Assembly: GCA_963785725.1 (NCBI GenBank)
Contig: CAWAWS010000039.1
Location: forward strand, 256,001-320,000
From: an uncultured delta proteobacterium
GTDB lineage: Bacteria > Myxococcota_A > Polyangia > Palsa-1104
Reading direction: 5' to 3'
DNA: 64,000 nucleotides
Below are positions 1 through 64,000 of this stretch, in pieces. A program made the translations under genes and the position numbers. Position 1 is the first letter of the stretch, and each line of letters starts with the position of its first letter. Below the pieces are notes generated by a model. The model ran no database searches. It was given only the letters and a program-made list of their open reading frames with translations, and was not told where the DNA came from.

Positions 1-357
1 GAGCGGCTGCGTGAGCGGCTGGCGGCGGCGCCGCTGTTCGCGCCTGGCTTTCACGTGCCGCCCGATTCGGCGCGCGAGCTGGGCACGTTGCGGCAGGCGA
101 TTCGTGAGCGGCGCAAATTGGTGATCGAGTACGTCGATCGAACGGCGACGGAGTCGAACCGGCTGATTCGTCCGCTCGGCCTCTTCTTCTGGGGCACGAC
201 CTGGACGGTGGCGGCGTGGTGCGAGCTGCGTGACGACTTTCGCGCCTTTCGTCTCGATCGCGTGCAGCGGCTGTGGGTCACCGACGACACGTTCGGCGAC
301 GAGCGACCGCGCACGCTGCAGGACTTCTTCGTGAACCTGAAGCAGCGCCGAAGCTGA
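1..357 (+). CDS. YafY-family WYL-domain transcriptional regulator, C-terminal part (5' truncated by window)
   Basis: WYL-type motifs RLIRPLGLFFWG..WTVAAWCELRDDFRAFRLDRV; frame open to window start. Confidence 0.85.
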   Translation, partial: ERLRERLAAAPLFAPGFHVPPDSARELGTLRQAIRERRKLVIEYVDRTATESNRLIRPLGLFFWGTTWTVAAWCELRDDFRAFRLDRVQRLWVTDDTFGDERPRTLQDFFVNLKQRRS

Positions 358-517
358 CGTCGGGCTCCTGACGACGAGCGCGTTTCGCGGCCGCGAGCGT
401 TGTAGCTGAACGACCGATTGTGACGACGAGGGCGCGTGACGACTCGCGCCCGGCATGAGCCGTCGGCGCGGTCGAAGTGGAATGGAGGAGGGTGTGATGC
501 GAACGAAAGCGCGCGGC

Positions 518-2482
<1,965 letters not shown>

Positions 2483-2580
2483 GTCAGTCGATCCTCACAC
2501 GAAGGGCTAATTAACTGACACTTTTACTCGGTAAAAGCGTGGGTTGTCAATGAATCGGCCAGTCTTTAGGCTGTCGAGCA

Positions 2581-3483
2581 ATGGGCACAGCTGAGCATTC
2601 TCGCGCGGCGTTGACGACGACGTTCGCACACGCTAGCGCAGCGCCGCTGGGCCCGAGCGCGATCCTCGACATCGTGGAGCGCGCGCAAGCGCACGGGTTG
2701 GTCTTCGATTCCGGCCTGTCGCGCGACGTGATCGACGAGCTGTCGCTCGAGCTCGAGCGACGCGGCGGCAATCATCCGGTCGTGGCGCTCGAGTCGCCGT
2801 GTCCGCGTGTCGCGCACGGAAACGGTCGCGAGCCCGAGCTGTGCGCGCACGATCGCGACGAGGCACAAGCGGCGTTGTCGGCGGCGGAAGCGACGGTGCA
2901 TCGCGCGAGCGAGCTGCGCGCGCCGTTCGTGATCGTGCGGCTCGGCTCGGTGCGGCCGGTGGCGAGCGATTGGGCGGGCGCGCGCGACCGTTTCTTGCGC
3001 GGCGAGCTCGACTACGAGCGGGCGCGGCGGCTCATGCAGACGCGCGACGCGGCGGCCGAGCGTTCCGTCGACGGCGCCATGCGCGCGCTCGATCGGCTGG
3101 CGCGGCGGGCCGAGCGCACGGGCGTGACGCTGCTCGTGCGCAACGGGCGGCGCTATCACGACGTGCCGTCGGCGCGCGAGCTCGACGTCTTGCGCGCCGA
3201 GCTGCGCGGGGCGCCGATCGCGCCGCTGCTCGACGTGCCGGCGGCGCACCTCGTCGACGTCATGGGCTTCGCGCCGCTGGCGTTGACGCTGGCCGCGTTC
3301 GCCCCGGCGCCGCTGTGCTACTTCGGCGACGCCTGCGGCGCCGTGGGCGCGTTGGCGCCGGGCCGCGGCGTCGTCGACCTGAAGGCCGTGCGCGCCGCGC
3401 TCGGCGACGGCGCGCGCGTCGCGTTCAGCCCGTGGGCCGGCCTCTCGGTCGACGAAATCATCGAAGCCGTCCCGCAGATTTGA
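2581..3483 (+). CDS. Xylose-isomerase/AP-endonuclease-like TIM barrel protein (degenerate)
   Basis: 300 aa ORF resembling sugar-phosphate isomerase/epimerase TIM barrel (L.PGRGVVDL near C-terminus). Confidence 0.55.
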   Translation: MGTAEHSRAALTTTFAHASAAPLGPSAILDIVERAQAHGLVFDSGLSRDVIDELSLELERRGGNHPVVALESPCPRVAHGNGREPELCAHDRDEAQAALSAAEATVHRASELRAPFVIVRLGSVRPVASDWAGARDRFLRGELDYERARRLMQTRDAAAERSVDGAMRALDRLARRAERTGVTLLVRNGRRYHDVPSARELDVLRAELRGAPIAPLLDVPAAHLVDVMGFAPLALTLAAFAPAPLCYFGDACGAVGALAPGRGVVDLKAVRAALGDGARVAFSPWAGLSVDEIIEAVPQI

Positions 3484-3651
3484 CGACCACCCGTTCCCGG
3501 CGACGCAACGAAGCGCGAACGGCCCGCCATGAGGCAGGCGAGGCCGTGCGCGAGATGGAAGCGCAGTGGCTGATTATGACGCCGTGAGCGCCGAGACCGC
3601 CCTCCGAGCGCACGTCGCGAGCGAAAAGCGGGCTCGCCCGAGCTGGTACCG

Positions 3652-3912
3652 CGTGAGCGAAGCCGGGCGTGAGCGAAGCCGGGCGTAGCGAAGCCGGGCG
3701 TAGCGAAGCGGGCGTAGCGAAGCGGGGCGTGAGCGAAGCGGGGCGTAGCGAAGCGGGGCGTAGCGAAGCGGGGCGTAGCGAAGTGGGGCGTGAGCGAAGC
3801 GGGGCGTGGGCGAAGCCGGGCATGGGCGAAGCCGGGCGTGGGCGAAGCCGTATGAGCGAAGGCGAACGTGAGCGAAGCCGACGTGAGCGAAGCCGACGTG
3901 AGCGAAGCCGAG
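3652..3912. repeat. Minisatellite of 15-16 bp units (GTGAGCGAAGCCGGGC / GTAGCGAAGCGGGGC), about 16 copies
   Basis: Tandem units directly visible between convergent genes. Confidence 0.9.
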
Positions 3913-4145
3913 ATCCGCGCCCGGCACTCTTGTGCGAGCGAAGCCGAGGACCGGCGGCACACGTGGTCAGCGAGCTGAACGAAGCCGAGACCGCGCCAGC
4001 CAAGATGCGCGCCAGGCGCGCGCGAGCGGATCCCAGATCTCACCAGGTGCCCGCCCTGAACGGCCGAACCCGTCCGCACCGGCTAGTTCGCCCGCCAAAC
4101 GCCAGCTCGAATCTAACGCGCCGAGCTGCCGGCGCGCGGCGCCTG

Positions 4146-5933
4146 CTACGGCACTGCGATCGCGTTACGCGAGCAGACGTACTTCAGGAACGACCGCTCC
4201 TGCGGCCCCAGCTTGTTCCACGCCTGCGTCGCGCCCGCCCGGTCCTTCAGGAAGCAGCTCGCCGCGCCAATGATCCGCCACGCCCGCATCGGCTGCGCCT
4301 TCGCCGCCTTCTTCGCCGTCTCGATCGCGTTCGCATACTGCCCGTGCACGTACGCGTCCTGCGCATCCTGCAGCAGCTTCTCGGCCGCCGGGTTCGGCGC
4401 GTTGCTGTCGCCGCTCGACTCGTCCGGCGCCGGCTTCTCGTGCGTCTTCGGCGTCGCCGCTGCCGCCGCCGGGCCCTTCGGCTTCGTCGGCGTCTGCGTC
4501 GGCTTCGTCGCGGGATGCGGCGCCGCCCCGCAGCTCTTCAAGATCTCCTGCGCCTCGACATTGCCTTCGTCGACGGTCAGCGCGGCCTCGACATGCTGCC
4601 GCGCCTCTTCACACTTGCCGCCGCCCTTGGCCTTGCGAGCCGCGTCGAGGTGCGCGCGCAAATACATCTTCTTGACCTGCGCGTAACGCTCGGCACCCTT
4701 CTGCCGATAGACGCTGTCCTCGGCCACTTCGCCGTAGCTGGCGACGGCCGAGTCGTAATCGGGCGGGTTGTCGTCCGCCGCCTTCATGAAGTTGCCGTAG
4801 GCCGTGCGATTCTTGCGCTCGGCCTCGGCCCGCTGCCGCTTGTCGCGCGCCAATTCCTGCGCCGGATCGAGCTTGAGCGCGTCGTCGCACTTGCCGATCG
4901 CGGTCTCCCAATCCTCACTCTTCATCGCCTTGTCGGCTTCGAGCAGCAGCCGCGCCACGGCGCCTTCGGTGTCGCCGCTCGGCTTGACGACGTCGCCCGA
5001 GCCCATCGCGCCGCCGCCCTTTTGCGACAGCTTGATGAGCACGAACGCGCCGCCGGCCAACGCCACGACGACCAGCGCCAACACCGCGAACAATCCTGCG
5101 CGCGACTTGCGTCCGCCCGACACGTCGACGACTTGCGCGTCGCGATCGAACAAGAAGTCTTCGCCCGGCGCCACGAACCGCAGGCGCACGTGGCCGAGAT
5201 CGACATGGTCGCCCTTGCGCAGCTCGACCTTGCCGTACTCTTCGCCGTTGACCCGCACGCCGTTGGCCGACTGCAGATCGACGATGTGATAATGACCGCC
5301 CTCGCGCACGACCTTGGCGTGATGGCGCGAGATCGAGCGGTGGTTCACGACGACGTCATTCTCGTCGGTGCGCCCGATGACGACCGCCGCCTTGTCGAGC
5401 ACGAACTCCTGCCCGGCGAAGTTCGACGACACCACTACGAGCCGCGCCGGCGCTTCCTGCTGCCCCGAGACCGGCGTCGCCGTGTTGATCGGCGTCTGCA
5501 CCGTCGGCGCCATGTCGAGCACGGCCGAAGGCGCCGCGTTGTCCTTCATGAACGGCGTCGTCTTGCCGTCGCCCGCGTCGCTGACCGGCGCGCCCGGCGA
5601 CGTCGTCGCCGACGCCGCCTGCGCCGCGCCCGCGTTCTGCGTCTTGTCGAGCTTGAGCGCGAGCTGGTAGTCGCCGATCTGAATGCGATCGCCCTCGTTG
5701 ACCGGCGCGCGTCCGGCGATGCGATCGCCGTTCACCTTGATGCCGTTGTACGAGGTGAGGTCTTCGATGAAGACGCTGCCGTTTTGTTTCAGCAGCTTGG
5801 CATGTCGCCGCGACACGTTCCGCTCGGTCAAGCGGATGGTGTTGCCCTCTTTACGACCGATCGTGATCTCGTCGCGAATGAGCGGGACGACGGTCGTCTT
5901 ACCTTCGTCGTCCTCTATGATGAGCTTATACAT
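4146..5933 (-). CDS. Double FHA-domain membrane protein with periplasmic TPR region
   Basis: Two FHA motifs (IGRKEGN..VSRRHA..SYNG; IGRTDEN..ISRHHA..SANG), TM helix, TPR-like helices. Confidence 0.9.
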   Translation of the reverse strand: MYKLIIEDDEGKTTVVPLIRDEITIGRKEGNTIRLTERNVSRRHAKLLKQNGSVFIEDLTSYNGIKVNGDRIAGRAPVNEGDRIQIGDYQLALKLDKTQNAGAAQAASATTSPGAPVSDAGDGKTTPFMKDNAAPSAVLDMAPTVQTPINTATPVSGQQEAPARLVVVSSNFAGQEFVLDKAAVVIGRTDENDVVVNHRSISRHHAKVVREGGHYHIVDLQSANGVRVNGEEYGKVELRKGDHVDLGHVRLRFVAPGEDFLFDRDAQVVDVSGGRKSRAGLFAVLALVVVALAGGAFVLIKLSQKGGGAMGSGDVVKPSGDTEGAVARLLLEADKAMKSEDWETAIGKCDDALKLDPAQELARDKRQRAEAERKNRTAYGNFMKAADDNPPDYDSAVASYGEVAEDSVYRQKGAERYAQVKKMYLRAHLDAARKAKGGGKCEEARQHVEAALTVDEGNVEAQEILKSCGAAPHPATKPTQTPTKPKGPAAAAATPKTHEKPAPDESSGDSNAPNPAAEKLLQDAQDAYVHGQYANAIETAKKAAKAQPMRAWRIIGAASCFLKDRAGATQAWNKLGPQERSFLKYVCSRNAIAVP

Positions 5934-6160
5934 GCTCTTTCGCGACGGTCAGGGCTACAAAACGGCGTAAGCCAGTTTATTGGGTCGCCAATCGAGGGTC
6001 AAGAGATAGAACATCGACTCGGCCACTCCAACGCATCAGTCAACTCGTCCGACAACGACAACAGCAGCAGGACACAGTACCCCAGCTGCGCGACTCGCAC
6101 CACCGAGCCGCGTTGCCACCATTTCAAGTTGTGGGGGAACGGTCAAGTGCCGTTGCGACG

Positions 6161-7579
6161 CTACTGACGCGTGGCTGCGCTTTTCGCTTCCAGCTGCTGC
6201 GTCGAGGTGCCCAATCCGGCCGGTCGCGCGAAGATGTTCCATGCCTTCAGCTGATCGTACGCCGTCTTCAGCTGAAAGTCGTCGCCGATCGTAACGTAGG
6301 GCGACTGGGCGCTCCCTTTTTTGCCCGCCATGATCGTCAGGGCCGCCGGCGCCGCGTCCTGCAGGTTCTTGAGGTGCCCTTGCAGGTCGCGCTCTTTTTG
6401 CTGCGGCTCGTCACCATGCTGCGGCTTCAGATCCGCCAGCTTCACCTGGTCGACGACGATGTCGGGCGTGATGCCGTGCTCCTGAATCGACCGCCCCGAC
6501 GGCGTGTAGTAGCGCGCGATGGTCAGCTTGAGCGCCGAGCCGTCGTCGAGCTCGATGACCGTCTGCACCGAGCCTTTGCCGAACGTCTGCGTGCCCATGA
6601 TCGCCGCCCGCTGATGGTCCTGCAGCGCGCCGGCCACGATCTCCGACGCCGAAGCCGACCCGCCGTTGACCAAAATGACCATCGGGAAGCCGAGCCGCGT
6701 GCCGCGCGAATGGGCCTTTTCCTCGTCGATGATGCGCCCGCCCTTGCCCTCGGTGCGCACGATCAAGCCCTGGTCGATGAACTCGTCGGCGATGCGCACC
6801 GCCTGATCGAGCAGACCGCCCGGGTTGTTGCGCAGGTCGAGCACGAGCCCATGTAGGTGTCCGCCCGGCGACTCCTTCTCGAGCCGATCGAGCGCCGACT
6901 CCATGTCGCGATCCGAGTTCTCGCTGAACTGCTTGAGCTTGACGTAGCCGTAACCCGGCTCCAGCGACCGCGCCGACACGTTGTCGACCTTGATGATTTC
7001 GCGCATCAAATTATAGACGCGCGGCTCCTTCCAGCCCTTCGGTCCGGGCCGCACGACGCTCAGCGACACGGGCGATCCCTTCTTGCCGCGCATCTTCTGG
7101 ACGGCGTCGTCCATCCGCATCGCATGTACGGGCGTGTCGTCGATCTTCACGATCTGGTCGCCCGTCGTCAGCCCAGCTTTGGCCGCCGGCGTGCCTTCCA
7201 TCGCCGACATGACCGTGAGCGCGTTGTCGTGCGCCGAATCCACCGCCGGCCGCATTTCGACCTCGATGCCGACGCCGCCGAACACACCCGCGGTGTCGCT
7301 CTTCATCTCCTTATATTGATCCGGCTTCAAGAAGGAGGTGTGCGGATCGAGCGTCTCCAGCATGCCGCGAATGGCGCCGTAGATGAGCTCGTCCTGATCG
7401 ACATTCTCGACGTAGTTGTTCTCTACGTACGAGAGCACGTGCGTGAAAATGTTCAGCTTGTGGTAAGGGCTGAACTTCTTGGGGAGCGCCATCGCTCCGC
7501 CACCGACGACGGCGATACCGAAGAAGGTGGAAACGACCGAGACGACGATGACGAAGGCGGTGGAGCGCGGCCGGCGCAT
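6161..7579 (-). CDS. ctpA: S41 family carboxy-terminal processing protease
   Basis: LDPHT, PDZ domain, LDLRNNPGG, SASASEIVAGALQD, TFGKGSVQ motifs; start at MRRPRS chosen. Confidence 0.93.
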   Translation of the reverse strand: MRRPRSTAFVIVVSVVSTFFGIAVVGGGAMALPKKFSPYHKLNIFTHVLSYVENNYVENVDQDELIYGAIRGMLETLDPHTSFLKPDQYKEMKSDTAGVFGGVGIEVEMRPAVDSAHDNALTVMSAMEGTPAAKAGLTTGDQIVKIDDTPVHAMRMDDAVQKMRGKKGSPVSLSVVRPGPKGWKEPRVYNLMREIIKVDNVSARSLEPGYGYVKLKQFSENSDRDMESALDRLEKESPGGHLHGLVLDLRNNPGGLLDQAVRIADEFIDQGLIVRTEGKGGRIIDEEKAHSRGTRLGFPMVILVNGGSASASEIVAGALQDHQRAAIMGTQTFGKGSVQTVIELDDGSALKLTIARYYTPSGRSIQEHGITPDIVVDQVKLADLKPQHGDEPQQKERDLQGHLKNLQDAAPAALTIMAGKKGSAQSPYVTIGDDFQLKTAYDQLKAWNIFARPAGLGTSTQQLEAKSAATRQ

Positions 7580-7791
7580 GAGTCCTCCTGCATATGGTTT
7601 GCGCATGTCGCGGACCCTCGATGTTAACCCGTAGGCGCGCGCCCGGCAATGACGACATTCGCGCGTTTGCCGCGCGTCGATCGTCGCCGAGCGGGCGCGG
7701 GCGGCGCAGTTTCCCGTCGCTGCGGTCGTCGTTGCGCCGGCGGCCCGGCGCATGTGGTGACGCGTGCCGCTGCCACTTACAGTCGGTCGCG

Positions 7792-8631
7792 CTAACGAGT
7801 GCTGCGCGCGAGCCAGCGCGTCGGATCGATCGGCGTCGCCTGTTGCGCCAGCTCGAAGTAGACGTTGCCTTTGCCCGCGAGCGCGATGACGTCGCCGTCG
7901 CCGACCTCGTCACCGACGGCGCAGCGCAGCTCGCCCAGCTCGGCGGTGACCGTGACGTAGCCGCCGCCATGATCGATGGCGACGCCGCGGCCGAGACCGG
8001 GCACCTCGCCGACGAAGCGCACGCGGCCGGACGCGATAGCGCGCACGAGCTCGCCGGCGTGGCTGCGCATTTCGACGCCGCGCCGCGCCAGCATGAGGCC
8101 GGTTTGCGGATCTTTGTGCGGCCCGAAGCCGGCGACGATCGGCCCCATGACCGGCCGTGGCAGCTGCCCTTGCCGTCGCTGCAAGCTGCTCGGCTCGGCT
8201 ACTTCGGCCAGCGCCACCTGCGCGCCGAAGTCGAGCGCGCGCGCCAACGCCTCTTTGCGCCGCGCCTGCTCGACGTCGAGATCGCGCTCTTCGGCGCGCA
8301 CGGCGGCCAATTCGGCCAAGTCGCGCGCGACGACCCGACCGGCCGCGGCGCGCCGCGCGTCGAGCTGCTCGACGGTGTCGGCGCCGACGACGAGCCGCAC
8401 GTAACCGCCGTTGGCCAGCTTGTACAGCGCGCGCAGCCGCTGCTTCAGCCGCTGGCGACGATCGGCCTGCTGATCTTGCAACGCGCGCTCACGCCGCTCG
8501 AGATCGTGCACCTCGGCTTCGGCGTTGCCGCGATCGGCGTCGACGGCTTCGGGCGGACGACCGCCAAAAGCGGAAGAGGCCGCCGCGCTCGCGACGCCAA
8601 AAAGCAGCAGCGACGACCAAAAGCGCGTCAC
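7792..8631 (-). CDS. envC: EnvC-like M23 peptidase-domain murein hydrolase activator
   Basis: Signal peptide, coiled coil, degenerate M23 domain (VYFEL..PIDP..WL); follows ftsX, GTG start overlaps ftsX stop. Confidence 0.75.
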   Translation of the reverse strand: MTRFWSSLLLFGVASAAASSAFGGRPPEAVDADRGNAEAEVHDLERRERALQDQQADRRQRLKQRLRALYKLANGGYVRLVVGADTVEQLDARRAAAGRVVARDLAELAAVRAEERDLDVEQARRKEALARALDFGAQVALAEVAEPSSLQRRQGQLPRPVMGPIVAGFGPHKDPQTGLMLARRGVEMRSHAGELVRAIASGRVRFVGEVPGLGRGVAIDHGGGYVTVTAELGELRCAVGDEVGDGDVIALAGKGNVYFELAQQATPIDPTRWLARSTR

Positions 8632-9545
8632 ACCTTCACGTAACGGCCGAGCGCCAGGGCCGAGCCGCACAGGCCGAGCAGCGTGCCGGCGGCGATGGCG
8701 ATCGCCAGCTGCGCCGGCGTGAAGAAGCCGAGCGGGCCGGCCGCCAGCCAGCCGCCGAGCACGGCTTCGACGCGCGGTGCCGCCAGCCGAAACAGGCCGT
8801 ACAACAGTCCGACGGCGAGCGACGTTCCGAGCGCGCCTTGCAAGCCGCCCTCGACGAGAAACGGCGTCTTGACGAAGCGATCGGTGGCGCCGACGAGCTT
8901 CCAGATCTCGATCTCGTCGCGGCGCGCGAACACGCCCAGGCGAATCGTCGAGCCGACGATGTAGAGACAGGCGCACAAGACCAGCGCCGCGACCGCCCAG
9001 CCGGCGCCGTCGAGCAAGCGTTCGAGCGCGTGCAGCCGGCCGGCCCAATCGCCCATCAGCTCCACTTCCTCGACGCCGCTCGTATGCTGCAGCCGCTCGA
9101 ACGCCGGATGCGCGCGCAAGATCTCGGCCACGCCCGGCTTGAGCGCGACCTCGATCGACGCCGGCAAGAAGTCCTCTTCGACGCCGTCGAGCAGATCGGC
9201 GCGCGCGCCCAGCCCGCGACGCAGGCGCTCCCAGGCCGTGTGGCCGTCGATCATGCGCACGCCGCGCACGCCCGGCAGCCGCGCGATGGCGTTCGCGATC
9301 TTCTCCGCCCGCGCCGTCGTCACGCCGTCTTCGAGATAGACCGTCATCTGCACGTCCGCCGACCAGCCGTTCGACAGCCGCCGCACGTTCACCGCCGTCA
9401 GCTGCACGACGCCGACGAGCAACAGCGACAGCGCGATGCAGCCGACCGCGGTCAGCTGAATGAGCGGATTGCGCCGCGCGCCATCCAACGCTCGCCGGAC
9501 GCTACGCGCGAACCACACGGACCACCCCCGTCTCGTCGTCGCCAC
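8628..9545 (-). CDS. ftsX: Cell division permease FtsX
   Basis: 4 TM helices, RRDEIEIWKLVGATDRFVKTPFLVEG motif; adjacent to ftsE. Confidence 0.92.
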   Translation of the reverse strand: MATTRRGWSVWFARSVRRALDGARRNPLIQLTAVGCIALSLLLVGVVQLTAVNVRRLSNGWSADVQMTVYLEDGVTTARAEKIANAIARLPGVRGVRMIDGHTAWERLRRGLGARADLLDGVEEDFLPASIEVALKPGVAEILRAHPAFERLQHTSGVEEVELMGDWAGRLHALERLLDGAGWAVAALVLCACLYIVGSTIRLGVFARRDEIEIWKLVGATDRFVKTPFLVEGGLQGALGTSLAVGLLYGLFRLAAPRVEAVLGGWLAAGPLGFFTPAQLAIAIAAGTLLGLCGSALALGRYVKV

Positions 9546-10263
9546 GGCCGGCGAAGCCTTCGGTCTCGTCGTCGTGCCGCGCCGGACGCGCCGGCGGCAA
9601 GTCGACGTCGAGCAGCTCGCCTTCGACGAGGCGTACGACGCGCCAGCCGCGCATGACGCCGAAGTCGACGACGGCCGGATCGTGCGTCGCCATCAATAAC
9701 GTCGTGCCGCGCTGATGAATCGTCTCCAGCAGCACCAACAAGTCGCGCGAGCGCTCCGGGTCCAAATTTCCCGTGGGCTCGTCGGCCAGCACGATCGCCG
9801 GCTCTCCGACGATGGCGCGCGCGACGGCCACGCGCTGCTGCTCGCCGCCGGCCAGCGTCGCCGCGCGCGCGTCGAGCTTGTGCCCGAGCCCGACGGCCTC
9901 GAGCGCGACCGCGGCGCGCAGCCGCACCTCCCGCTTCGGCAGCTCCAGCGCCTCCAGCGGCATGGCCACGTTCTGCAGCGCCGAGCGATCGCCCAGCAGC
10001 TTAAAATCCTGAAAGACAACGCCAATATTGCGACGGACGTAGGGGATCGAGGCGTTGCTCAGGCGCGCCAAGCTGCGCCCGGCGACGAGGAGCTCGCCGC
10101 GATCGGGCCGCTCGGCCGCAAATACGAGCCGCAGCAGGGTCGACTTGCCCGCACCCGACGGGCCGGTCAACAGCACCGCGTCGCCGTCCGACACGGTGAG
10201 CGAGACGCCGCGCAGGGCCGGGCTGCCCGCGTACGACTTCCAGACGCCGTCGAGTTGGATCAT
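9502..10263 (-). CDS. ftsE: Cell division ATP-binding protein FtsE
   Basis: Walker A GPSGAGKST, IGVVFQDFKLL, ADEPTGNLD. Confidence 0.93.
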   Translation of the reverse strand: MIQLDGVWKSYAGSPALRGVSLTVSDGDAVLLTGPSGAGKSTLLRLVFAAERPDRGELLVAGRSLARLSNASIPYVRRNIGVVFQDFKLLGDRSALQNVAMPLEALELPKREVRLRAAVALEAVGLGHKLDARAATLAGGEQQRVAVARAIVGEPAIVLADEPTGNLDPERSRDLLVLLETIHQRGTTLLMATHDPAVVDFGVMRGWRVVRLVEGELLDVDLPPARPARHDDETEGFAGRGDDETGVVRVVRA

Positions 10264-10676
10264 CCCTAAAGACGGCTATCACGGCCTACGCACAGGTCGC
10301 AAATTTCGCTACCCGTTTTGTTTTAAACGGTTACGTAGTCTTACTAGTTTGTTATTGCAATGTATGGCAGTTGCGATATAGTTATCTCGTCGAGTTGTTG
10401 CCTCTTCACACTTGGGGGCGGTCGTGAATCCGCTGATTTTGCTGGGAAGACACACGCGCGATTCACAACCAGACACAATTAGATCACAGATCTATCCACA
10501 GCTAAGTCATCGATTTGTTTTGTTTTTCGCATTGACTCAAACAGCCGTCGGCAGTAGTTTCCACGGCACAGCGACATCCTGAAGGGTTCCAGCAACGGCC
10601 TAGGGCGAAGGTGCCCTTGGCCGCGGAGCTCTTTTTGCCGAAAAGGCGCGTTTTGCCGAAAGGCGCGGAGGGGCAC
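10264..10676. promoter_or_regulatory. AT-rich divergent promoter region between ftsE and nrdJ
   Basis: Markedly AT-rich; inverted repeat TAGATC-ACA-GATCTA at 10480-10494 overlapping CTATCCACA (8/9 DnaA box); RBS GGAGGGG before 10677. Confidence 0.55.
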
Positions 10677-13555
10677 ATGATTTCGAAGGGTGGCTTGAAC
10701 GGCCAAAAGAAGGACAAGCTCGCTGGCACGCCGAAACGGCGCAAAGGTGAGCAGAATGCGCCCGCTACCGCGCGTGGCATGACGGTCTCGCGGTATTTCA
10801 CGCGCGCCGGCGTCGATCCCTTCGATCAGGTCGACCTGGGAGCTGCGCACCGCCGCCATCACCGGCGAAGGCGGACAGGTCTTCTTCGAGCAGAAGGACG
10901 TCGAGACGCCGGCTTCGTGGTCGCAGATGGCGACGAACGTCGTCGTGCAGAAGTACTTCCGCGGCGTCGTGGGGACGGCGTCGCGTGAGCGCTCGGTCAA
11001 GCAGCTGATCGGCCGCGTCGTCGACACCATCGCCGGCTGGGGCACGAAGCAGCATTACTTCGCCACCGACGCTGACGCCGCCGCGTTCGCCGACGAGCTC
11101 AAGCACCTGCTCGTCGAGCAGAAGATGTCGTTCAACTCGCCCGTTTGGTTCAACGTCGGCGTCGAGCAGCATCCGCAGTGCTCGGCGTGCTTCATCAATA
11201 GCGTGGACGACTCGATGGAGTCGATCCTCGGCCTGGCCAAGACCGAAGGCATGCTCTTCAAGTACGGCTCGGGCACGGGCACGAACTTGTCGCCGATTCG
11301 CTCGTCGCGCGAGCTGCTCAACGGCGGCGGCACGGCCTCGGGCCCCGTCTCGTTCATGAAGGGCTTCGATGCCTTCGCCGGCGTCATCAAGTCCGGCGGC
11401 AAGACCCGTCGCGCCGCCAAGATGGTCATCCTGAACGTCGAGCATCCCGACATCGTCGACTTCATCGAACTGCAAGGTGAACGAAGAGAAGAAGGCGTGG
11501 GCGCTCATCGACGCCGGCTACGACGGCTCGTTCACGGGCGAGGCCTACGCGTCGGTCTTCTTCCAGAACTCCAACAACTCGGTGCGCGTCACCGACGAGT
11601 TCATGGACGCCGTGCGCCACGATCGCGTGTGGCACACCAAGAGCGTGACGACGGGCGCCATCGTCGAGACGCACAGCGCGCGCGACTTGTGGCGGCAGAT
11701 CGCGGAGGCGGCGTGGCAGTGCGGCGATCCGGGCATGCAGTTCGACACGACGTTCAATGACTGGCACACGTCGAAGAACACGGCGCGCATCAACGCGTCG
11801 AACCCCTGCTCCGAGTACATGTATCCTCGACGACAGCGCCTGCAACTTGGCGTCGTTGAACCTGCGCAAGTTCCAGACTCGAGAACGGCGATGCTCGACG
11901 TCGAGGCGTTCAAGCGCGCCGTCGAGATCACGATCCTGGCGCAGGAGATCCTCGTCGACAACGCGAAGTATCCGACGGAGCAGATCGAGGCCAACTCGCA
12001 CGCGTTCCGGCCGCTCGGCCTCGGCTATGCGAACTTGGGCGCGCTGCTGATGTCGCTCGGCCTGCCGTACGACTCGGATCCGGGTCGCGCGTACGCGGGC
12101 GCCGTCACGTCGCTGATGTGCGGGCACGCGTATGCGACGTCGGCGAAGATCGCGCGCGACGTGACCGGGCCGTTCGAGGGTTATCCGGTCAATCGCGAGC
12201 CGTTCTTGACGGTCATGGAGAAGCATCGTCGTCACGTCGACAAGATCGACGGCGCGCTCGTGCCTTACGATCTCATGACGGCGGCGCGCGACTCGTGGGA
12301 CGAGACGCTCGAAGTCGGTCGCGAGTACGGCTTCCGCAACGGTCAGGTCACGGTGCTCGCGCCGACGGGCACCATCGGCTTCATGATGGACTGCGACACC
12401 ACCGGCATCGAGCCCGACATCGCGCTCGTCAAGTACAAGCGCCTCGTCGGTGGCGGCATGCTCAAGATCGTCAACAAGACGGTGCCGGAAGCGCTGACGC
12501 GGCTCGGCTACGCCGACGATGAAGTGAAGAAGATCGTCGACTACATCAACGAGCAGGACACGATCGAAGGCGCGCCCGGCTTGAAGGACGAGCATCTGGC
12601 CGTGTTCGATTGCGCGTTCCGTCCGCAAGACGGCGAGCGCTCGATCCATTACATGGGTCACATCAAGATGATGGCGGCGGCGCAGCCGTTCCTCTCGGGC
12701 GCGATCTCGAAGACGGTGAACCTGCCGAACGACTGCACCGTCGAGGATATCGAAGGCGCGTACCTCGAGTCGTGGCGGCTCGGCCTGAAGGCGGTCGCGG
12801 TCTATCGCGACGGTTGCAAGCGCTCGCAGCCGATGTCGACGTCGAAGAAGCAGAACAAAGACGGCACGCTCGGCGGCTCGCAGGCGGCCGCGGCCAGCGT
12901 GTTCGACGCGTTCGCGGGGCTGACGCCGGAAGAGCTGGTCGTCAAAGTGGCGGCGCAGGCGAATCCGAAGGGCGCGCCGGTCGCCGTGCGGCGCAAGCTG
13001 CCCGACGAGCGCCAGTCGCTGACGCACAAGTTCTCGATCGCCGATCACGACGGCTACATCACCGTCGGGCTCTACGAGAACGGCATGCCGGGTGAGATCT
13101 TCATCCGCATGGCCAAGGAGGGCTCGACGATCTCGGGCCTGATGGACAGCTTCGCGACGGCGATCTCGTTGGCGCTGCAGCATGGCGTGCCGTTGAAGTT
13201 GCTCGTCGACAAGTTCTCGCACACGCGCTTCGAGCCCTCGGGTTGGACGGGAAATCCCGACATTTCTCGCGCCTCTTCGATCATGGACTACATCTTCCGC
13301 TGGCTCGGGCGGAAGTTCATGGCGACGCCGCCGTCGGAGCAGCTGACGCTGCCCGTCGACGAGGTCAAGCCTGTCGTGCAAGTGGCGGCGACGTCGACGC
13401 TGGTGGTCGAGGCGAAGACGACGGTGGTGAATCTGCAGGGCACGTGGGCGCAGGAATCGGACGCGCCGCCGTGCCACGAGTGCGGGACGATCATGGTTCG
13501 CTCGGGCGCTTGCTACAAGTGCTTGAACTGCGCAGCGACGAGCGGTTGCTCGTAA
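10677..13555 (+). CDS. nrdJ: Class II (B12-dependent) ribonucleotide reductase, interrupted by 4-5 single-base frameshifts (probable sequencing errors)
   Basis: FNSPVWFN, QCSACFI, GGKTRRAAKM, NPCSE, SACNLASLNL, RPLGLGYANLG, APTGTI, YRDGCK and C-terminal Zn ribbon, split across frames. Confidence 0.92.
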
Positions 13556-13600
13556 GGGTTCGTATGTGAAGGATGCGCTCGCCCGCGCGATCTAGCGAGA

Positions 13601-13984
13601 TTGGCGGGCGAGCGCGTGTCCACATTCGATAGGGGGTCGACGGTGCAGGATCTGGAGATTCAGCGTCTGTTGGTCGACAGCGGATTCCAGTTGGTGAAGG
13701 CGCCGCTGTCGGCGCGCTGGGTGGCGGCTGGGCGGCTCGAGAACGGCGCGGCGACGCGGGTGACGTGCGCGATGGGTGCGCGCGGCGGCTGGGTGCTGCT
13801 CGTGCCGTCGGAGGGTGAGCGCAAGCAGCTCACGGCGCAGCTGTCGCGCTGTGGCCTGGGCGCGGTCGATGTGCGCGCCGAGCGGATGGAGCCGCGCATG
13901 CCGTGGCTGGCCGTCGGTGTCGGCGTCGGCGCGCTCACCCTGTTCGGCTGGGTGCTGACAAGTATTCCGACGCTGATGCCCTGA
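13601..13984 (+). CDS. Small hypothetical protein with C-terminal TM helix
   Basis: 127 aa ORF with hydrophobic C-terminus; start uncertain. Confidence 0.5.
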   Translation: MAGERVSTFDRGSTVQDLEIQRLLVDSGFQLVKAPLSARWVAAGRLENGAATRVTCAMGARGGWVLLVPSEGERKQLTAQLSRCGLGAVDVRAERMEPRMPWLAVGVGVGALTLFGWVLTSIPTLMP

Positions 13985-14029
13985 ATTCCCAGCGACGCCG
14001 GCGCAATCATTGCCGCGATCGCCGGGAAG

Positions 14030-14303
14030 ACGACGCGAAGGGACCTAAGCGGCGTGCGGGAAAACGACGTGAACGGGGTCGGGCGCTAGGCCGAGCGAGC
14101 ACCGCAGCGGAGCGCACGCTTTGGTGCGTGAGCAGAGGAGCGCAGCGAGAACGACGCGAAGGGACCTAAGCAGCGTGCGGGAAAACGGCGTGAACGGGGT
14201 CGGGCGCTAGGCCGAGCGAGCACCGCAGCGGAGCGCACGCTTTGGTGCGTGAGCAGCGGAGCGCAGCGAGAACGACGCGAACGGCCCCGTTCACGCCGTT
14301 TTC
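14030..14303. repeat. Two tandem copies of a 121-bp REP-like element plus terminal inverted repeat
   Basis: GGGACCTAAGC at 14040 and 14161; GAAAACGGCGTGAACGGGG pairs with CCCCGTTCACGCCGTTTTC near 14285-14303. Confidence 0.85.
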
Positions 14304-15060
14304 AGTTGAAGATGCGGGTTTTGGCGGGCGGGCCAGCCGGCTCGCCGCCGAGCGAGACGATCTCGCGCCGCAGCTCGTCGGACGGCGCCAGGATTTCGAG
14401 GCGCTCCAGCGTCAACCGCATGCGCTCGCGATCGCCGCGCGCCGCCCAAATACCGCGCAAGTTGCTGAGCGTGCGCACCAAAATGAGGCGCTTGTCGGCG
14501 GGCTCGAGCAGCCGCGGATCGGGGTCGCTCGGCTCGCCGGCGACGCGGCCATGCAGCTGCCGCAAGTCCTCGCGATCGAGGATGCGGCCGTCGAACGGAT
14601 CGACGAACATCGGGCCGCGCGGCCCGGGCGAACGCACGAGAAAATGGCCGGGAAACGACACGCCGTAGGATTCGACGCCGGCGCGATTGAGGATCTCGAG
14701 CAAGACCACGGCGAGCGTGATGGGAATGCCGGTCTTGCGCTCGAGGACGTCGTTGAGCCAGCTGTTCTTGGGATCGTAATAATCGACGGCGTTGCCGTGA
14801 AAACCGAGCTCGCGATAGACGTACGACAGGACACGCGTCAGTCGCGCCGGCGCTTGCGCGCGCAAATCGCCGGGTTTGGCGACGTCTTCGAGCCGGCGAC
14901 GCGCGCCTTCGCCGAGCTCGTCGAGCAGGTCGACATAGCGCGCCACGTCGAGGCCGGGATATTCGTCCTCGGCGATGAGCAGCGACGCCTGCGCCAGATC
15001 GAGCTCGTCGTCGGGACGGGCGGCGACATGCGCAAACAACGTGAGCTCGGCGCGGGCCAT
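14302..15060 (-). CDS. SirB1-family transglutaminase-like protein
   Basis: GFHGN..DYYDPKNSWLNDVLERKTGIPITL, FPGHFLV, VDPFDG motifs. Confidence 0.9.
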   Translation of the reverse strand: MARAELTLFAHVAARPDDELDLAQASLLIAEDEYPGLDVARYVDLLDELGEGARRRLEDVAKPGDLRAQAPARLTRVLSYVYRELGFHGNAVDYYDPKNSWLNDVLERKTGIPITLAVVLLEILNRAGVESYGVSFPGHFLVRSPGPRGPMFVDPFDGRILDREDLRQLHGRVAGEPSDPDPRLLEPADKRLILVRTLSNLRGIWAARGDRERMRLTLERLEILAPSDELRREIVSLGGEPAGPPAKTRIFN

Positions 15061-15079
15061 TGGCTATAACCTATACCTC

Positions 15080-15458
15080 ATGCCCGGCCGCGATCCCACG
15101 CATTGGCTGCATCGATTCGACGCCGACGAGTGGCTGCGCGCGGCCGCCAACGAGCTCGATCGCGCCCGCACGGCGCTCGTCGGCAAGCAGCAGCGCGCCG
15201 GCGTGACCGGCTGCCGGCGGGCGGCAGGCATGGCCTGGAACGCCGTGCTCGTCGGTGGCGAAGACGAGCGGTATGGCCGCAGCTACATGGATCATTTGCA
15301 CGCGCTGGCCAAGGACGCCGCGCTCGCCGAAGCCACGCGCGCCGCCGCCGACGCGCTCGTGCACGCGCCGCTCGCGACCAACGTCATTCCGCTCGGCAAA
15401 GGCGACGCGCGGCTCGCCGATTGCGCCGCCGTCATCGTCGCCGCGGCGCGCGAACGCG

Positions 15459-15481
<23 letters not shown>
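15080..15481 (+). CDS. Hypothetical protein
   Basis: 133 aa ORF with typical GC-rich codon usage (MPGRDPTHWLHRF...). Confidence 0.65.
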
Positions 15482-17576
<2,095 letters not shown>

Positions 17577-17591
17577 GCGGCTGATACCTGC

Positions 17592-17924
17592 CTAATACCG
17601 GGGTAAGGACGGGTCGATCTCGATCGCCCAGCGGTCGATGCCGCCGGCGAGCGAGGCGACGCGCGCGTGTCCGAGCTGTTGCAACATCGCGGCGCCGTTG
17701 AGCGAGCGAATGCCGTGGTGACAGTAGGTGACGATCAGCGCGTCTTTGGGCGGGCTGAGCTCGTCGGCCAAATCCTCGAGCTGCCCAAGCTCGGAGAGCG
17801 GAAGCAGCACGGCGCCGGGTAAATGCACGAGGTCGTGCTCCCAAGGCTGACGCACATCGACGAGGCAAATCGGCTCGCCGCGCGCCATCATCTCGTGCAA
17901 TTGTCTAGGGCCAAGCTGTTCCAT
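17592..17924 (-). CDS. Rhodanese-like domain protein
   Basis: LVDVRQPWE, YCHHGIRS, LAGGIDRW..IDPSLPRY. Confidence 0.9.
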   Translation of the reverse strand: MEQLGPRQLHEMMARGEPICLVDVRQPWEHDLVHLPGAVLLPLSELGQLEDLADELSPPKDALIVTYCHHGIRSLNGAAMLQQLGHARVASLAGGIDRWAIEIDPSLPRY

Positions 17925-17961
17925 CGATTCATCATCGTTCCTGGTCGGCAGGAGGATTAGC

Positions 17962-18987
17962 ATGGAATACCGCAATCTGGGGCAAAGCGGCGTCAAGGTC
18001 TCGACGCTGTGTCTGGGCGCCATGACGTTCGGCGAGCCCACCGCCGGCTCGATGATGCACAACATCGCCGCCGACGAGGCGACTTCGCACGCCATGATCG
18101 AGCGCGCGCTCGCCTGCGGCATCAACTTCATCGACACCGCCGACGTCTACGGCAACGACGGCCTCTCCGAGCGCGTGATCGGCGATTGGCTCACCAAATC
18201 CAAGCGCCGCGACGAGGTCGTGCTGGCGACGAAGTTCCGCTTCACGATGGGCAAAGGGCCGAACGCATCGGGCGCGTCGCGCTATCGCATCGTGCGCACC
18301 GTCGAGGAATCGCTCAAGCGCCTCAAGACCGATCGCATCGACCTCTATCAGATCCACATGCAGGATCTCGACACGCCGGAAGAGGAGACGCTGCGCGCGC
18401 TCGACGATTTGGTGCGCGCGGGCAAGGTGCTCTATCTCGGCTGCAGCAACTACGCGGCCTATCGGCTGACCGACAGCCTGTGGCTGTCGAAGTCGTTGGG
18501 GCTCGAGAAGTTCGTGGCGTTGCAGGCGCAATATTCGCTGGTCGTGCGCGAGCTCGAGCGCGAGCACGTGCCGCTGTGCCAGAAGTTCGGCCTCGGGATC
18601 TTGCCGTGGTCGCCGCTGGCGTCGGGTTTTCTCAGCGGTAAATACAAGAAGGAATCGGGTCCGCAAGCGGGCACGCGCCTGGCCAAGATGGGCGAGTGGT
18701 ACAAAGGGCTCGATACGCCGCGCAACTGGAAGACGCTCGAGGTGGCCGAGGCGATCGCGCGCGAGCTGTCGTCGACGGTGTCGGCGGTGGCGCTGCGCTG
18801 GCTGATCCAGAAGCCGGCCGTGACCTCGGTCATCTTGGGTGTGCGGACGGTCGCGCAGCTCGACGACAACCTGAAGGCGGCGGAGCTGAAATTGCCGCCG
18901 GAAGCGATGCAGCGGCTCGACGAAGCCAGCGCCTTCGAGCTCGGCTATCCCTATCAGTTCATGAAGCAAATCGCCGGTCGCTGGTAG
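17962..18987 (+). CDS. Aldo/keto reductase
   Basis: LCLGAMTFG, DTADVYG, SLKRLKTDRIDLYQIH, WSPLASG. Confidence 0.95.
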   Translation: MEYRNLGQSGVKVSTLCLGAMTFGEPTAGSMMHNIAADEATSHAMIERALACGINFIDTADVYGNDGLSERVIGDWLTKSKRRDEVVLATKFRFTMGKGPNASGASRYRIVRTVEESLKRLKTDRIDLYQIHMQDLDTPEEETLRALDDLVRAGKVLYLGCSNYAAYRLTDSLWLSKSLGLEKFVALQAQYSLVVRELEREHVPLCQKFGLGILPWSPLASGFLSGKYKKESGPQAGTRLAKMGEWYKGLDTPRNWKTLEVAEAIARELSSTVSAVALRWLIQKPAVTSVILGVRTVAQLDDNLKAAELKLPPEAMQRLDEASAFELGYPYQFMKQIAGRW

Positions 18988-19059
18988 CTTTCGCAGCGCC
19001 AAATTCGGCATTTCCACGGCAGGTAGATCGTTTTCGCAGCGCCCGGCGTATGACGTAAG

Positions 19060-20388
19060 GTGCTGGCGCTCAGGCTGATCGTCGAGTGGGATGGGGTGGT
19101 CGTCGAAGACCGGCTGTTTCGCCGCAGGCCGCTGGTGCTCGTCGGCAGTGGGCCGGCGGCGACCGTGGCCGCGCCGGCGTCCGACGACGGCGGCGACGGT
19201 CGTTATGCGGCGTTCATCCGGCGCGGCGACGGCTGGGAGCTGCGGCTGCCGGCGCGCGTCGTGCGCTCGCTGGCGATTCCGGGCCAGCCCGACAGCGACG
19301 GCGCGGTCGGGCAGCGGCGCGTCTTGACGCTGACCGGCGTGGAAGCAGCGCGCTGCGGATCGCTCGTGTTCGACGGCGCGGTCGTGTCGTTCGAGCTGGT
19401 GCCGCTGCAGCGCACGCGACGGGACGCCGCCTTGTGGGGCTGGACGATGACGGCGCTCTTGTTGGCGCTGTTCTCGGGCGCGAGCTATCAGCTCGTGCGC
19501 GCCTATCGGCAAGAGCGGTCGCGCAACGACGATGCCGTGCGGCTGTCGGCGGTCACCGCGGGTCAGCTGCGGGTTCGCTGGACGGCGACGGGCCAGGGCG
19601 CGTCGCGGCCGCAAGCGGGGCGCGGTCGCGAGCTGCGCGCGCAGGCGAAGGAGCAGCCGAGCCCGCCGAAGCCGTCGCCGCCGTCGGCCCAACGGTCGGG
19701 ATTGCTCGGCCGTTCGAAGCCGCGAGCGAAGACGCCGACGCGCACGGAGCGCATCGCCACCGCGCAAGCGGCGCTCTTGAACGCCGATCTGCGGACGGCG
19801 GTCGACCAGCTGTCGCGCGCGTCGCGTGAGGCGCCGCTCGAATACGAGCAGCTCAACTGGCTCGGCCTCGCGCACTACATGCAAGGGCAGTACGACGACG
19901 CCGAGCGCGCCTGGGTCGATGCGCGGCGGCGCGAGCCCGAGCGCACCGACGCCGTCAACAACCTGGCCAACATCGCCAAGCGGCGCGGCGATCGCGTCGA
20001 GGAGCGCGCGCTCATCGACAGCGTGCTGGCGCGCGACGACCGCGACTGCCACGCGCTCAACGGCTTGGCGCTCCTGCAAGCCAAAGAGGGTGACGCGGCG
20101 ACGGCGGCGGAGACGTTGGCGCGCAGCGACGCGGCTTGCGGCGGCAACTACGCGTACACTGCCATTCAACGCGCGGCGTTGGCGGCGCTGGCCGGCGATC
20201 GCGAGACCGCCTTTTCCGCGCTGGAAACGGGGTTGGCGCAAGTGGACACGCTGGTGCCGATCAAAGAGTTCGAGGTGTGGATGGACTTGACGCGCGATCC
20301 GGCGTTCGCCTCCTTGCGCGGCGACGCGCGCTTCGTGCAGCTGACGACGCGCTATCTGCCGCGCGCCACCAACAAGCAGGGCAGCTGA
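19060..20388 (+). CDS. Membrane-anchored TPR protein
   Basis: TM helix then TPR repeats (LNWLGLAHY, AVNNLANI, ALNGLALL). Confidence 0.75.
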   Translation: MLALRLIVEWDGVVVEDRLFRRRPLVLVGSGPAATVAAPASDDGGDGRYAAFIRRGDGWELRLPARVVRSLAIPGQPDSDGAVGQRRVLTLTGVEAARCGSLVFDGAVVSFELVPLQRTRRDAALWGWTMTALLLALFSGASYQLVRAYRQERSRNDDAVRLSAVTAGQLRVRWTATGQGASRPQAGRGRELRAQAKEQPSPPKPSPPSAQRSGLLGRSKPRAKTPTRTERIATAQAALLNADLRTAVDQLSRASREAPLEYEQLNWLGLAHYMQGQYDDAERAWVDARRREPERTDAVNNLANIAKRRGDRVEERALIDSVLARDDRDCHALNGLALLQAKEGDAATAAETLARSDAACGGNYAYTAIQRAALAALAGDRETAFSALETGLAQVDTLVPIKEFEVWMDLTRDPAFASLRGDARFVQLTTRYLPRATNKQGS

Positions 20389-20990
20389 TGGACGGCATCG
20401 AATCCAGCAATCGGCTCTTCGGTTATGCGGCGCTTCTGACCTCGTGGCTCTACGACCAAGTGGGCAGCGTGCTGTGGCCGCTGTCGATCGCCGGCATTGT
20501 CGCGGCGATCCTCGGCTTCGTCTGGCGGGCGCGCGCTCGGCGGCAGCTCGATGAGCTCGACCGTATCGGCGCCGCGCGGCGCCGCGTGCGCGACGTCGCC
20601 CCCGGGCTCGCCTGCGTCAACGGCCGTTGGCGCGCGCTCGACGATCGCCGCGGCCTCGTCGAGGACGACAGCGGCGCCGCGCTCGTCGTGTTCGCGCCCG
20701 GGCACGCCGGCGTCGCGCCCGTCGACGGCGCGGACGTCGTCGTCGTCGGGCTCGGCGGCGGGCTCGTCGACGATCCACGCGGCGCCGGCTATCGCGGCGA
20801 CACGCGGCTGCCGCAGCTGGCGGTCGTCGATGCCGGCCACTTCGTGCGGCCGGCGGCGCGCGGCTCCGACCCGATCGCGCGCGCCATCGTCATCGCGCGG
20901 CGGACGGCGCTGTTGGCCGGCGCCGCGTTCGCCGTCGGGCTCGGCCTGGCCGCGACGTCGATCGTCATCGCTTTGCGCGCCCTGTCCTGA
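20388..20990 (+). CDS. Hypothetical membrane protein
   Basis: ATG overlaps upstream stop (TGATG); N- and C-terminal TM segments. Confidence 0.65.
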   Translation: MDGIESSNRLFGYAALLTSWLYDQVGSVLWPLSIAGIVAAILGFVWRARARRQLDELDRIGAARRRVRDVAPGLACVNGRWRALDDRRGLVEDDSGAALVVFAPGHAGVAPVDGADVVVVGLGGGLVDDPRGAGYRGDTRLPQLAVVDAGHFVRPAARGSDPIARAIVIARRTALLAGAAFAVGLGLAATSIVIALRALS

Positions 20991-21031
20991 AATCGCCGCA
21001 GCGCCGCCCGCTTCGACTATATTCGCGCGCC

Positions 21032-22039
21032 ATGGAGCTGCTCGAGGAGCTGGCGTGGCTGCGCTTTTACCTGCCGCGGCAGGCGGTGCAGCGGCTGGCG
21101 CGCGCGCTGCCGCTGGCCGCCGTGCGCGATCGGCTGCCGCGCGTCGTCGCCGAGCGGCTGCGCTTCGGGCTCTATCCGGCGCGCATTACCGACGCGGCCG
21201 AGGTCGTGTGCGCGCGCGAGCACGCGGCCTGGGGCGTGCCGGCGACGCTCGATCCGGCGCGGCCGATCGCGTTCACGACGCCGCCGCGCGTGTCGATCCT
21301 CGTCGTCACCTATGGAAACCTGGCGCTGACGCGGCTGTGCTTGGCGTCGCTGCAACGCTGCGCGGGCGCGCTGCCGTTCGAGGTCATCGTCGTCGACAAC
21401 GACTCGCCCGATGACAGCGCGACCTGGCTGCGCGAGGCCGAAGCGTCGCGGTTGCTGCCGCTGACCGTCGAGCTCAACCGCGACAATCGCGGCTTCGCGG
21501 CGGCGAACAACCAAGCGGCGCAGCACGCCAAAGGCGATATTCTCGTCTTTCTCAACAACGACTGCGTCGTGACGCCGGGCTGGCTCGAGCGGCTGGTGGC
21601 GCATCTCGACGCCGACGCGCGCATCGGGCTCATCGGGCCGGTCACGAACTCGGGCGGCAACGGCGAGGCGCAATTGGGTACGCATTACGCCGATCTCGAC
21701 GGCATGCGCGCCTTTGCCGGCGACTACACGCGCCAGCACGACGGCCAGGTCGACGACGTGCCGATGCTGGCGCTGTTCTGCGCGGCGGCGCGGCGCGATC
21801 GTTTCCTCGAGGTGGGCGCGCTCGACGAACGCTACGGCCTCGGCCTCTTCGAAGACGACGACTTGGCGATGGCCATGCTGCGCCGCGGCCTGCGCGTCTG
21901 CTTGGCGCGCGACGTCTTCGTGCACCACTATGGCGGCGCGGCGTTTGGCAAGCTGCCGGGCGCGCGCTATCTGCGGCTGTGGTGGACCAACCGTCGCCAG
22001 TTCGAGGCCAAGTGGCACACGCGCTGGATCCCGCGCTGA
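21032..22039 (+). CDS. Glycosyltransferase family 2
   Basis: VSILVVTY, IVVDNDS, NRGFAAANNQ, FLNND, FEDDDL. Confidence 0.92.
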   Translation: MELLEELAWLRFYLPRQAVQRLARALPLAAVRDRLPRVVAERLRFGLYPARITDAAEVVCAREHAAWGVPATLDPARPIAFTTPPRVSILVVTYGNLALTRLCLASLQRCAGALPFEVIVVDNDSPDDSATWLREAEASRLLPLTVELNRDNRGFAAANNQAAQHAKGDILVFLNNDCVVTPGWLERLVAHLDADARIGLIGPVTNSGGNGEAQLGTHYADLDGMRAFAGDYTRQHDGQVDDVPMLALFCAAARRDRFLEVGALDERYGLGLFEDDDLAMAMLRRGLRVCLARDVFVHHYGGAAFGKLPGARYLRLWWTNRRQFEAKWHTRWIPR

Positions 22040-22043
22040 ACGA

Positions 22044-23483
22044 CTACGTCTGGCGCAGCTTGGCGACGGTGTTGGTCGTCGAGTGGCCGGCGACGGTCGG
22101 GACGATGCGCACTTCGCCGCCCCAGCTTTGCACTTCGCGCGCGCCGACGATGTTCTCGACCGTGTAGTCGCCGCCTTTGACGAGCACGTCCGGTCGACAG
22201 GCCAAGATCGCTTCCAGCGGCGTGTCCTCCGCGAACAGCGTCACCGAGCCGACCGACTCGAGGCCGGTCAAGAGCAGCGCGCGCTCGCGCTCGCCGATGA
22301 TCGGACGATCCGGTCCTTTGTGCAGCCGCCGCACCGACTCGTCGGTATTCACGGCCACGACCAGGTGATCGCCCATCGCCCGCGCCGCCTGCAGCAGCTT
22401 CAAGTGGCCGACGTGCAGCAGATCGAAGACGCCGTTGGTGAAGACGAGGCGCTGGCCGAGCACGTCGGCCGTCTTGCGCAGCTCGCTGAGTCCGCGGCGC
22501 TCGACGATCTTCAGGCTGAAGTCTTCGTGACCGAGCGCGGCGAATAATTCCTCGGCCCACACCGGCGCGGCGCCGACTTTGCCGACGGCGATGCCGCCGG
22601 CGACGTTGGCGACGTGCAGCGCGTCGGCCCAGTCGAGCCCGGCCGCGCGCGCGAGCACGAGCGCGGCGATGGCGCTGTCGCCGGCGCCGGTGACGTCGAA
22701 CGTCTGCCGCGCGCGCGCCGGACGGTGCACGATGCTGCCGTCGGCGAGCCGCGCCGTCATGCCGCGGGCGCCGCGCGTGACGATGATGTTGGCGCCGGTG
22801 ACGATCTCGCTGAGCCGGGTCGCCGCCGCGCGCAAGCTCAGCTCGTCGACGATCTCGACGCCGCTGGCCAGCTGCGCCTCGCGCTCGTTGGGCGTGATGG
22901 CCGCGGCGCCGACATAGCGACGATAATCGCGCCCTTTGGGGTCGACGAAGATGGGCGCCGACGTCGCCGCCGTCAGCAGCGCCATCAGCTCGGGCGAGAC
23001 GACGCCTTTGTCGTAGTCGGACACCAGCACGACGTCGGGCGACGGCAGCTCGGCGCGCAAGCCGTCGACGATCTGCCGTCGCTGCGCGTCGTTCAAGGGC
23101 GCGCGCTCCTCCTCGTCGATGCGCAAGAGCTGCTGGGCGCCGGCGAGCGCGCGCAGCTTGGTCGTCGTCGGACCGGCGCCGCGAACGAGACCGCCGGTGC
23201 CGACTTCGCGCTCGCGCGCCAGCTGCACGAGGCGCGCGCCGGCTTCGTCGTCGCCGATGAGCCCGCCGAGCGCGACGGTGGCGCCGAGCGTGCGCGCGTT
23301 GAGCGCGACGTTGGCCGCGCCGCCCGCGCGCTCCATGCGCTGCTTGACCAGCAGCACCGGCACCGGCGCCTCCGGCGACACGCGATCGACGGCGCCCGCG
23401 ACATAGCGGTCGAGCATGACGTCGCCGATGACCCACAAGCGCGGCGTGCGCTCGGACCAACGTTGCCGCAGTTGGTCGAGCAT
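22044..23483 (-). CDS. hldE: Bifunctional heptose-7-phosphate kinase / heptose-1-phosphate adenylyltransferase
   Basis: GDVMLDRY, SPEAPVPV, GGAANVA, DVTGAGD, FTNGVFDLLHVGH, LVKGGDY. Confidence 0.95.
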   Translation of the reverse strand: MLDQLRQRWSERTPRLWVIGDVMLDRYVAGAVDRVSPEAPVPVLLVKQRMERAGGAANVALNARTLGATVALGGLIGDDEAGARLVQLAREREVGTGGLVRGAGPTTTKLRALAGAQQLLRIDEEERAPLNDAQRRQIVDGLRAELPSPDVVLVSDYDKGVVSPELMALLTAATSAPIFVDPKGRDYRRYVGAAAITPNEREAQLASGVEIVDELSLRAAATRLSEIVTGANIIVTRGARGMTARLADGSIVHRPARARQTFDVTGAGDSAIAALVLARAAGLDWADALHVANVAGGIAVGKVGAAPVWAEELFAALGHEDFSLKIVERRGLSELRKTADVLGQRLVFTNGVFDLLHVGHLKLLQAARAMGDHLVVAVNTDESVRRLHKGPDRPIIGERERALLLTGLESVGSVTLFAEDTPLEAILACRPDVLVKGGDYTVENIVGAREVQSWGGEVRIVPTVAGHSTTNTVAKLRQT

Positions 23484-24091
23484 CAACGACTCTCGCCGCA
23501 GCGACGCTCGATCAGATCGCAGACGATGTGGCCGATGGTGATGTGCAGCTCCTGGATGCGATCGGTCGTGAGGCCGGGCACGGTGAGCACGAGATCGGCC
23601 AGCTCGCCGAGCGCGTCCGCCTTCGGGCCTGTGAGCGCGATCACGTACAAGCCGCGTCCGCGGGCCATGCGCGCCGCTTGCAGCACATTGGGCGAGCGGC
23701 CGGACGTGGAGACGGCGAGCAGCACGTCCCCGGCGCGCCCGAGCGCTTCCACTTGACGCGCGAAGACTTGCTCGAAGCCGAAGTCGTTGGCGATGGCGGT
23801 CAGCGCGCTGGTGTCGGTCGTCAGCGAGATGGCCGCCAGCGCCTCGCGATTGGCGCGAAAGCGGCCGGTCAGCTCGGCGGCGATGTGCTGACAATCGGCT
23901 GCACTCCCGCCGTTGCCGCACAACAGCAGCTTGCCGCCGCCGAAGAGGGCGCTGGCGATGCGATCGGCGCAGTCGGCGATGGCCTCGGACATCGTCGCCG
24001 CCAGCTCTTGGCGCAGCGCGATCCCCTCTTGCAGCGCGGCGCGCACGTCGCGTACTGTGTCCAAAGTGGCGCCGCCGCGTCGCTCGCTCAT
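23483..24091 (-). CDS. gmhA: D-sedoheptulose-7-phosphate isomerase
   Basis: CGNGGSAADCQHIAAEL, STSGRSPN, IQELH. Confidence 0.95.
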   Translation of the reverse strand: MSERRGGATLDTVRDVRAALQEGIALRQELAATMSEAIADCADRIASALFGGGKLLLCGNGGSAADCQHIAAELTGRFRANREALAAISLTTDTSALTAIANDFGFEQVFARQVEALGRAGDVLLAVSTSGRSPNVLQAARMARGRGLYVIALTGPKADALGELADLVLTVPGLTTDRIQELHITIGHIVCDLIERRCGESR

Positions 24092-24144
24092 TCGTGCGTC
24101 AAGCTAGCACAGGCAAGAATCCGCTCACAAGGCGCGCCCGCGAC

Positions 24145-25389
24145 GTGCACGACCGTCCCGTCGTCGTCGTGGTGAGCCACTTCGTGCCCGTGCCGCCGAG
24201 CGCCGGCAACGAGAAGCGGCTGTTTCATCTGCTGCGCTGGTTGAACGCGCGTGGCTTCGACGTCGTGCTCGTCGTCAACGCGCTGCATCTGCGGCTGACG
24301 CCGGAGCGGATTCGTCAGCTGCGCGGCGAGGTGCGCGCGCTCGAGCTCGTCGGCCAGCCGACGCCGCTGACGACGCGCTTGCCGTGGCCGGCGCGGCAGC
24401 TGTTGTCGCGCGCGCACGGCCTGGTCTCGTTCGCGTCGCAGGCGCGCTCGCGCTTGCAGCGGCCGCGCACGCGGCTCGAGCAGATCGAGGAAGACTTCTG
24501 CCCGCCGCCGCTGTTGCGCGCGCTCGACGTCATCGTGCGGCGCTGGCAGCCGCAGGTGATGCTGGCCGAGTACGTGTTCATGACGCGCTGTTTTCGCGCC
24601 GCGCCGCCGGGTGTGCTCAAGGTCATCGACACCCACGATCTGTTCTCCACGCGGCACGACAACGTGGTCGCGCACGGCATCGAAGATCGCCTCGTCATCT
24701 CGCGCGCCGACGAGACGCGCCTGTTGCGGCGCGCCGACTTGGTGGTCGTCATTCAAGATCACGAGCGGCGACAGGTGGAGGCGATGGCGCCCGGGCTCGC
24801 CGTCGTCACGGCCGGCTTCGACGCCGACCTCGCGCCGCGCCAGACCAGCCGCCGCGTCTCCGGTCGCGTCCTGCTCGTCGGCTCCGACAACGCGGTCAAC
24901 AGCCGCGGCCTGCACGACTTCTTGGCGCGCGCGTGGCCGGCCGTGCGCGCCGCGCAGCCGCAGGCGACGCTGCATGTCGCCGGCGGGCTCGGCCGTCATC
25001 GCATCGACGTGCCCGGCGTCGCCTGGCTCGGCATCGTGCCCGACTTGACGGCCGAATATGCCGCCTGCGAGCTCGTCATCAACCCGTCGATCGCCGGCAG
25101 CGGGCTCAAGATCAAGTCGGTGGAAGCGTTGGCGCAGCGGCGTCCGCTCGTCGCCTGGCCCAACGGCGTGGCCGGCCTGGAAGATCCGGCGCCGCCGTAT
25201 CTCGTGGCGACCGACTGGGACGACTTCGCGGCGCAGGTCATCGCGCTCATCGGCGACGTCAGCTTGCGCGTCATGCTCGAGCGCCGCTTCGACGCCTACT
25301 TGGAGCGCTTCACGCCGGCGCGGGTCTACGGCGAGCTCGGCCGCGCGCTCGACGAGTGGCTCGACCGCGAAGCGTCATCCGAGAAGTAG
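24145..25389 (+). CDS. GT4-like glycosyltransferase
   Basis: VIDTHD and INPSIAGSGLKIKSVEAL GT-B motifs; start may be 24094. Confidence 0.85.
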   Translation: MHDRPVVVVVSHFVPVPPSAGNEKRLFHLLRWLNARGFDVVLVVNALHLRLTPERIRQLRGEVRALELVGQPTPLTTRLPWPARQLLSRAHGLVSFASQARSRLQRPRTRLEQIEEDFCPPPLLRALDVIVRRWQPQVMLAEYVFMTRCFRAAPPGVLKVIDTHDLFSTRHDNVVAHGIEDRLVISRADETRLLRRADLVVVIQDHERRQVEAMAPGLAVVTAGFDADLAPRQTSRRVSGRVLLVGSDNAVNSRGLHDFLARAWPAVRAAQPQATLHVAGGLGRHRIDVPGVAWLGIVPDLTAEYAACELVINPSIAGSGLKIKSVEALAQRRPLVAWPNGVAGLEDPAPPYLVATDWDDFAAQVIALIGDVSLRVMLERRFDAYLERFTPARVYGELGRALDEWLDREASSEK

Positions 25390-25396
25390 CCGGTCG

Positions 25397-26458
25397 TTAC
25401 TCGACGGCGTCGCGAACGGCCTCGAGCCAGCCGCGACCGAAGCGACGGTCGGGCTCCAAGTGGTTGCCTTCGGCCCACTCGTTCCACGACTTGACGAACA
25501 CGAGCCGCTGGTCGGCCGGTCGCGACTGCACCGACTCGACGGCGCGTCGCATCAGCGGCGCGAACGTCGCCGGCGTCGCGCCGTGAAAGACGAAGCCGCG
25601 CTGGCCCGAGCGCGGCGTGTTGTCCCAATTGGGCACGACGCACGGATGGTTGGCGAAGGGCAGCTCGCGCAGCGGCAGACCGCGCTCGTGGAACTCGTCG
25701 GGCAAATAGACGTCGGGCCAGCCCAAGTGCCGCTTGCCGAAGCGCGCCAGCCGTGACGGCTTGTGCGTCTCCTGTACGCGAATGAGCGTCGCGCCCGGCT
25801 CGCACAAGATCGAGGCGTCGAAGCCGTGCTCGCTCGGCACCCAATTTTCGGCGGCGATGCCGACGAGATGAATGCCGGGCAGCCCATGCTCGACGGCGAG
25901 CGCGCGAAAATGCGCCGTAATCCGCTGCGCGTCCGGCAGATCTTCGGGGCGATAGATGACGAACAGCGGCTTGCCGTCGACGCGCACATAGCGCGGATCG
26001 GAGAACGCCTGCATGAGCAGCGCAAAATGCTGCCGCTCGTTTTCGGGACCGGGATAGGTCTGCTCGACGAGCACGTCATTCGCGCGGCCGTGCCAGATGC
26101 CGGTCCACGTCTGATTGGCCCACGCCAGGCAGAACGGAAAATCGGGCTTACGCGCGGCCAACACTTCGTCGAACGGCCGCTCCAACAAGCGACGACCGCC
26201 GAACCAGTAGTGCCAGTAGCAGAACGCCTCGACGCCATATTGGCGCGCCAACGCCGCCTGCGCGATGCGCGACTCCTCGAGCCGCAGATCGTAGAAGCCG
26301 AGCTCCGACGGCAGACGTGGCTGCTGGTGACCGGGATAGAGCGCGCTCGCTTTGGTGACGTTGGTCCACTCGGTAAATCCCGGCTCCCACCACTCGTCGT
26401 TCTCGGCGATGGGATGGAACTGCGGCAAATAAAAGGCGATGACGCGGGCGCGTTTCAC
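25397..26458 (-). CDS. WbsX / GH99-like domain protein
   Basis: IAFYLPQFHPIAENDEWW..GFTEWTNV, FCLAWANQTW, PNWDNTPR, KSWNEWAEG. Confidence 0.92.
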   Translation of the reverse strand: MKRARVIAFYLPQFHPIAENDEWWEPGFTEWTNVTKASALYPGHQQPRLPSELGFYDLRLEESRIAQAALARQYGVEAFCYWHYWFGGRRLLERPFDEVLAARKPDFPFCLAWANQTWTGIWHGRANDVLVEQTYPGPENERQHFALLMQAFSDPRYVRVDGKPLFVIYRPEDLPDAQRITAHFRALAVEHGLPGIHLVGIAAENWVPSEHGFDASILCEPGATLIRVQETHKPSRLARFGKRHLGWPDVYLPDEFHERGLPLRELPFANHPCVVPNWDNTPRSGQRGFVFHGATPATFAPLMRRAVESVQSRPADQRLVFVKSWNEWAEGNHLEPDRRFGRGWLEAVRDAVE

Positions 26459-28812
26459 GATTGCGGCTCCCGATTCCAGCGCGCGGCGATGCGGATGCGG
26501 GCGTGCGCTTCGCCTTCGGGATAGGTGACTCTGAACGGCGTCAGCCCCGCGCGCACGAGCAGCTCGGTGATGTGATTCGAACGATACATGTACGGATGCT
26601 CCAACGGCTTGACGTCTTCGTGATCGATGCCGTGATCGGTGAACGCCTGCGAGTCGGTGCGAAAGGTCTCGAGCAGCAGCACCGCGTCGTCGGCGACGAA
26701 GGGCAAGAGCGCGCGCAAGTAGGCCACCGGATCGTAGAGATGCTCGAAGACGTCGAACATCGAGACGAGGGAAAAGCGCGGGGCGCTCGTGAGCGCTTGC
26801 AGCGACGTATAGACCGGCACGCCCGATAAGACCGACGTCTTCTGCGCCAGCGTCGCGTCGAGCTCGAGGCCGGCGCTGGCGAAGCCGTGCTCGCGCAGCC
26901 GGCGCGGCAAAGTGCCGAGCGCGCAGCCGATGTCGAGGACGGCGCTGCCGGCGGGCGCGATGGCGGCGACGTCGTCGACGCGCTCGGCGGCGGCGAAGTA
27001 GTCGTAGCGATAGCGCTCGACGTGCGGCGGATAGCCGTGCAGCCGCATGAAGTCGGTCCAGTAGGTCTCGCGATAGAGCTTGGGTAGATCGGCTTCGGTG
27101 ATGCGGCGGCGGACGAACCACAAGCCGCAGCTGTCGCAGGCGGCGATGGGCAGGCGAAAGCGCTCGCCGACGGCCGCGTGCGCGGCGGCGCCGCAGAGCG
27201 GGCAGGCCGTCAGCTCTTCGAACGTGACCTCGGCGAAGAGCGCGTCGAGGAAGCGATCGCGATCGGCCTCCGGCATCGGCGTGCCCGACGGAAAGGCGCG
27301 CAGCGCCGGCGCGTCGGCGTTGCCGACGGCGGCGTCGGCGGCGAGGTCGCGCAGCGCGGCGACGATCGTGTCGTCGTCGGCGTGGGCGTGGCAGACGTTG
27401 CCGCCGTCGAGCGCACACAGCGTCTGGTCGACGCAGGGTACGCACGGCAGCGGCTTGTGCAGCAGCCGATAGCGCGGCGACTCGACGCCGCAGGCGTGCG
27501 CCGGCAAGGTCGAGCCGAACAGCTGCACCGTCGGGATGCCGAGCACCTGCGCGCAGTGCGCCGGGAACGAGTCGGTGCCGAGCAGCGCCACCGCCGAGCC
27601 GACGAGCACGCGAAAGCTGGCCAGATCGGTGTACGGCAGCGCCGGCACATCGGGGCAGGACGGCTCGGGCTTGCCGAGGATCACCGGCGCGAAACCGGCC
27701 GCTTGCAGCTTGCGCAACAGCGGTCCGCGCCGCGCCGTCGGCAGCTCCTTCAGCTTCCAGCCGCCTTCGAAGTGCACGACGATACGGCTGGGGATCGGCG
27801 CCAGCGTTCCCCATTCGCCTGCCGGCGGCAGCGCCGGCGGTTGGCGCGGGCCGTGACCGGGGCCGCCGAGCGCGAACGCCATCGACTCGCGCAAGTGATG
27901 ATGCGGCGGGCGATAGTCGCGAAACGGACGATAGAGGTGCCAGAAGCGCGGCTCGGGATCGGCGAGCGCCAGCACGCAGCTCCACAGGTGCGCGTGCTCG
28001 TCGCGGATGTCGACGCCGGGGCGATAGGGCGTCGGCAGCGTCGCCGTCCAGGTCGCGATGTCGGGCCGCGCCCAGCGCGCGATGTCGGCGTACGGCGCCA
28101 GCGTCACGAACGCGCTCACGCCCGAGTCGACGAGGCCGAGCGCCTGCGACCAGAAGAGCACGTCGCCGGCGTGATAGCCGATGACGGCGATGCGCTCGCC
28201 GTGCAAGCGGTCGGCGCGTTCGAGCGGGCGCGCTTCGAGCCGCTCGGCGGCGCGGATCGTCGCGTGGGCCAGCGCCGGGCTGAGCGGCCAGTAGCCGTTC
28301 GCCGCCGGCGCCACGTCCGACGGCCAACGCAGCGGCACGTCGACGCGCACGCCGGCACCGAACGACGCGCGCAGGAGGCGCTCGTCGACGGCGGCGTCGA
28401 ACGTGGTCAAGAGGCCAAAATGCTGCGCCGGCGCGTCATCGGCGACGTCGGCGCTGAACGCGTACGCCAGCGGCAGCGCCGTCTTGTCGTCGGCGAAGAG
28501 CACGAACCCGCGCGCCTCGTCGACCGGCATGCAGTAGCTGCGCACGATGAGCTCGTCGACCAGGTGCGGCGCCAGCGTCACGTATGGATTGCACACGAGA
28601 TAGCGGCGCGCCTCCGCCTGATCGCGACGCAGCCGGCGCAGCATCTCGCCGACGTAACGGCCCGGCGACGCGAAGCAGGATTCGAGCATCGCCGTGCCGT
28701 CGAGCGCGACATGGGGATCGCGCGCCAACGAAAAGCGCGTCATCGTCGCCGCGCGCAGCCAGCTCGGGATCGCCGGCGACGCGTCGGCCAGAAGGGCCGC
28801 GGCCAGCCTCAT
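26455..28812 (-). CDS. Fusion of GT9 (heptosyltransferase-like) domain and Zn-ribbon class I SAM methyltransferase
   Basis: HAGDVL, GTDSFPAH..LGIPTVQLFG, CVPC (GT9); CPLC..CDSC, LDIGCALG, FDVFEHL (methyltransferase). Confidence 0.75.
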   Translation of the reverse strand: MRLAAALLADASPAIPSWLRAATMTRFSLARDPHVALDGTAMLESCFASPGRYVGEMLRRLRRDQAEARRYLVCNPYVTLAPHLVDELIVRSYCMPVDEARGFVLFADDKTALPLAYAFSADVADDAPAQHFGLLTTFDAAVDERLLRASFGAGVRVDVPLRWPSDVAPAANGYWPLSPALAHATIRAAERLEARPLERADRLHGERIAVIGYHAGDVLFWSQALGLVDSGVSAFVTLAPYADIARWARPDIATWTATLPTPYRPGVDIRDEHAHLWSCVLALADPEPRFWHLYRPFRDYRPPHHHLRESMAFALGGPGHGPRQPPALPPAGEWGTLAPIPSRIVVHFEGGWKLKELPTARRGPLLRKLQAAGFAPVILGKPEPSCPDVPALPYTDLASFRVLVGSAVALLGTDSFPAHCAQVLGIPTVQLFGSTLPAHACGVESPRYRLLHKPLPCVPCVDQTLCALDGGNVCHAHADDDTIVAALRDLAADAAVGNADAPALRAFPSGTPMPEADRDRFLDALFAEVTFEELTACPLCGAAAHAAVGERFRLPIAACDSCGLWFVRRRITEADLPKLYRETYWTDFMRLHGYPPHVERYRYDYFAAAERVDDVAAIAPAGSAVLDIGCALGTLPRRLREHGFASAGLELDATLAQKTSVLSGVPVYTSLQALTSAPRFSLVSMFDVFEHLYDPVAYLRALLPFVADDAVLLLETFRTDSQAFTDHGIDHEDVKPLEHPYMYRSNHITELLVRAGLTPFRVTYPEGEAHARIRIAARWNREPQS

Positions 28813-29717
28813 TTTTCGGCGTGCCGCAGCACCAACAAGAGCTCGGCTCGGCTCGGCTCGGGCGCGCGGGCCACGATCGCGTTCAGCGCCAGCGCCGCCA
28901 CGCGCAACAGCGAATTGAGCTGCGCGCGACCCCAGCGCCAGCGCGAATGCGACCAGCCGCCGTCGCTGCGTTCGAAGAGCGTGTGCAGCTTGACGTCGGC
29001 CAGCGTGCTCGCGTCCCAGCGCTCGAAGTAGTGCTCGCCGACGACTTGCAAGCCGTGCCGCTCGACCAGCGCGCGCAATCCCGTCGCCGTGAAGTGATGG
29101 ATGTGCACGTAGGGCGGCTGGCTCCAGACCCAGCGCGTGCCCATCGCTTCGTAGCCGAGCGACCCGGCGTTGGGCACGGCCAAGAGCAGCGTGCCGTCGT
29201 GCGCCAACTTTCCGCGCAGCTGCTCGAGGAGCTCACCCGGCTCGCGCGCGTGCTCGAGCATGTGATGGCCGACGATCGTGTCGAAGCGATCGAGCGTCGT
29301 CTGTCCTTTGGCCTTGTCGGCGCCGTTGTAAACGGGATCGCGCGTCTCGGCGTCGTAGCCGCACAAGCGCAGCACGCGCGAGAAGTAGCCGAGGCCGCCG
29401 CCGAAGTCGAGGATGCGCCCGCCGAGCAGGCCGAGCCGGCGATACTGGAGCACGCGCTGCAGTGAATCGAGGAGCTTGACCGGGTAGTGATCGCGATACC
29501 AGCCGAAGTTGAACTCGGCGCCGTAGAGCTCATCGAGCAGCGGCTGTGACGGCAGCGGATCGGTGAACATGCCGCCGCAGGCGCGACAGCGAACGAGCGT
29601 GTGCTCCTGTCCGGCGCGCTGCCAGCGCTGCTCGGGCGCAGCGTCGGTGAGCGCCTGCGCGCCGCAGTGATGGCACGAGGCCTTGGCGACCGCTTGCATC
29701 GCGGAATCGGTTAGCAT
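28809..29717 (-). CDS. Class I SAM-dependent methyltransferase with Zn ribbon
   Basis: CHHC..CRAC, ILDFGGGLG, HMLEH, LAVPN. Confidence 0.85.
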   Translation of the reverse strand: MLTDSAMQAVAKASCHHCGAQALTDAAPEQRWQRAGQEHTLVRCRACGGMFTDPLPSQPLLDELYGAEFNFGWYRDHYPVKLLDSLQRVLQYRRLGLLGGRILDFGGGLGYFSRVLRLCGYDAETRDPVYNGADKAKGQTTLDRFDTIVGHHMLEHAREPGELLEQLRGKLAHDGTLLLAVPNAGSLGYEAMGTRWVWSQPPYVHIHHFTATGLRALVERHGLQVVGEHYFERWDASTLADVKLHTLFERSDGGWSHSRWRWGRAQLNSLLRVAALALNAIVARAPEPSRAELLLVLRHAEK

Positions 29718-29728
29718 GGTTGTCTCAC

Positions 29729-30235
29729 ATGGTCCAGGCGAAGCGGCGCGCCGCATTCCTCGATCGCGACGGCACGATCAACCGCGAGGTCGGCTTCGTC
29801 ACGACGCCCGATCAGCTGCTGCTCGAGCCGGGCGCGGCCGGTGCCATTCGTCGCCTGAACGACGCCGGCGTGCTGGCGATCGTCATCACCAATCAGTCGG
29901 CGATCGCGCGCCGGCTCATCGACGACGCGATGTTGGCGCGCATTCACGAGCGGCTGGCGGCGACCCTGGCGGCCGAAGCCGGCGCGCGTCTGGATGCCTT
30001 CTATATTTGTCCGCACCATCCCGACGTCGCGCCCTGTGATTGCCGCAAGCCGCTGCCCGGCCTCATCGAGCGCGCCGTGCGCGAGCACGACATCGATCGC
30101 GCGCGGTCGGTGCTGTTCGGCGACATGCCGCGCGATCTGGAAGCGGCGCGCGCGGCCGGCGTCGCCGCCGTGCAAGTGGGCGCGACGCACCCGCTGGCGC
30201 GCGCCGTCGACGACTGGCTCGCTCACGTCGACTGA
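29729..30235 (+). CDS. gmhB: D-glycero-D-manno-heptose-1,7-bisphosphate phosphatase
   Basis: FLDRDGTIN, TNQS, CPHHP..CDCRKP.PG, FGD...D. Confidence 0.92.
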   Translation: MVQAKRRAAFLDRDGTINREVGFVTTPDQLLLEPGAAGAIRRLNDAGVLAIVITNQSAIARRLIDDAMLARIHERLAATLAAEAGARLDAFYICPHHPDVAPCDCRKPLPGLIERAVREHDIDRARSVLFGDMPRDLEAARAAGVAAVQVGATHPLARAVDDWLAHVD

Positions 30236-31407
30236 AGGCGTCGCCGTGACGCCGCCGGCGTGCGCTGCCCGTCGACGACGGCACGAATCGCGCGCAAGTA
30301 GCCGTCGCCGTCGCGCGCGTCGGGCTCGAGGTGCGCGCCCTCGGCCCACTCGTTCCAGGCGTTGACGAAGACGATGCGCGCGTCGGGGCGACTCTGCTCG
30401 GCCACCTTGTCGCAGAGCTGGCTCAGCCAGTGCTGGAAGCGATCGGGCCGCGCGCCTTGGTAGATCGTCGCCCGCGCGCCGTAACGAGCGGTGTTGTCCC
30501 AGTCGACGAAGGCGCCTTCGAACGTCGTCAGCGCGCGATCGACCGGCTGCGCGATGATCTCGCGCCACACGCGCTCGTAGTCGATCCGCTTGGGCCCATT
30601 GGCGCGACTGTCGGCGTGATCGATGAGCGACTGCAGGCGCACGGCGATAGGCCGCGGAATCGCCGCGCGCAGCTGCGCGAAGTGGCGCTTGTAGAACGGC
30701 GGATTGGCCTCGTTCAGCGCCTGCGTGGCGACGAACGGCTGAAAGCGAAAGAGCGCATCGAAGTGGCGCAGCGTGTCCCACGGCAGCGGCGCCCACTGCT
30801 GCACGGCGATGAAGTAGAGCCCGTCGAGGCCGTGCGCCCGCGCCCGCGTCTGCCAGTAGTCGAACATCTCGCCCGGCCGCTCGATCTTGTCGGGGCGATA
30901 GATCATGAAGATCGGCTTGCCGTCGACCTTCAGCGCGCGCGGATCGCTCCACGCGCGAATGAGATAGTCGAAGTGCCGACCCCACGCCGCTTTGGTCGGC
31001 GGATGCGTCTGCAGCTGCAGGACGTGGTGCTCTTGACCATCCCAGCGCCGCGACCACGTCTCGTTCGCCCACGACAAGCAGAACTCGAGATCCAAGTCCT
31101 TCATGTCGAGGAAGGCGTTGGTCGGCTTCTCCAGCAGCTGCTTGCCGTCGAACCAGTAGTGGTAGTGGCAGAAGGCGCTGAGGCCGTATTCCTTGGCCTG
31201 CGCCACTTGGCGGCGGATCGTCTCCGGCCGGCTCTGATCGTAGTGCCCGTCCGTCGGAACGCGCGGCTGATGATGCCCGTCGTAGAGCGGCTTGGCCTTC
31301 TTGACGTTCGTCCAGTCGGTGAAGCCGGGACCCCACCAGCGGTCGTTCTCGGGGATCGCGTGCAGCTGCGGGAAGTAGATGGCGGCGATCTTGACCGGCG
31401 CGGTCAT
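30223..31407 (-). CDS. WbsX / GH99-like domain protein
   Basis: YFPQLHAIPENDRWWG.GFTDWTNV, WANETW, WDNTAR, NAWNEWAEG. Confidence 0.92.
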   Translation of the reverse strand: MTAPVKIAAIYFPQLHAIPENDRWWGPGFTDWTNVKKAKPLYDGHHQPRVPTDGHYDQSRPETIRRQVAQAKEYGLSAFCHYHYWFDGKQLLEKPTNAFLDMKDLDLEFCLSWANETWSRRWDGQEHHVLQLQTHPPTKAAWGRHFDYLIRAWSDPRALKVDGKPIFMIYRPDKIERPGEMFDYWQTRARAHGLDGLYFIAVQQWAPLPWDTLRHFDALFRFQPFVATQALNEANPPFYKRHFAQLRAAIPRPIAVRLQSLIDHADSRANGPKRIDYERVWREIIAQPVDRALTTFEGAFVDWDNTARYGARATIYQGARPDRFQHWLSQLCDKVAEQSRPDARIVFVNAWNEWAEGAHLEPDARDGDGYLRAIRAVVDGQRTPAASRRRLQST

Positions 31408-32183
31408 TCGGCCCTCGCGTATTCCGCGAGGACCTCGGACGCCGGGCCGTCGGCCACCAACGCGCCGCCGCGCAGCCACAGCGCGCGCCGGCAGAGCTTT
31501 CGCACCAGATCGGAGTCGTGCGAGACGAAGAGGATGGTCGTGCCGCCGTCGCGCAGCTGCTCGATGCGCGCCGAGCACTTGAGCTGGAAGGTGTGATCCC
31601 CGACGGCCAACACTTCGTCGACGAGCAGGAGGTCGGGATCGGTGTGCACCGCGACCGAGAAGCCGAGCCGCGCCAGCATGCCCGACGAGTAGTAGCGCAC
31701 CGGCGTCGAGATGAAGTCGGCCAGCTCGGCGAAGGCGATGATGTCGTCGAGGCGATCGATGATCTCTTGCCGCGACAGTCCGAGCGCCGTGGCGTTGATC
31801 TCGATGCACTCGCGGCCGGTCATGTCCGGCTGAAAGCCGGCGCCGAGCGACAACAAGGGCGCGATGCGGCCGCGCACGGCCACGCGGCCTTCGGTCGGAT
31901 AGGCCGCGCCGGCGATGATGCGCAAGAGCGTCGACTTGCCCGAGCCGTTCTGCCCGACGATGCCCAGCGTCTCGCCGCGGTGAATGTCGAAGCTGACATG
32001 ACGCAGCGGCCACAGCTCTTGGCTCGGCGCCGCGCCCCGGCCGAGCAGCCGCAGCATCGCGTTGCGCAAGAGAAACGGCTGATGCTCGAAGCGCCGGAAC
32101 GCCTTGCCGACATCGTGCACGCGCACGATGAGCTCGGTCGGTTGCGGTCGCAGCAGCACGGGCGTCATGGCTCGACTAAACAT
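31404..32183 (-). CDS. wzt: Polysaccharide ABC exporter ATP-binding subunit
   Basis: GQNGSGKST, YSSGMLARLGFS, VDEVLAVGD. Confidence 0.93.
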   Translation of the reverse strand: MFSRAMTPVLLRPQPTELIVRVHDVGKAFRRFEHQPFLLRNAMLRLLGRGAAPSQELWPLRHVSFDIHRGETLGIVGQNGSGKSTLLRIIAGAAYPTEGRVAVRGRIAPLLSLGAGFQPDMTGRECIEINATALGLSRQEIIDRLDDIIAFAELADFISTPVRYYSSGMLARLGFSVAVHTDPDLLLVDEVLAVGDHTFQLKCSARIEQLRDGGTTILFVSHDSDLVRKLCRRALWLRGGALVADGPASEVLAEYARAE

Positions 32184-33027
32184 AATCGAGCACCATGCGT
32201 TCGTAGTGACGAAAGATCGCCCAACCGACCGCGAGAATAATCGCCGTCGGCACGGTCATGCCGATCCAGGTGAGCCGGTCGGGCGTCACGCCGTCCATCA
32301 CGCAGCCGCGCAGCGCGATCAAGATGGCCGCGAACGGGTTGAGATGCAGCATCTTGGCGTAAGGCTCGGGGACGATCGAGATGGGATAGATGATCGGCGT
32401 CAGCCAATAGAGCAGCATCAGCGTGGTCGACACGAGGTAGGCGACGTCGCGGTAAATGACGTTGAGGACGCTCGTCATGAGCGCGATGCCCGCCAAGAGC
32501 GCCACCAGCAAGGCCAGGACGATCGGCACCAGCAGCAGCGCCGGCGTCAGCGCGAACGCGTGCGGGAAGATGGGCACGAACAGGAGCACGAGCCCGCATT
32601 CCATCGCGAAGTTCACGCCATAGCTGAGCAGCGACGCCATCGGCAAGAGATGGCGCGCGAAGACCGTGCGCTTGACGACGTCGGCGTTGCTGACGAAGGC
32701 CTGCGTCGAGGCGTTGATGGCGTTCGAGACCCACTGCCAGAAGACGACGCCGATCAGCATGAAGACCGGAAAATTCGCCGTCGCCGAGTGAAAAACGCGC
32801 GTGAAGATGAGGCTCAAGATGAGCATCTGCACGAGCGGGTTGAGCAAGGACCAGATGATGCCGAGCGCCTGCGCGCGATAGCGGGCGCGGAATTCGTTGC
32901 GCGTCAGCACCGCCAGCACGTGTGACCAGCGTGACGGGGGCGCGTCAGCGCGGCTGTCGCCGTCTAAATTACCGTACGACAAGCCGCTCGGGCGGCGATG
33001 AACCCAGACATCTGGCAGAGCGCGCAT
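32176..33027 (-). CDS. wzm: Polysaccharide ABC exporter permease
   Basis: RYRAQALGIIWSLLNPL, YRDV, TPIIYP, LNP motifs. Confidence 0.92.
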   Translation of the reverse strand: MRALPDVWVHRRPSGLSYGNLDGDSRADAPPSRWSHVLAVLTRNEFRARYRAQALGIIWSLLNPLVQMLILSLIFTRVFHSATANFPVFMLIGVVFWQWVSNAINASTQAFVSNADVVKRTVFARHLLPMASLLSYGVNFAMECGLVLLFVPIFPHAFALTPALLLVPIVLALLVALLAGIALMTSVLNVIYRDVAYLVSTTLMLLYWLTPIIYPISIVPEPYAKMLHLNPFAAILIALRGCVMDGVTPDRLTWIGMTVPTAIILAVGWAIFRHYERMVLDYV

Positions 33028-33038
33028 GCTGCAGCTTG

Positions 33039-34001
33039 TTACGTGTTGGCGACCTGCCGCGCGGGCTCGGCGTCGAGGTCGTACTCCATGCGCAGCTCAT
33101 CGGTGATGACCGACTTGGTGGTCTCAGAAATCTGCCAGATGTGGTGGTTGCGGCCGAGACGGAAATCCATGTAGCCGAGCGCGCGCGAGAGCACTTCGAC
33201 GGCGATCGTCCCCAGCGCGTAACCGGTGCGCTTGGGCGTCTTCGTCGACAGCTCGGACAGCGTCAGGCGCGCGATGCGCGAGACGTCCATCGTCGACACG
33301 GTGTAGCCGCTGACGTCGCGCAGCCAATAGTGCCCGGCGGCGATGCGACGGCGCTGCTTGACGAAGTCGCGCACCGTCTCCGGCCCGTGGTTGTGCACGA
33401 CCGCTTCCGGCACGTACGCCAAGCGGTAATCGGCGGCGACGATGATCTGCTCCAGCGTCGCTTCGTCGACGCAGCTCTCGGGCGGCAGGCCATGCACGAT
33501 GCCGGCGCGCAGCATGACGAGCTCGCCCAGCTTCGGCGCCTCGAGCGCGACCTTATGGTGCATGTGCCACAGAAAGCGCGTCGCCTCGCCGGGAAACGTC
33601 CCGTGGCCGTTGGTCGGCACCGGTCGCGCGCCGCACATGCCGATGTCGTGGTTGATCAGCAGGCACTGCACGAGCCGCTCGATCGCCTCCGGCGCGACCA
33701 ACAGATCGGCCGACGAGAGGCAGATGGCTTCGACGTTGCGCGCGTTGTCGCCGTGCGCAAGATACGTGTTGATGGCCGCGACCTTTCCGCGGCGCATCGG
33801 CTCGACAATGAGACGGACAGGAATGCCGCGGCGCTGCTGGCGCTCGCGGACGATATCGGCTGTGCCGTCGGTGCAACCGCTGGCGACGACCACGATCTCG
33901 ACGATTTCGGCGCGGCGCGTCTTCTGCGATCGCAGCGAATCGATGAGCAGCCCAATATTGCGCTCTTCGTTGTACGCGGGAACGGCGACGCTGACTCTCA
34001 T
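33039..34001 (-). CDS. Glycosyltransferase family 2
   Basis: VPAYNEE, GCTDGT, GKVAAIN, QRRRI. Confidence 0.88.
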   Translation of the reverse strand: MRVSVAVPAYNEERNIGLLIDSLRSQKTRRAEIVEIVVVASGCTDGTADIVRERQQRRGIPVRLIVEPMRRGKVAAINTYLAHGDNARNVEAICLSSADLLVAPEAIERLVQCLLINHDIGMCGARPVPTNGHGTFPGEATRFLWHMHHKVALEAPKLGELVMLRAGIVHGLPPESCVDEATLEQIIVAADYRLAYVPEAVVHNHGPETVRDFVKQRRRIAAGHYWLRDVSGYTVSTMDVSRIARLTLSELSTKTPKRTGYALGTIAVEVLSRALGYMDFRLGRNHHIWQISETTKSVITDELRMEYDLDAEPARQVANT

Positions 34002-34245
34002 AAGCTCGCTTTCATTGGTCGTTAATCCAAGTAGGCTGTGACGCGCCGATCATATATGGGCAGCGACGCTACCCGGCGTTACAGCTACTTGTCAACAAAT
34101 GCGCGAGTCGTGTGCAACTTGGGTGCCCGCGCTAACGAACAGTGCAAGGGTGCGCGGGGTGTCAGAAATCAGGCAGATCGCGTCAGGGTGCGTCAGAAAG
34201 TCGACCAGGCAAACACCTTATATAATGATGCTGTGGCTGCGCAGG

Positions 34246-35262
34246 CTACGGGATGAGGACTAACTTACCCCGCGCTTTACGGTCGTGCAGATAGTGATGG
34301 GCCGCCGCCGCCTCGTCGAACTTGAACGTCTTGTCGACGAACGGCTTGATCTGGCCCGCCTCGTACATGCGCAAGAGCGCCTCGAACTGCGGCCGCACGA
34401 TGTCGAGGTGGTCGAACATCGGCCCCATGTTGACGCCCGTCACTGTCTTGTTGTCATTCATGAGCTTGATCGGGCTCCAGCACGGGATCGACATCGCCAA
34501 CTTCAAGATCGCCCATAAATTGCGCGTCTTGCCCTGCGCCATCGTCGACGCGCCGAAGTAGACGGCGCGGCCGCCGGGCGCGATGAGGTCGTACGACTGC
34601 TTCCACGAGCGGCCGCCGACGGGATCGAGGATGAGATCGATCTTGCCGTCGCCACCGACGAGCGCGCGGGCCTGCGCCACGACGTCGCCGGCCGAGTCGA
34701 GGCAGTGCTGAACGCCGCGCGCGCGTAGGAATTCGTGCTTGCCGGCGGACGCGGTGCCGATGATCTCGCAGCCGTGCGCCGTGAGGATATCGATCGACGC
34801 GAGCCCGACGCCGCCGGCCGCCGAGTGCAACAGCACCTTCATGCCACGACGAAGCGCGCCCGTGTGCAAGAGCATGTGATGGGCGGTCAAGTAGACGACC
34901 GGCAGGGCCGCGCCCTCTTCGAACGTCATCTGCGCCGGCATATGAAATGTTTGCGGAGCCGGCAGGACGACGGTGTCACTGTAGCCGCCGAAGCGCGGCA
35001 TGCCGAAGACGCGATCGCCGACGGCAAAGCCGGTGACGTCTGGTCCGACCTGATCGACGACGCCAGCCACCTCGTAGCCAACGACACACGGGATCTTGGG
35101 CGCGTCGGGATAGACGCCGACGCGCGCCATCAGGTCGGCGAAGTTGATGCCCGACGCGCGCACGCGGATGCGCACGGCGCCGGCGCCAGCCTCGGGATCG
35201 GGCGCCTCTTTGACGACGAGCACTTCGGGCGCACCAGCCTTGGTTATCCAGATCTGTCGCAT
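34246..35262 (-). CDS. MDR family NADPH:quinone oxidoreductase (VAT-1-like)
   Basis: [25 protein letters not shown]. Confidence 0.92.
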
Positions 35263-35295
35263 TTTGGCGATGATACATGCCAGAATGGGTCAATC

Positions 35296-36630
<1,335 letters not shown>

Positions 36631-36655
36631 CAAAACCGCCGCGAGCGCGACGGTT

Positions 36656-37858
36656 TTAACGAGCAGCGCGCGAAGGCGAGAGCTGCTCGGCTTGCTGCTT
36701 CACGCCGCGCAAAATCACGAGCTGCAGGCCGACGTCGATGCCGTATTCGAAGAACGGCTCGAGGCGATAGAGCTCCTTGATGACCATGCTGCCGCGATCG
36801 AAGTTCTCGAGGCAGCGGAGCACGATCTCGGCCTGCGCGTCGCCGCCGTCGTGCAGCTCACGCACGTCCCAGCGCATGCGGCCGCGCTGCAAGTCGCCGT
36901 CGAGGCCGAACATGTCGACGGACGTGGCGTTGCTGGCGACGCCCCACGTCGTGTCCCACGACATCAGCGGCAGCGATTGGTCGAGCTGGAAGCCGGGCAG
37001 GCCCGAGCGTGCGCCGAGCGCCTTCGACTTCTCGATCGTCGGCACGAAGCGCGACCACTCGCCGGTGTTGCTGGCGACGCGCACGAGCACATCGGCGCGG
37101 GCGCGCGTGCGGTCGACGAGGTTGACCTCGGACAAGCGGCCGCCGGCGCGGCGAAACAGCGCCACCGTGCCGCGATCGAGCAGGAAGCCGAGGTTCGGCT
37201 GCGCGCCGCCCGGCGGCATCGACTGCGGCCCGGCCACTTTCTCCGACTGCTGCTTGATGGCGAGCAACAACGTCAGCTGCGGAATGAGCGCCAGGCCGTA
37301 TTCGAGCGTCTGCGCGCGGTGAATCAGCTTGCCGTACAAGCCGTCCGTCGGAATTTGCGTGTAGCCGTAACAGACGAGCAGCGTGCCGCCCGGCGCCGCG
37401 TAGAATTCCCAGCGATAGTGGCGCACGCCGTTGTCGTCGGGATCATAGACGTCGATGGGCGCTTCGGCCTGACCCGGCACCGGCGGCAAGAAGACGTAAC
37501 GATGCCGGCCGTCGACGCTGATGATGGAGTAGTCGAGCTTGTATTCGTGGAACAGCGAGCCCGACGGCTCGCGGCGCGCATCGGAGCGCGTCATGTTGGG
37601 CACGAACTTGCCGTAGCCGCCCGGATTGGCGACGATGGCGTGCACCACCGACGGCGGCGCGGCGACGAGCGAGACGGTCGTCAGCTGCTTGAGCAGGCCG
37701 CGAGCGTCGTACTCGATGAGCGCCAGATCCGCCTGATGCAGCGACGGCGCCAGCGTCAGCAGCTTGTCGCCCGGCAACGGTGTGAGCGGCCACGGCTTCG
37801 CATTGGCGGCCGCGATCGAGCTTGCGCATAGCACGAGAAGCAGCGGGACTACGCGCAT
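36656..37858 (-). CDS. Secreted tandem SRPBCC/START-like domain protein
   Basis: Signal peptide; two YGKFVPNM / WSRFVPTI SRPBCC-like repeats. Confidence 0.6.
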   Translation of the reverse strand: MRVVPLLLVLCASSIAAANAKPWPLTPLPGDKLLTLAPSLHQADLALIEYDARGLLKQLTTVSLVAAPPSVVHAIVANPGGYGKFVPNMTRSDARREPSGSLFHEYKLDYSIISVDGRHRYVFLPPVPGQAEAPIDVYDPDDNGVRHYRWEFYAAPGGTLLVCYGYTQIPTDGLYGKLIHRAQTLEYGLALIPQLTLLLAIKQQSEKVAGPQSMPPGGAQPNLGFLLDRGTVALFRRAGGRLSEVNLVDRTRARADVLVRVASNTGEWSRFVPTIEKSKALGARSGLPGFQLDQSLPLMSWDTTWGVASNATSVDMFGLDGDLQRGRMRWDVRELHDGGDAQAEIVLRCLENFDRGSMVIKELYRLEPFFEYGIDVGLQLVILRGVKQQAEQLSPSRAAR

Positions 37859-37874
37859 CAGCGGTAAGCCTAGC

Positions 37875-38999
37875 TTACGTTGCAGCCGTTTCAACTTTCG
37901 CCTTCCGTCCCCACAGCCGCCGCTGCAGCGCCAGACCCTTGATTTCGATGTAGCGCTCGAACGCGTGGGCCGACAGCGCGAACGACGAGCGCAGCGACTG
38001 GCGACCGAGGATGAGCCGCTCGGTGTCGCGCTCCTCGGCGTTCCAGGCGAACTTATAGGTTTCGTCGCCGCGCAGGAGGTCGAACTCGCGCGCACCATCG
38101 AGCATGGCTCGTTCGACTGCGTAGGACATGGTGACGTTGCCAATGGAAAACTTGGAGAAAGCAAGATCGAAGCCGCTCAGGTAATAGTAGACGCGCGGAC
38201 CGAGCTGAAAACAGTAGAAGGCGGCGCGGATGACGCCGTCGAGCTTGAGCCGGTGCAGCTTGAGCCAGCCGCGCGCGAGAAACAGCTGCGCGACTTCGTG
38301 ATGAAACGCCTGAATCCGCGCACCTGCGAAGGCGCCGGCGACGCCGCGACGGCGCCAGCGGGCGTTGTGCAGCGCGAACAGCGCCTCCATCGACTCGCGC
38401 AAATTCTCGGGCGCGGCGATGTCGGCCTCGGCTTTGAACTGCTTGGCGACCTGGCGACGACGGCGACCGACGTTGGTGCGCATATTCTTCGACAGTCGAC
38501 CGACGAATTTCTCCCACGTCGCATCGAGCGGAATATACGGGCAGACGCGGTGATGCACGAGCAGCGGACGCAGCCCGCGCGGCATCTCAGCGGTGGTGGC
38601 GAGCGAAGTGCCCTTGCGTTGGTCCGCGAAATCGCACAGATCCCAGCGATCTGCATGCGCCGCCAGGTATTCGAGGAACGCTTGTCGCGTCGCCGTTTCG
38701 TGACCGGCCGCGGCCAAGATCTGCTGAAAATCGGACAGGGGCGCGCCCAAGAAGCGGACTTGGCGCAGCGGGGTGCCGCGATAGCGCGCGATGTGCAGCG
38801 GCATGAGCCCTTGTATGACACCGTTGTCGCGGGCCACGAGCACCCACAAGCGACCCGAGCCGTGATGACGCCACCACGTCTCCTGCCATTCGAACGATTG
38901 AAACGGGGTCGGATCAGCCGCGCGTCCGAGAAGATCGTTCCACTCCGCGCGCAGCGACGAGAGCGCCGCACCGTCGGTGACTTCGAGAACCTGCAACAT
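37875..38999 (-). CDS. CelD/BcsL-type GNAT acetyltransferase
   Basis: PFQSFEWQETWW, YYYLSGFD, FDLLRGDETYK. Confidence 0.9.
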   Translation of the reverse strand: MLQVLEVTDGAALSSLRAEWNDLLGRAADPTPFQSFEWQETWWRHHGSGRLWVLVARDNGVIQGLMPLHIARYRGTPLRQVRFLGAPLSDFQQILAAAGHETATRQAFLEYLAAHADRWDLCDFADQRKGTSLATTAEMPRGLRPLLVHHRVCPYIPLDATWEKFVGRLSKNMRTNVGRRRRQVAKQFKAEADIAAPENLRESMEALFALHNARWRRRGVAGAFAGARIQAFHHEVAQLFLARGWLKLHRLKLDGVIRAAFYCFQLGPRVYYYLSGFDLAFSKFSIGNVTMSYAVERAMLDGAREFDLLRGDETYKFAWNAEERDTERLILGRQSLRSSFALSAHAFERYIEIKGLALQRRLWGRKAKVETAAT

Positions 39000-39019
39000 C
39001 GCGCCGCGGATTATGCAGC

Positions 39020-40081
39020 ATGACCGCGCGTTGTATACTGTATAGTGCGCCGCCCTTGGAACGGTTCTTGGATGACGCCCGTCCCCGCGTGACTTGGAAG
39101 CGGACGCTGCTGCGCTGGATGCTCCCGACGCTGCTCTTGGCGGCGATCGTCGGCCTGCTCGGACGGCAGATCGATCTACGGCATTTCTGGACGACGCTGG
39201 CGCACGCGCGCTGGCCGCTGGTGGCGTTGGCGGCGGGGTTGGCGGCGACGCTGTGCATGGGCGGCTTGGTGTTGCGGCTGTTTCGGCTGCTGCAGCAGCT
39301 GCCGCACGACGAGCCGGTGGGCGTGTGGGAATTGGCGTCGATCTACTTCGCGTCGTCGGCGGCGCACAACGTCCTGCCGGCGCCGGCGGGTGAAGTCTTG
39401 CGCACGGTGCAGCTCAAGCGGCGGCACGGTTATACCGTCGGGGTGTTGGTCGCGGCGCAGCTGATCGAGAAGGTCATCGAGGCGCTCGGCTTGGCCATCG
39501 GTGCGCTGACGATGGCGTCGCTCGGGCAGCTGCCGCACGCGCTCGACCGCTGGATGTTCGGCGTCGCGGCGCTCGGCGTCGGCGGCGCGGTGGTCGCGCT
39601 CATCGTCGGCTGGCGTTATCGACCGACGACGGCGCCGCTGCCGGACGCGGCCGGGCTGCCGTTTGGCGCTGCGCTGCGCGTGAACGTTGGCAACTTCTTT
39701 CGTCGTCTGGGCGAGGGGTTGCATCAGCTGCGCGCGCCGCTCGTGTGGCTGCGGGCGCTCGGCTGGTCGATGTTGTCGGACGCAGCCAACGCCGTGACCG
39801 TCGGGCTGTGTCTGATGGCGGTGGGGGTGACGTTGCCGTTCGCGGCGTGGTTCTTGACGATGTTGGCGGCGCGCGGCGCCGGGCTCGTGCCGTCGACGCC
39901 GGGGCAGTTCGGCGTGCAGGAAGCGGGCGTCGTCGGCGCGCTCAGCCTCGTCGGCGTCGACCAAGATCGCGCGCTCGCCATCGCCCTGTTGCATCATATG
40001 GCGCACTTCATCCCGGTGACGTTGATCGGGCTCATCGAGCTGCGGCGCTGGTGGGCGCCGACCAAGGAGGCCTCGCAGTGA
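39020..40081 (+). CDS. Lysylphosphatidylglycerol synthase TM-domain (flippase-like) protein
   Basis: Multi-TM; NVLPAPAGEVLR, PSTPGQFGVQE. Confidence 0.85.
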   Translation: MTARCILYSAPPLERFLDDARPRVTWKRTLLRWMLPTLLLAAIVGLLGRQIDLRHFWTTLAHARWPLVALAAGLAATLCMGGLVLRLFRLLQQLPHDEPVGVWELASIYFASSAAHNVLPAPAGEVLRTVQLKRRHGYTVGVLVAAQLIEKVIEALGLAIGALTMASLGQLPHALDRWMFGVAALGVGGAVVALIVGWRYRPTTAPLPDAAGLPFGAALRVNVGNFFRRLGEGLHQLRAPLVWLRALGWSMLSDAANAVTVGLCLMAVGVTLPFAAWFLTMLAARGAGLVPSTPGQFGVQEAGVVGALSLVGVDQDRALAIALLHHMAHFIPVTLIGLIELRRWWAPTKEASQ

Positions 40082-40336
40082 GCGAGCGCGAGCGAGCGAA
40101 CTTGAGCGTGGCCCGTAGGGCCCGCGGATCGACGTCAGCCTCACGGACGCGGCTGGTGCGTCCGTGAGCGAGCGCGAGCGAGCGAACTTGAGCGTGGCCC
40201 GTAGGGCCCGCGGATCGACGTCTGTCTCACGGACGCGGCTGGTGCGTTCCGTGAGCGAGCGCGAGCGAGCGAACTTGAGCGTGGCCCGTAGGGCCCGCGG
40301 ATCGACGTCAGCCTCACGGACGCGGCTGGTGCGTCC
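40078..40336. repeat. Three tandem near-identical 86-87 bp REP-like units
   Basis: GTGAGCGAGCGCGAGCGAGCGAACTTGAGC... at 40078, 40164, 40251; no unique spacers. Confidence 0.92.
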
Positions 40337-40375
40337 GTGAGCGCCCCGCAGGAATCACAGGAACGAGATACGAAG

Positions 40376-42889
40376 ATGAAACGGCTGTTCACTTGGTACG
40401 TCGACATCGCCGATCGCCACAACGGCAAGCTGTTGGCGGCGCTGCTCGGGCTCATGTTCGTCTCGGCGTTCTTTGCGTCGCGACTCGAATTGCATACGGA
40501 TTTCGCGGAGCTGTTGCCGCCGACGCATCCGGCGGTGGTCGCTTATCACGGCATTTCGGGGCGGCAGCGCAGCGCGACGAACCTCGTCATGCTGATTCAT
40601 TCGCCGAACGCCGAGGCCAACTTTCGGCTCGCCGAGGCGCTCCGGCCGCGCCTGCAGGCGCTCGTGCCCAAGACGTTCACGCAGATTCAGTGGTCCAAAG
40701 ACAAGGAAATGCCGGAGTTCTTCCGGCAAGAGAAGTGGCTGTACGCGGAGACCAAGGATCTCGAGAACGCCGAGGCGCTGCTCGATCGCATCATCGCGCG
40801 CCGCTCGCAGCCGGGCTTCGTCGACTTGGAAGGCGATCCCGAGGAAGAGCTGAAGAAGCTGCGCGGCGACATCGACCAGAAGCTGCCGCCGGCGCCGTCG
40901 ACGGGGCGCAAAGGCGAATACTTCGAAGGGCCGATCACGCCGAAGGGCGGCGTCGAGGAGCACTACATCGGCATCATGCTATGGCAGCAGCTCGACGGCC
41001 TGGCGACGCAAGGCGCGCGCGAGGCGCTCGATGCGACACGCAAAGCCGTCGCCGACGCCAACCCGAAGAGCTTCGACCCGCACATGAGCGTCGACTACAC
41101 GGGCGGCATCTATCAGGCGATCGAGCAGCAGGACGGCGTCAAAGACGATCTGACCCTGGCGACGGCGCTGGTGACGATCTGCGTGCTCTTGGCGCTCTAC
41201 AGTTACTTCCGGCGCCTGGCGCTGCTGTGGGTCATCGGCGCGCCGGCGTTCCTCGGCCTCCTGATGGCGCTGTTCTTGGCGTCGGTGACGATTCACTATT
41301 TGAACCTCACGACGTCGTTCCTCATCTCGATCATTCTCGGCAACGGCATCAACTCGCCGATCATTTTGCTCGGGCGCTACGGCGAGGAGCGCGAGGCGGG
41401 ACGGTCGGTGACGACGTCGCTGCAGGTGGCGATGACGGGCTCGTTCACCGGCATCGCGGTCGCGGTCGCGGCGGCGTCGGTGGCGTACGGCAGCTTGTTG
41501 TCGACGGCGTTTCGCGGGTTCAACCAGTTCGGCTTGCTCGGCGGCGCGGGCATGATCTTCGTCGGCTTGATGACGTTCGTGTTGGTGCCGCCGCTGGTCA
41601 TCTTCGGTGAGCGGCGCTGGCCGGGGCAGTTCACGCCGCGACGGAACTTGTGGCGCGTGCTGTTCGCGCACCTGGGTCGGCTGTCGGTTCGCCATCCGCT
41701 GCTCTTGGCGCTGCTCGCGGTCGTCGGGCTGGGCGCGGCGGTGAAGCCGCTCTATGGCTACGCCAAAGATCCGCTCGAATGGAACATGGAGAACCTGCGC
41801 ACGGACGATCCGCCGTCGCAGAAGTTCTGGAAGCCGATGGAGCAGCTGGGCATGGCCGACGTCGGCGCCGGCTTCATCGCCAACAAAGGCGTGCTGCTCG
41901 TCGACAAGCCGGAGCAGGCCGACGCCGTCGCCGACGCGTTGCGCGCGCAGGACGAAGCCAAAGGGCCCGAGCTGCACGTGCTCAAGGTCGTGCGCACGAT
42001 TCATACGGTGTTGCCGCAGAATCAGCCGGAGAAGCTGGAGATCTTGGCGCGCATTCGCCGCAAGATCGATCGGCACGTGCGGCTGATGGACGACAAGGAG
42101 AAGGCGGAGGTCGGGGAGTGGCGGCCGCCGGATTCGCTGCGTCCGCTCGACGTCGACGATCTGCCGAAGGTCATTCGCGACGCGTTCACCGAGACCGACG
42201 GTCAGCGCGGACGGCTCGTCGGCATCGACAGCGATCACCGGACCTATTACGACTGGCGCGGCCGCGATTTGCTGCGGCTGTCGCAGGCGCTGACGGTCAA
42301 GGCGCTCGGCCGCACGTGGGTGGCGGCGTCGACGGCGACGCTGTTCGCGGGCATGTTGGAGACGATCATCGCCGACGGCCCGCGCGTGACCGAGGTGGCG
42401 CTGTTGGGCGTGACCCTCTTGGTGCTGCTGCTGTTCGGGCTGCCGGTGTTGATCGCCGATCCGTCGCCGCGAGGCTTCTTGCGTGCGATCGGGAGCGCGC
42501 TGCCGGTGCTGGTGTCGCTGGCGGTCGGTGTCACGTGGCTGGGCGGGATCGTGGGCGCGATTCAGCTGAAGCTGAACTTCATGAACTTCGTGGCGGTGCC
42601 GATTACGCTCGGCGTCGGCGCGGATTACGCGGCCAACATTTGGGCGCGCGTCAGGCACGACGGTGTCGGGCGGCTGCAGGAGGTCGTGGCCGATACCGGC
42701 AGCGCCGTGGCGTTGTGCTCGCTGACGACGATCATCGGATATTCGTCGCTGCTGCTGTCGCACAATCGAGCGCTGCGGTCGTTCGGCAAGCTGGCGGATC
42801 TGGGGGAGATCTTGTGTCTGCTGGCGGCGCTGGTGGTGTTGCCGGCGCTGATCCGGCTGGTCCTGGGGCGGCTGGCGAGACGGGCGTGA
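40376..42889 (+). CDS. MMPL/RND-family membrane transporter
   Basis: Two TM halves, IILGNGIN, ITLGVGADY, SLTTIIGYSSL. Confidence 0.88.
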   Translation: MKRLFTWYVDIADRHNGKLLAALLGLMFVSAFFASRLELHTDFAELLPPTHPAVVAYHGISGRQRSATNLVMLIHSPNAEANFRLAEALRPRLQALVPKTFTQIQWSKDKEMPEFFRQEKWLYAETKDLENAEALLDRIIARRSQPGFVDLEGDPEEELKKLRGDIDQKLPPAPSTGRKGEYFEGPITPKGGVEEHYIGIMLWQQLDGLATQGAREALDATRKAVADANPKSFDPHMSVDYTGGIYQAIEQQDGVKDDLTLATALVTICVLLALYSYFRRLALLWVIGAPAFLGLLMALFLASVTIHYLNLTTSFLISIILGNGINSPIILLGRYGEEREAGRSVTTSLQVAMTGSFTGIAVAVAAASVAYGSLLSTAFRGFNQFGLLGGAGMIFVGLMTFVLVPPLVIFGERRWPGQFTPRRNLWRVLFAHLGRLSVRHPLLLALLAVVGLGAAVKPLYGYAKDPLEWNMENLRTDDPPSQKFWKPMEQLGMADVGAGFIANKGVLLVDKPEQADAVADALRAQDEAKGPELHVLKVVRTIHTVLPQNQPEKLEILARIRRKIDRHVRLMDDKEKAEVGEWRPPDSLRPLDVDDLPKVIRDAFTETDGQRGRLVGIDSDHRTYYDWRGRDLLRLSQALTVKALGRTWVAASTATLFAGMLETIIADGPRVTEVALLGVTLLVLLLFGLPVLIADPSPRGFLRAIGSALPVLVSLAVGVTWLGGIVGAIQLKLNFMNFVAVPITLGVGADYAANIWARVRHDGVGRLQEVVADTGSAVALCSLTTIIGYSSLLLSHNRALRSFGKLADLGEILCLLAALVVLPALIRLVLGRLARRA

Positions 42890-43230
42890 CGGGCGGCGGC
42901 TGAGGCGGCTGAGGCGCCTGTCGGGCGTGAGGCGGCTGTCGGGGCGTGGGGCGGCTGTCGCGACGGGGGTGACGGGCGGCGGCTTGAGGCGGCGGTGGCG
43001 GCTTGCGGCTGGCGGGCGGGGATTAGCGGTGAGCGGATTGGCGCTGGCGCGCGGGCGGGCTGTGCCCGCGCGCGGCGGCGCTCCGCCGCGCCGGCCATCG
43101 GTGGAGCGCGCACCGCGATCGCATGGTTTATCGCGGGCTTGGTCTTGAATCGCCGACGTTCGCCCCCAAGCGCAACGTCACGCGCTCGAACGCAACGTCA
43201 CGCGTCGAGCAGCGCGGCGGCGCCGGGCGG

Positions 43231-44268
43231 TCAGACGTCGATGAGCGCGAGGCCGAGCAGCTTGGCGGGCGCGAGCTGCTCGACGGCGCGCGTGAGCGTG
43301 CGCGCCGACGTCGAGCGCGACCACGCCGTGAACAGCACGCCGTCAGCCGCGTCCTCGACGAGGTTGACGTCCGCGATGCCGAGCACCGGCGGCGTGTCGA
43401 TGACGATGTAGTCGTAGCCCGCGTGGCGCAGCATGTCGACGGCGAGCGTGAACGCCGGCCCGTCGAGCAGCGGCTGCGACTCCGACTCCGGCTTGACCGC
43501 CAGCACATGCAGCGACGGCGACAAGATCTCGACGACGCTCCACGCTTCCTGCGGGCTCTCCTTGTGCCGCTGGAGCTGCACCGAGAAGCACTCCGGCGGC
43601 AAGAAGCCGAACAGCGCCGCCAGCGCCGGCGTCCGAAAATTGGCCTCGATGAGCAGCACGCGCGCGCGTCCGCATTCGCCGAGCGCCAACGCCAGATTGG
43701 CGGCGCACGTCGTCTTGCCCTCGCGCGGCCCGGCGCTGGTCACGGCGATGACGCGCGGATCGCCGCGCTCGGCCAGCCGATGCCGCATGACGCGAAAGCT
43801 CGCCGCCCGCGCCGAATCCGGCTCGCGCACGAGGATGAGCCGCGCGTCAGGATCCTCCGGTGGCTTGTGCGTCGCCACCCAAACCTGCGTGCGCGGCGAC
43901 GTCGCCGGCGAGCCGACCTGCACTTCGACGGCGGCCAGCTGCTGCGTCGCCGGCGGCGTGAGGTTGCGCTGTCGCGTCGTCGCGTGCGGCACCAGCGCCG
44001 TCCGAATATTCTCCTCCGACACGAAGCGCGCGCCCGGCGCCGACGGCTGCGCCCGCGTCGGATCCTCGCCGCCGCCTTCGTCTTCCGCCAGCACGCTCTC
44101 GGCCAACGCCCGCGCGCGCGCCGAGCTCGAGCCGAGCGTCTGCATCTGCGCCGTCGGGCGCGCGTCCATTCCCGGCCGTGGCGTCAGCACGCGCTCGCGC
44201 TCCGGCTTGACGCGCTCGATGTTGCGCTCGGTCGGCCCCGCGGCGGCCGCGTTCCAATCGGCGCCCAC
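43231..44268 (-). CDS. CpsD/CapB-family tyrosine kinase (Wzc kinase domain); N-terminus may extend to 44455 across a frameshift
   Basis: VTSAGPREGKTT, VLLIEANFR, YIVIDTPP. Confidence 0.85.
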   Translation of the reverse strand: MGADWNAAAAGPTERNIERVKPERERVLTPRPGMDARPTAQMQTLGSSSARARALAESVLAEDEGGGEDPTRAQPSAPGARFVSEENIRTALVPHATTRQRNLTPPATQQLAAVEVQVGSPATSPRTQVWVATHKPPEDPDARLILVREPDSARAASFRVMRHRLAERGDPRVIAVTSAGPREGKTTCAANLALALGECGRARVLLIEANFRTPALAALFGFLPPECFSVQLQRHKESPQEAWSVVEILSPSLHVLAVKPESESQPLLDGPAFTLAVDMLRHAGYDYIVIDTPPVLGIADVNLVEDAADGVLFTAWSRSTSARTLTRAVEQLAPAKLLGLALIDV

Positions 44269-44447
44269 ACGATTCGATCGTCCCCGGCGCCGCCGCGCGC
44301 TCCGACGTCACGCGCTCGGACAGCGGCTGCGCCGACACGCGCTCGGCCGTGACCCGCTGCTCGCTCGCTTCACGCGGCACCGGCATGCGCGGCTGCGTGA
44401 CGCGCGCCGGCGGCTGCTCGCCGTCACCACTGCCGGGCCGGCGCGAA

Positions 44448-45947
44448 TTAGACATGCTCCACCTTCCTCGACGCTCGCGGCACCATTCCCACGAGCGGCA
44501 ACAGCCCCAGCTGCTCGACGTCCGCGCGATCGTAGAGCCGGTCATCCAGCAGCGCCAACCCAATGGCCAGCGCGATCGCCAACAGGAGCGAGATGGCCAT
44601 GCCCGCGCCCGCGACCACACTGCGCGCCGGCTTGGCCGCGTGCGTGGGCGTGAACGCCGCATCGACCACCACCATCTGCGCCGTCCGTCCCGTCGCCGCG
44701 GCGCTCTCCACCATCGACGCCTTGAACTCCTTGTCCTGCAGCGATCCGAAGCGCTCACGCACCTCGGCCACCTCGCGATTCAGCCGCGTCCAGTCGGTCT
44801 CGAGCGCCACCACCGACGTCGCCACCGTCGACGGCTGCTCCGCCTGCCGCTTCTTCGCCTTGTACTGCACGATCTCGTCGTTGATGCGCTTGAGCTCGTT
44901 CTCGAGGGCCGCGCGATCGATCGTCCCCTCGTCCTCGGCCTTCGCTTCGGTCTTCTGCTGCGCCGCCGCGATGCTCGCCGACACGGCGTCCGTCGCCCGC
45001 TTGAGCTTGTCCTGCGCCAGCTTGTAACGCAGCTTGGCCGCGCGCACGTCGGGATGCTCCTCGGTGTACTGCGACTGCTTGTCCGCCAGATCCTTCTGCG
45101 CCGCGCGGAAATCGGAGTCGGCTTCGCCCTTGATCTGCAGCAGCACCGGATCGGCCTGGGCCTCGTTCTTCTTGCGCGCCACCGGCATGCCGAGCCGCTC
45201 TTGCAGGCGCGTCGCCTCGCGCTCGAGCGACGCCAGCGCCGGATCGGACGCCTTCGGCGCCGCGTTCTTGGCCGCGGCCGCGCGCACGGCCGTGCCCGCC
45301 TGATTGCCGCCGCCTTGCTGCGCCGCTTCCTTGGCGAACTCGGGATGCTTGGCCAAGAACTGCGCCAGCGCCGTCTCTTTTTCCTTCAGCTCGGCCTCGG
45401 TGTGGACGCGCTCGCCATCGAGGAAGTGCTTGGTGACCTCGGCCTGCAAGGCGTGCGTCTTCGAGTTCTCGGCGAGCAGCGCCTCGGCCAGCCGTGCCGT
45501 CACCTGCTGCACCGTCTTCGGATCGTCGCCGTCGAAGGCGAGCCCGAACGTGTCGCCGTCCTTGACGCGAAAGTTGATGTGCGCGCGCATCTCGTCGACG
45601 GCCTCGATGATGCCGCGATCCTCGACCATCGCCGGATAGAGCTTGTATTGCGCGATGATCTGCTCGAGCTGCGTGCGCGACAGCACCATTTCCTTCAGCC
45701 GCAGGCCGAGCTTGTTGGCGCGATCGCCCGAGTCCTCGCCGCCGACGAGATCCGACGAGCGGATGCCTTCGCGATAGAGGATGAGCGTCTCGGACTTGAA
45801 GACGCGCTTGCGCATCATGGCGTAGCCGACGGAGGCGCCGGTGCCGATGACGAAGAGGACGAGCGCCGCGCCTATGAAGCGGCGCGAGCGACCGAGGAGG
45901 GACAGCACGCGGTCGAGCCGATCGCGCGCGGTGCGGGGCTGGCTCAC
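44448..45947 (-). CDS. Polysaccharide co-polymerase (Wzz/GumC-like)
   Basis: Two TMs flanking a coiled coil, YTEEHPDV, LDDR..LG.P.VG.VP. Confidence 0.85.
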   Translation of the reverse strand: MSQPRTARDRLDRVLSLLGRSRRFIGAALVLFVIGTGASVGYAMMRKRVFKSETLILYREGIRSSDLVGGEDSGDRANKLGLRLKEMVLSRTQLEQIIAQYKLYPAMVEDRGIIEAVDEMRAHINFRVKDGDTFGLAFDGDDPKTVQQVTARLAEALLAENSKTHALQAEVTKHFLDGERVHTEAELKEKETALAQFLAKHPEFAKEAAQQGGGNQAGTAVRAAAAKNAAPKASDPALASLEREATRLQERLGMPVARKKNEAQADPVLLQIKGEADSDFRAAQKDLADKQSQYTEEHPDVRAAKLRYKLAQDKLKRATDAVSASIAAAQQKTEAKAEDEGTIDRAALENELKRINDEIVQYKAKKRQAEQPSTVATSVVALETDWTRLNREVAEVRERFGSLQDKEFKASMVESAAATGRTAQMVVVDAAFTPTHAAKPARSVVAGAGMAISLLLAIALAIGLALLDDRLYDRADVEQLGLLPLVGMVPRASRKVEHV

Positions 45948-46049
45948 GAGGCCCACAGTGTAGCACGAGGATTCGCGATAGCCGCGCCCGCGCAGCGGCG
46001 ACGGCGGGAGGCGGCGGCGCACTGCGCGGCGGGGGCGCGGCAGCTCGCG

Positions 46050-46580
46050 CAGCGGCGGAATGCGCGGCGGCGGAATGCCCGCCAGGCCGCGCGGCGGCGG
46101 AATGCCCGCCAGGCCGCGCGGATTGCCCGAGAGCTCGCGCAGCGGCGGTTTGCGCCCTGACGAGTTGCGCGGCAGCAAGTCGAGCGGCGGCAGCAATAAG
46201 CCGCGCCAGGCCGTCCGGTCGCGCGCTGGGGGCGGCGATGAGTTGCGCGGCGGCAAGTCGAGCGGCGGCCGCGACGAGTCGTGTACCGACGAATTGCAGG
46301 GCAGCGAGTCGAGCGGCGGCCGGGATGAGTCGTGTGCTGACGAGCTGCGCAGCAGCGAGTCGAGCGGCGGCCGCAACGAGTCGTGTGCTGACGAGCTGCG
46401 CAGCAGCGAGTCGAGCGGCGGCAGCAACGAGTCGCGCCAGGCCGACGGGCTGCGTGCCGGAGGCGAGTCGCGCCGGCCGGACGAATTGGGTCGCGAAGGC
46501 AAGTCGAGTCGGGTGGACGAGTTGGGTCGCGAAGGCGAACTGCCTGGCAGCGGCGAACTGCCTGGCAGCGGCGAATTGTC
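46050..46580. repeat. Composite tandem repeats (51-bp units plus 21-27 bp units)
   Basis: 51-bp period at 46237, 46288, 46339, 46390; shorter duplications on both sides. Confidence 0.85.
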
Positions 46581-46930
46581 GCACGTCGGCAGCGGCTAGC
46601 GTCGCGGTGGCACCTCGCGCGACTCGGATTGCGAGGCCAACCAAACGCACGTCCGCCACGAGTGGCACGGCAGAGGCAACACATTGTTGGGCTGCGCTTG
46701 TCGCAGCATCGGCACGTCGCGCAGCCAGCGCGGCGACCTTGAAACGGTCCGGTTGCGCTGCGGTGATCACAGGCGCCGAAATCGCAAAATGGCTAAGCAT
46801 TCGTGCGCCGCCCGCGGCGTATTCTCCCGCGACCCGCCGCTCGGCCGCGCGCCCGTCACCGCAGATTCGCCCGCCTCGCCCATCGATCTCGTCCCCCGTC
46901 TGCTGGCGCTCGCGAACGCCCCAACGAGCG

Positions 46931-48481
46931 CTACTTCGCGTCGTCGGACTTCCCCTTACGCCGCTTACTCGACGCTTTTCCGCCCGTTTTCGTCGATCGA
47001 CCGCCATCAACAGGCGGCTCGCCTGTGCCGATGCCACCCGTGCTTTTCGCGCCTACGCCGCTCTCTGCGCTGCTCGCGCGGTTACCGCCGTCCGAGCTGA
47101 TGACCCCACGGCCGTCGTCACCCTCGACAGCGGTGCTATCTGCGGCGGCGTCACTCCCGCCTGCCGCTCGACCATTGTCGGGCGCTCCGACGGACACCCC
47201 TCGTTTGGCGCCGCCGTTCCCGACCGAGCCGCCACCGTGCTCGGCTGAGCCGCCGGCACGCTGCCCGACCGAGCCGCCACCGTTCCCGGCTGAGCCGCCG
47301 CCGCCGTTCCCGACGGAGCCGCCGCTGTTTCGGCCCGACCCGCTGCCGCCGTCTCCGCCGCGGCCGCGCGAATCCTGCTGCAGCCGAATGTCGAGCGCGC
47401 CCACGTTGTCGCCGACAAACGGCCGCATCGCGCCCAACGCACGCAGTCCCAGCCGTTGCACATCCACCGTGCGGTAGATGCGATCGTCGAAGGCACCCAC
47501 TGCGATCATCGCCAGCGGCAGCGAGAAGAAGAACATCGCCACCGCGACGAACGCCAACAGCTTGTGCCGACTCACGCCCGCCGACGCCACGCGCCCCTGA
47601 TCCGTCAGCTCGAAGCGCAGCCCCAGCTGTTTACGCTCGATCTGCGAGCGCATGTAGATTCGCGTACGCCGTTTTTGCGCGGCCTCGAGCTGCCGCTCCA
47701 GCTTCGGCATGCCTTGCTCGAGGTCGATCGCTTGCACGAGCAGCTGCGCTGTCTCCGCCGTCGACTTGGCGCTCGCGCGCAGGAACTGCTTGGCGACGAG
47801 CGCCGCTTGCGCCTTCTCGAGCACCGCTTTGGCGTCGGCCACTTCGTCGTCGGCGGCAATGAGCGCGCTGTCGGCTTCGTCCTGGCGCGAGGTCGCTTCC
47901 GCCTCGGTGACGAGCGCGCCCAAGTCGCGCACGACGTCGTAAACCTGGCGCGGATCGTGGCCTTGATAGCTGATGGCGACGCGCGCTTCACGGCCGTCGG
48001 GTCCGGCGGCGCCTTCGATGAAGTAATTGCGCCAGACCTCGATGTTCAGATCGTCGCGCATCTCTTCGACGGCGAGCGACGGATCGCGCTTGGTCAGGCC
48101 GGGATAGAGGCCACGCGCGCGGATGACCGAGAGTAGGCGCGACGTCGAAAAGCAGATGTCGGCGACATATTCGCGCAGGCGGCCGTTGGGCGACGGCCCC
48201 GTCGCCGGATCGACGTCCCCTTCGACGACACGAAAGGCGATGCGCGACTCGAACACTTGCTGTTTGCGCGCGCGATAGCCGACAACGGTCGCGGTCGCGA
48301 GCAGCGTCAAGGCGAGCGTCAGCCACGGCCGCGCGGCCGCGCGCAGGAGGAGTCGGCGCAGCTCGTCGAGAACGCCGCCGGACGCGCGCTCGTCGGCATC
48401 CCAGCCGTGCGGCGCGCTCGCGGCCAATGGTTTAACCACCGGCCGCGGCGGATGCGGCCGGTTCGCGCGCGGCTCAATCAT
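46931..48481 (-). CDS. Second Wzz/GumC-like co-polymerase with Gly-rich low-complexity tail
   Basis: TM, coiled coil, TM, FDDRIY..LG..LG; GGGSVGN repeats. Confidence 0.75.
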   Translation of the reverse strand: MIEPRANRPHPPRPVVKPLAASAPHGWDADERASGGVLDELRRLLLRAAARPWLTLALTLLATATVVGYRARKQQVFESRIAFRVVEGDVDPATGPSPNGRLREYVADICFSTSRLLSVIRARGLYPGLTKRDPSLAVEEMRDDLNIEVWRNYFIEGAAGPDGREARVAISYQGHDPRQVYDVVRDLGALVTEAEATSRQDEADSALIAADDEVADAKAVLEKAQAALVAKQFLRASAKSTAETAQLLVQAIDLEQGMPKLERQLEAAQKRRTRIYMRSQIERKQLGLRFELTDQGRVASAGVSRHKLLAFVAVAMFFFSLPLAMIAVGAFDDRIYRTVDVQRLGLRALGAMRPFVGDNVGALDIRLQQDSRGRGGDGGSGSGRNSGGSVGNGGGGSAGNGGGSVGQRAGGSAEHGGGSVGNGGAKRGVSVGAPDNGRAAGGSDAAADSTAVEGDDGRGVISSDGGNRASSAESGVGAKSTGGIGTGEPPVDGGRSTKTGGKASSKRRKGKSDDAK

Positions 48482-49282
48482 GTGGCCCCTCGTGGCGGCG
48501 GGCTCGCGCTGCGGCGCGGGAATCGCGGGGCAGGCTCGGCTGCAATGGTTTAACCATTGCCCGCCGCCAATCGCGCCCGCCAAATAGCCGATCGCGATTC
48601 TGGATCGAGCGCGCAAAGCGAGCATCGGCCGGGAGTCCGGCCGCGGGGAGGCTCAACTGGCTTAGCCAGTCGAGGCGCGCTTGCGCCCTGTCGATCGATG
48701 CTGAATCAGCGTCGATCCTGCGCTGGCGAAGGCAGTGCAGGATCGTGCGCGCTGATTTAGACGCGTGGTCCGACCCGCCCGCGCGCGCCGCGACTTCGGC
48801 GTGTCCGGCACGTGAGGCGCGCGCCTCACGTAAGGCTCGGTCCAACTGTGCCGCGCGCGCCTCACGCGGAACGCCCGCGGCCAAGGGTTTAACCATTGGC
48901 CGCAACGACGCCGAACGAGCCGTGCGTCGCGCACCCATCGCCGATCGAGCGCGTTTGGCGCGCGCCGGGCGGTGAGTGTCGGGCAGCCGCTGCATGCGCA
49001 ATGGTTCAACCATTACCCGCGGCGACTGCGCACCCGCAGTGCGCGGCGCAACCAATCGACGTTCGACGGTGCTGGGCGCTGCCGCGAGATCGATGTCGGG
49101 CAGGCGCTGCGGCAGGATTGGTTTAACCATTGTCCACAGCGACCGCGCACTGGCATTGGGCAGCGCAAGTTTCCGACGTTCGACGGCGATCGGCGCGTGC
49201 TGCGAAACCAATGTCTGCCGACCGGTTCGCACACAAGGGTTTAACCATCGCCTGCAGCGACGGCGCGCGAGCCCCTCGATGC

Positions 49283-51364
49283 TTAGCCATGTGGCCCTCC
49301 GCAGCGCGCGCGCCAGGCGTCGTACAGCCGGCCGCGCGCCGCTTCCCAGGCCGCCGGATCTTCAGGCCACGCCGCCGCGCCGGCGCCCTCGTCGAGCGCG
49401 CGCGGCACGAGCTCCCGCAGCAGTGCGGCCGCGACATCCGCCGCGCCGCACTGCTCGAGCGCGCGCAACAGCAAGCGGTCCTGCAGCCCGCGTCGCAGCG
49501 TCTTCAGGCGCAACGAAGGCCACGGCCCGTCGACCGCCGCCGCCTCGGCCGACGCGCGCACCGTCTGCGCTTGCGCTGCGTGCGCCGGCTCGGCGTCGTT
49601 CGACCGCACTTTGGACGGCGCGCCCGACCGGTCCGACGACGCGCTCGGATTGGTCACACCTATCGATGACTTCGGGTCCGTCGCAGCGGCCACCGACGAA
49701 GACGTGTCGCCCGGGGCTTGTGGGGACGCGCCCTGCGGCGGCGGATAGAAGAGCACGCCGTCGCCGTTGCCCCAGTCGGGATTGCGCAGGCGCTTGCGCC
49801 GCTGGTCATACGTGAGCGGATCGGTGAGCACGTCAGTCGGTCCGCCGCCATTATACCGGTCGGCGAAGTAAGTGCCTTCCCAGGCGTACCAAAGCTCGAC
49901 GCCATAACGCGCGGCGATCCAACCCCAAGTCCGCAGCGACGGGCCGGCGGCGTCGATGACCATACTGCCCGCGGCCGGCGGCGTGCCGTTGTAGGTCCAG
50001 CGATGCGGCGGTCGCGACGCCGGCCCGATGAAGACGTCGATCGCGTCGCCGAAATCGCGATTGGGCGGCGCCGTCACCGCGCGCAACAGCTTGTCGTGCC
50101 GTCCGATACGCTCGCCGGCGGCGCGTGCCGACGCGCGTTCAGCCGCCGAATGCGGCTCGTCGATCGGAATCGTAAACGCCGTCTGCGCCCGCGTCGCGAA
50201 TTGGTTTAACCATTGCTGGACGTCGTGCTGCGCGCTCGCCACCGTCGAGAGATCGATCTCGACCGGCCAATAGCGCGTCCCCCGCATGAGTGCTTGCCGC
50301 GCGACAAATCGGTCGAGCGGCAGATCGGACGCGAGGTAGGCGCCGTGCGCACGGGCCAACGCGTGGTAGCGCTCTTCGAGCGGCAGGAGCGCGCGATCGT
50401 CGTCGGGCAGGCCGTGCGCGCGCGCGATCTCGGCCGGCATGTACCAGATCCAGACGAGCGGCTCCTCGTCGACGGCGACCTGCACCGCCTCGACGGTAAG
50501 CTCGACGGGAAACGTGCGCGTGCCGACGATGAGCGTGCCGCGATGCAGGCCCGGCGCGGCGTCGGCGGCGATGGCGACGTCGAACAGCGCGTCCCCGGTC
50601 ACAGGCTGCGACGAAGGACGCAGCGGATCGGGGTAAACGCCGGCGCCGCGACTCGGCCCATACATGGTCGTCGACGGTTCGCGGAGGTTCAACCATTGCA
50701 CGGCGAACGCGTCGACGTGCACCGCCGCGACATCGACCGCGCGGCCGGTCGGCGATTGCATCGGCGATACGGACGCTCGCTGCGTCGGTGCCGCCGCCTT
50801 CATCAACGGCTGCTGCGTGGGCGGCGACGCCCGTGTCGACCACGGCGCCTCGGTCGTTGGTGCGGTTGACGCCGCGCGTGTCGACGTTCGCGGCGACGCC
50901 GGTTTCGCGAACGGCGCTTCGGTCCCGGGCGTGGTTGACGCTGCCCTCGGCAACGTTCGCGGCGTCGACGTGCCCGCGTTCTGCGCTGCGGATGACGGTC
51001 CGTTCGGGGGCCGCGCGGCTGGTTGCGATTGCGGCGCCTCGCTCGTCGAAGGGGTGGGCGGCGGCTCGGTCGCAAACGTCAGCGAGCTCGCGGCGTCGTG
51101 CGTGCGCGTCAGGACCTGCAGCGCCAGCGTCTCGCCGCGACCGCCGCGCAATCGCACGCGCGTCCCGTCGAACAGTGGCGACGTCGCGGGCAGCGGCTCG
51201 TCGCGACGTAATCGCGTGTCCTCGGTCACGATCGCCAGCTCGGCGCCGCCCGCGGCGCGCGCGTCGGCGGTGCGGCCGTCGTCGCGAGGTTGCGCCGTGC
51301 GCGCATCACGCCGGCCGCAGCCGCTCAGCGCGACGAACGCAGCGACGACGAGAATGCGCGTCAT
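49283..51364 (-). CDS. Lipoprotein with probable DUF4091/glycoside-hydrolase-like C-terminal domain and Pro/Ala/Thr-rich insert
   Basis: Lipobox LSGC; GNGDGVLFYP, SLRLKTLRRGLQD motifs. Confidence 0.7.
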   Translation of the reverse strand: MTRILVVAAFVALSGCGRRDARTAQPRDDGRTADARAAGGAELAIVTEDTRLRRDEPLPATSPLFDGTRVRLRGGRGETLALQVLTRTHDAASSLTFATEPPPTPSTSEAPQSQPAARPPNGPSSAAQNAGTSTPRTLPRAASTTPGTEAPFAKPASPRTSTRAASTAPTTEAPWSTRASPPTQQPLMKAAAPTQRASVSPMQSPTGRAVDVAAVHVDAFAVQWLNLREPSTTMYGPSRGAGVYPDPLRPSSQPVTGDALFDVAIAADAAPGLHRGTLIVGTRTFPVELTVEAVQVAVDEEPLVWIWYMPAEIARAHGLPDDDRALLPLEERYHALARAHGAYLASDLPLDRFVARQALMRGTRYWPVEIDLSTVASAQHDVQQWLNQFATRAQTAFTIPIDEPHSAAERASARAAGERIGRHDKLLRAVTAPPNRDFGDAIDVFIGPASRPPHRWTYNGTPPAAGSMVIDAAGPSLRTWGWIAARYGVELWYAWEGTYFADRYNGGGPTDVLTDPLTYDQRRKRLRNPDWGNGDGVLFYPPPQGASPQAPGDTSSSVAAATDPKSSIGVTNPSASSDRSGAPSKVRSNDAEPAHAAQAQTVRASAEAAAVDGPWPSLRLKTLRRGLQDRLLLRALEQCGAADVAAALLRELVPRALDEGAGAAAWPEDPAAWEAARGRLYDAWRARCGGPHG

Positions 51365-51399
51365 CGCGCGACAGCTCCAAGTGACCTAGACCGTGAGAC

Positions 51400-51605
51400 C
51401 GAGTCGCGAATCTGCGAGGCCGACAGTGATGTCGACCAGTCGCGCGTCTGCGAGGCCGACAGTGATGCCGACCAGTCGCGAATCTGCGAGGCCGATAGTG
51501 ATGCCGACGAGTCGCGACTTCGCGCGGCCCACATCGATGCGGGCGAGTCGCGATTTTGCGAGCCCAACATCGATGCCGATGAGTCGCGATCCTGCGGGGC
51601 CAATA
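51400..51605. repeat. About 6 degenerate 36-bp tandem repeats
   Basis: AGTCGCG at 51402, 51438, 51474, 51510, 51546, 51582. Confidence 0.85.
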
Positions 51606-51748
51606 GCAGCGTTGACGCCGACGTCGACACTGAATGCGCATGCGAGTGTGACTGCGATGCGGACGCCGATGCCCATGGCCATGTTCGCTCGCTCGAATCG
51701 TCATTCCGACGACGGCTACAGGACCGGACGCGCCAACTGTGGCTGCTG

Positions 51749-52921
51749 CTAGCGATACGCACGGACCGCGTCCTCGAGCACGGCGTGCAGCCGCGCCGCG
51801 CTCTCCGCCCAGCCGCCGCGCGCGCCAATCGCGGCCACCTCGCTCGCGTCGTAATCGATCGCGACCTGCCGCTCCAGCGCGGCCGCCAGCGACGGTGCGT
51901 TCATTGGTTCAACCATTTCGCCCAACGCCGGCGAGGTCATGACATCGGGAATGCCGCCGACGCGCGTCGCGACCGCGCGCCGACCGCAGGCGAACGCCTC
52001 GAGCAGCACATTCGGCGTCCCTTCGTTCCAGCTCGGCAGCACGAAGAGGTCGCACGCCGCCAGCCAGCGCGGCACTTCCGCGAGCGGCCGCGCGCCGACG
52101 AGCTGCGCCTGCGGGCCGATGCGCGCCGCCATCGCCGCGCACTCCGCCCGCGCCGCGCCGTCGCCGACGAGCACGAGCGAGAGGTCGGGATGACGCGGCG
52201 CCAGCGTGGCAAAGGCGTCGAGCAGCTCGATGAGCCCCTTATCGCGCACGAGCCGACCGACGTAGACGATGACACGACCTTCCGGCGGCAGACCCAACTC
52301 GACGCGCGCTTGCCGGCGATCGCGCGGCTGAAACAGCGTAGCGTCGACGCCGTTGGCCACGATGGCGATGCGATCGCGCGCTACGCCCAGCGTCGCCAGC
52401 GAATCGGCGAGCGGTCGCGAAACGGCGACGGCACGCGTCGCCCGCGGCAAGAGCGCGCGCAGCTGCCGCCGCACCGACGGCAGCTTGGCGACGATATTGA
52501 CGTCCGATCCGTGCACCTTCACCACCGACGGCAGCCGCAGCGCCTCCGCCAGCATCACCGTGGCCGCACCGTCGGGATAGGCCCACGCGCCGAGCAGCAC
52601 ATCAGCCCGCCGGCGCCGCCACGCCGCTCCCAACAGCGACGCCGCGTACAGCGCCGCCGACGCGCCCGGCAGCTTGGGCGCCATCAAGTAGCGCGGGTGC
52701 GAAATGGTTAAACCATTGACGCTCTCCGTCGCTGGCACGGCCGCCAAACGACCGGCCGCGCTCCACTTGCGGAACATCCCGGCGCCCGGAAACCAGGGAA
52801 TGACCCCCAGCACCTCGACGTCGCAGAGCTTGCCGAGCGCGGTGAACTGCTGCTGATTGAAGGGCGACCAGAGCGGCTCGACCGGATTGGGAAACAGCCG
52901 CGTGAGGACGACGACGCGCAT
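51749..52921 (-). CDS. Glycosyltransferase family 4
   Basis: VHGSDVN, NGVD, VGRLVRDKG, PSWNEGTPNVLLEA. Confidence 0.93.
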   Translation of the reverse strand: MRVVVLTRLFPNPVEPLWSPFNQQQFTALGKLCDVEVLGVIPWFPGAGMFRKWSAAGRLAAVPATESVNGLTISHPRYLMAPKLPGASAALYAASLLGAAWRRRRADVLLGAWAYPDGAATVMLAEALRLPSVVKVHGSDVNIVAKLPSVRRQLRALLPRATRAVAVSRPLADSLATLGVARDRIAIVANGVDATLFQPRDRRQARVELGLPPEGRVIVYVGRLVRDKGLIELLDAFATLAPRHPDLSLVLVGDGAARAECAAMAARIGPQAQLVGARPLAEVPRWLAACDLFVLPSWNEGTPNVLLEAFACGRRAVATRVGGIPDVMTSPALGEMVEPMNAPSLAAALERQVAIDYDASEVAAIGARGGWAESAARLHAVLEDAVRAYR

Positions 52922-52962
52922 TCGTCCATCGATCTTACACGACGGGGCATTACACTCTCGAC

Positions 52963-53613
52963 ATGCTCAGCCTCTATCTGGTTCGCCACGGCCAGACCGA
53001 CTATTCGGCGCACAATCGTTTTTGCGGCAGCGTAGATCCGCCGCTCAACGACGTCGGGCACGCCATGGCCGAGGCGCTCGGCAAGCGCTACGGCGCCGGC
53101 CCTACGCCGGGTGAGCGCTGGAACGCGATTTACGCCAGCCAAATGCTGCGCGCGCGTCAGACCGCCGAGCCGACGGCGCGCGGCGCAGGAATTGGTTTAA
53201 CCATTGACGATGGTCTGCGCGAGATCGCCTATGGTGAGTGGGAGGGCCGGCCCGAGGCTGATGTCCAGCGCGACGATCCCGGGCGTTTCGCGGCCTGGGC
53301 GGCGCATCCCGGTCGTATCGCGCCGCCGGGCGGCGAGAGCGGTTACGCCATCGCCGCGCGCGCCATCGCCGCCGTCGAGCGCATCCGCGCCGCGCACAAA
53401 GACGGCAAGGTTCTCGTCGTCTCGCACAAAGCGACGCTTCGCGTGCTCGTCTGCGCGCTGATGGGCGTCGACGTCGATCTCTTCCGCACGCGCATCGCGC
53501 AGAAGACGTGCGCCGTGTCGATCATCGACTTCAAGCCCACGGGTCCGCTGCTGCAGGTGCTCGGCGACACCAGCCATTTGCCGCCCGAGCTTCTCGCGGG
53601 CGACGGCACCTGA
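52963..53613 (+). CDS. Histidine phosphatase (phosphoglycerate mutase family)
   Basis: LVRHGQT, RARQTA, LREIAYGEWEG, VVSH. Confidence 0.93.
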   Translation: MLSLYLVRHGQTDYSAHNRFCGSVDPPLNDVGHAMAEALGKRYGAGPTPGERWNAIYASQMLRARQTAEPTARGAGIGLTIDDGLREIAYGEWEGRPEADVQRDDPGRFAAWAAHPGRIAPPGGESGYAIAARAIAAVERIRAAHKDGKVLVVSHKATLRVLVCALMGVDVDLFRTRIAQKTCAVSIIDFKPTGPLLQVLGDTSHLPPELLAGDGT

Positions 53614-53636
53614 ACGCCGCGCACGACAGCGCGCGA

Positions 53637-54973
53637 ATGGTTGAGCCAATCGCCAAGCCGCGCCTGACACTGATTCCGCTCGTCGCCGCCACCTACTTCA
53701 TGGTGTCGGGCGGCCCGTACGGGCTCGAGGAGATCGTGGCCGGCGCCGGTTATCGCGGCGCGATCATCATCCTGCTCGTGACCCCGCTCGTGTGGTCGTT
53801 GCCGACGACGCTGATGGTCGGCGAGCTGGCCGCCGCGCTGCCCGAGGAGGGTGGCTATTACGCGTGGGTCAAGCGCGCGCTCGGTCGCTTCTGGGGTTTT
53901 CAAGAGGCGTGGCTCTCGCTCGTCGCCAGCATCTTCGACATGGCGATCTACCCGACGCTGTTCACGCTCTATCTCGGCCACTTGTGGCCCGCGCTCGCGG
54001 TCGGCCACCGCCCGCTCGTCGCCGGCGCGCTCATGATCTTCGTCTGTGGCGCCTGGAACCTGCGCGACGTGCGCGCCATCGGCTGGAGCGCCGTGGCGTT
54101 GACGGTAGCGCTCTTGGCGCCGTTCGCCGTGCTCGCCGCCAGCGCTTGGCTCGCGCCGACGGCCGCTCTTGCTCCGTCGCTCGCGTCGACGGCGTCGGCA
54201 AGCGGTGCCGCTCCGCCGTCGCTGGCGTCGGCGGGATTGTGGAGCGGCGTCCTCGTCGCCATGTGGAACTACATGGGCTGGGACAACGCCTCCACCGTCG
54301 CCGGCGAAGTCCACCGCCCGCAGCGAACCTACCCGCTGGCGATGCTGCTCGCCGTCGCCTTGGTCGCGCTCACCTACGTCATCCCCGTCGCTGCCGTCGC
54401 CCACGTCGACCTCGATCCGCGCGATTGGTCGACGGGTGGCTGGGTCGACGTCGCCCGCACCATCGGTGGCCCCTGGCTCGGCCGCGCCATCGCCGTCGGC
54501 GGCGTCCTGTGCGGCATCGGCATGTTCAACGCGCTCATCCTTTCTTACTCGCGCGTTCCCGTCGCCCTCGCCGAAGACGGCTTCTTGCCGCGCCAGTTCG
54601 CGCAGCGTTTGCCGTCGGGCGCGCCCTGGCTCGCCGTCGTCACCTGCTGCGTCGCCTACACGGCCTGCCTGGAAATTGGCTTCGTGCGCCTCATCGAGCT
54701 CGACGTGCTCGTCTACGGCCTCAGCCTGCTGCTCGAGTTCGTGTCGCTGGTCGCGCTGCGCATTCGCGAGCCGAAATTGGTTAAACCATTTCGCGTCCCC
54801 GGTGGCGTCATCGGCGCAGCGCTGTTGGGCGTGCCGCCGATGGCGCTCATCGTCGTGGCGCTAGTCAGCGGTTGTCACGAGCAAGCGGGCCGCTTGCCGA
54901 CGCTGGCTCTCGGCGCCATCCTGGTAGGAGCGGGCCCGTTGGTGTATTGGATTGGCGTTCGAAGGAGAAGCTG

Positions 54974-54974
<1 letters not shown>
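53637..54974 (+). CDS. APC-family amino acid/polyamine permease
   Basis: VSGGPYGLEE, GGYYAWV, WNYMGWD; about 12 TM helices. Confidence 0.9.
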
Positions 54975-55248
<274 letters not shown>

Positions 55249-55249
<1 letters not shown>

Positions 55250-57114
55250 TGCGCGCGGCTGGTGACATCTTGCTCGTCTCGACGTACGAGCTTGGTCACC
55301 AGCCGCTGCACCTTGCGTCGCCGCTGGCGTTCCTCGAGCGCGATGGCTATCGGCCGCGCGCGGTCGATGTCTCCGTCGAGCCGCTCGACGACGAGGCGAT
55401 CCGGCGGGCGCGCTTCGTCGCCGTCGCCGTTCCGATGCACACGGCGCTGCGGTTGGGCGCGGAGGTGGGGGCGCGCGTCAAGGCGCTGAATCCGACGGCG
55501 CACCTCTGCTACTTCGGTCTCTACGCGCCGCTCAATCGTGAATATTTGCGGCAGCACGGCGCAGACTCGGTTCTCGGCGGCGAGTACGAAGCGGCGTTGG
55601 TCGCGGTCGTCCGCGCGGCGGAATTGGTTAAACCAATTGCCGTGCTCGTCGCAGCCGTTGCGGCCGCGTTGCCCGTAGCGCCGGAGCCGGCCCACGCGAG
55701 CGAAATCGGCGCCGCTGAATTGGTCAAACCAATTTCAGCATTGGTTGAACCAATTCCGGGACGAGCGGGCGCGGCTCCACCGATTGCAGCGAGCGAAATC
55801 GGTGCGGCAGAATTGGTTAAACCAATTGTCGCAATGGTTGAACCAATTCCAACGGCGCGTGTCAGCTCAGGTCCGCCGATTCCAGGGGGCGAAAGCGGCG
55901 CGGCAGAATTGGTTAAACCACTCGCCGGCGAACGAACGACGGCGGTCCGCTCGGCAGCTACAGGCACGGTCGGCGGGATTGAGCTGGGCGAGCCCTGTGC
56001 TGCCGGACGATCGGACGATGCGGGCTCGGCCGAGAAGGCCGCCGACCGTCCAGGCGAATTGGTTAAACCAATTTCGGAAATGGTTGAACCAATCGTGCTC
56101 GAGCGGTTGGACTTTCCCGTGCCGTCGCGAGCGCGGCTGCCGCTGCTGTCCCGATATGCGCGGCTCGAAGTCGACGGCGAGGCGCGGCTCGCGGGCTATG
56201 CCGAGGCGAGTCGCGGCTGCCTGCACCATTGTCGACATTGCCCGATTCCGCCCGTGTACGAAGGGCGCTTTTTCGTCGTTCCCATCGAGACGGTGGTCGC
56301 CGATGTCGCGCAGCAAGTGGCCGCCGGCGCTCGTCACGTCACGCTCGGCGACCCCGATTTCTTCAACGGGCCGGGCCACGCCATGGCGGTGGCGCGCGCG
56401 ATCCACGCCGCACATCCGTCGCTGACGTTCGATGTCACGATCAAGGTCGAGCACATCTTGCGGCGGCGGGCGCTGTTCGGTGAGCTGGCAACGCTCGGCT
56501 GTGCCTTCGTCGTTAGCGCCGTCGAGTCGACGTCAGACACGGTCTTGCGGCTGCTCGACAAGGGCCACACGCGCGCCGATCTCGACGAGGCGCTCGCCAT
56601 CCTCGACGCAGCCGGTCTGCCGCTGCGGCCGACGTGGTTGCCGTTCACGCCTTGGACGACGCTCGACGACTACCTCGACATGCTCGATTGGATCGAGTCG
56701 CACGCGATGATCGATCACGTCGATCTCGTGCAGCTGGCGGTGCGGCTGCTGATTCCGCCGGGCTCGAAGCTGCTGTCGCTGCCGGAGATGCAAGCGGTGC
56801 TCGGTCCGCTCGAGCCCGAGAAGCTGAGCTACGCCTGGACGCATCCCGATCCGCGCATGGATCGGCTGGCGCACGACGTCTTCAGCGCCGTGGCCGAGGG
56901 GGCGCATTTTGCCGACGTGCGCGCGCTGGCGCGAGCGGCGGCGGCGCTGCCGCAGCTGTCGACGACGGCGATCGTGCACAAGCGCGTTCGCGGCCGGCCG
57001 CCGCGCCTGAGCGAATCCTGGTTCTGTTGAGCGGAACCCACAGCGAGCCAGTTCGGCGCGCTAAAGACTTCAGCCGTTGACCCGCTCCCGGAATTGGTTA
57101 AACCAATTCCGTAG
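55249..57114 (+). CDS. CUAEP/CCAEP-tail radical SAM selenoprotein (UGA at 57028-57030 read as Sec)
   Basis: N-terminal STYELGHQP B12-binding-like domain, ASRGCLHHCRHC (CxxxCxxC), C-terminus WFC-TGA-AEP with downstream hairpin; next in-frame stop TAG at 57112-57114. Confidence 0.85.
57042..57062 (+). other. Putative bacterial SECIS hairpin
   Basis: AGCGAGCC-AGTTC-GGCGCGCT stem-loop starting 11 nt after the in-frame TGA. Confidence 0.6.
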
Positions 57115-57369
57115 TGCGCTTAGTGCCCGTCGCGTGGGCCACATCTGCCCGACTCATTTTCGATCATCTCTGCGCCCGCAGATACATCGGGGCATCTTCA
57201 TGCACGATCAGCGTGCGAAGGATCAGGCATCTTCATTCACGATCAGCGTGGGAAGGCTCATTCACGAGGGTCGCTGCGATGGATCACGGCGCAAGGTCTG
57301 ACGGTGCTCGGCAGTTGGTCGAACTGGTCGGCTCGAGCGTAGGAATGGTTTAACCAATCCGATAAATGG

Positions 57370-58641
57370 TTAAACCAATTTTGGGAGCAGCGGGGTTATG
57401 TCGAGCTCGAGGTGGCGATGGGCCTGACGCAGCGCCGCTTCGACCTCTGCAGGCGTCTCGCCGCGCGCGAAAATGAAGCCGAGGTAGCTCGCGCCCTCGG
57501 GCAGGGGCACGAGGACTTCGCCCGGCCGCGCAGAGATGGTCACGTCTTCGATGAGCGGCACTCGGCGCGCTTCGTCGACGCTGCGAACCTCGGCCAAGAT
57601 GCCGCCGGACGGAATCGGAATCATCATGACGCCCGCCGCGCCCTGTCGCTCGAGCGCGCCCAGATCGTGCCCGAGCGCGGCGCGAATGACGATCTCCTCC
57701 AGCGAAGTCGCGCCCAAACCGAACCGCAACGTGCGCGCGCACAGGCCGCCGATCGAGCGCGCCGCCACCTCGATGACGACGGGGCCAGCCGGCGACAGCC
57801 GCAGCTCGGCGTGAATCGGACCGTTGGTTAAACCAATCGCGACTGCCGCCTGCGCGGCCTCCGTCTCGATCGCGCGCTGCAACGATGGCGCGTGGCGCGA
57901 CGGCGTCACATAGATCGTCTCCTCGAAGAAGGGGCCGTCGAGCGGATCGGGTTTGTCGAACAGCGCCAGCGTTGTCAGCTCACCGTCGCGCAAGATCCCT
58001 TCCAGCGCCACCTCGGCGCCAGGCACGAAATCCTCGACGAGGATACGCTGCCCGTCCGGATCTTCGACCGCGCGCAAGGCCGGCGTCTGCAGCAGCGCGC
58101 GCAACCGCCGCCACGCGACGACGAGCTCGGCCGCCGAGTTGGCGCGCATGACGCCGCGGCTCCCCGAGCACAGCAGCGGCTTGATGACGACAGGCCAGCG
58201 ATTGGTTAAACCATTGGCGACCACGTCGGGCGAATCCTGCGCGTCGAAGACGGCGCTGGCCGGGTTGGCGACGCCCGCCCGCGACAACGCCGCGCGCATG
58301 AGCCGCTTGTTGCGCGCCGTGGCGGCCGCGCCGACGGAGTTGCCGCGCAGACCCAGTCGTGCCGCGGCGCGCGCCGCGATATCGGCTGTCGGCTCGTCGG
58401 TGGCGATGATGGCGTCGAATGGTTTAACCATTGCCTCGCGCACGATCGCGTCCGTCGTTTCCTCTTCGTGGCGGAACTCGAGCGGCAGCGATCCGCCGAA
58501 CGCAGCGCGAGGCCAAATCTCGGCCAGCTCGTGGCAACGATTGGTACCGAGCACCGCTTCGACCCCGACGCGGTCGGCGGCGCGCAGGAAATCGTCACCC
58601 CGGTAGGAAGTGGTCGACGACAGAACGAGGACTCGACCCAT
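57370..58641 (-). CDS. ATP-grasp domain protein (L-amino acid ligase-like)
   Basis: ARNKRLMR, VVIKP...GSRGV, VEDFVPGAE, HAELR, IEVAARSIGG. Confidence 0.9.
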   Translation of the reverse strand: MGRVLVLSSTTSYRGDDFLRAADRVGVEAVLGTNRCHELAEIWPRAAFGGSLPLEFRHEEETTDAIVREAMVKPFDAIIATDEPTADIAARAAARLGLRGNSVGAAATARNKRLMRAALSRAGVANPASAVFDAQDSPDVVANGLTNRWPVVIKPLLCSGSRGVMRANSAAELVVAWRRLRALLQTPALRAVEDPDGQRILVEDFVPGAEVALEGILRDGELTTLALFDKPDPLDGPFFEETIYVTPSRHAPSLQRAIETEAAQAAVAIGLTNGPIHAELRLSPAGPVVIEVAARSIGGLCARTLRFGLGATSLEEIVIRAALGHDLGALERQGAAGVMMIPIPSGGILAEVRSVDEARRVPLIEDVTISARPGEVLVPLPEGASYLGFIFARGETPAEVEAALRQAHRHLELDITPLLPKLV

Positions 58642-58674
58642 GGATTATCGCCAATAATGTGATAACAGATCCGC

Positions 58675-59415
58675 GTGCTGTCCATCGTCGTTGCCATTCT
58701 GTCGGGTGTCTTCGTCGGCGCGCTGTTCCGATTGACCCACCTCGTCCACTCGTTCGCCGGGACCATCCTGCCCGGCGTGCTGGCGACGATCGTGGCGGCG
58801 ATCTTCCTGTTCCGGCGCGTCAGTGCATTGGTCAATCCAGTCGTCGAGGAGGCGCAGCGGCATCTGAAGGGCGGCCGCGCCGAGCTGGCGCTGAAGTCGC
58901 TGCGCGACGCGCTGCGTTTCGGCCGCTGGCACCCGATGCTGGAGCCGCAATTGCGTACACAAATCGGCCTGTTGCTCTATCAGCAGGGCGATATGGACGC
59001 GGCCATCACCGAGCTCGAGCGCGGCGCGTCGCGGCCCTGGGAATCGCCGGCGTTTTTGGGCTGCGCGTACTACAAGAAGCGCGACGACGCGAAGATGACC
59101 GCGGCGTTCGAGAAGGCCGTCAAAGCGGGCGAAAAAGAGGGCCTGTGCTGGACGGTCTACGCTTGGTGTCTGGCGTCGCGGAGCAAGAAGGCGGAAGCGA
59201 CCGCGGTGTTGAAGCGCGCCATCGCGAAGCTGCCGGCGGACGAGCGGTTGCAGGGCAACTTGGAGCTCGTCGAGGCAGGCAAGAAGATGAAGGTCGTGCC
59301 CTACGGTGACCGCTGGGCGCATTTTGGGCTCGACGGCGCCAAGCCCGGCGTGCCGAAGGCGATGCGCGGCTTCGCGCAGCGCCCGGGTTTCCGTCAGCGC
59401 CCGACGCGACGGTAG
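58675..59415 (+). CDS. Membrane-anchored TPR-like protein
   Basis: Two N-terminal TM helices followed by helical repeats. Confidence 0.7.
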   Translation: MLSIVVAILSGVFVGALFRLTHLVHSFAGTILPGVLATIVAAIFLFRRVSALVNPVVEEAQRHLKGGRAELALKSLRDALRFGRWHPMLEPQLRTQIGLLLYQQGDMDAAITELERGASRPWESPAFLGCAYYKKRDDAKMTAAFEKAVKAGEKEGLCWTVYAWCLASRSKKAEATAVLKRAIAKLPADERLQGNLELVEAGKKMKVVPYGDRWAHFGLDGAKPGVPKAMRGFAQRPGFRQRPTRR

Positions 59416-59958
59416 CTCCGTTCGTTTCGTAGCCGCGCATTTCGTCGACGCCTCAGCCTTCGACGGGATGCCGAACGATGCCTGGCCGCTTACGCGTCGA
59501 CAGGGTTTGACCCGGCAAGCCTGCTTGCCGATTGGTTAAACCAATTTGCTGAGCGGCTGGCGGCGAGCGCCGTCCAGCAGCCAACCTGCCCTGAATTCGT
59601 ACGCCGGCCCAATCCGCGCATGGATAATGGTTAAACCAATTCTAGTTGGACTCGGCTGCATGCCGCGAGCCGCGCGCTCCACGTTTGAATAATTGGTTAA
59701 ACCAATATCGGTGGATTCGGGTGCGTGACCGGACCGCTGCGCGTGTTCGTACGAGTAAACTGGGTAACCATTCGACAGTGAAGCTGGACGTCGACCGGCT
59801 CCGCGTTCGCTACCGAATGGGCGATGAATCCTTGCGGCGACGCTGCCCGCGTACGCGTGGAGAATTGGTTTAACCATTCTCGCCGAGTCGAAGCCGTCTC
59901 GTTTATGCGCGGACGCGGAGAGTTGGTTTAGCCAATGGATGGCGACGTCGGCCGCTGC

Positions 59959-61977
59959 TTACGCCGTGCCGAGTGCGCTCCAGAGCGGCGCCGTCCGGCG
60001 TGTCACCAGGCCGAGCTCCTGCATCAGGGCGTAGACCTTGGCCAGCGAATCGAGTGTCACGCGGCGATAGGCGCGATTGTTCGTGAACGCCTCGGCGACG
60101 ACGGACGCGGGAATGTCGAACTCCCGGATCAGCGCTGGCGGCGGTCGTAGCATCAGCTCGGCCGTGATGCGGAGAATGACGGGGGCCGTTGCCGCCAGCG
60201 CCATCCGTTTTAACGGATGCAAGCGCGGCACATACTCGCGCAGGAAGCTGCGCGCGAAGCATAGGTGGCGCGCCTCCTCGGTGACGTGGATTTGCGAGAT
60301 CCTCCGCAATAACGGATGGAGGTTGGGCTGGCCTGAAAGCGCCAGGCGCTGCGCGTGATCGATGGGATCTTCGCCGCCAAGCACGAACACGAAGAACAGC
60401 TCGGGAAAGCGCGCGGCCAAGCCGGCGACGCGCGTGCCCAGCCAGGCGAGCCGCGGCGTGAGGCCGCTGATGTCGAAGCGGCTGCGGCGGACGAACTCGG
60501 AGAACATCATCGAGTGGTGCGATTCCTCGATGAGCTCGTGATAGGCGTAGCGATGCTCGGGTGACTGCTCGGAGCGCGAGAGGATGAACAGCAAGAGGCC
60601 GCGGCTGAGGACGTTTTCGAACTGCACGCCGACCTTCATGAACGTCGCGACGCGATAGAGGCCGATGCGCGCGCGTTCCGCCGGCGGCTTGGCGCGGTAC
60701 CACGCGGTACCACCGAGCGGATCGTCGGGGCCGAGCTCCCAGCGCGAGTCGTCGTCGCGGACGGCGAAGTCGGGCGCGTCCCAGTCGATGTCGCGGAAGG
60801 CTTCGTAGCGTTTGCTGACCGATTGTCGCGACAGGCGCATCAACAGGGCGTCGTAGGCCTCGCGCGGTGCGCGGTGCTCTTCGTCGGCGACCGTGGGATC
60901 GGCAACGGATGGAGTGGTGGCGGAGTCGCGGGCCGAATCTCGAGCGACGGCCGGGTGACGCTCGTTCGGCGCGGCGGCGACGGACGCATCGCGCGGACCC
61001 GCAGATGACGCGGCGGCGACGGACGCATCGCGCGGAGCCGCAGATGGCGCGGCGACGACCGACGCATCGCGCGGAGCCGCAGATGACGAGGCGGCGACGG
61101 ACGCATCGCGCGGAGCCGCAAATAACGTGGCATCGACCGACGTATCCCGCCGAGCCGGCGATGGCGTGGTGTCGACCGACGTATCTCGCCGAGCCGCAGA
61201 TGACGTGGCGTCGGCCGGCGTGTCTCGCCGAGCTGGAGATGTTGCTGTGGCGACGGACGTGTCCCGCCGAGCCGCAGGTGACGTGGCATCAACCGACGCA
61301 TCCCGCGGACCCGCAGACGACGCGGCGTTGACGGACGTATCCCGAGCCGCCGATGGCGCTGTGTGAACAGGCGCATCCCGGCGAGTTGCAGACGGCGTGG
61401 CGTGAACGGCCTTCCTATGGGTTGCGGCAGCGACGGACGTATCGTGAGGTGTCGCAGCTGGACCGGCGGCGAGGTGCATATCGCGAATGGCAGTGGCGGA
61501 CGGCGCGTCGACGCGCATATCGCGATGAGTTGCGGATAACGGCGCATCGACGTGCACATCGCGACGAGTCGCAGATTGCGCGGAGTCGAAGGACGCATCG
61601 CGAGTGGCCACGGAAGAGGGGGCGTCGAGATGTGTATCGCGAGTGGCCGCGGAAGAGGGGGCGTCGAGATGTGTATCGGGAGTGGCCGCGGAAGAGGGGG
61701 CGTCGAGATGTGTATCGCGAGTGGCCGCGGAAGAGGGGGCGTCGAGATGTGTATCGCGAGTGGCCGCGGAAGACGGGGCGTCGACGTCTGTATCGCGAGT
61801 GGCCGCGGAACCCGGAGCGCTGACGGCAGCCGCGGCCGCGGATTCGGCCTCGGTGGCGGCTGCCGTGCCGTCGCCGGCGCCAGCGCGCCCGGCCGTGCCC
61901 GGCGCGCCATCGGCGGGCAGGTCGCGCATCGCCGCGGAAGACTCGTCGTTGCCGGTACGATCGACGGGGAGCTTCAT
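59959..61977 (-). CDS. AurF-like di-iron oxygenase with long N-terminal 13-aa repeat extension
   Basis: HELIEESHHSMMF, GEDPID, IHVTEEARH; ATG overlaps TetR stop. Confidence 0.85.
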   Translation of the reverse strand: MKLPVDRTGNDESSAAMRDLPADGAPGTAGRAGAGDGTAAATEAESAAAAAVSAPGSAATRDTDVDAPSSAATRDTHLDAPSSAATRDTHLDAPSSAATPDTHLDAPSSAATRDTHLDAPSSVATRDASFDSAQSATRRDVHVDAPLSATHRDMRVDAPSATAIRDMHLAAGPAATPHDTSVAAATHRKAVHATPSATRRDAPVHTAPSAARDTSVNAASSAGPRDASVDATSPAARRDTSVATATSPARRDTPADATSSAARRDTSVDTTPSPARRDTSVDATLFAAPRDASVAASSSAAPRDASVVAAPSAAPRDASVAAASSAGPRDASVAAAPNERHPAVARDSARDSATTPSVADPTVADEEHRAPREAYDALLMRLSRQSVSKRYEAFRDIDWDAPDFAVRDDDSRWELGPDDPLGGTAWYRAKPPAERARIGLYRVATFMKVGVQFENVLSRGLLLFILSRSEQSPEHRYAYHELIEESHHSMMFSEFVRRSRFDISGLTPRLAWLGTRVAGLAARFPELFFVFVLGGEDPIDHAQRLALSGQPNLHPLLRRISQIHVTEEARHLCFARSFLREYVPRLHPLKRMALAATAPVILRITAELMLRPPPALIREFDIPASVVAEAFTNNRAYRRVTLDSLAKVYALMQELGLVTRRTAPLWSALGTA
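60970..61810. repeat. About 21 degenerate 39-bp tandem repeats (DTHLDAPSSAATR-like)
   Basis: Period 39 (e.g. 61623, 61662, 61701, 61740). Confidence 0.9.
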
Positions 61978-62585
61978 GGTTGACCTCCGGGAAAAGCGAA
62001 CGTGGTGAGCAGCTTCATCCCCTGCAGAACATCGTCGGCGCGCGCCCGCGACGGTGTGACCAGCAGTCGATCGAGCGCCAACCCCTGCAGCAGCGCGAAC
62101 GTGAAGCGCGGCGCGATCTCGAAGAACGGATTGGTCACGTCCGGCGGCGGAAACACCTGCCGGAACGTGCGCTCGACCTGCATCGCCGCGCGGCTCCCGA
62201 GCTCGCGCACGCGCCGGCCCAGCGTCGGATCGGTGCGCCCGGCCACCGCCAGCTCGAGCCACGCGTAAAACGGCTCGCTGCCGATCATCTTCCACAGCAG
62301 GTCGATGGCGGCGACGGCGCGATCGGCCGTCGGCGGCAGTCGCGCGAACGTGTCGAGGAACTCCTGGTTGCGCCGTTCGAACAGATGCTCGACGGCCGCC
62401 AGCACGAGCTCCTCCTTCGTCGGAAAATGATGGAGCTGCGCGCCGCGCGACACGCCCGCGCGCTCCGCGACAGTCGAGGTCGTCAGGTGCGCGTAGCCGA
62501 GCTCGATGAGGCAGTCGATCGTCGCGTCGAGTAGGCGCGATTGCGTCTCGGCGCTGCGTTCCTCTTGGGTGCGGCGTGCCTTCAC
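61974..62585 (-). CDS. TetR/AcrR-family regulator
   Basis: RRTQEERS..LLDATIDCL..GY..VAERAGVSRGAQLHHFPTKEEL. Confidence 0.93.
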   Translation of the reverse strand: MKARRTQEERSAETQSRLLDATIDCLIELGYAHLTTSTVAERAGVSRGAQLHHFPTKEELVLAAVEHLFERRNQEFLDTFARLPPTADRAVAAIDLLWKMIGSEPFYAWLELAVAGRTDPTLGRRVRELGSRAAMQVERTFRQVFPPPDVTNPFFEIAPRFTFALLQGLALDRLLVTPSRARADDVLQGMKLLTTFAFPGGQP

Positions 62586-62604
62586 CGGACGATCCGTAAC
62601 GCCG

Positions 62605-62640
62605 ACATAACAAACAGTCAAGTCTGCTTGTTTGTTGTGT
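62605..62640. promoter_or_regulatory. Putative TetR operator
   Basis: Inverted repeat ACATAACAAACA-N12-TGTTTGTTGTGT just upstream of tetR. Confidence 0.65.
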
Positions 62641-63105
62641 CCCGCGGCGAGCCCTCGATTTGGCGCGGCAAAGGCGTCATTCCGCGACACAGGGTGGTCG
62701 GTACGTGGTCTCGATTGCGCGGCGCCGACTGCGCAGCACAGGCGTCATTCAGCCACGCGGCTGAAAGCACGGAAGGCACATATCGGAGCGTATCGGCGCG
62801 CATGTGAGGCAGCGGCCGTGAAGGCGGCAGCGACGAATCGAAGGCGGCCTCCATCAAAAGCAGACGACAGCGACGGCTCGCTATCCGCGCCCGTCGAAGC
62901 TTGAGCCGCGGACAGCGGAGGCGTCGTCGCGAATATCGAAGCATCGTCGCGGACACGAAAAATGGAGCCGCGAACATTGGTTGAGGTTGCGGGCGGGCGG
63001 AGATTGAACGCAGCAGTCGCGGACATCAAAGGGTACGCGGCCGGATACGGGCCGCTGGCCTAGGCGGTGAGCTCGAGGCCAATGCCTTCGGCAGCTGCCG
63101 GGTCG

Positions 63106-64000
63106 TTATGGGAGGTCGACGGGCTGGGCCAGCGCGTACTGCAGCGCCGCCGGAATGTCGTCGGGTGCGAGGCCGATCCAGAAGACGTGCCAGTCGGCGA
63201 AGCGCATCATGCCGTCGCACAGCTTGACGTACCAAGGTCCGATGGCGTTGGCTGCGCGCGCGCGCCAGAAAATGCGCGGATAGTCGCTCGCCAGCGCTTG
63301 CCACAAGTCGCGCCCGATGCCTTCGCCTTGCGCCTCGGCGTCGACCGCGAACTTCGACAAATACGCGCCCAGCGGAGTCTCGACGACGAGCGCGGCGCCG
63401 CGCCAGCCGTGATCGTCGGGATCCTGCGCGCGATCGGACGCGTCGATCGCATGCGCCGCCGCGGCGCGGCTCGCGGCGACGACGTCGTCGGCCGCGGCGC
63501 GTTGTTCGACCGGCGTGCTCGCCGCGCCCTGCGCGGCCGCAACGTCTGCCGCCGCGCGCCCGCTCGGCGTTGCCCGCTCAGTCGGCGCGCTCGCCGGCGC
63601 GCGCCCGACAGTCACGTCGGCCGCCGCGCGCCCGACGGCCGCGTCTGCCGCCGCGCGTGCGACGGGCGCGTCGGTCGCGTCGCCGCGCGGCACCATCGCC
63701 ACGTACGCCCGCGCGATCGGCCGCGCAAAGAAGTCGTCGACCGGCGGCCGCCCGAAGCTGCGCGTCAACAGCGCCCGCAGCCGCTCGCGATCGACATCGC
63801 CGAAGTCGCGCCGCTCGACAATCGCCCCCCGTCGCAGCAGCGTACCGGCGCCCTTGATCGTAAACAGCTCGCGAAACAAATTGAGCGGCGACGTGATGGC
63901 GATCGACAGCCGATGCGGCGTCCGCTCGACCAGCCGGCGCGACTCCTCGACGAGCGCCCGCTCCTTGCGCGACAGCTCCTTCGACTGCGCCAACGCCGTG
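63106..64000 (-). CDS. N-acetylglutamate synthase/kinase (DUF619 GNAT domain), C-terminal part, with Ala-rich insert
   Basis: ITSPLNLFRELFTIKGAGTL, YLSKFAV..AQGEGIGRDLW, IFWRAR..N.I..WY. Confidence 0.8.
   Translation of the reverse strand, partial: TALAQSKELSRKERALVEESRRLVERTPHRLSIAITSPLNLFRELFTIKGAGTLLRRGAIVERRDFGDVDRERLRALLTRSFGRPPVDDFFARPIARAYVAMVPRGDATDAPVARAAADAAVGRAAADVTVGRAPASAPTERATPSGRAAADVAAAQGAASTPVEQRAAADDVVAASRAAAAHAIDASDRAQDPDDHGWRGAALVVETPLGAYLSKFAVDAEAQGEGIGRDLWQALASDYPRIFWRARAANAIGPWYVKLCDGMMRFADWHVFWIGLAPDDIPAALQYALAQPVDLP

Follow-up and report, generated by a model that had tools for sequence, protein, structure and literature searches.

Introduction

Sequence-specific palindromes that often lie inside genes and are confined to particular chromosome regions characterize the MatP/matS, RacA/ram, SlmA/SBS, Noc/NBS and RefZ/RBM systems, which have ~5-70 sites over hundreds of kb and are tied to ori or ter. 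Two of the proteins, SlmA and RefZ, are co-opted TetR-family regulators, and how transcription factors become nucleoid-organising proteins is an open question. Boxes of the TGGT-N3-ACCA type are typical of the FadR subfamily of GntR regulators (E. coli FadR, PdhR and LldR; Rv0494). For Rv0494, the accessible part of the published study reports ChIP motifs that include GGtTGAgCC and 77 binding places spread round the chromosome, with few expression changes (PMC4301838). Two repressors have also been linked to looping in the portions available of the respective papers: Rok of Bacillus subtilis, whose eight clusters are in mutual contact and serve as loop anchors (PMC11841835), and GalR of E. coli, which joins distant operators in mega-loops (PMC5110547). 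A literature search, mostly of open-access publications, returned none on blocks of GntR sites.

Results and Discussion

A box-saturated domain in the window

The window, a stretch of 64,000 nucleotides from an uncultured delta proteobacterium (genome G000), holds 26 exact copies of TGGTTNAACCA between 48428 and 59876 (expected 0.00; 26 reached in 0 of 100 shuffles), as counted in an earlier annotation from the letters alone (hereafter the sequence-only reading), and an exact search confirmed that none lies in the first 48 kb or the last 4 kb. About eight near-exact copies had also been claimed; such copies exist, in smaller number, with 33 occurrences at ≤1 mismatch, 32 of them inside 48428-59934 (six with one mismatch within the block described below) and one at 41516. 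The consensus box is the 15-mer AWTGGTTNAACCAWT, with no conservation beyond its 15 bp, and no site at ≤3 mismatches from this 15-mer was found in 2.5-kb bins over the >20 kb on each side of the block. The parts of this domain, block E, are as follows.

48426..59936, no strand: block E, 11.5-kb domain with sharp edges; 31 AWTGGTTNAACCAWT copies at ≤2 mismatches, 23 perfect
48426..49249, no strand: group of six sites within duplicated segments, at intervals of mostly 117-118 bp, located between a Wzc-like gene and the 693-aa gene
49286..51364, reverse strand: 693-aa protein; sites at 50200 (WLNQ) and, weak, 50683
51752..52921, reverse strand: GT4 glycosyltransferase; sites at 51903 and 52703
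52963..53613, forward strand: histidine phosphatase; site at 53191
53637..54974, forward strand: amino-acid permease; one-mismatch site at 53636 over the start codon, site at 54776
54983..55249, forward strand: Fe(II)-trafficking protein of the YggX family; site-free
55246..57114, forward strand: CUAEP-tail radical SAM selenoprotein (NF040546, 643 bits, cut-off 500)
57344..57379, no strand: two sites 21 bp apart where the 3' ends of the radical SAM and ATP-grasp genes converge; the pair overlaps the stop of the ATP-grasp gene
57370..58641, reverse strand: ATP-grasp ligase; sites at 57823, 58201 and 58418, arisen by substitution
58675..59415, forward strand: TPR protein; sole copy at 58827, with 3 mismatches
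59531..59936, no strand: five sites where the TPR and AurF-like genes converge, in the 549-bp gap separating their 3' ends; right edge of the block

The first site of the leftmost group may fall within the N-terminus of the Wzc-like protein, whose start is uncertain, and the 693-aa protein matched no Pfam or NCBIfam family. The genes that contain sites number six or seven, and both strands and three frames are used, much as the sequence-only reading had described, and the binding sites override protein sequence locally. In the histidine phosphatase, the site was created by in-place substitution (IGLTI, vs. LEVTV, LPLTT, LPVVT and VPVQV in orthologues), while permease site 54776 encodes KLVKPF (orthologues ALPRPF, SLPRPF, ALVRPF) and the ATP-grasp peptide reads EAMVKPF (orthologues EAQRAPF, EAATRPF, EAARAPF). 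In the radical SAM gene, an in-frame insert (55623-56093) absent from orthologues holds eight sites, and there is a further one (57093, within the predicted 23-bp palindrome at 57089-57111, which is present) after the UGA, inside the selenocysteine read-through tail rather than in intergenic DNA. These features support the proposals that selection acts on the DNA and not on the proteins, and that the placement is unlike that of ordinary operators: sites occur at both convergent junctions of block E and at neither of the two divergent ones, including the divergent promoter gap of the TPR gene. A sigma-70 scan of 47-61 kb gave no promoter-like site, and is uninformative here.

Five blocks across the genome

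The motif is not evenly abundant genome-wide: 136 of the 137 exact TGGTTNAACCA copies lie within five sharp-edged blocks (A-E) of 5-33 kb on contigs C7, C33 and C39, with block E at least 344 kb from the nearest other block. At ≤1 mismatch, the 15-mer has 150 sites in the 76.5 kb of blocks (one box per 0.4-0.5 kb) vs. 1 in the remaining 8.82 Mb, only one perfect 15-mer lies outside the blocks, and the genome total at ≤2 mismatches is about 170 boxes. Such confinement of repressor sites to a few dense genomic clusters, seen here by sequence, resembles Rok as described in the accessible text (PMC11841835). However, Rok is an H-NS-like protein reading AT-rich foreign DNA, whereas here a strict 15-bp palindrome is written into native, syntenic genes (blocks 64-72% GC, genes 68% GC), and the candidate reader (see below) is a GntR/FCD protein that is likely ligand-controlled.

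Within G000, 58 of 175 boxes are in gene bodies and 43 between convergent 3' ends, intergenic sites per kb being 6.4 at convergent, 4.6 at divergent and 4.3 at tandem junctions. The block genes are functionally unrelated (e.g., tatA, pseudouridine synthase, kinase, YggX) and share no pathway. Boxes are thus not found mainly at promoters of functionally linked genes, except in part in block A of congeners; block A holds tryptophan dioxygenase, kynureninase and acyl-CoA enzymes and plausibly includes a true regulon.

Neighbouring boxes lie exactly 21 bp apart in 38 cases with 34 different spacers (in block E 55719/55740, 55812/55833, 56058/56079 and 57344/57365). This spacing varies by lineage (21, 20 or 18-19 bp); in G012, 18 of the 21 close pairs are at 20 bp. 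Half-formed partner boxes at 21 bp show no surplus. A regular spacing of site groups was rejected, being significant in one of five blocks (B, p 0.03) and elsewhere as random. We also rejected a mobile or REP-like repeat (flanks not shared, substitutions in place, 34 spacers in 38 pairs), a phage origin (viral contigs gave one tandem match), and a second clustered palindrome, CGCAG-N8-CTGCG, which a cysteine-rich protein repeat accounts for. Comparable blocks were seen for no other palindrome or 10-mer, an Rfam search of six loci of blocks A-D gave no match, and the blocks contain no tRNA.

Position relative to parS, dnaA and dif

The sequence-only reading had proposed a candidate centromere-like locus and raised a possible absence of canonical parS. 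Three canonical parS sites are present, 9 kb from dnaA and on another contig (parS C19:123.7 kb, dnaA C19:114 kb), and therefore the motif, which had rightly been set apart from canonical parS, is not the centromere. The single ParB is encoded on C6, the blocks lie on neither the dnaA contig nor the dif-like contig (C26), and in the relative G002 they are about 1 Mb from parS. Of the suggested mapping, the contigs of dnaA, ParB and the dif-like site could be placed; the skew is too weak to order contigs against ori/ter. With five blocks, one ParB, canonical parS beside dnaA and block E absent in seven relatives, a single centromere-like locus is not supported.

The blocks share with ParB/parS clustered palindromes bound by a dimer (binding being predicted here), but differ in motif, with parS and ParB elsewhere in the genome. 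Unlike the sites of MatP, RacA, SlmA, Noc and RefZ, the boxes are packed into short blocks off ori and dif, one of which was probably gained in one lineage, and are not confined to ter or ori as for matS or ram. A ram-, matS- or parS-like array tying the chromosome to the pole, the divisome or a partition ATPase would account for dense, intragenic, palindromic sites, as in ram and matS, and for the retention of blocks A-D at orthologous loci, and myxobacteria have developmental stages. We nonetheless consider it highly improbable given the positions above, the lineage specificity of block E, and a candidate binder that looks like a plain FadR fold.

A candidate binder of the FadR subfamily

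The sequence-only reading found no cognate protein in the window; a candidate, P0001, is encoded on another contig, inside block A, the largest block. It combines GntR (PF00392, E 1.5e-21) and FCD (PF07729, E 8e-6) domains, its fold is that of FadR (TM 0.65-0.69 in structure comparison), and its best PDB match carries the Rv0494 DNA-binding domain, all of which supports the FadR-subfamily affinity read from the motif. Boxes C7:368559/368580 overlap its start codon, and a pair sits over the regulator's start codon in G000-G004, G010 and G012; likewise, a one-mismatch copy of the 15-mer lies at the start of Rv0494 itself (PMC4301838, accessible part). Seven of 30 relatives have an orthologue (50-74% identity), and six of them belong to the group of seven relatives with ≥8 boxes. 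The gene of G011 (cut at the contig start) is accompanied by 0 exact boxes, and G007, at 51% completeness, has boxes and no gene found. Overall, P0001 is very likely the protein that binds the box, as judged from these genomic associations.

All eight distant homologue loci carry a perfect box, or two, on the gene start or ≤175 bp before it, with no other boxes within 4.7-20 kb and no blocks. This ordinary one-operator state of FadR-subfamily regulators would represent the ancestral, autoregulated role of P0001-type proteins, from which the ~150 near-perfect boxes in five blocks, mostly off promoters and written into coding sequence, depart. Fold and gene neighbours point to acyl-CoA as a possible ligand. 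Domain and structure comparison found no extra bridging domain in P0001, and the near-invariant columns of the family include no conserved His. A four-copy model scored 0.63 (best control 0.00; runs agreeing in ≥25% of contacts, pLDDT ≥74), thereby passing a mark attained for 20 of the 30 solved pairs and for 1 of the 23 single chains. It supports self-association of P0001 as predicted dimer or tetramer; a FadR-like dimer alone would explain this pass, which was thus not used as evidence for bridging.

Could the boxes simply act as a store of repressor, or direct it towards a small number of true operators, so as to set an induction threshold? The autoregulatory pair over the start codon and the sheer number of boxes fit such a sink or antenna, as do the many Rv0494 binding places with few expression changes (PMC4301838, in the part accessible). 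However, a sink needs no clustering, yet a single perfect 15-mer lies outside the blocks, and block E is remote from the others with no box at a divergent promoter, making this explanation improbable.

Origin and turnover of the boxes

Blocks A-D lie at orthologous loci in relatives while individual sites turn over: among 48 in-gene positions with at least two aligned relatives, 5 were common to all and 27 private, some in-gene boxes being retained across genus or family. The block E genes are site-free in seven relatives, so that block E, whose conservation the sequence-only reading had suggested checking, likely arose anew in this lineage, apparently via amino-acid-changing substitutions and duplications. 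For the 693-aa and GT4 genes, orthologues were not found in any of the four congeners, and the G005 or G007 copies are site-free. There is no support for a gene from another block having moved in and seeded block E. At non-site orthologous 15-mers, 17 of 168 had 3-5 mismatches (background 0.06%), and G000 holds 113 perfect 15-mers vs. 10-27 in congeners. In G001, G003 and G004, block-A/B boxes occur at 12 of 20 divergent vs. 4 of 20 convergent junctions, a placement expected of operators; densities per base are similar.

Base composition and tandem repeats of the blocks

Block E genes are intact (76% identity to orthologues), and their four-fold-site GC is 0.88 vs. 0.96-0.99 in site-free orthologues, control genes having 0.945 vs. 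0.94-0.98. Motif-free tandem repeats per 10 kb number 5.4 in blocks, 6.7 within 5 kb and 2.4 elsewhere, and are 2-3x denser in blocks and within 10 kb of them, the sites themselves having served to set the block limits. Silencing or fork stalling could also produce the lower silent GC and the extra duplications.

As to silencing, P0001 could coat the blocks and hold their genes down via promoter occlusion and elongation roadblocks until acyl-CoA release, the blocks being an overgrown regulon defined by position. This would be in keeping with the ancestral operator role, acyl-CoA and fatty-acid genes in blocks A-C, the divergent-junction boxes of the three relatives, and blocks ending at groES, lolC/E-like, uvrD and folA/thyA genes, and weak expression could lower silent GC. 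Against it stand the 43 boxes between convergent 3' ends, the two empty divergent gaps of block E, the lack of a common pathway, and the intact state of block E genes, and we regard such domain-wide repression as unlikely.

As to stalling, the bound protein might slow forks or repair and so cause duplications and conversions that yield more boxes, the blocks being tolerated by-products without benefit. Repressor-operator complexes do block forks (PMC1636447, accessible text), and the repeat density, the silent GC drop in the lineage having block E, the many boxes within duplicated segments and the excess of perfect 15-mers in G000 are as expected from such a drive. By contrast, boxes in conserved enzymes arose in place, with no indels or shared flanks, pair spacers nearly all differ, intermediates with 3-5 mismatches exist, and some in-gene boxes persist across genus or family, and this drive therefore appears quite unlikely.

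A putative architectural role

We tentatively favour, at somewhat less than even confidence, the view that the blocks are protein-coated domains which bridging joins into loops, and not promoter arrays; with P0001 taken as the binder, an architectural role appears evenly balanced. A chromosome-organising function, put forward in the sequence-only reading, remains the leading idea. On this view, a metabolic repressor would have been recruited to cover chromosome domains and probably to bridge them, by analogy with Rok or GalR. GalR, likewise a metabolic repressor with distant operators, has few, scattered sites mostly upstream of genes and no saturated blocks.

Mechanistically, P0001 dimers very probably bind the box and touch each other at 21-bp spacing, the box pairs suggesting cooperativity. 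If boxes are of advantage only in the vicinity of others, then a lone box would not be kept and boxes beside an occupied domain would be gained stepwise, by substitution at places where the encoded protein can bear it and by tandem duplication in unconstrained DNA, which may also be how a new block is seeded. The pair over the P0001 start codon would cause self-repression, and hence protein would be made in about the amount that the boxes absorb. Least certain are the last steps, in which coated blocks may become compacted and meet one another as anchors of loops, with release probably by acyl- or aryl-CoA.

It is possible, though doubtful, that a ligand-controlled metabolic repressor now acts as a chromosome architect encoded in the sequence, with domains able to spread and to seed new ones, the 11.5-kb, 31-box domain having been written into unrelated, functioning genes within one genus; occupancy would then favour new boxes alongside, in one and perhaps three dimensions. 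If true, this would be a bacterial domain type able to nucleate anew, tying nucleoid folding to acyl-CoA status and protein occupancy to a local shift in base composition and duplication rate, with its own mutational footprint. Eight outgroups with a one-operator regulator vs. one Polyangia family with saturated domains would represent a step caught in comparative sequence, and offer a defined protein together with a strict box, a fixed spacing of box pairs and predicted Hi-C contact points.

Occurrence in metagenomes

A metagenome scan for the tandem pair gave at least 127 stretches. Among the matches listed, 128 loci were mapped (127 and the viral one, several overlapping), of which 30 match blocks A or B, while blocks C, D and E drew no match. 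On inspection, two loci of low GC turned out to be unrelated tandem repeats. Soil metagenome contigs from four runs of two studies lie on the window, two runs covering 30 of 30 bins. In these soil runs, strain variants differ in repeat number at site-bearing repeats, and contigs of one related strain join 48438 to 49287.

Distribution of the box

The palindrome TGGTTNAACCA occurs exactly 26 times in the window (48428-59876) and in none of 100 shuffled windows, so that the number given by the sequence-only reading is borne out; where that reading had approximately eight near-exact copies, a one-mismatch scan retrieved six inside this domain (block E), plus one outside it at 41516. Across the genome (G000, an 8.9-Mb draft assembly, 88% complete), the motif is unevenly distributed, with 136 of 137 exact copies in five blocks (C + number, contigs).

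Exact copies of the motif per block
Block A, C7:357-389 kb, 55 copies
Block B, C7:421-435 kb, 23 copies
Block C, C33:40.5-52.8 kb, 22 copies
Block D, C33:59-64 kb, 10 copies
Block E, in the window (C39:256001-320000), 26 copies

The box consensus is AWTGGTTNAACCAWT, with conservation ending at its borders. Allowing one mismatch, 150 sites fall within the 76.5 kb of blocks and one in the remaining 8.82 Mb, the block limits being drawn from the sites themselves, and no other palindrome or 10-mer formed comparable blocks. Outside the blocks there is a single perfect 15-mer (C20:273117), situated in the gap of a tandem gene pair; it may be a genuine lone operator or a seed. The site-free gap between blocks C and D (C33:52.9-59.0 kb) contains folA, thyA and a large FHA-domain gene. 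Contigs from four soil runs (two studies) map to the stretch, two runs spanning all 30 bins and strain variants differing in repeat number, and a 99% identical metagenome contig shares four block-A boxes in matching context, which makes an assembly artefact unlikely.

This all-or-none distribution suggests that keeping a box pays only where others lie close by. The most likely reading, which we hold tentatively, is that P0001, a FadR-type GntR protein encoded in block A, would coat the blocks cooperatively and bridge within and between them, by analogy with Rok clusters (PMC11841835, PMC13404874) and GalR mega-loops (PMC5110547).

Gene context

Genes inside the blocks share no common pathway, although the tryptophan-to-aryl-CoA cluster of block A may be the original regulon. 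Of 175 boxes in G000, 58 fall inside genes and a further 43 in the gaps where converging genes end; per intergenic kb, there are 6.4 boxes in convergent, 4.6 in divergent and 4.3 in tandem regions (intergenic counts are inflated, as our own hexamer model missed some genes). In block E, boxes occupy both convergent junctions and neither of the two divergent ones. Judged from gene context, the boxes differ from ordinary operators in placement; counting against a non-operator reading, three congeners have boxes at 12/20 divergent vs. 4/20 convergent junctions. Genes of note are:

55246-57114 (+), window, radical SAM selenoprotein with a CUAEP tail (WFCUAEP with UGA as Sec)
57370-58641 (-), window, ATP-grasp gene facing it
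L006:476-1354 (+), 293-aa protein inside block A

The selenoprotein carries a box-rich insert of ~100-170 residues absent from its orthologues, and still exceeds the family cut-off. The 293-aa protein is kept in all close relatives examined and looks HicB-like at its N-terminus by eye, with no NCBIfam or Pfam family matched.

A putative binder

P0001 (C7:367773-368570; GntR and FCD domains) is one of four GntR proteins in G000. Its start codon is overlapped by a 21-bp box pair, the box encoding its first residues (MVKP), and its predicted structure is a FadR fold, most closely matched by a chimera that bears the DNA-binding domain of Rv0494 and by FadR of E. coli. Orthologues (50-74%) occur in 7/30 relatives, and 7/30 have 8-40 boxes, six of these also carrying the gene. 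Two genomes depart from this pattern: G007 (51% complete) has boxes but yielded no gene, and in G011 the gene is truncated by the contig start and boxes are absent. Among 301 genomes of the class, 15 have P0001 homologues, and at least 11 copies of WTGGTTNAACCAW occur only in G000, G001, G003, G004 and G012 (five in G010; seven in G053, spread over seven contigs). At each of the eight loci of distant homologues, one or two perfect boxes sit on the start of the gene or up to 175 bp ahead of it, the rest of the locus having none, and five of these genomes hold just 2-7 copies in total. We thus consider P0001 very probably the binder of the box.

According to PMC4301838, the related regulator Rv0494 occupies 77 places with few expression changes, and its ChIP motifs include GGtTGAgCC; in the sequence given there, its own start holds the 15-mer with one mismatch. 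It responds to acyl-CoA, according to bioRxiv 10.1101/2025.09.25.678588. Protein and box belong, as a new member, to an already known type. That the boxes act as a sink or antenna we consider quite unlikely. Modeled as four copies, P0001 scored 0.63 vs. 0.00 for the control, in support of self-association, which a textbook dimer suffices to explain.

Evolution of blocks and sites

Blocks A, B and C/D sit at orthologous loci in the congeners, G007, G010 and G012, and the blocks of G002 have 20-kb flanks without sites. Two or more relatives could be aligned at 48 in-gene positions, five of which are common to all and 27 private; the alignments indicate that individual sites turn over while these blocks keep their loci. 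Block E, whose genes are syntenic in relatives, has counterparts with zero copies, even at one mismatch, in all seven genomes compared (G001, G002, G003, G004, G010, G011, G012), i.e., the cluster itself is not conserved, and the simplest reading is a gain in the G000 line.

Boxes arose by in-place substitution in the ATP-grasp (EAQRAPF to EAMVKPF) and permease (ALPRPF to KLVKPF) genes, altering residues, and eight by in-frame duplication in the radical SAM gene. Orthologous 15-mers without a site lie 3-5 mismatches away in 17/168 cases vs. a 0.06% background, which favors stepwise gain and loss; half-formed partners at 21 bp showed no enrichment. Self-propagating drive is a reading that we regard as distinctly unlikely. 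Saturated, sharply bounded blocks whose sites turn over, one newly gained, appear new, no precedent being found in partial literature coverage.

G012 has two site pairs at L077 (C462), a locus without sites in G000, and its block B (L063, L078; C438, C489) continues past uvrD into genes site-free in G000 and G002. Block A adjoins B in G000 (32 kb; C7 357-436 kb), but C/D in G002 (~58 kb; C2 1.62-1.72 Mb); rearrangements may therefore have maintained the proximity of blocks or created it.

Domain-wide footprint and centromere question

With boxes masked, four-fold-site GC is 0.88 in block-E genes vs. 0.96-0.99 in orthologues (control genes, 0.945 vs. 0.94-0.98; p 0.0001-0.002 in five mutually non-independent comparisons). 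Motif-free tandem repeats per 10 kb number 5.4 inside blocks and 6.7 in the adjoining 5 kb; they drop to 4.3 at a distance of 5-10 kb and to 2.4 farther away. Coding density is 0.49-0.73 in blocks vs. 0.85. Some process acts over the whole domain, which is compatible with real occupancy and fits looping, silencing and fork stalling (PMC1636447) alike. Domain-wide repression, to which silencing would correspond, is unlikely but deserves some weight. Motif-free tandem duplications also crowd the flanks of block E (46040-46540, 51390-51600, 60690-61810, 63570-63680).

A centromere-like locus had been proposed, together with a check on whether canonical parS is absent. The blocks are not the centromere, and canonical parS is present: three parS (C19:123687-123792) lie 9 kb from dnaA, away from the blocks, and G000 has one ParB. 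On one contig of G002, parS is at 0.66 Mb, ~1 Mb from block A (1.62-1.65 Mb) and C/D (1.71-1.72 Mb); the dif-like site of G000 (C26:217 kb) is conserved in 4/5 relatives. A segregation anchor is the least probable reading, and most unlikely. A lone further parS lies at C16:16102, and parAB on a third contig (C6:332 kb). Two identical weak DnaA-family matches 5.7 kb apart (C33:419.6 kb and 425.3 kb) presumably belong to a duplicated insertion sequence, as its IstB-like helper genes.

Pair spacing

In G000, 38 neighboring boxes lie exactly 21 bp apart, with 34 different spacer sequences, and the pairs are therefore not mutual copies. Spacing is 21 bp in G000 and six other genomes, whereas most pairs of G012 are 20 bp apart and those of two outgroups 18-19 bp, as expected if it tracks dimer-dimer contact. 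A regular spacing of sites was tested, then dropped. Three metagenome contigs (L124, L095, L136) either pack 8-9 boxes into <1.3 kb or show a 20-bp triple where G000 has no block; L124, which has no G000 counterpart, shows 17- and 20-bp spacings.
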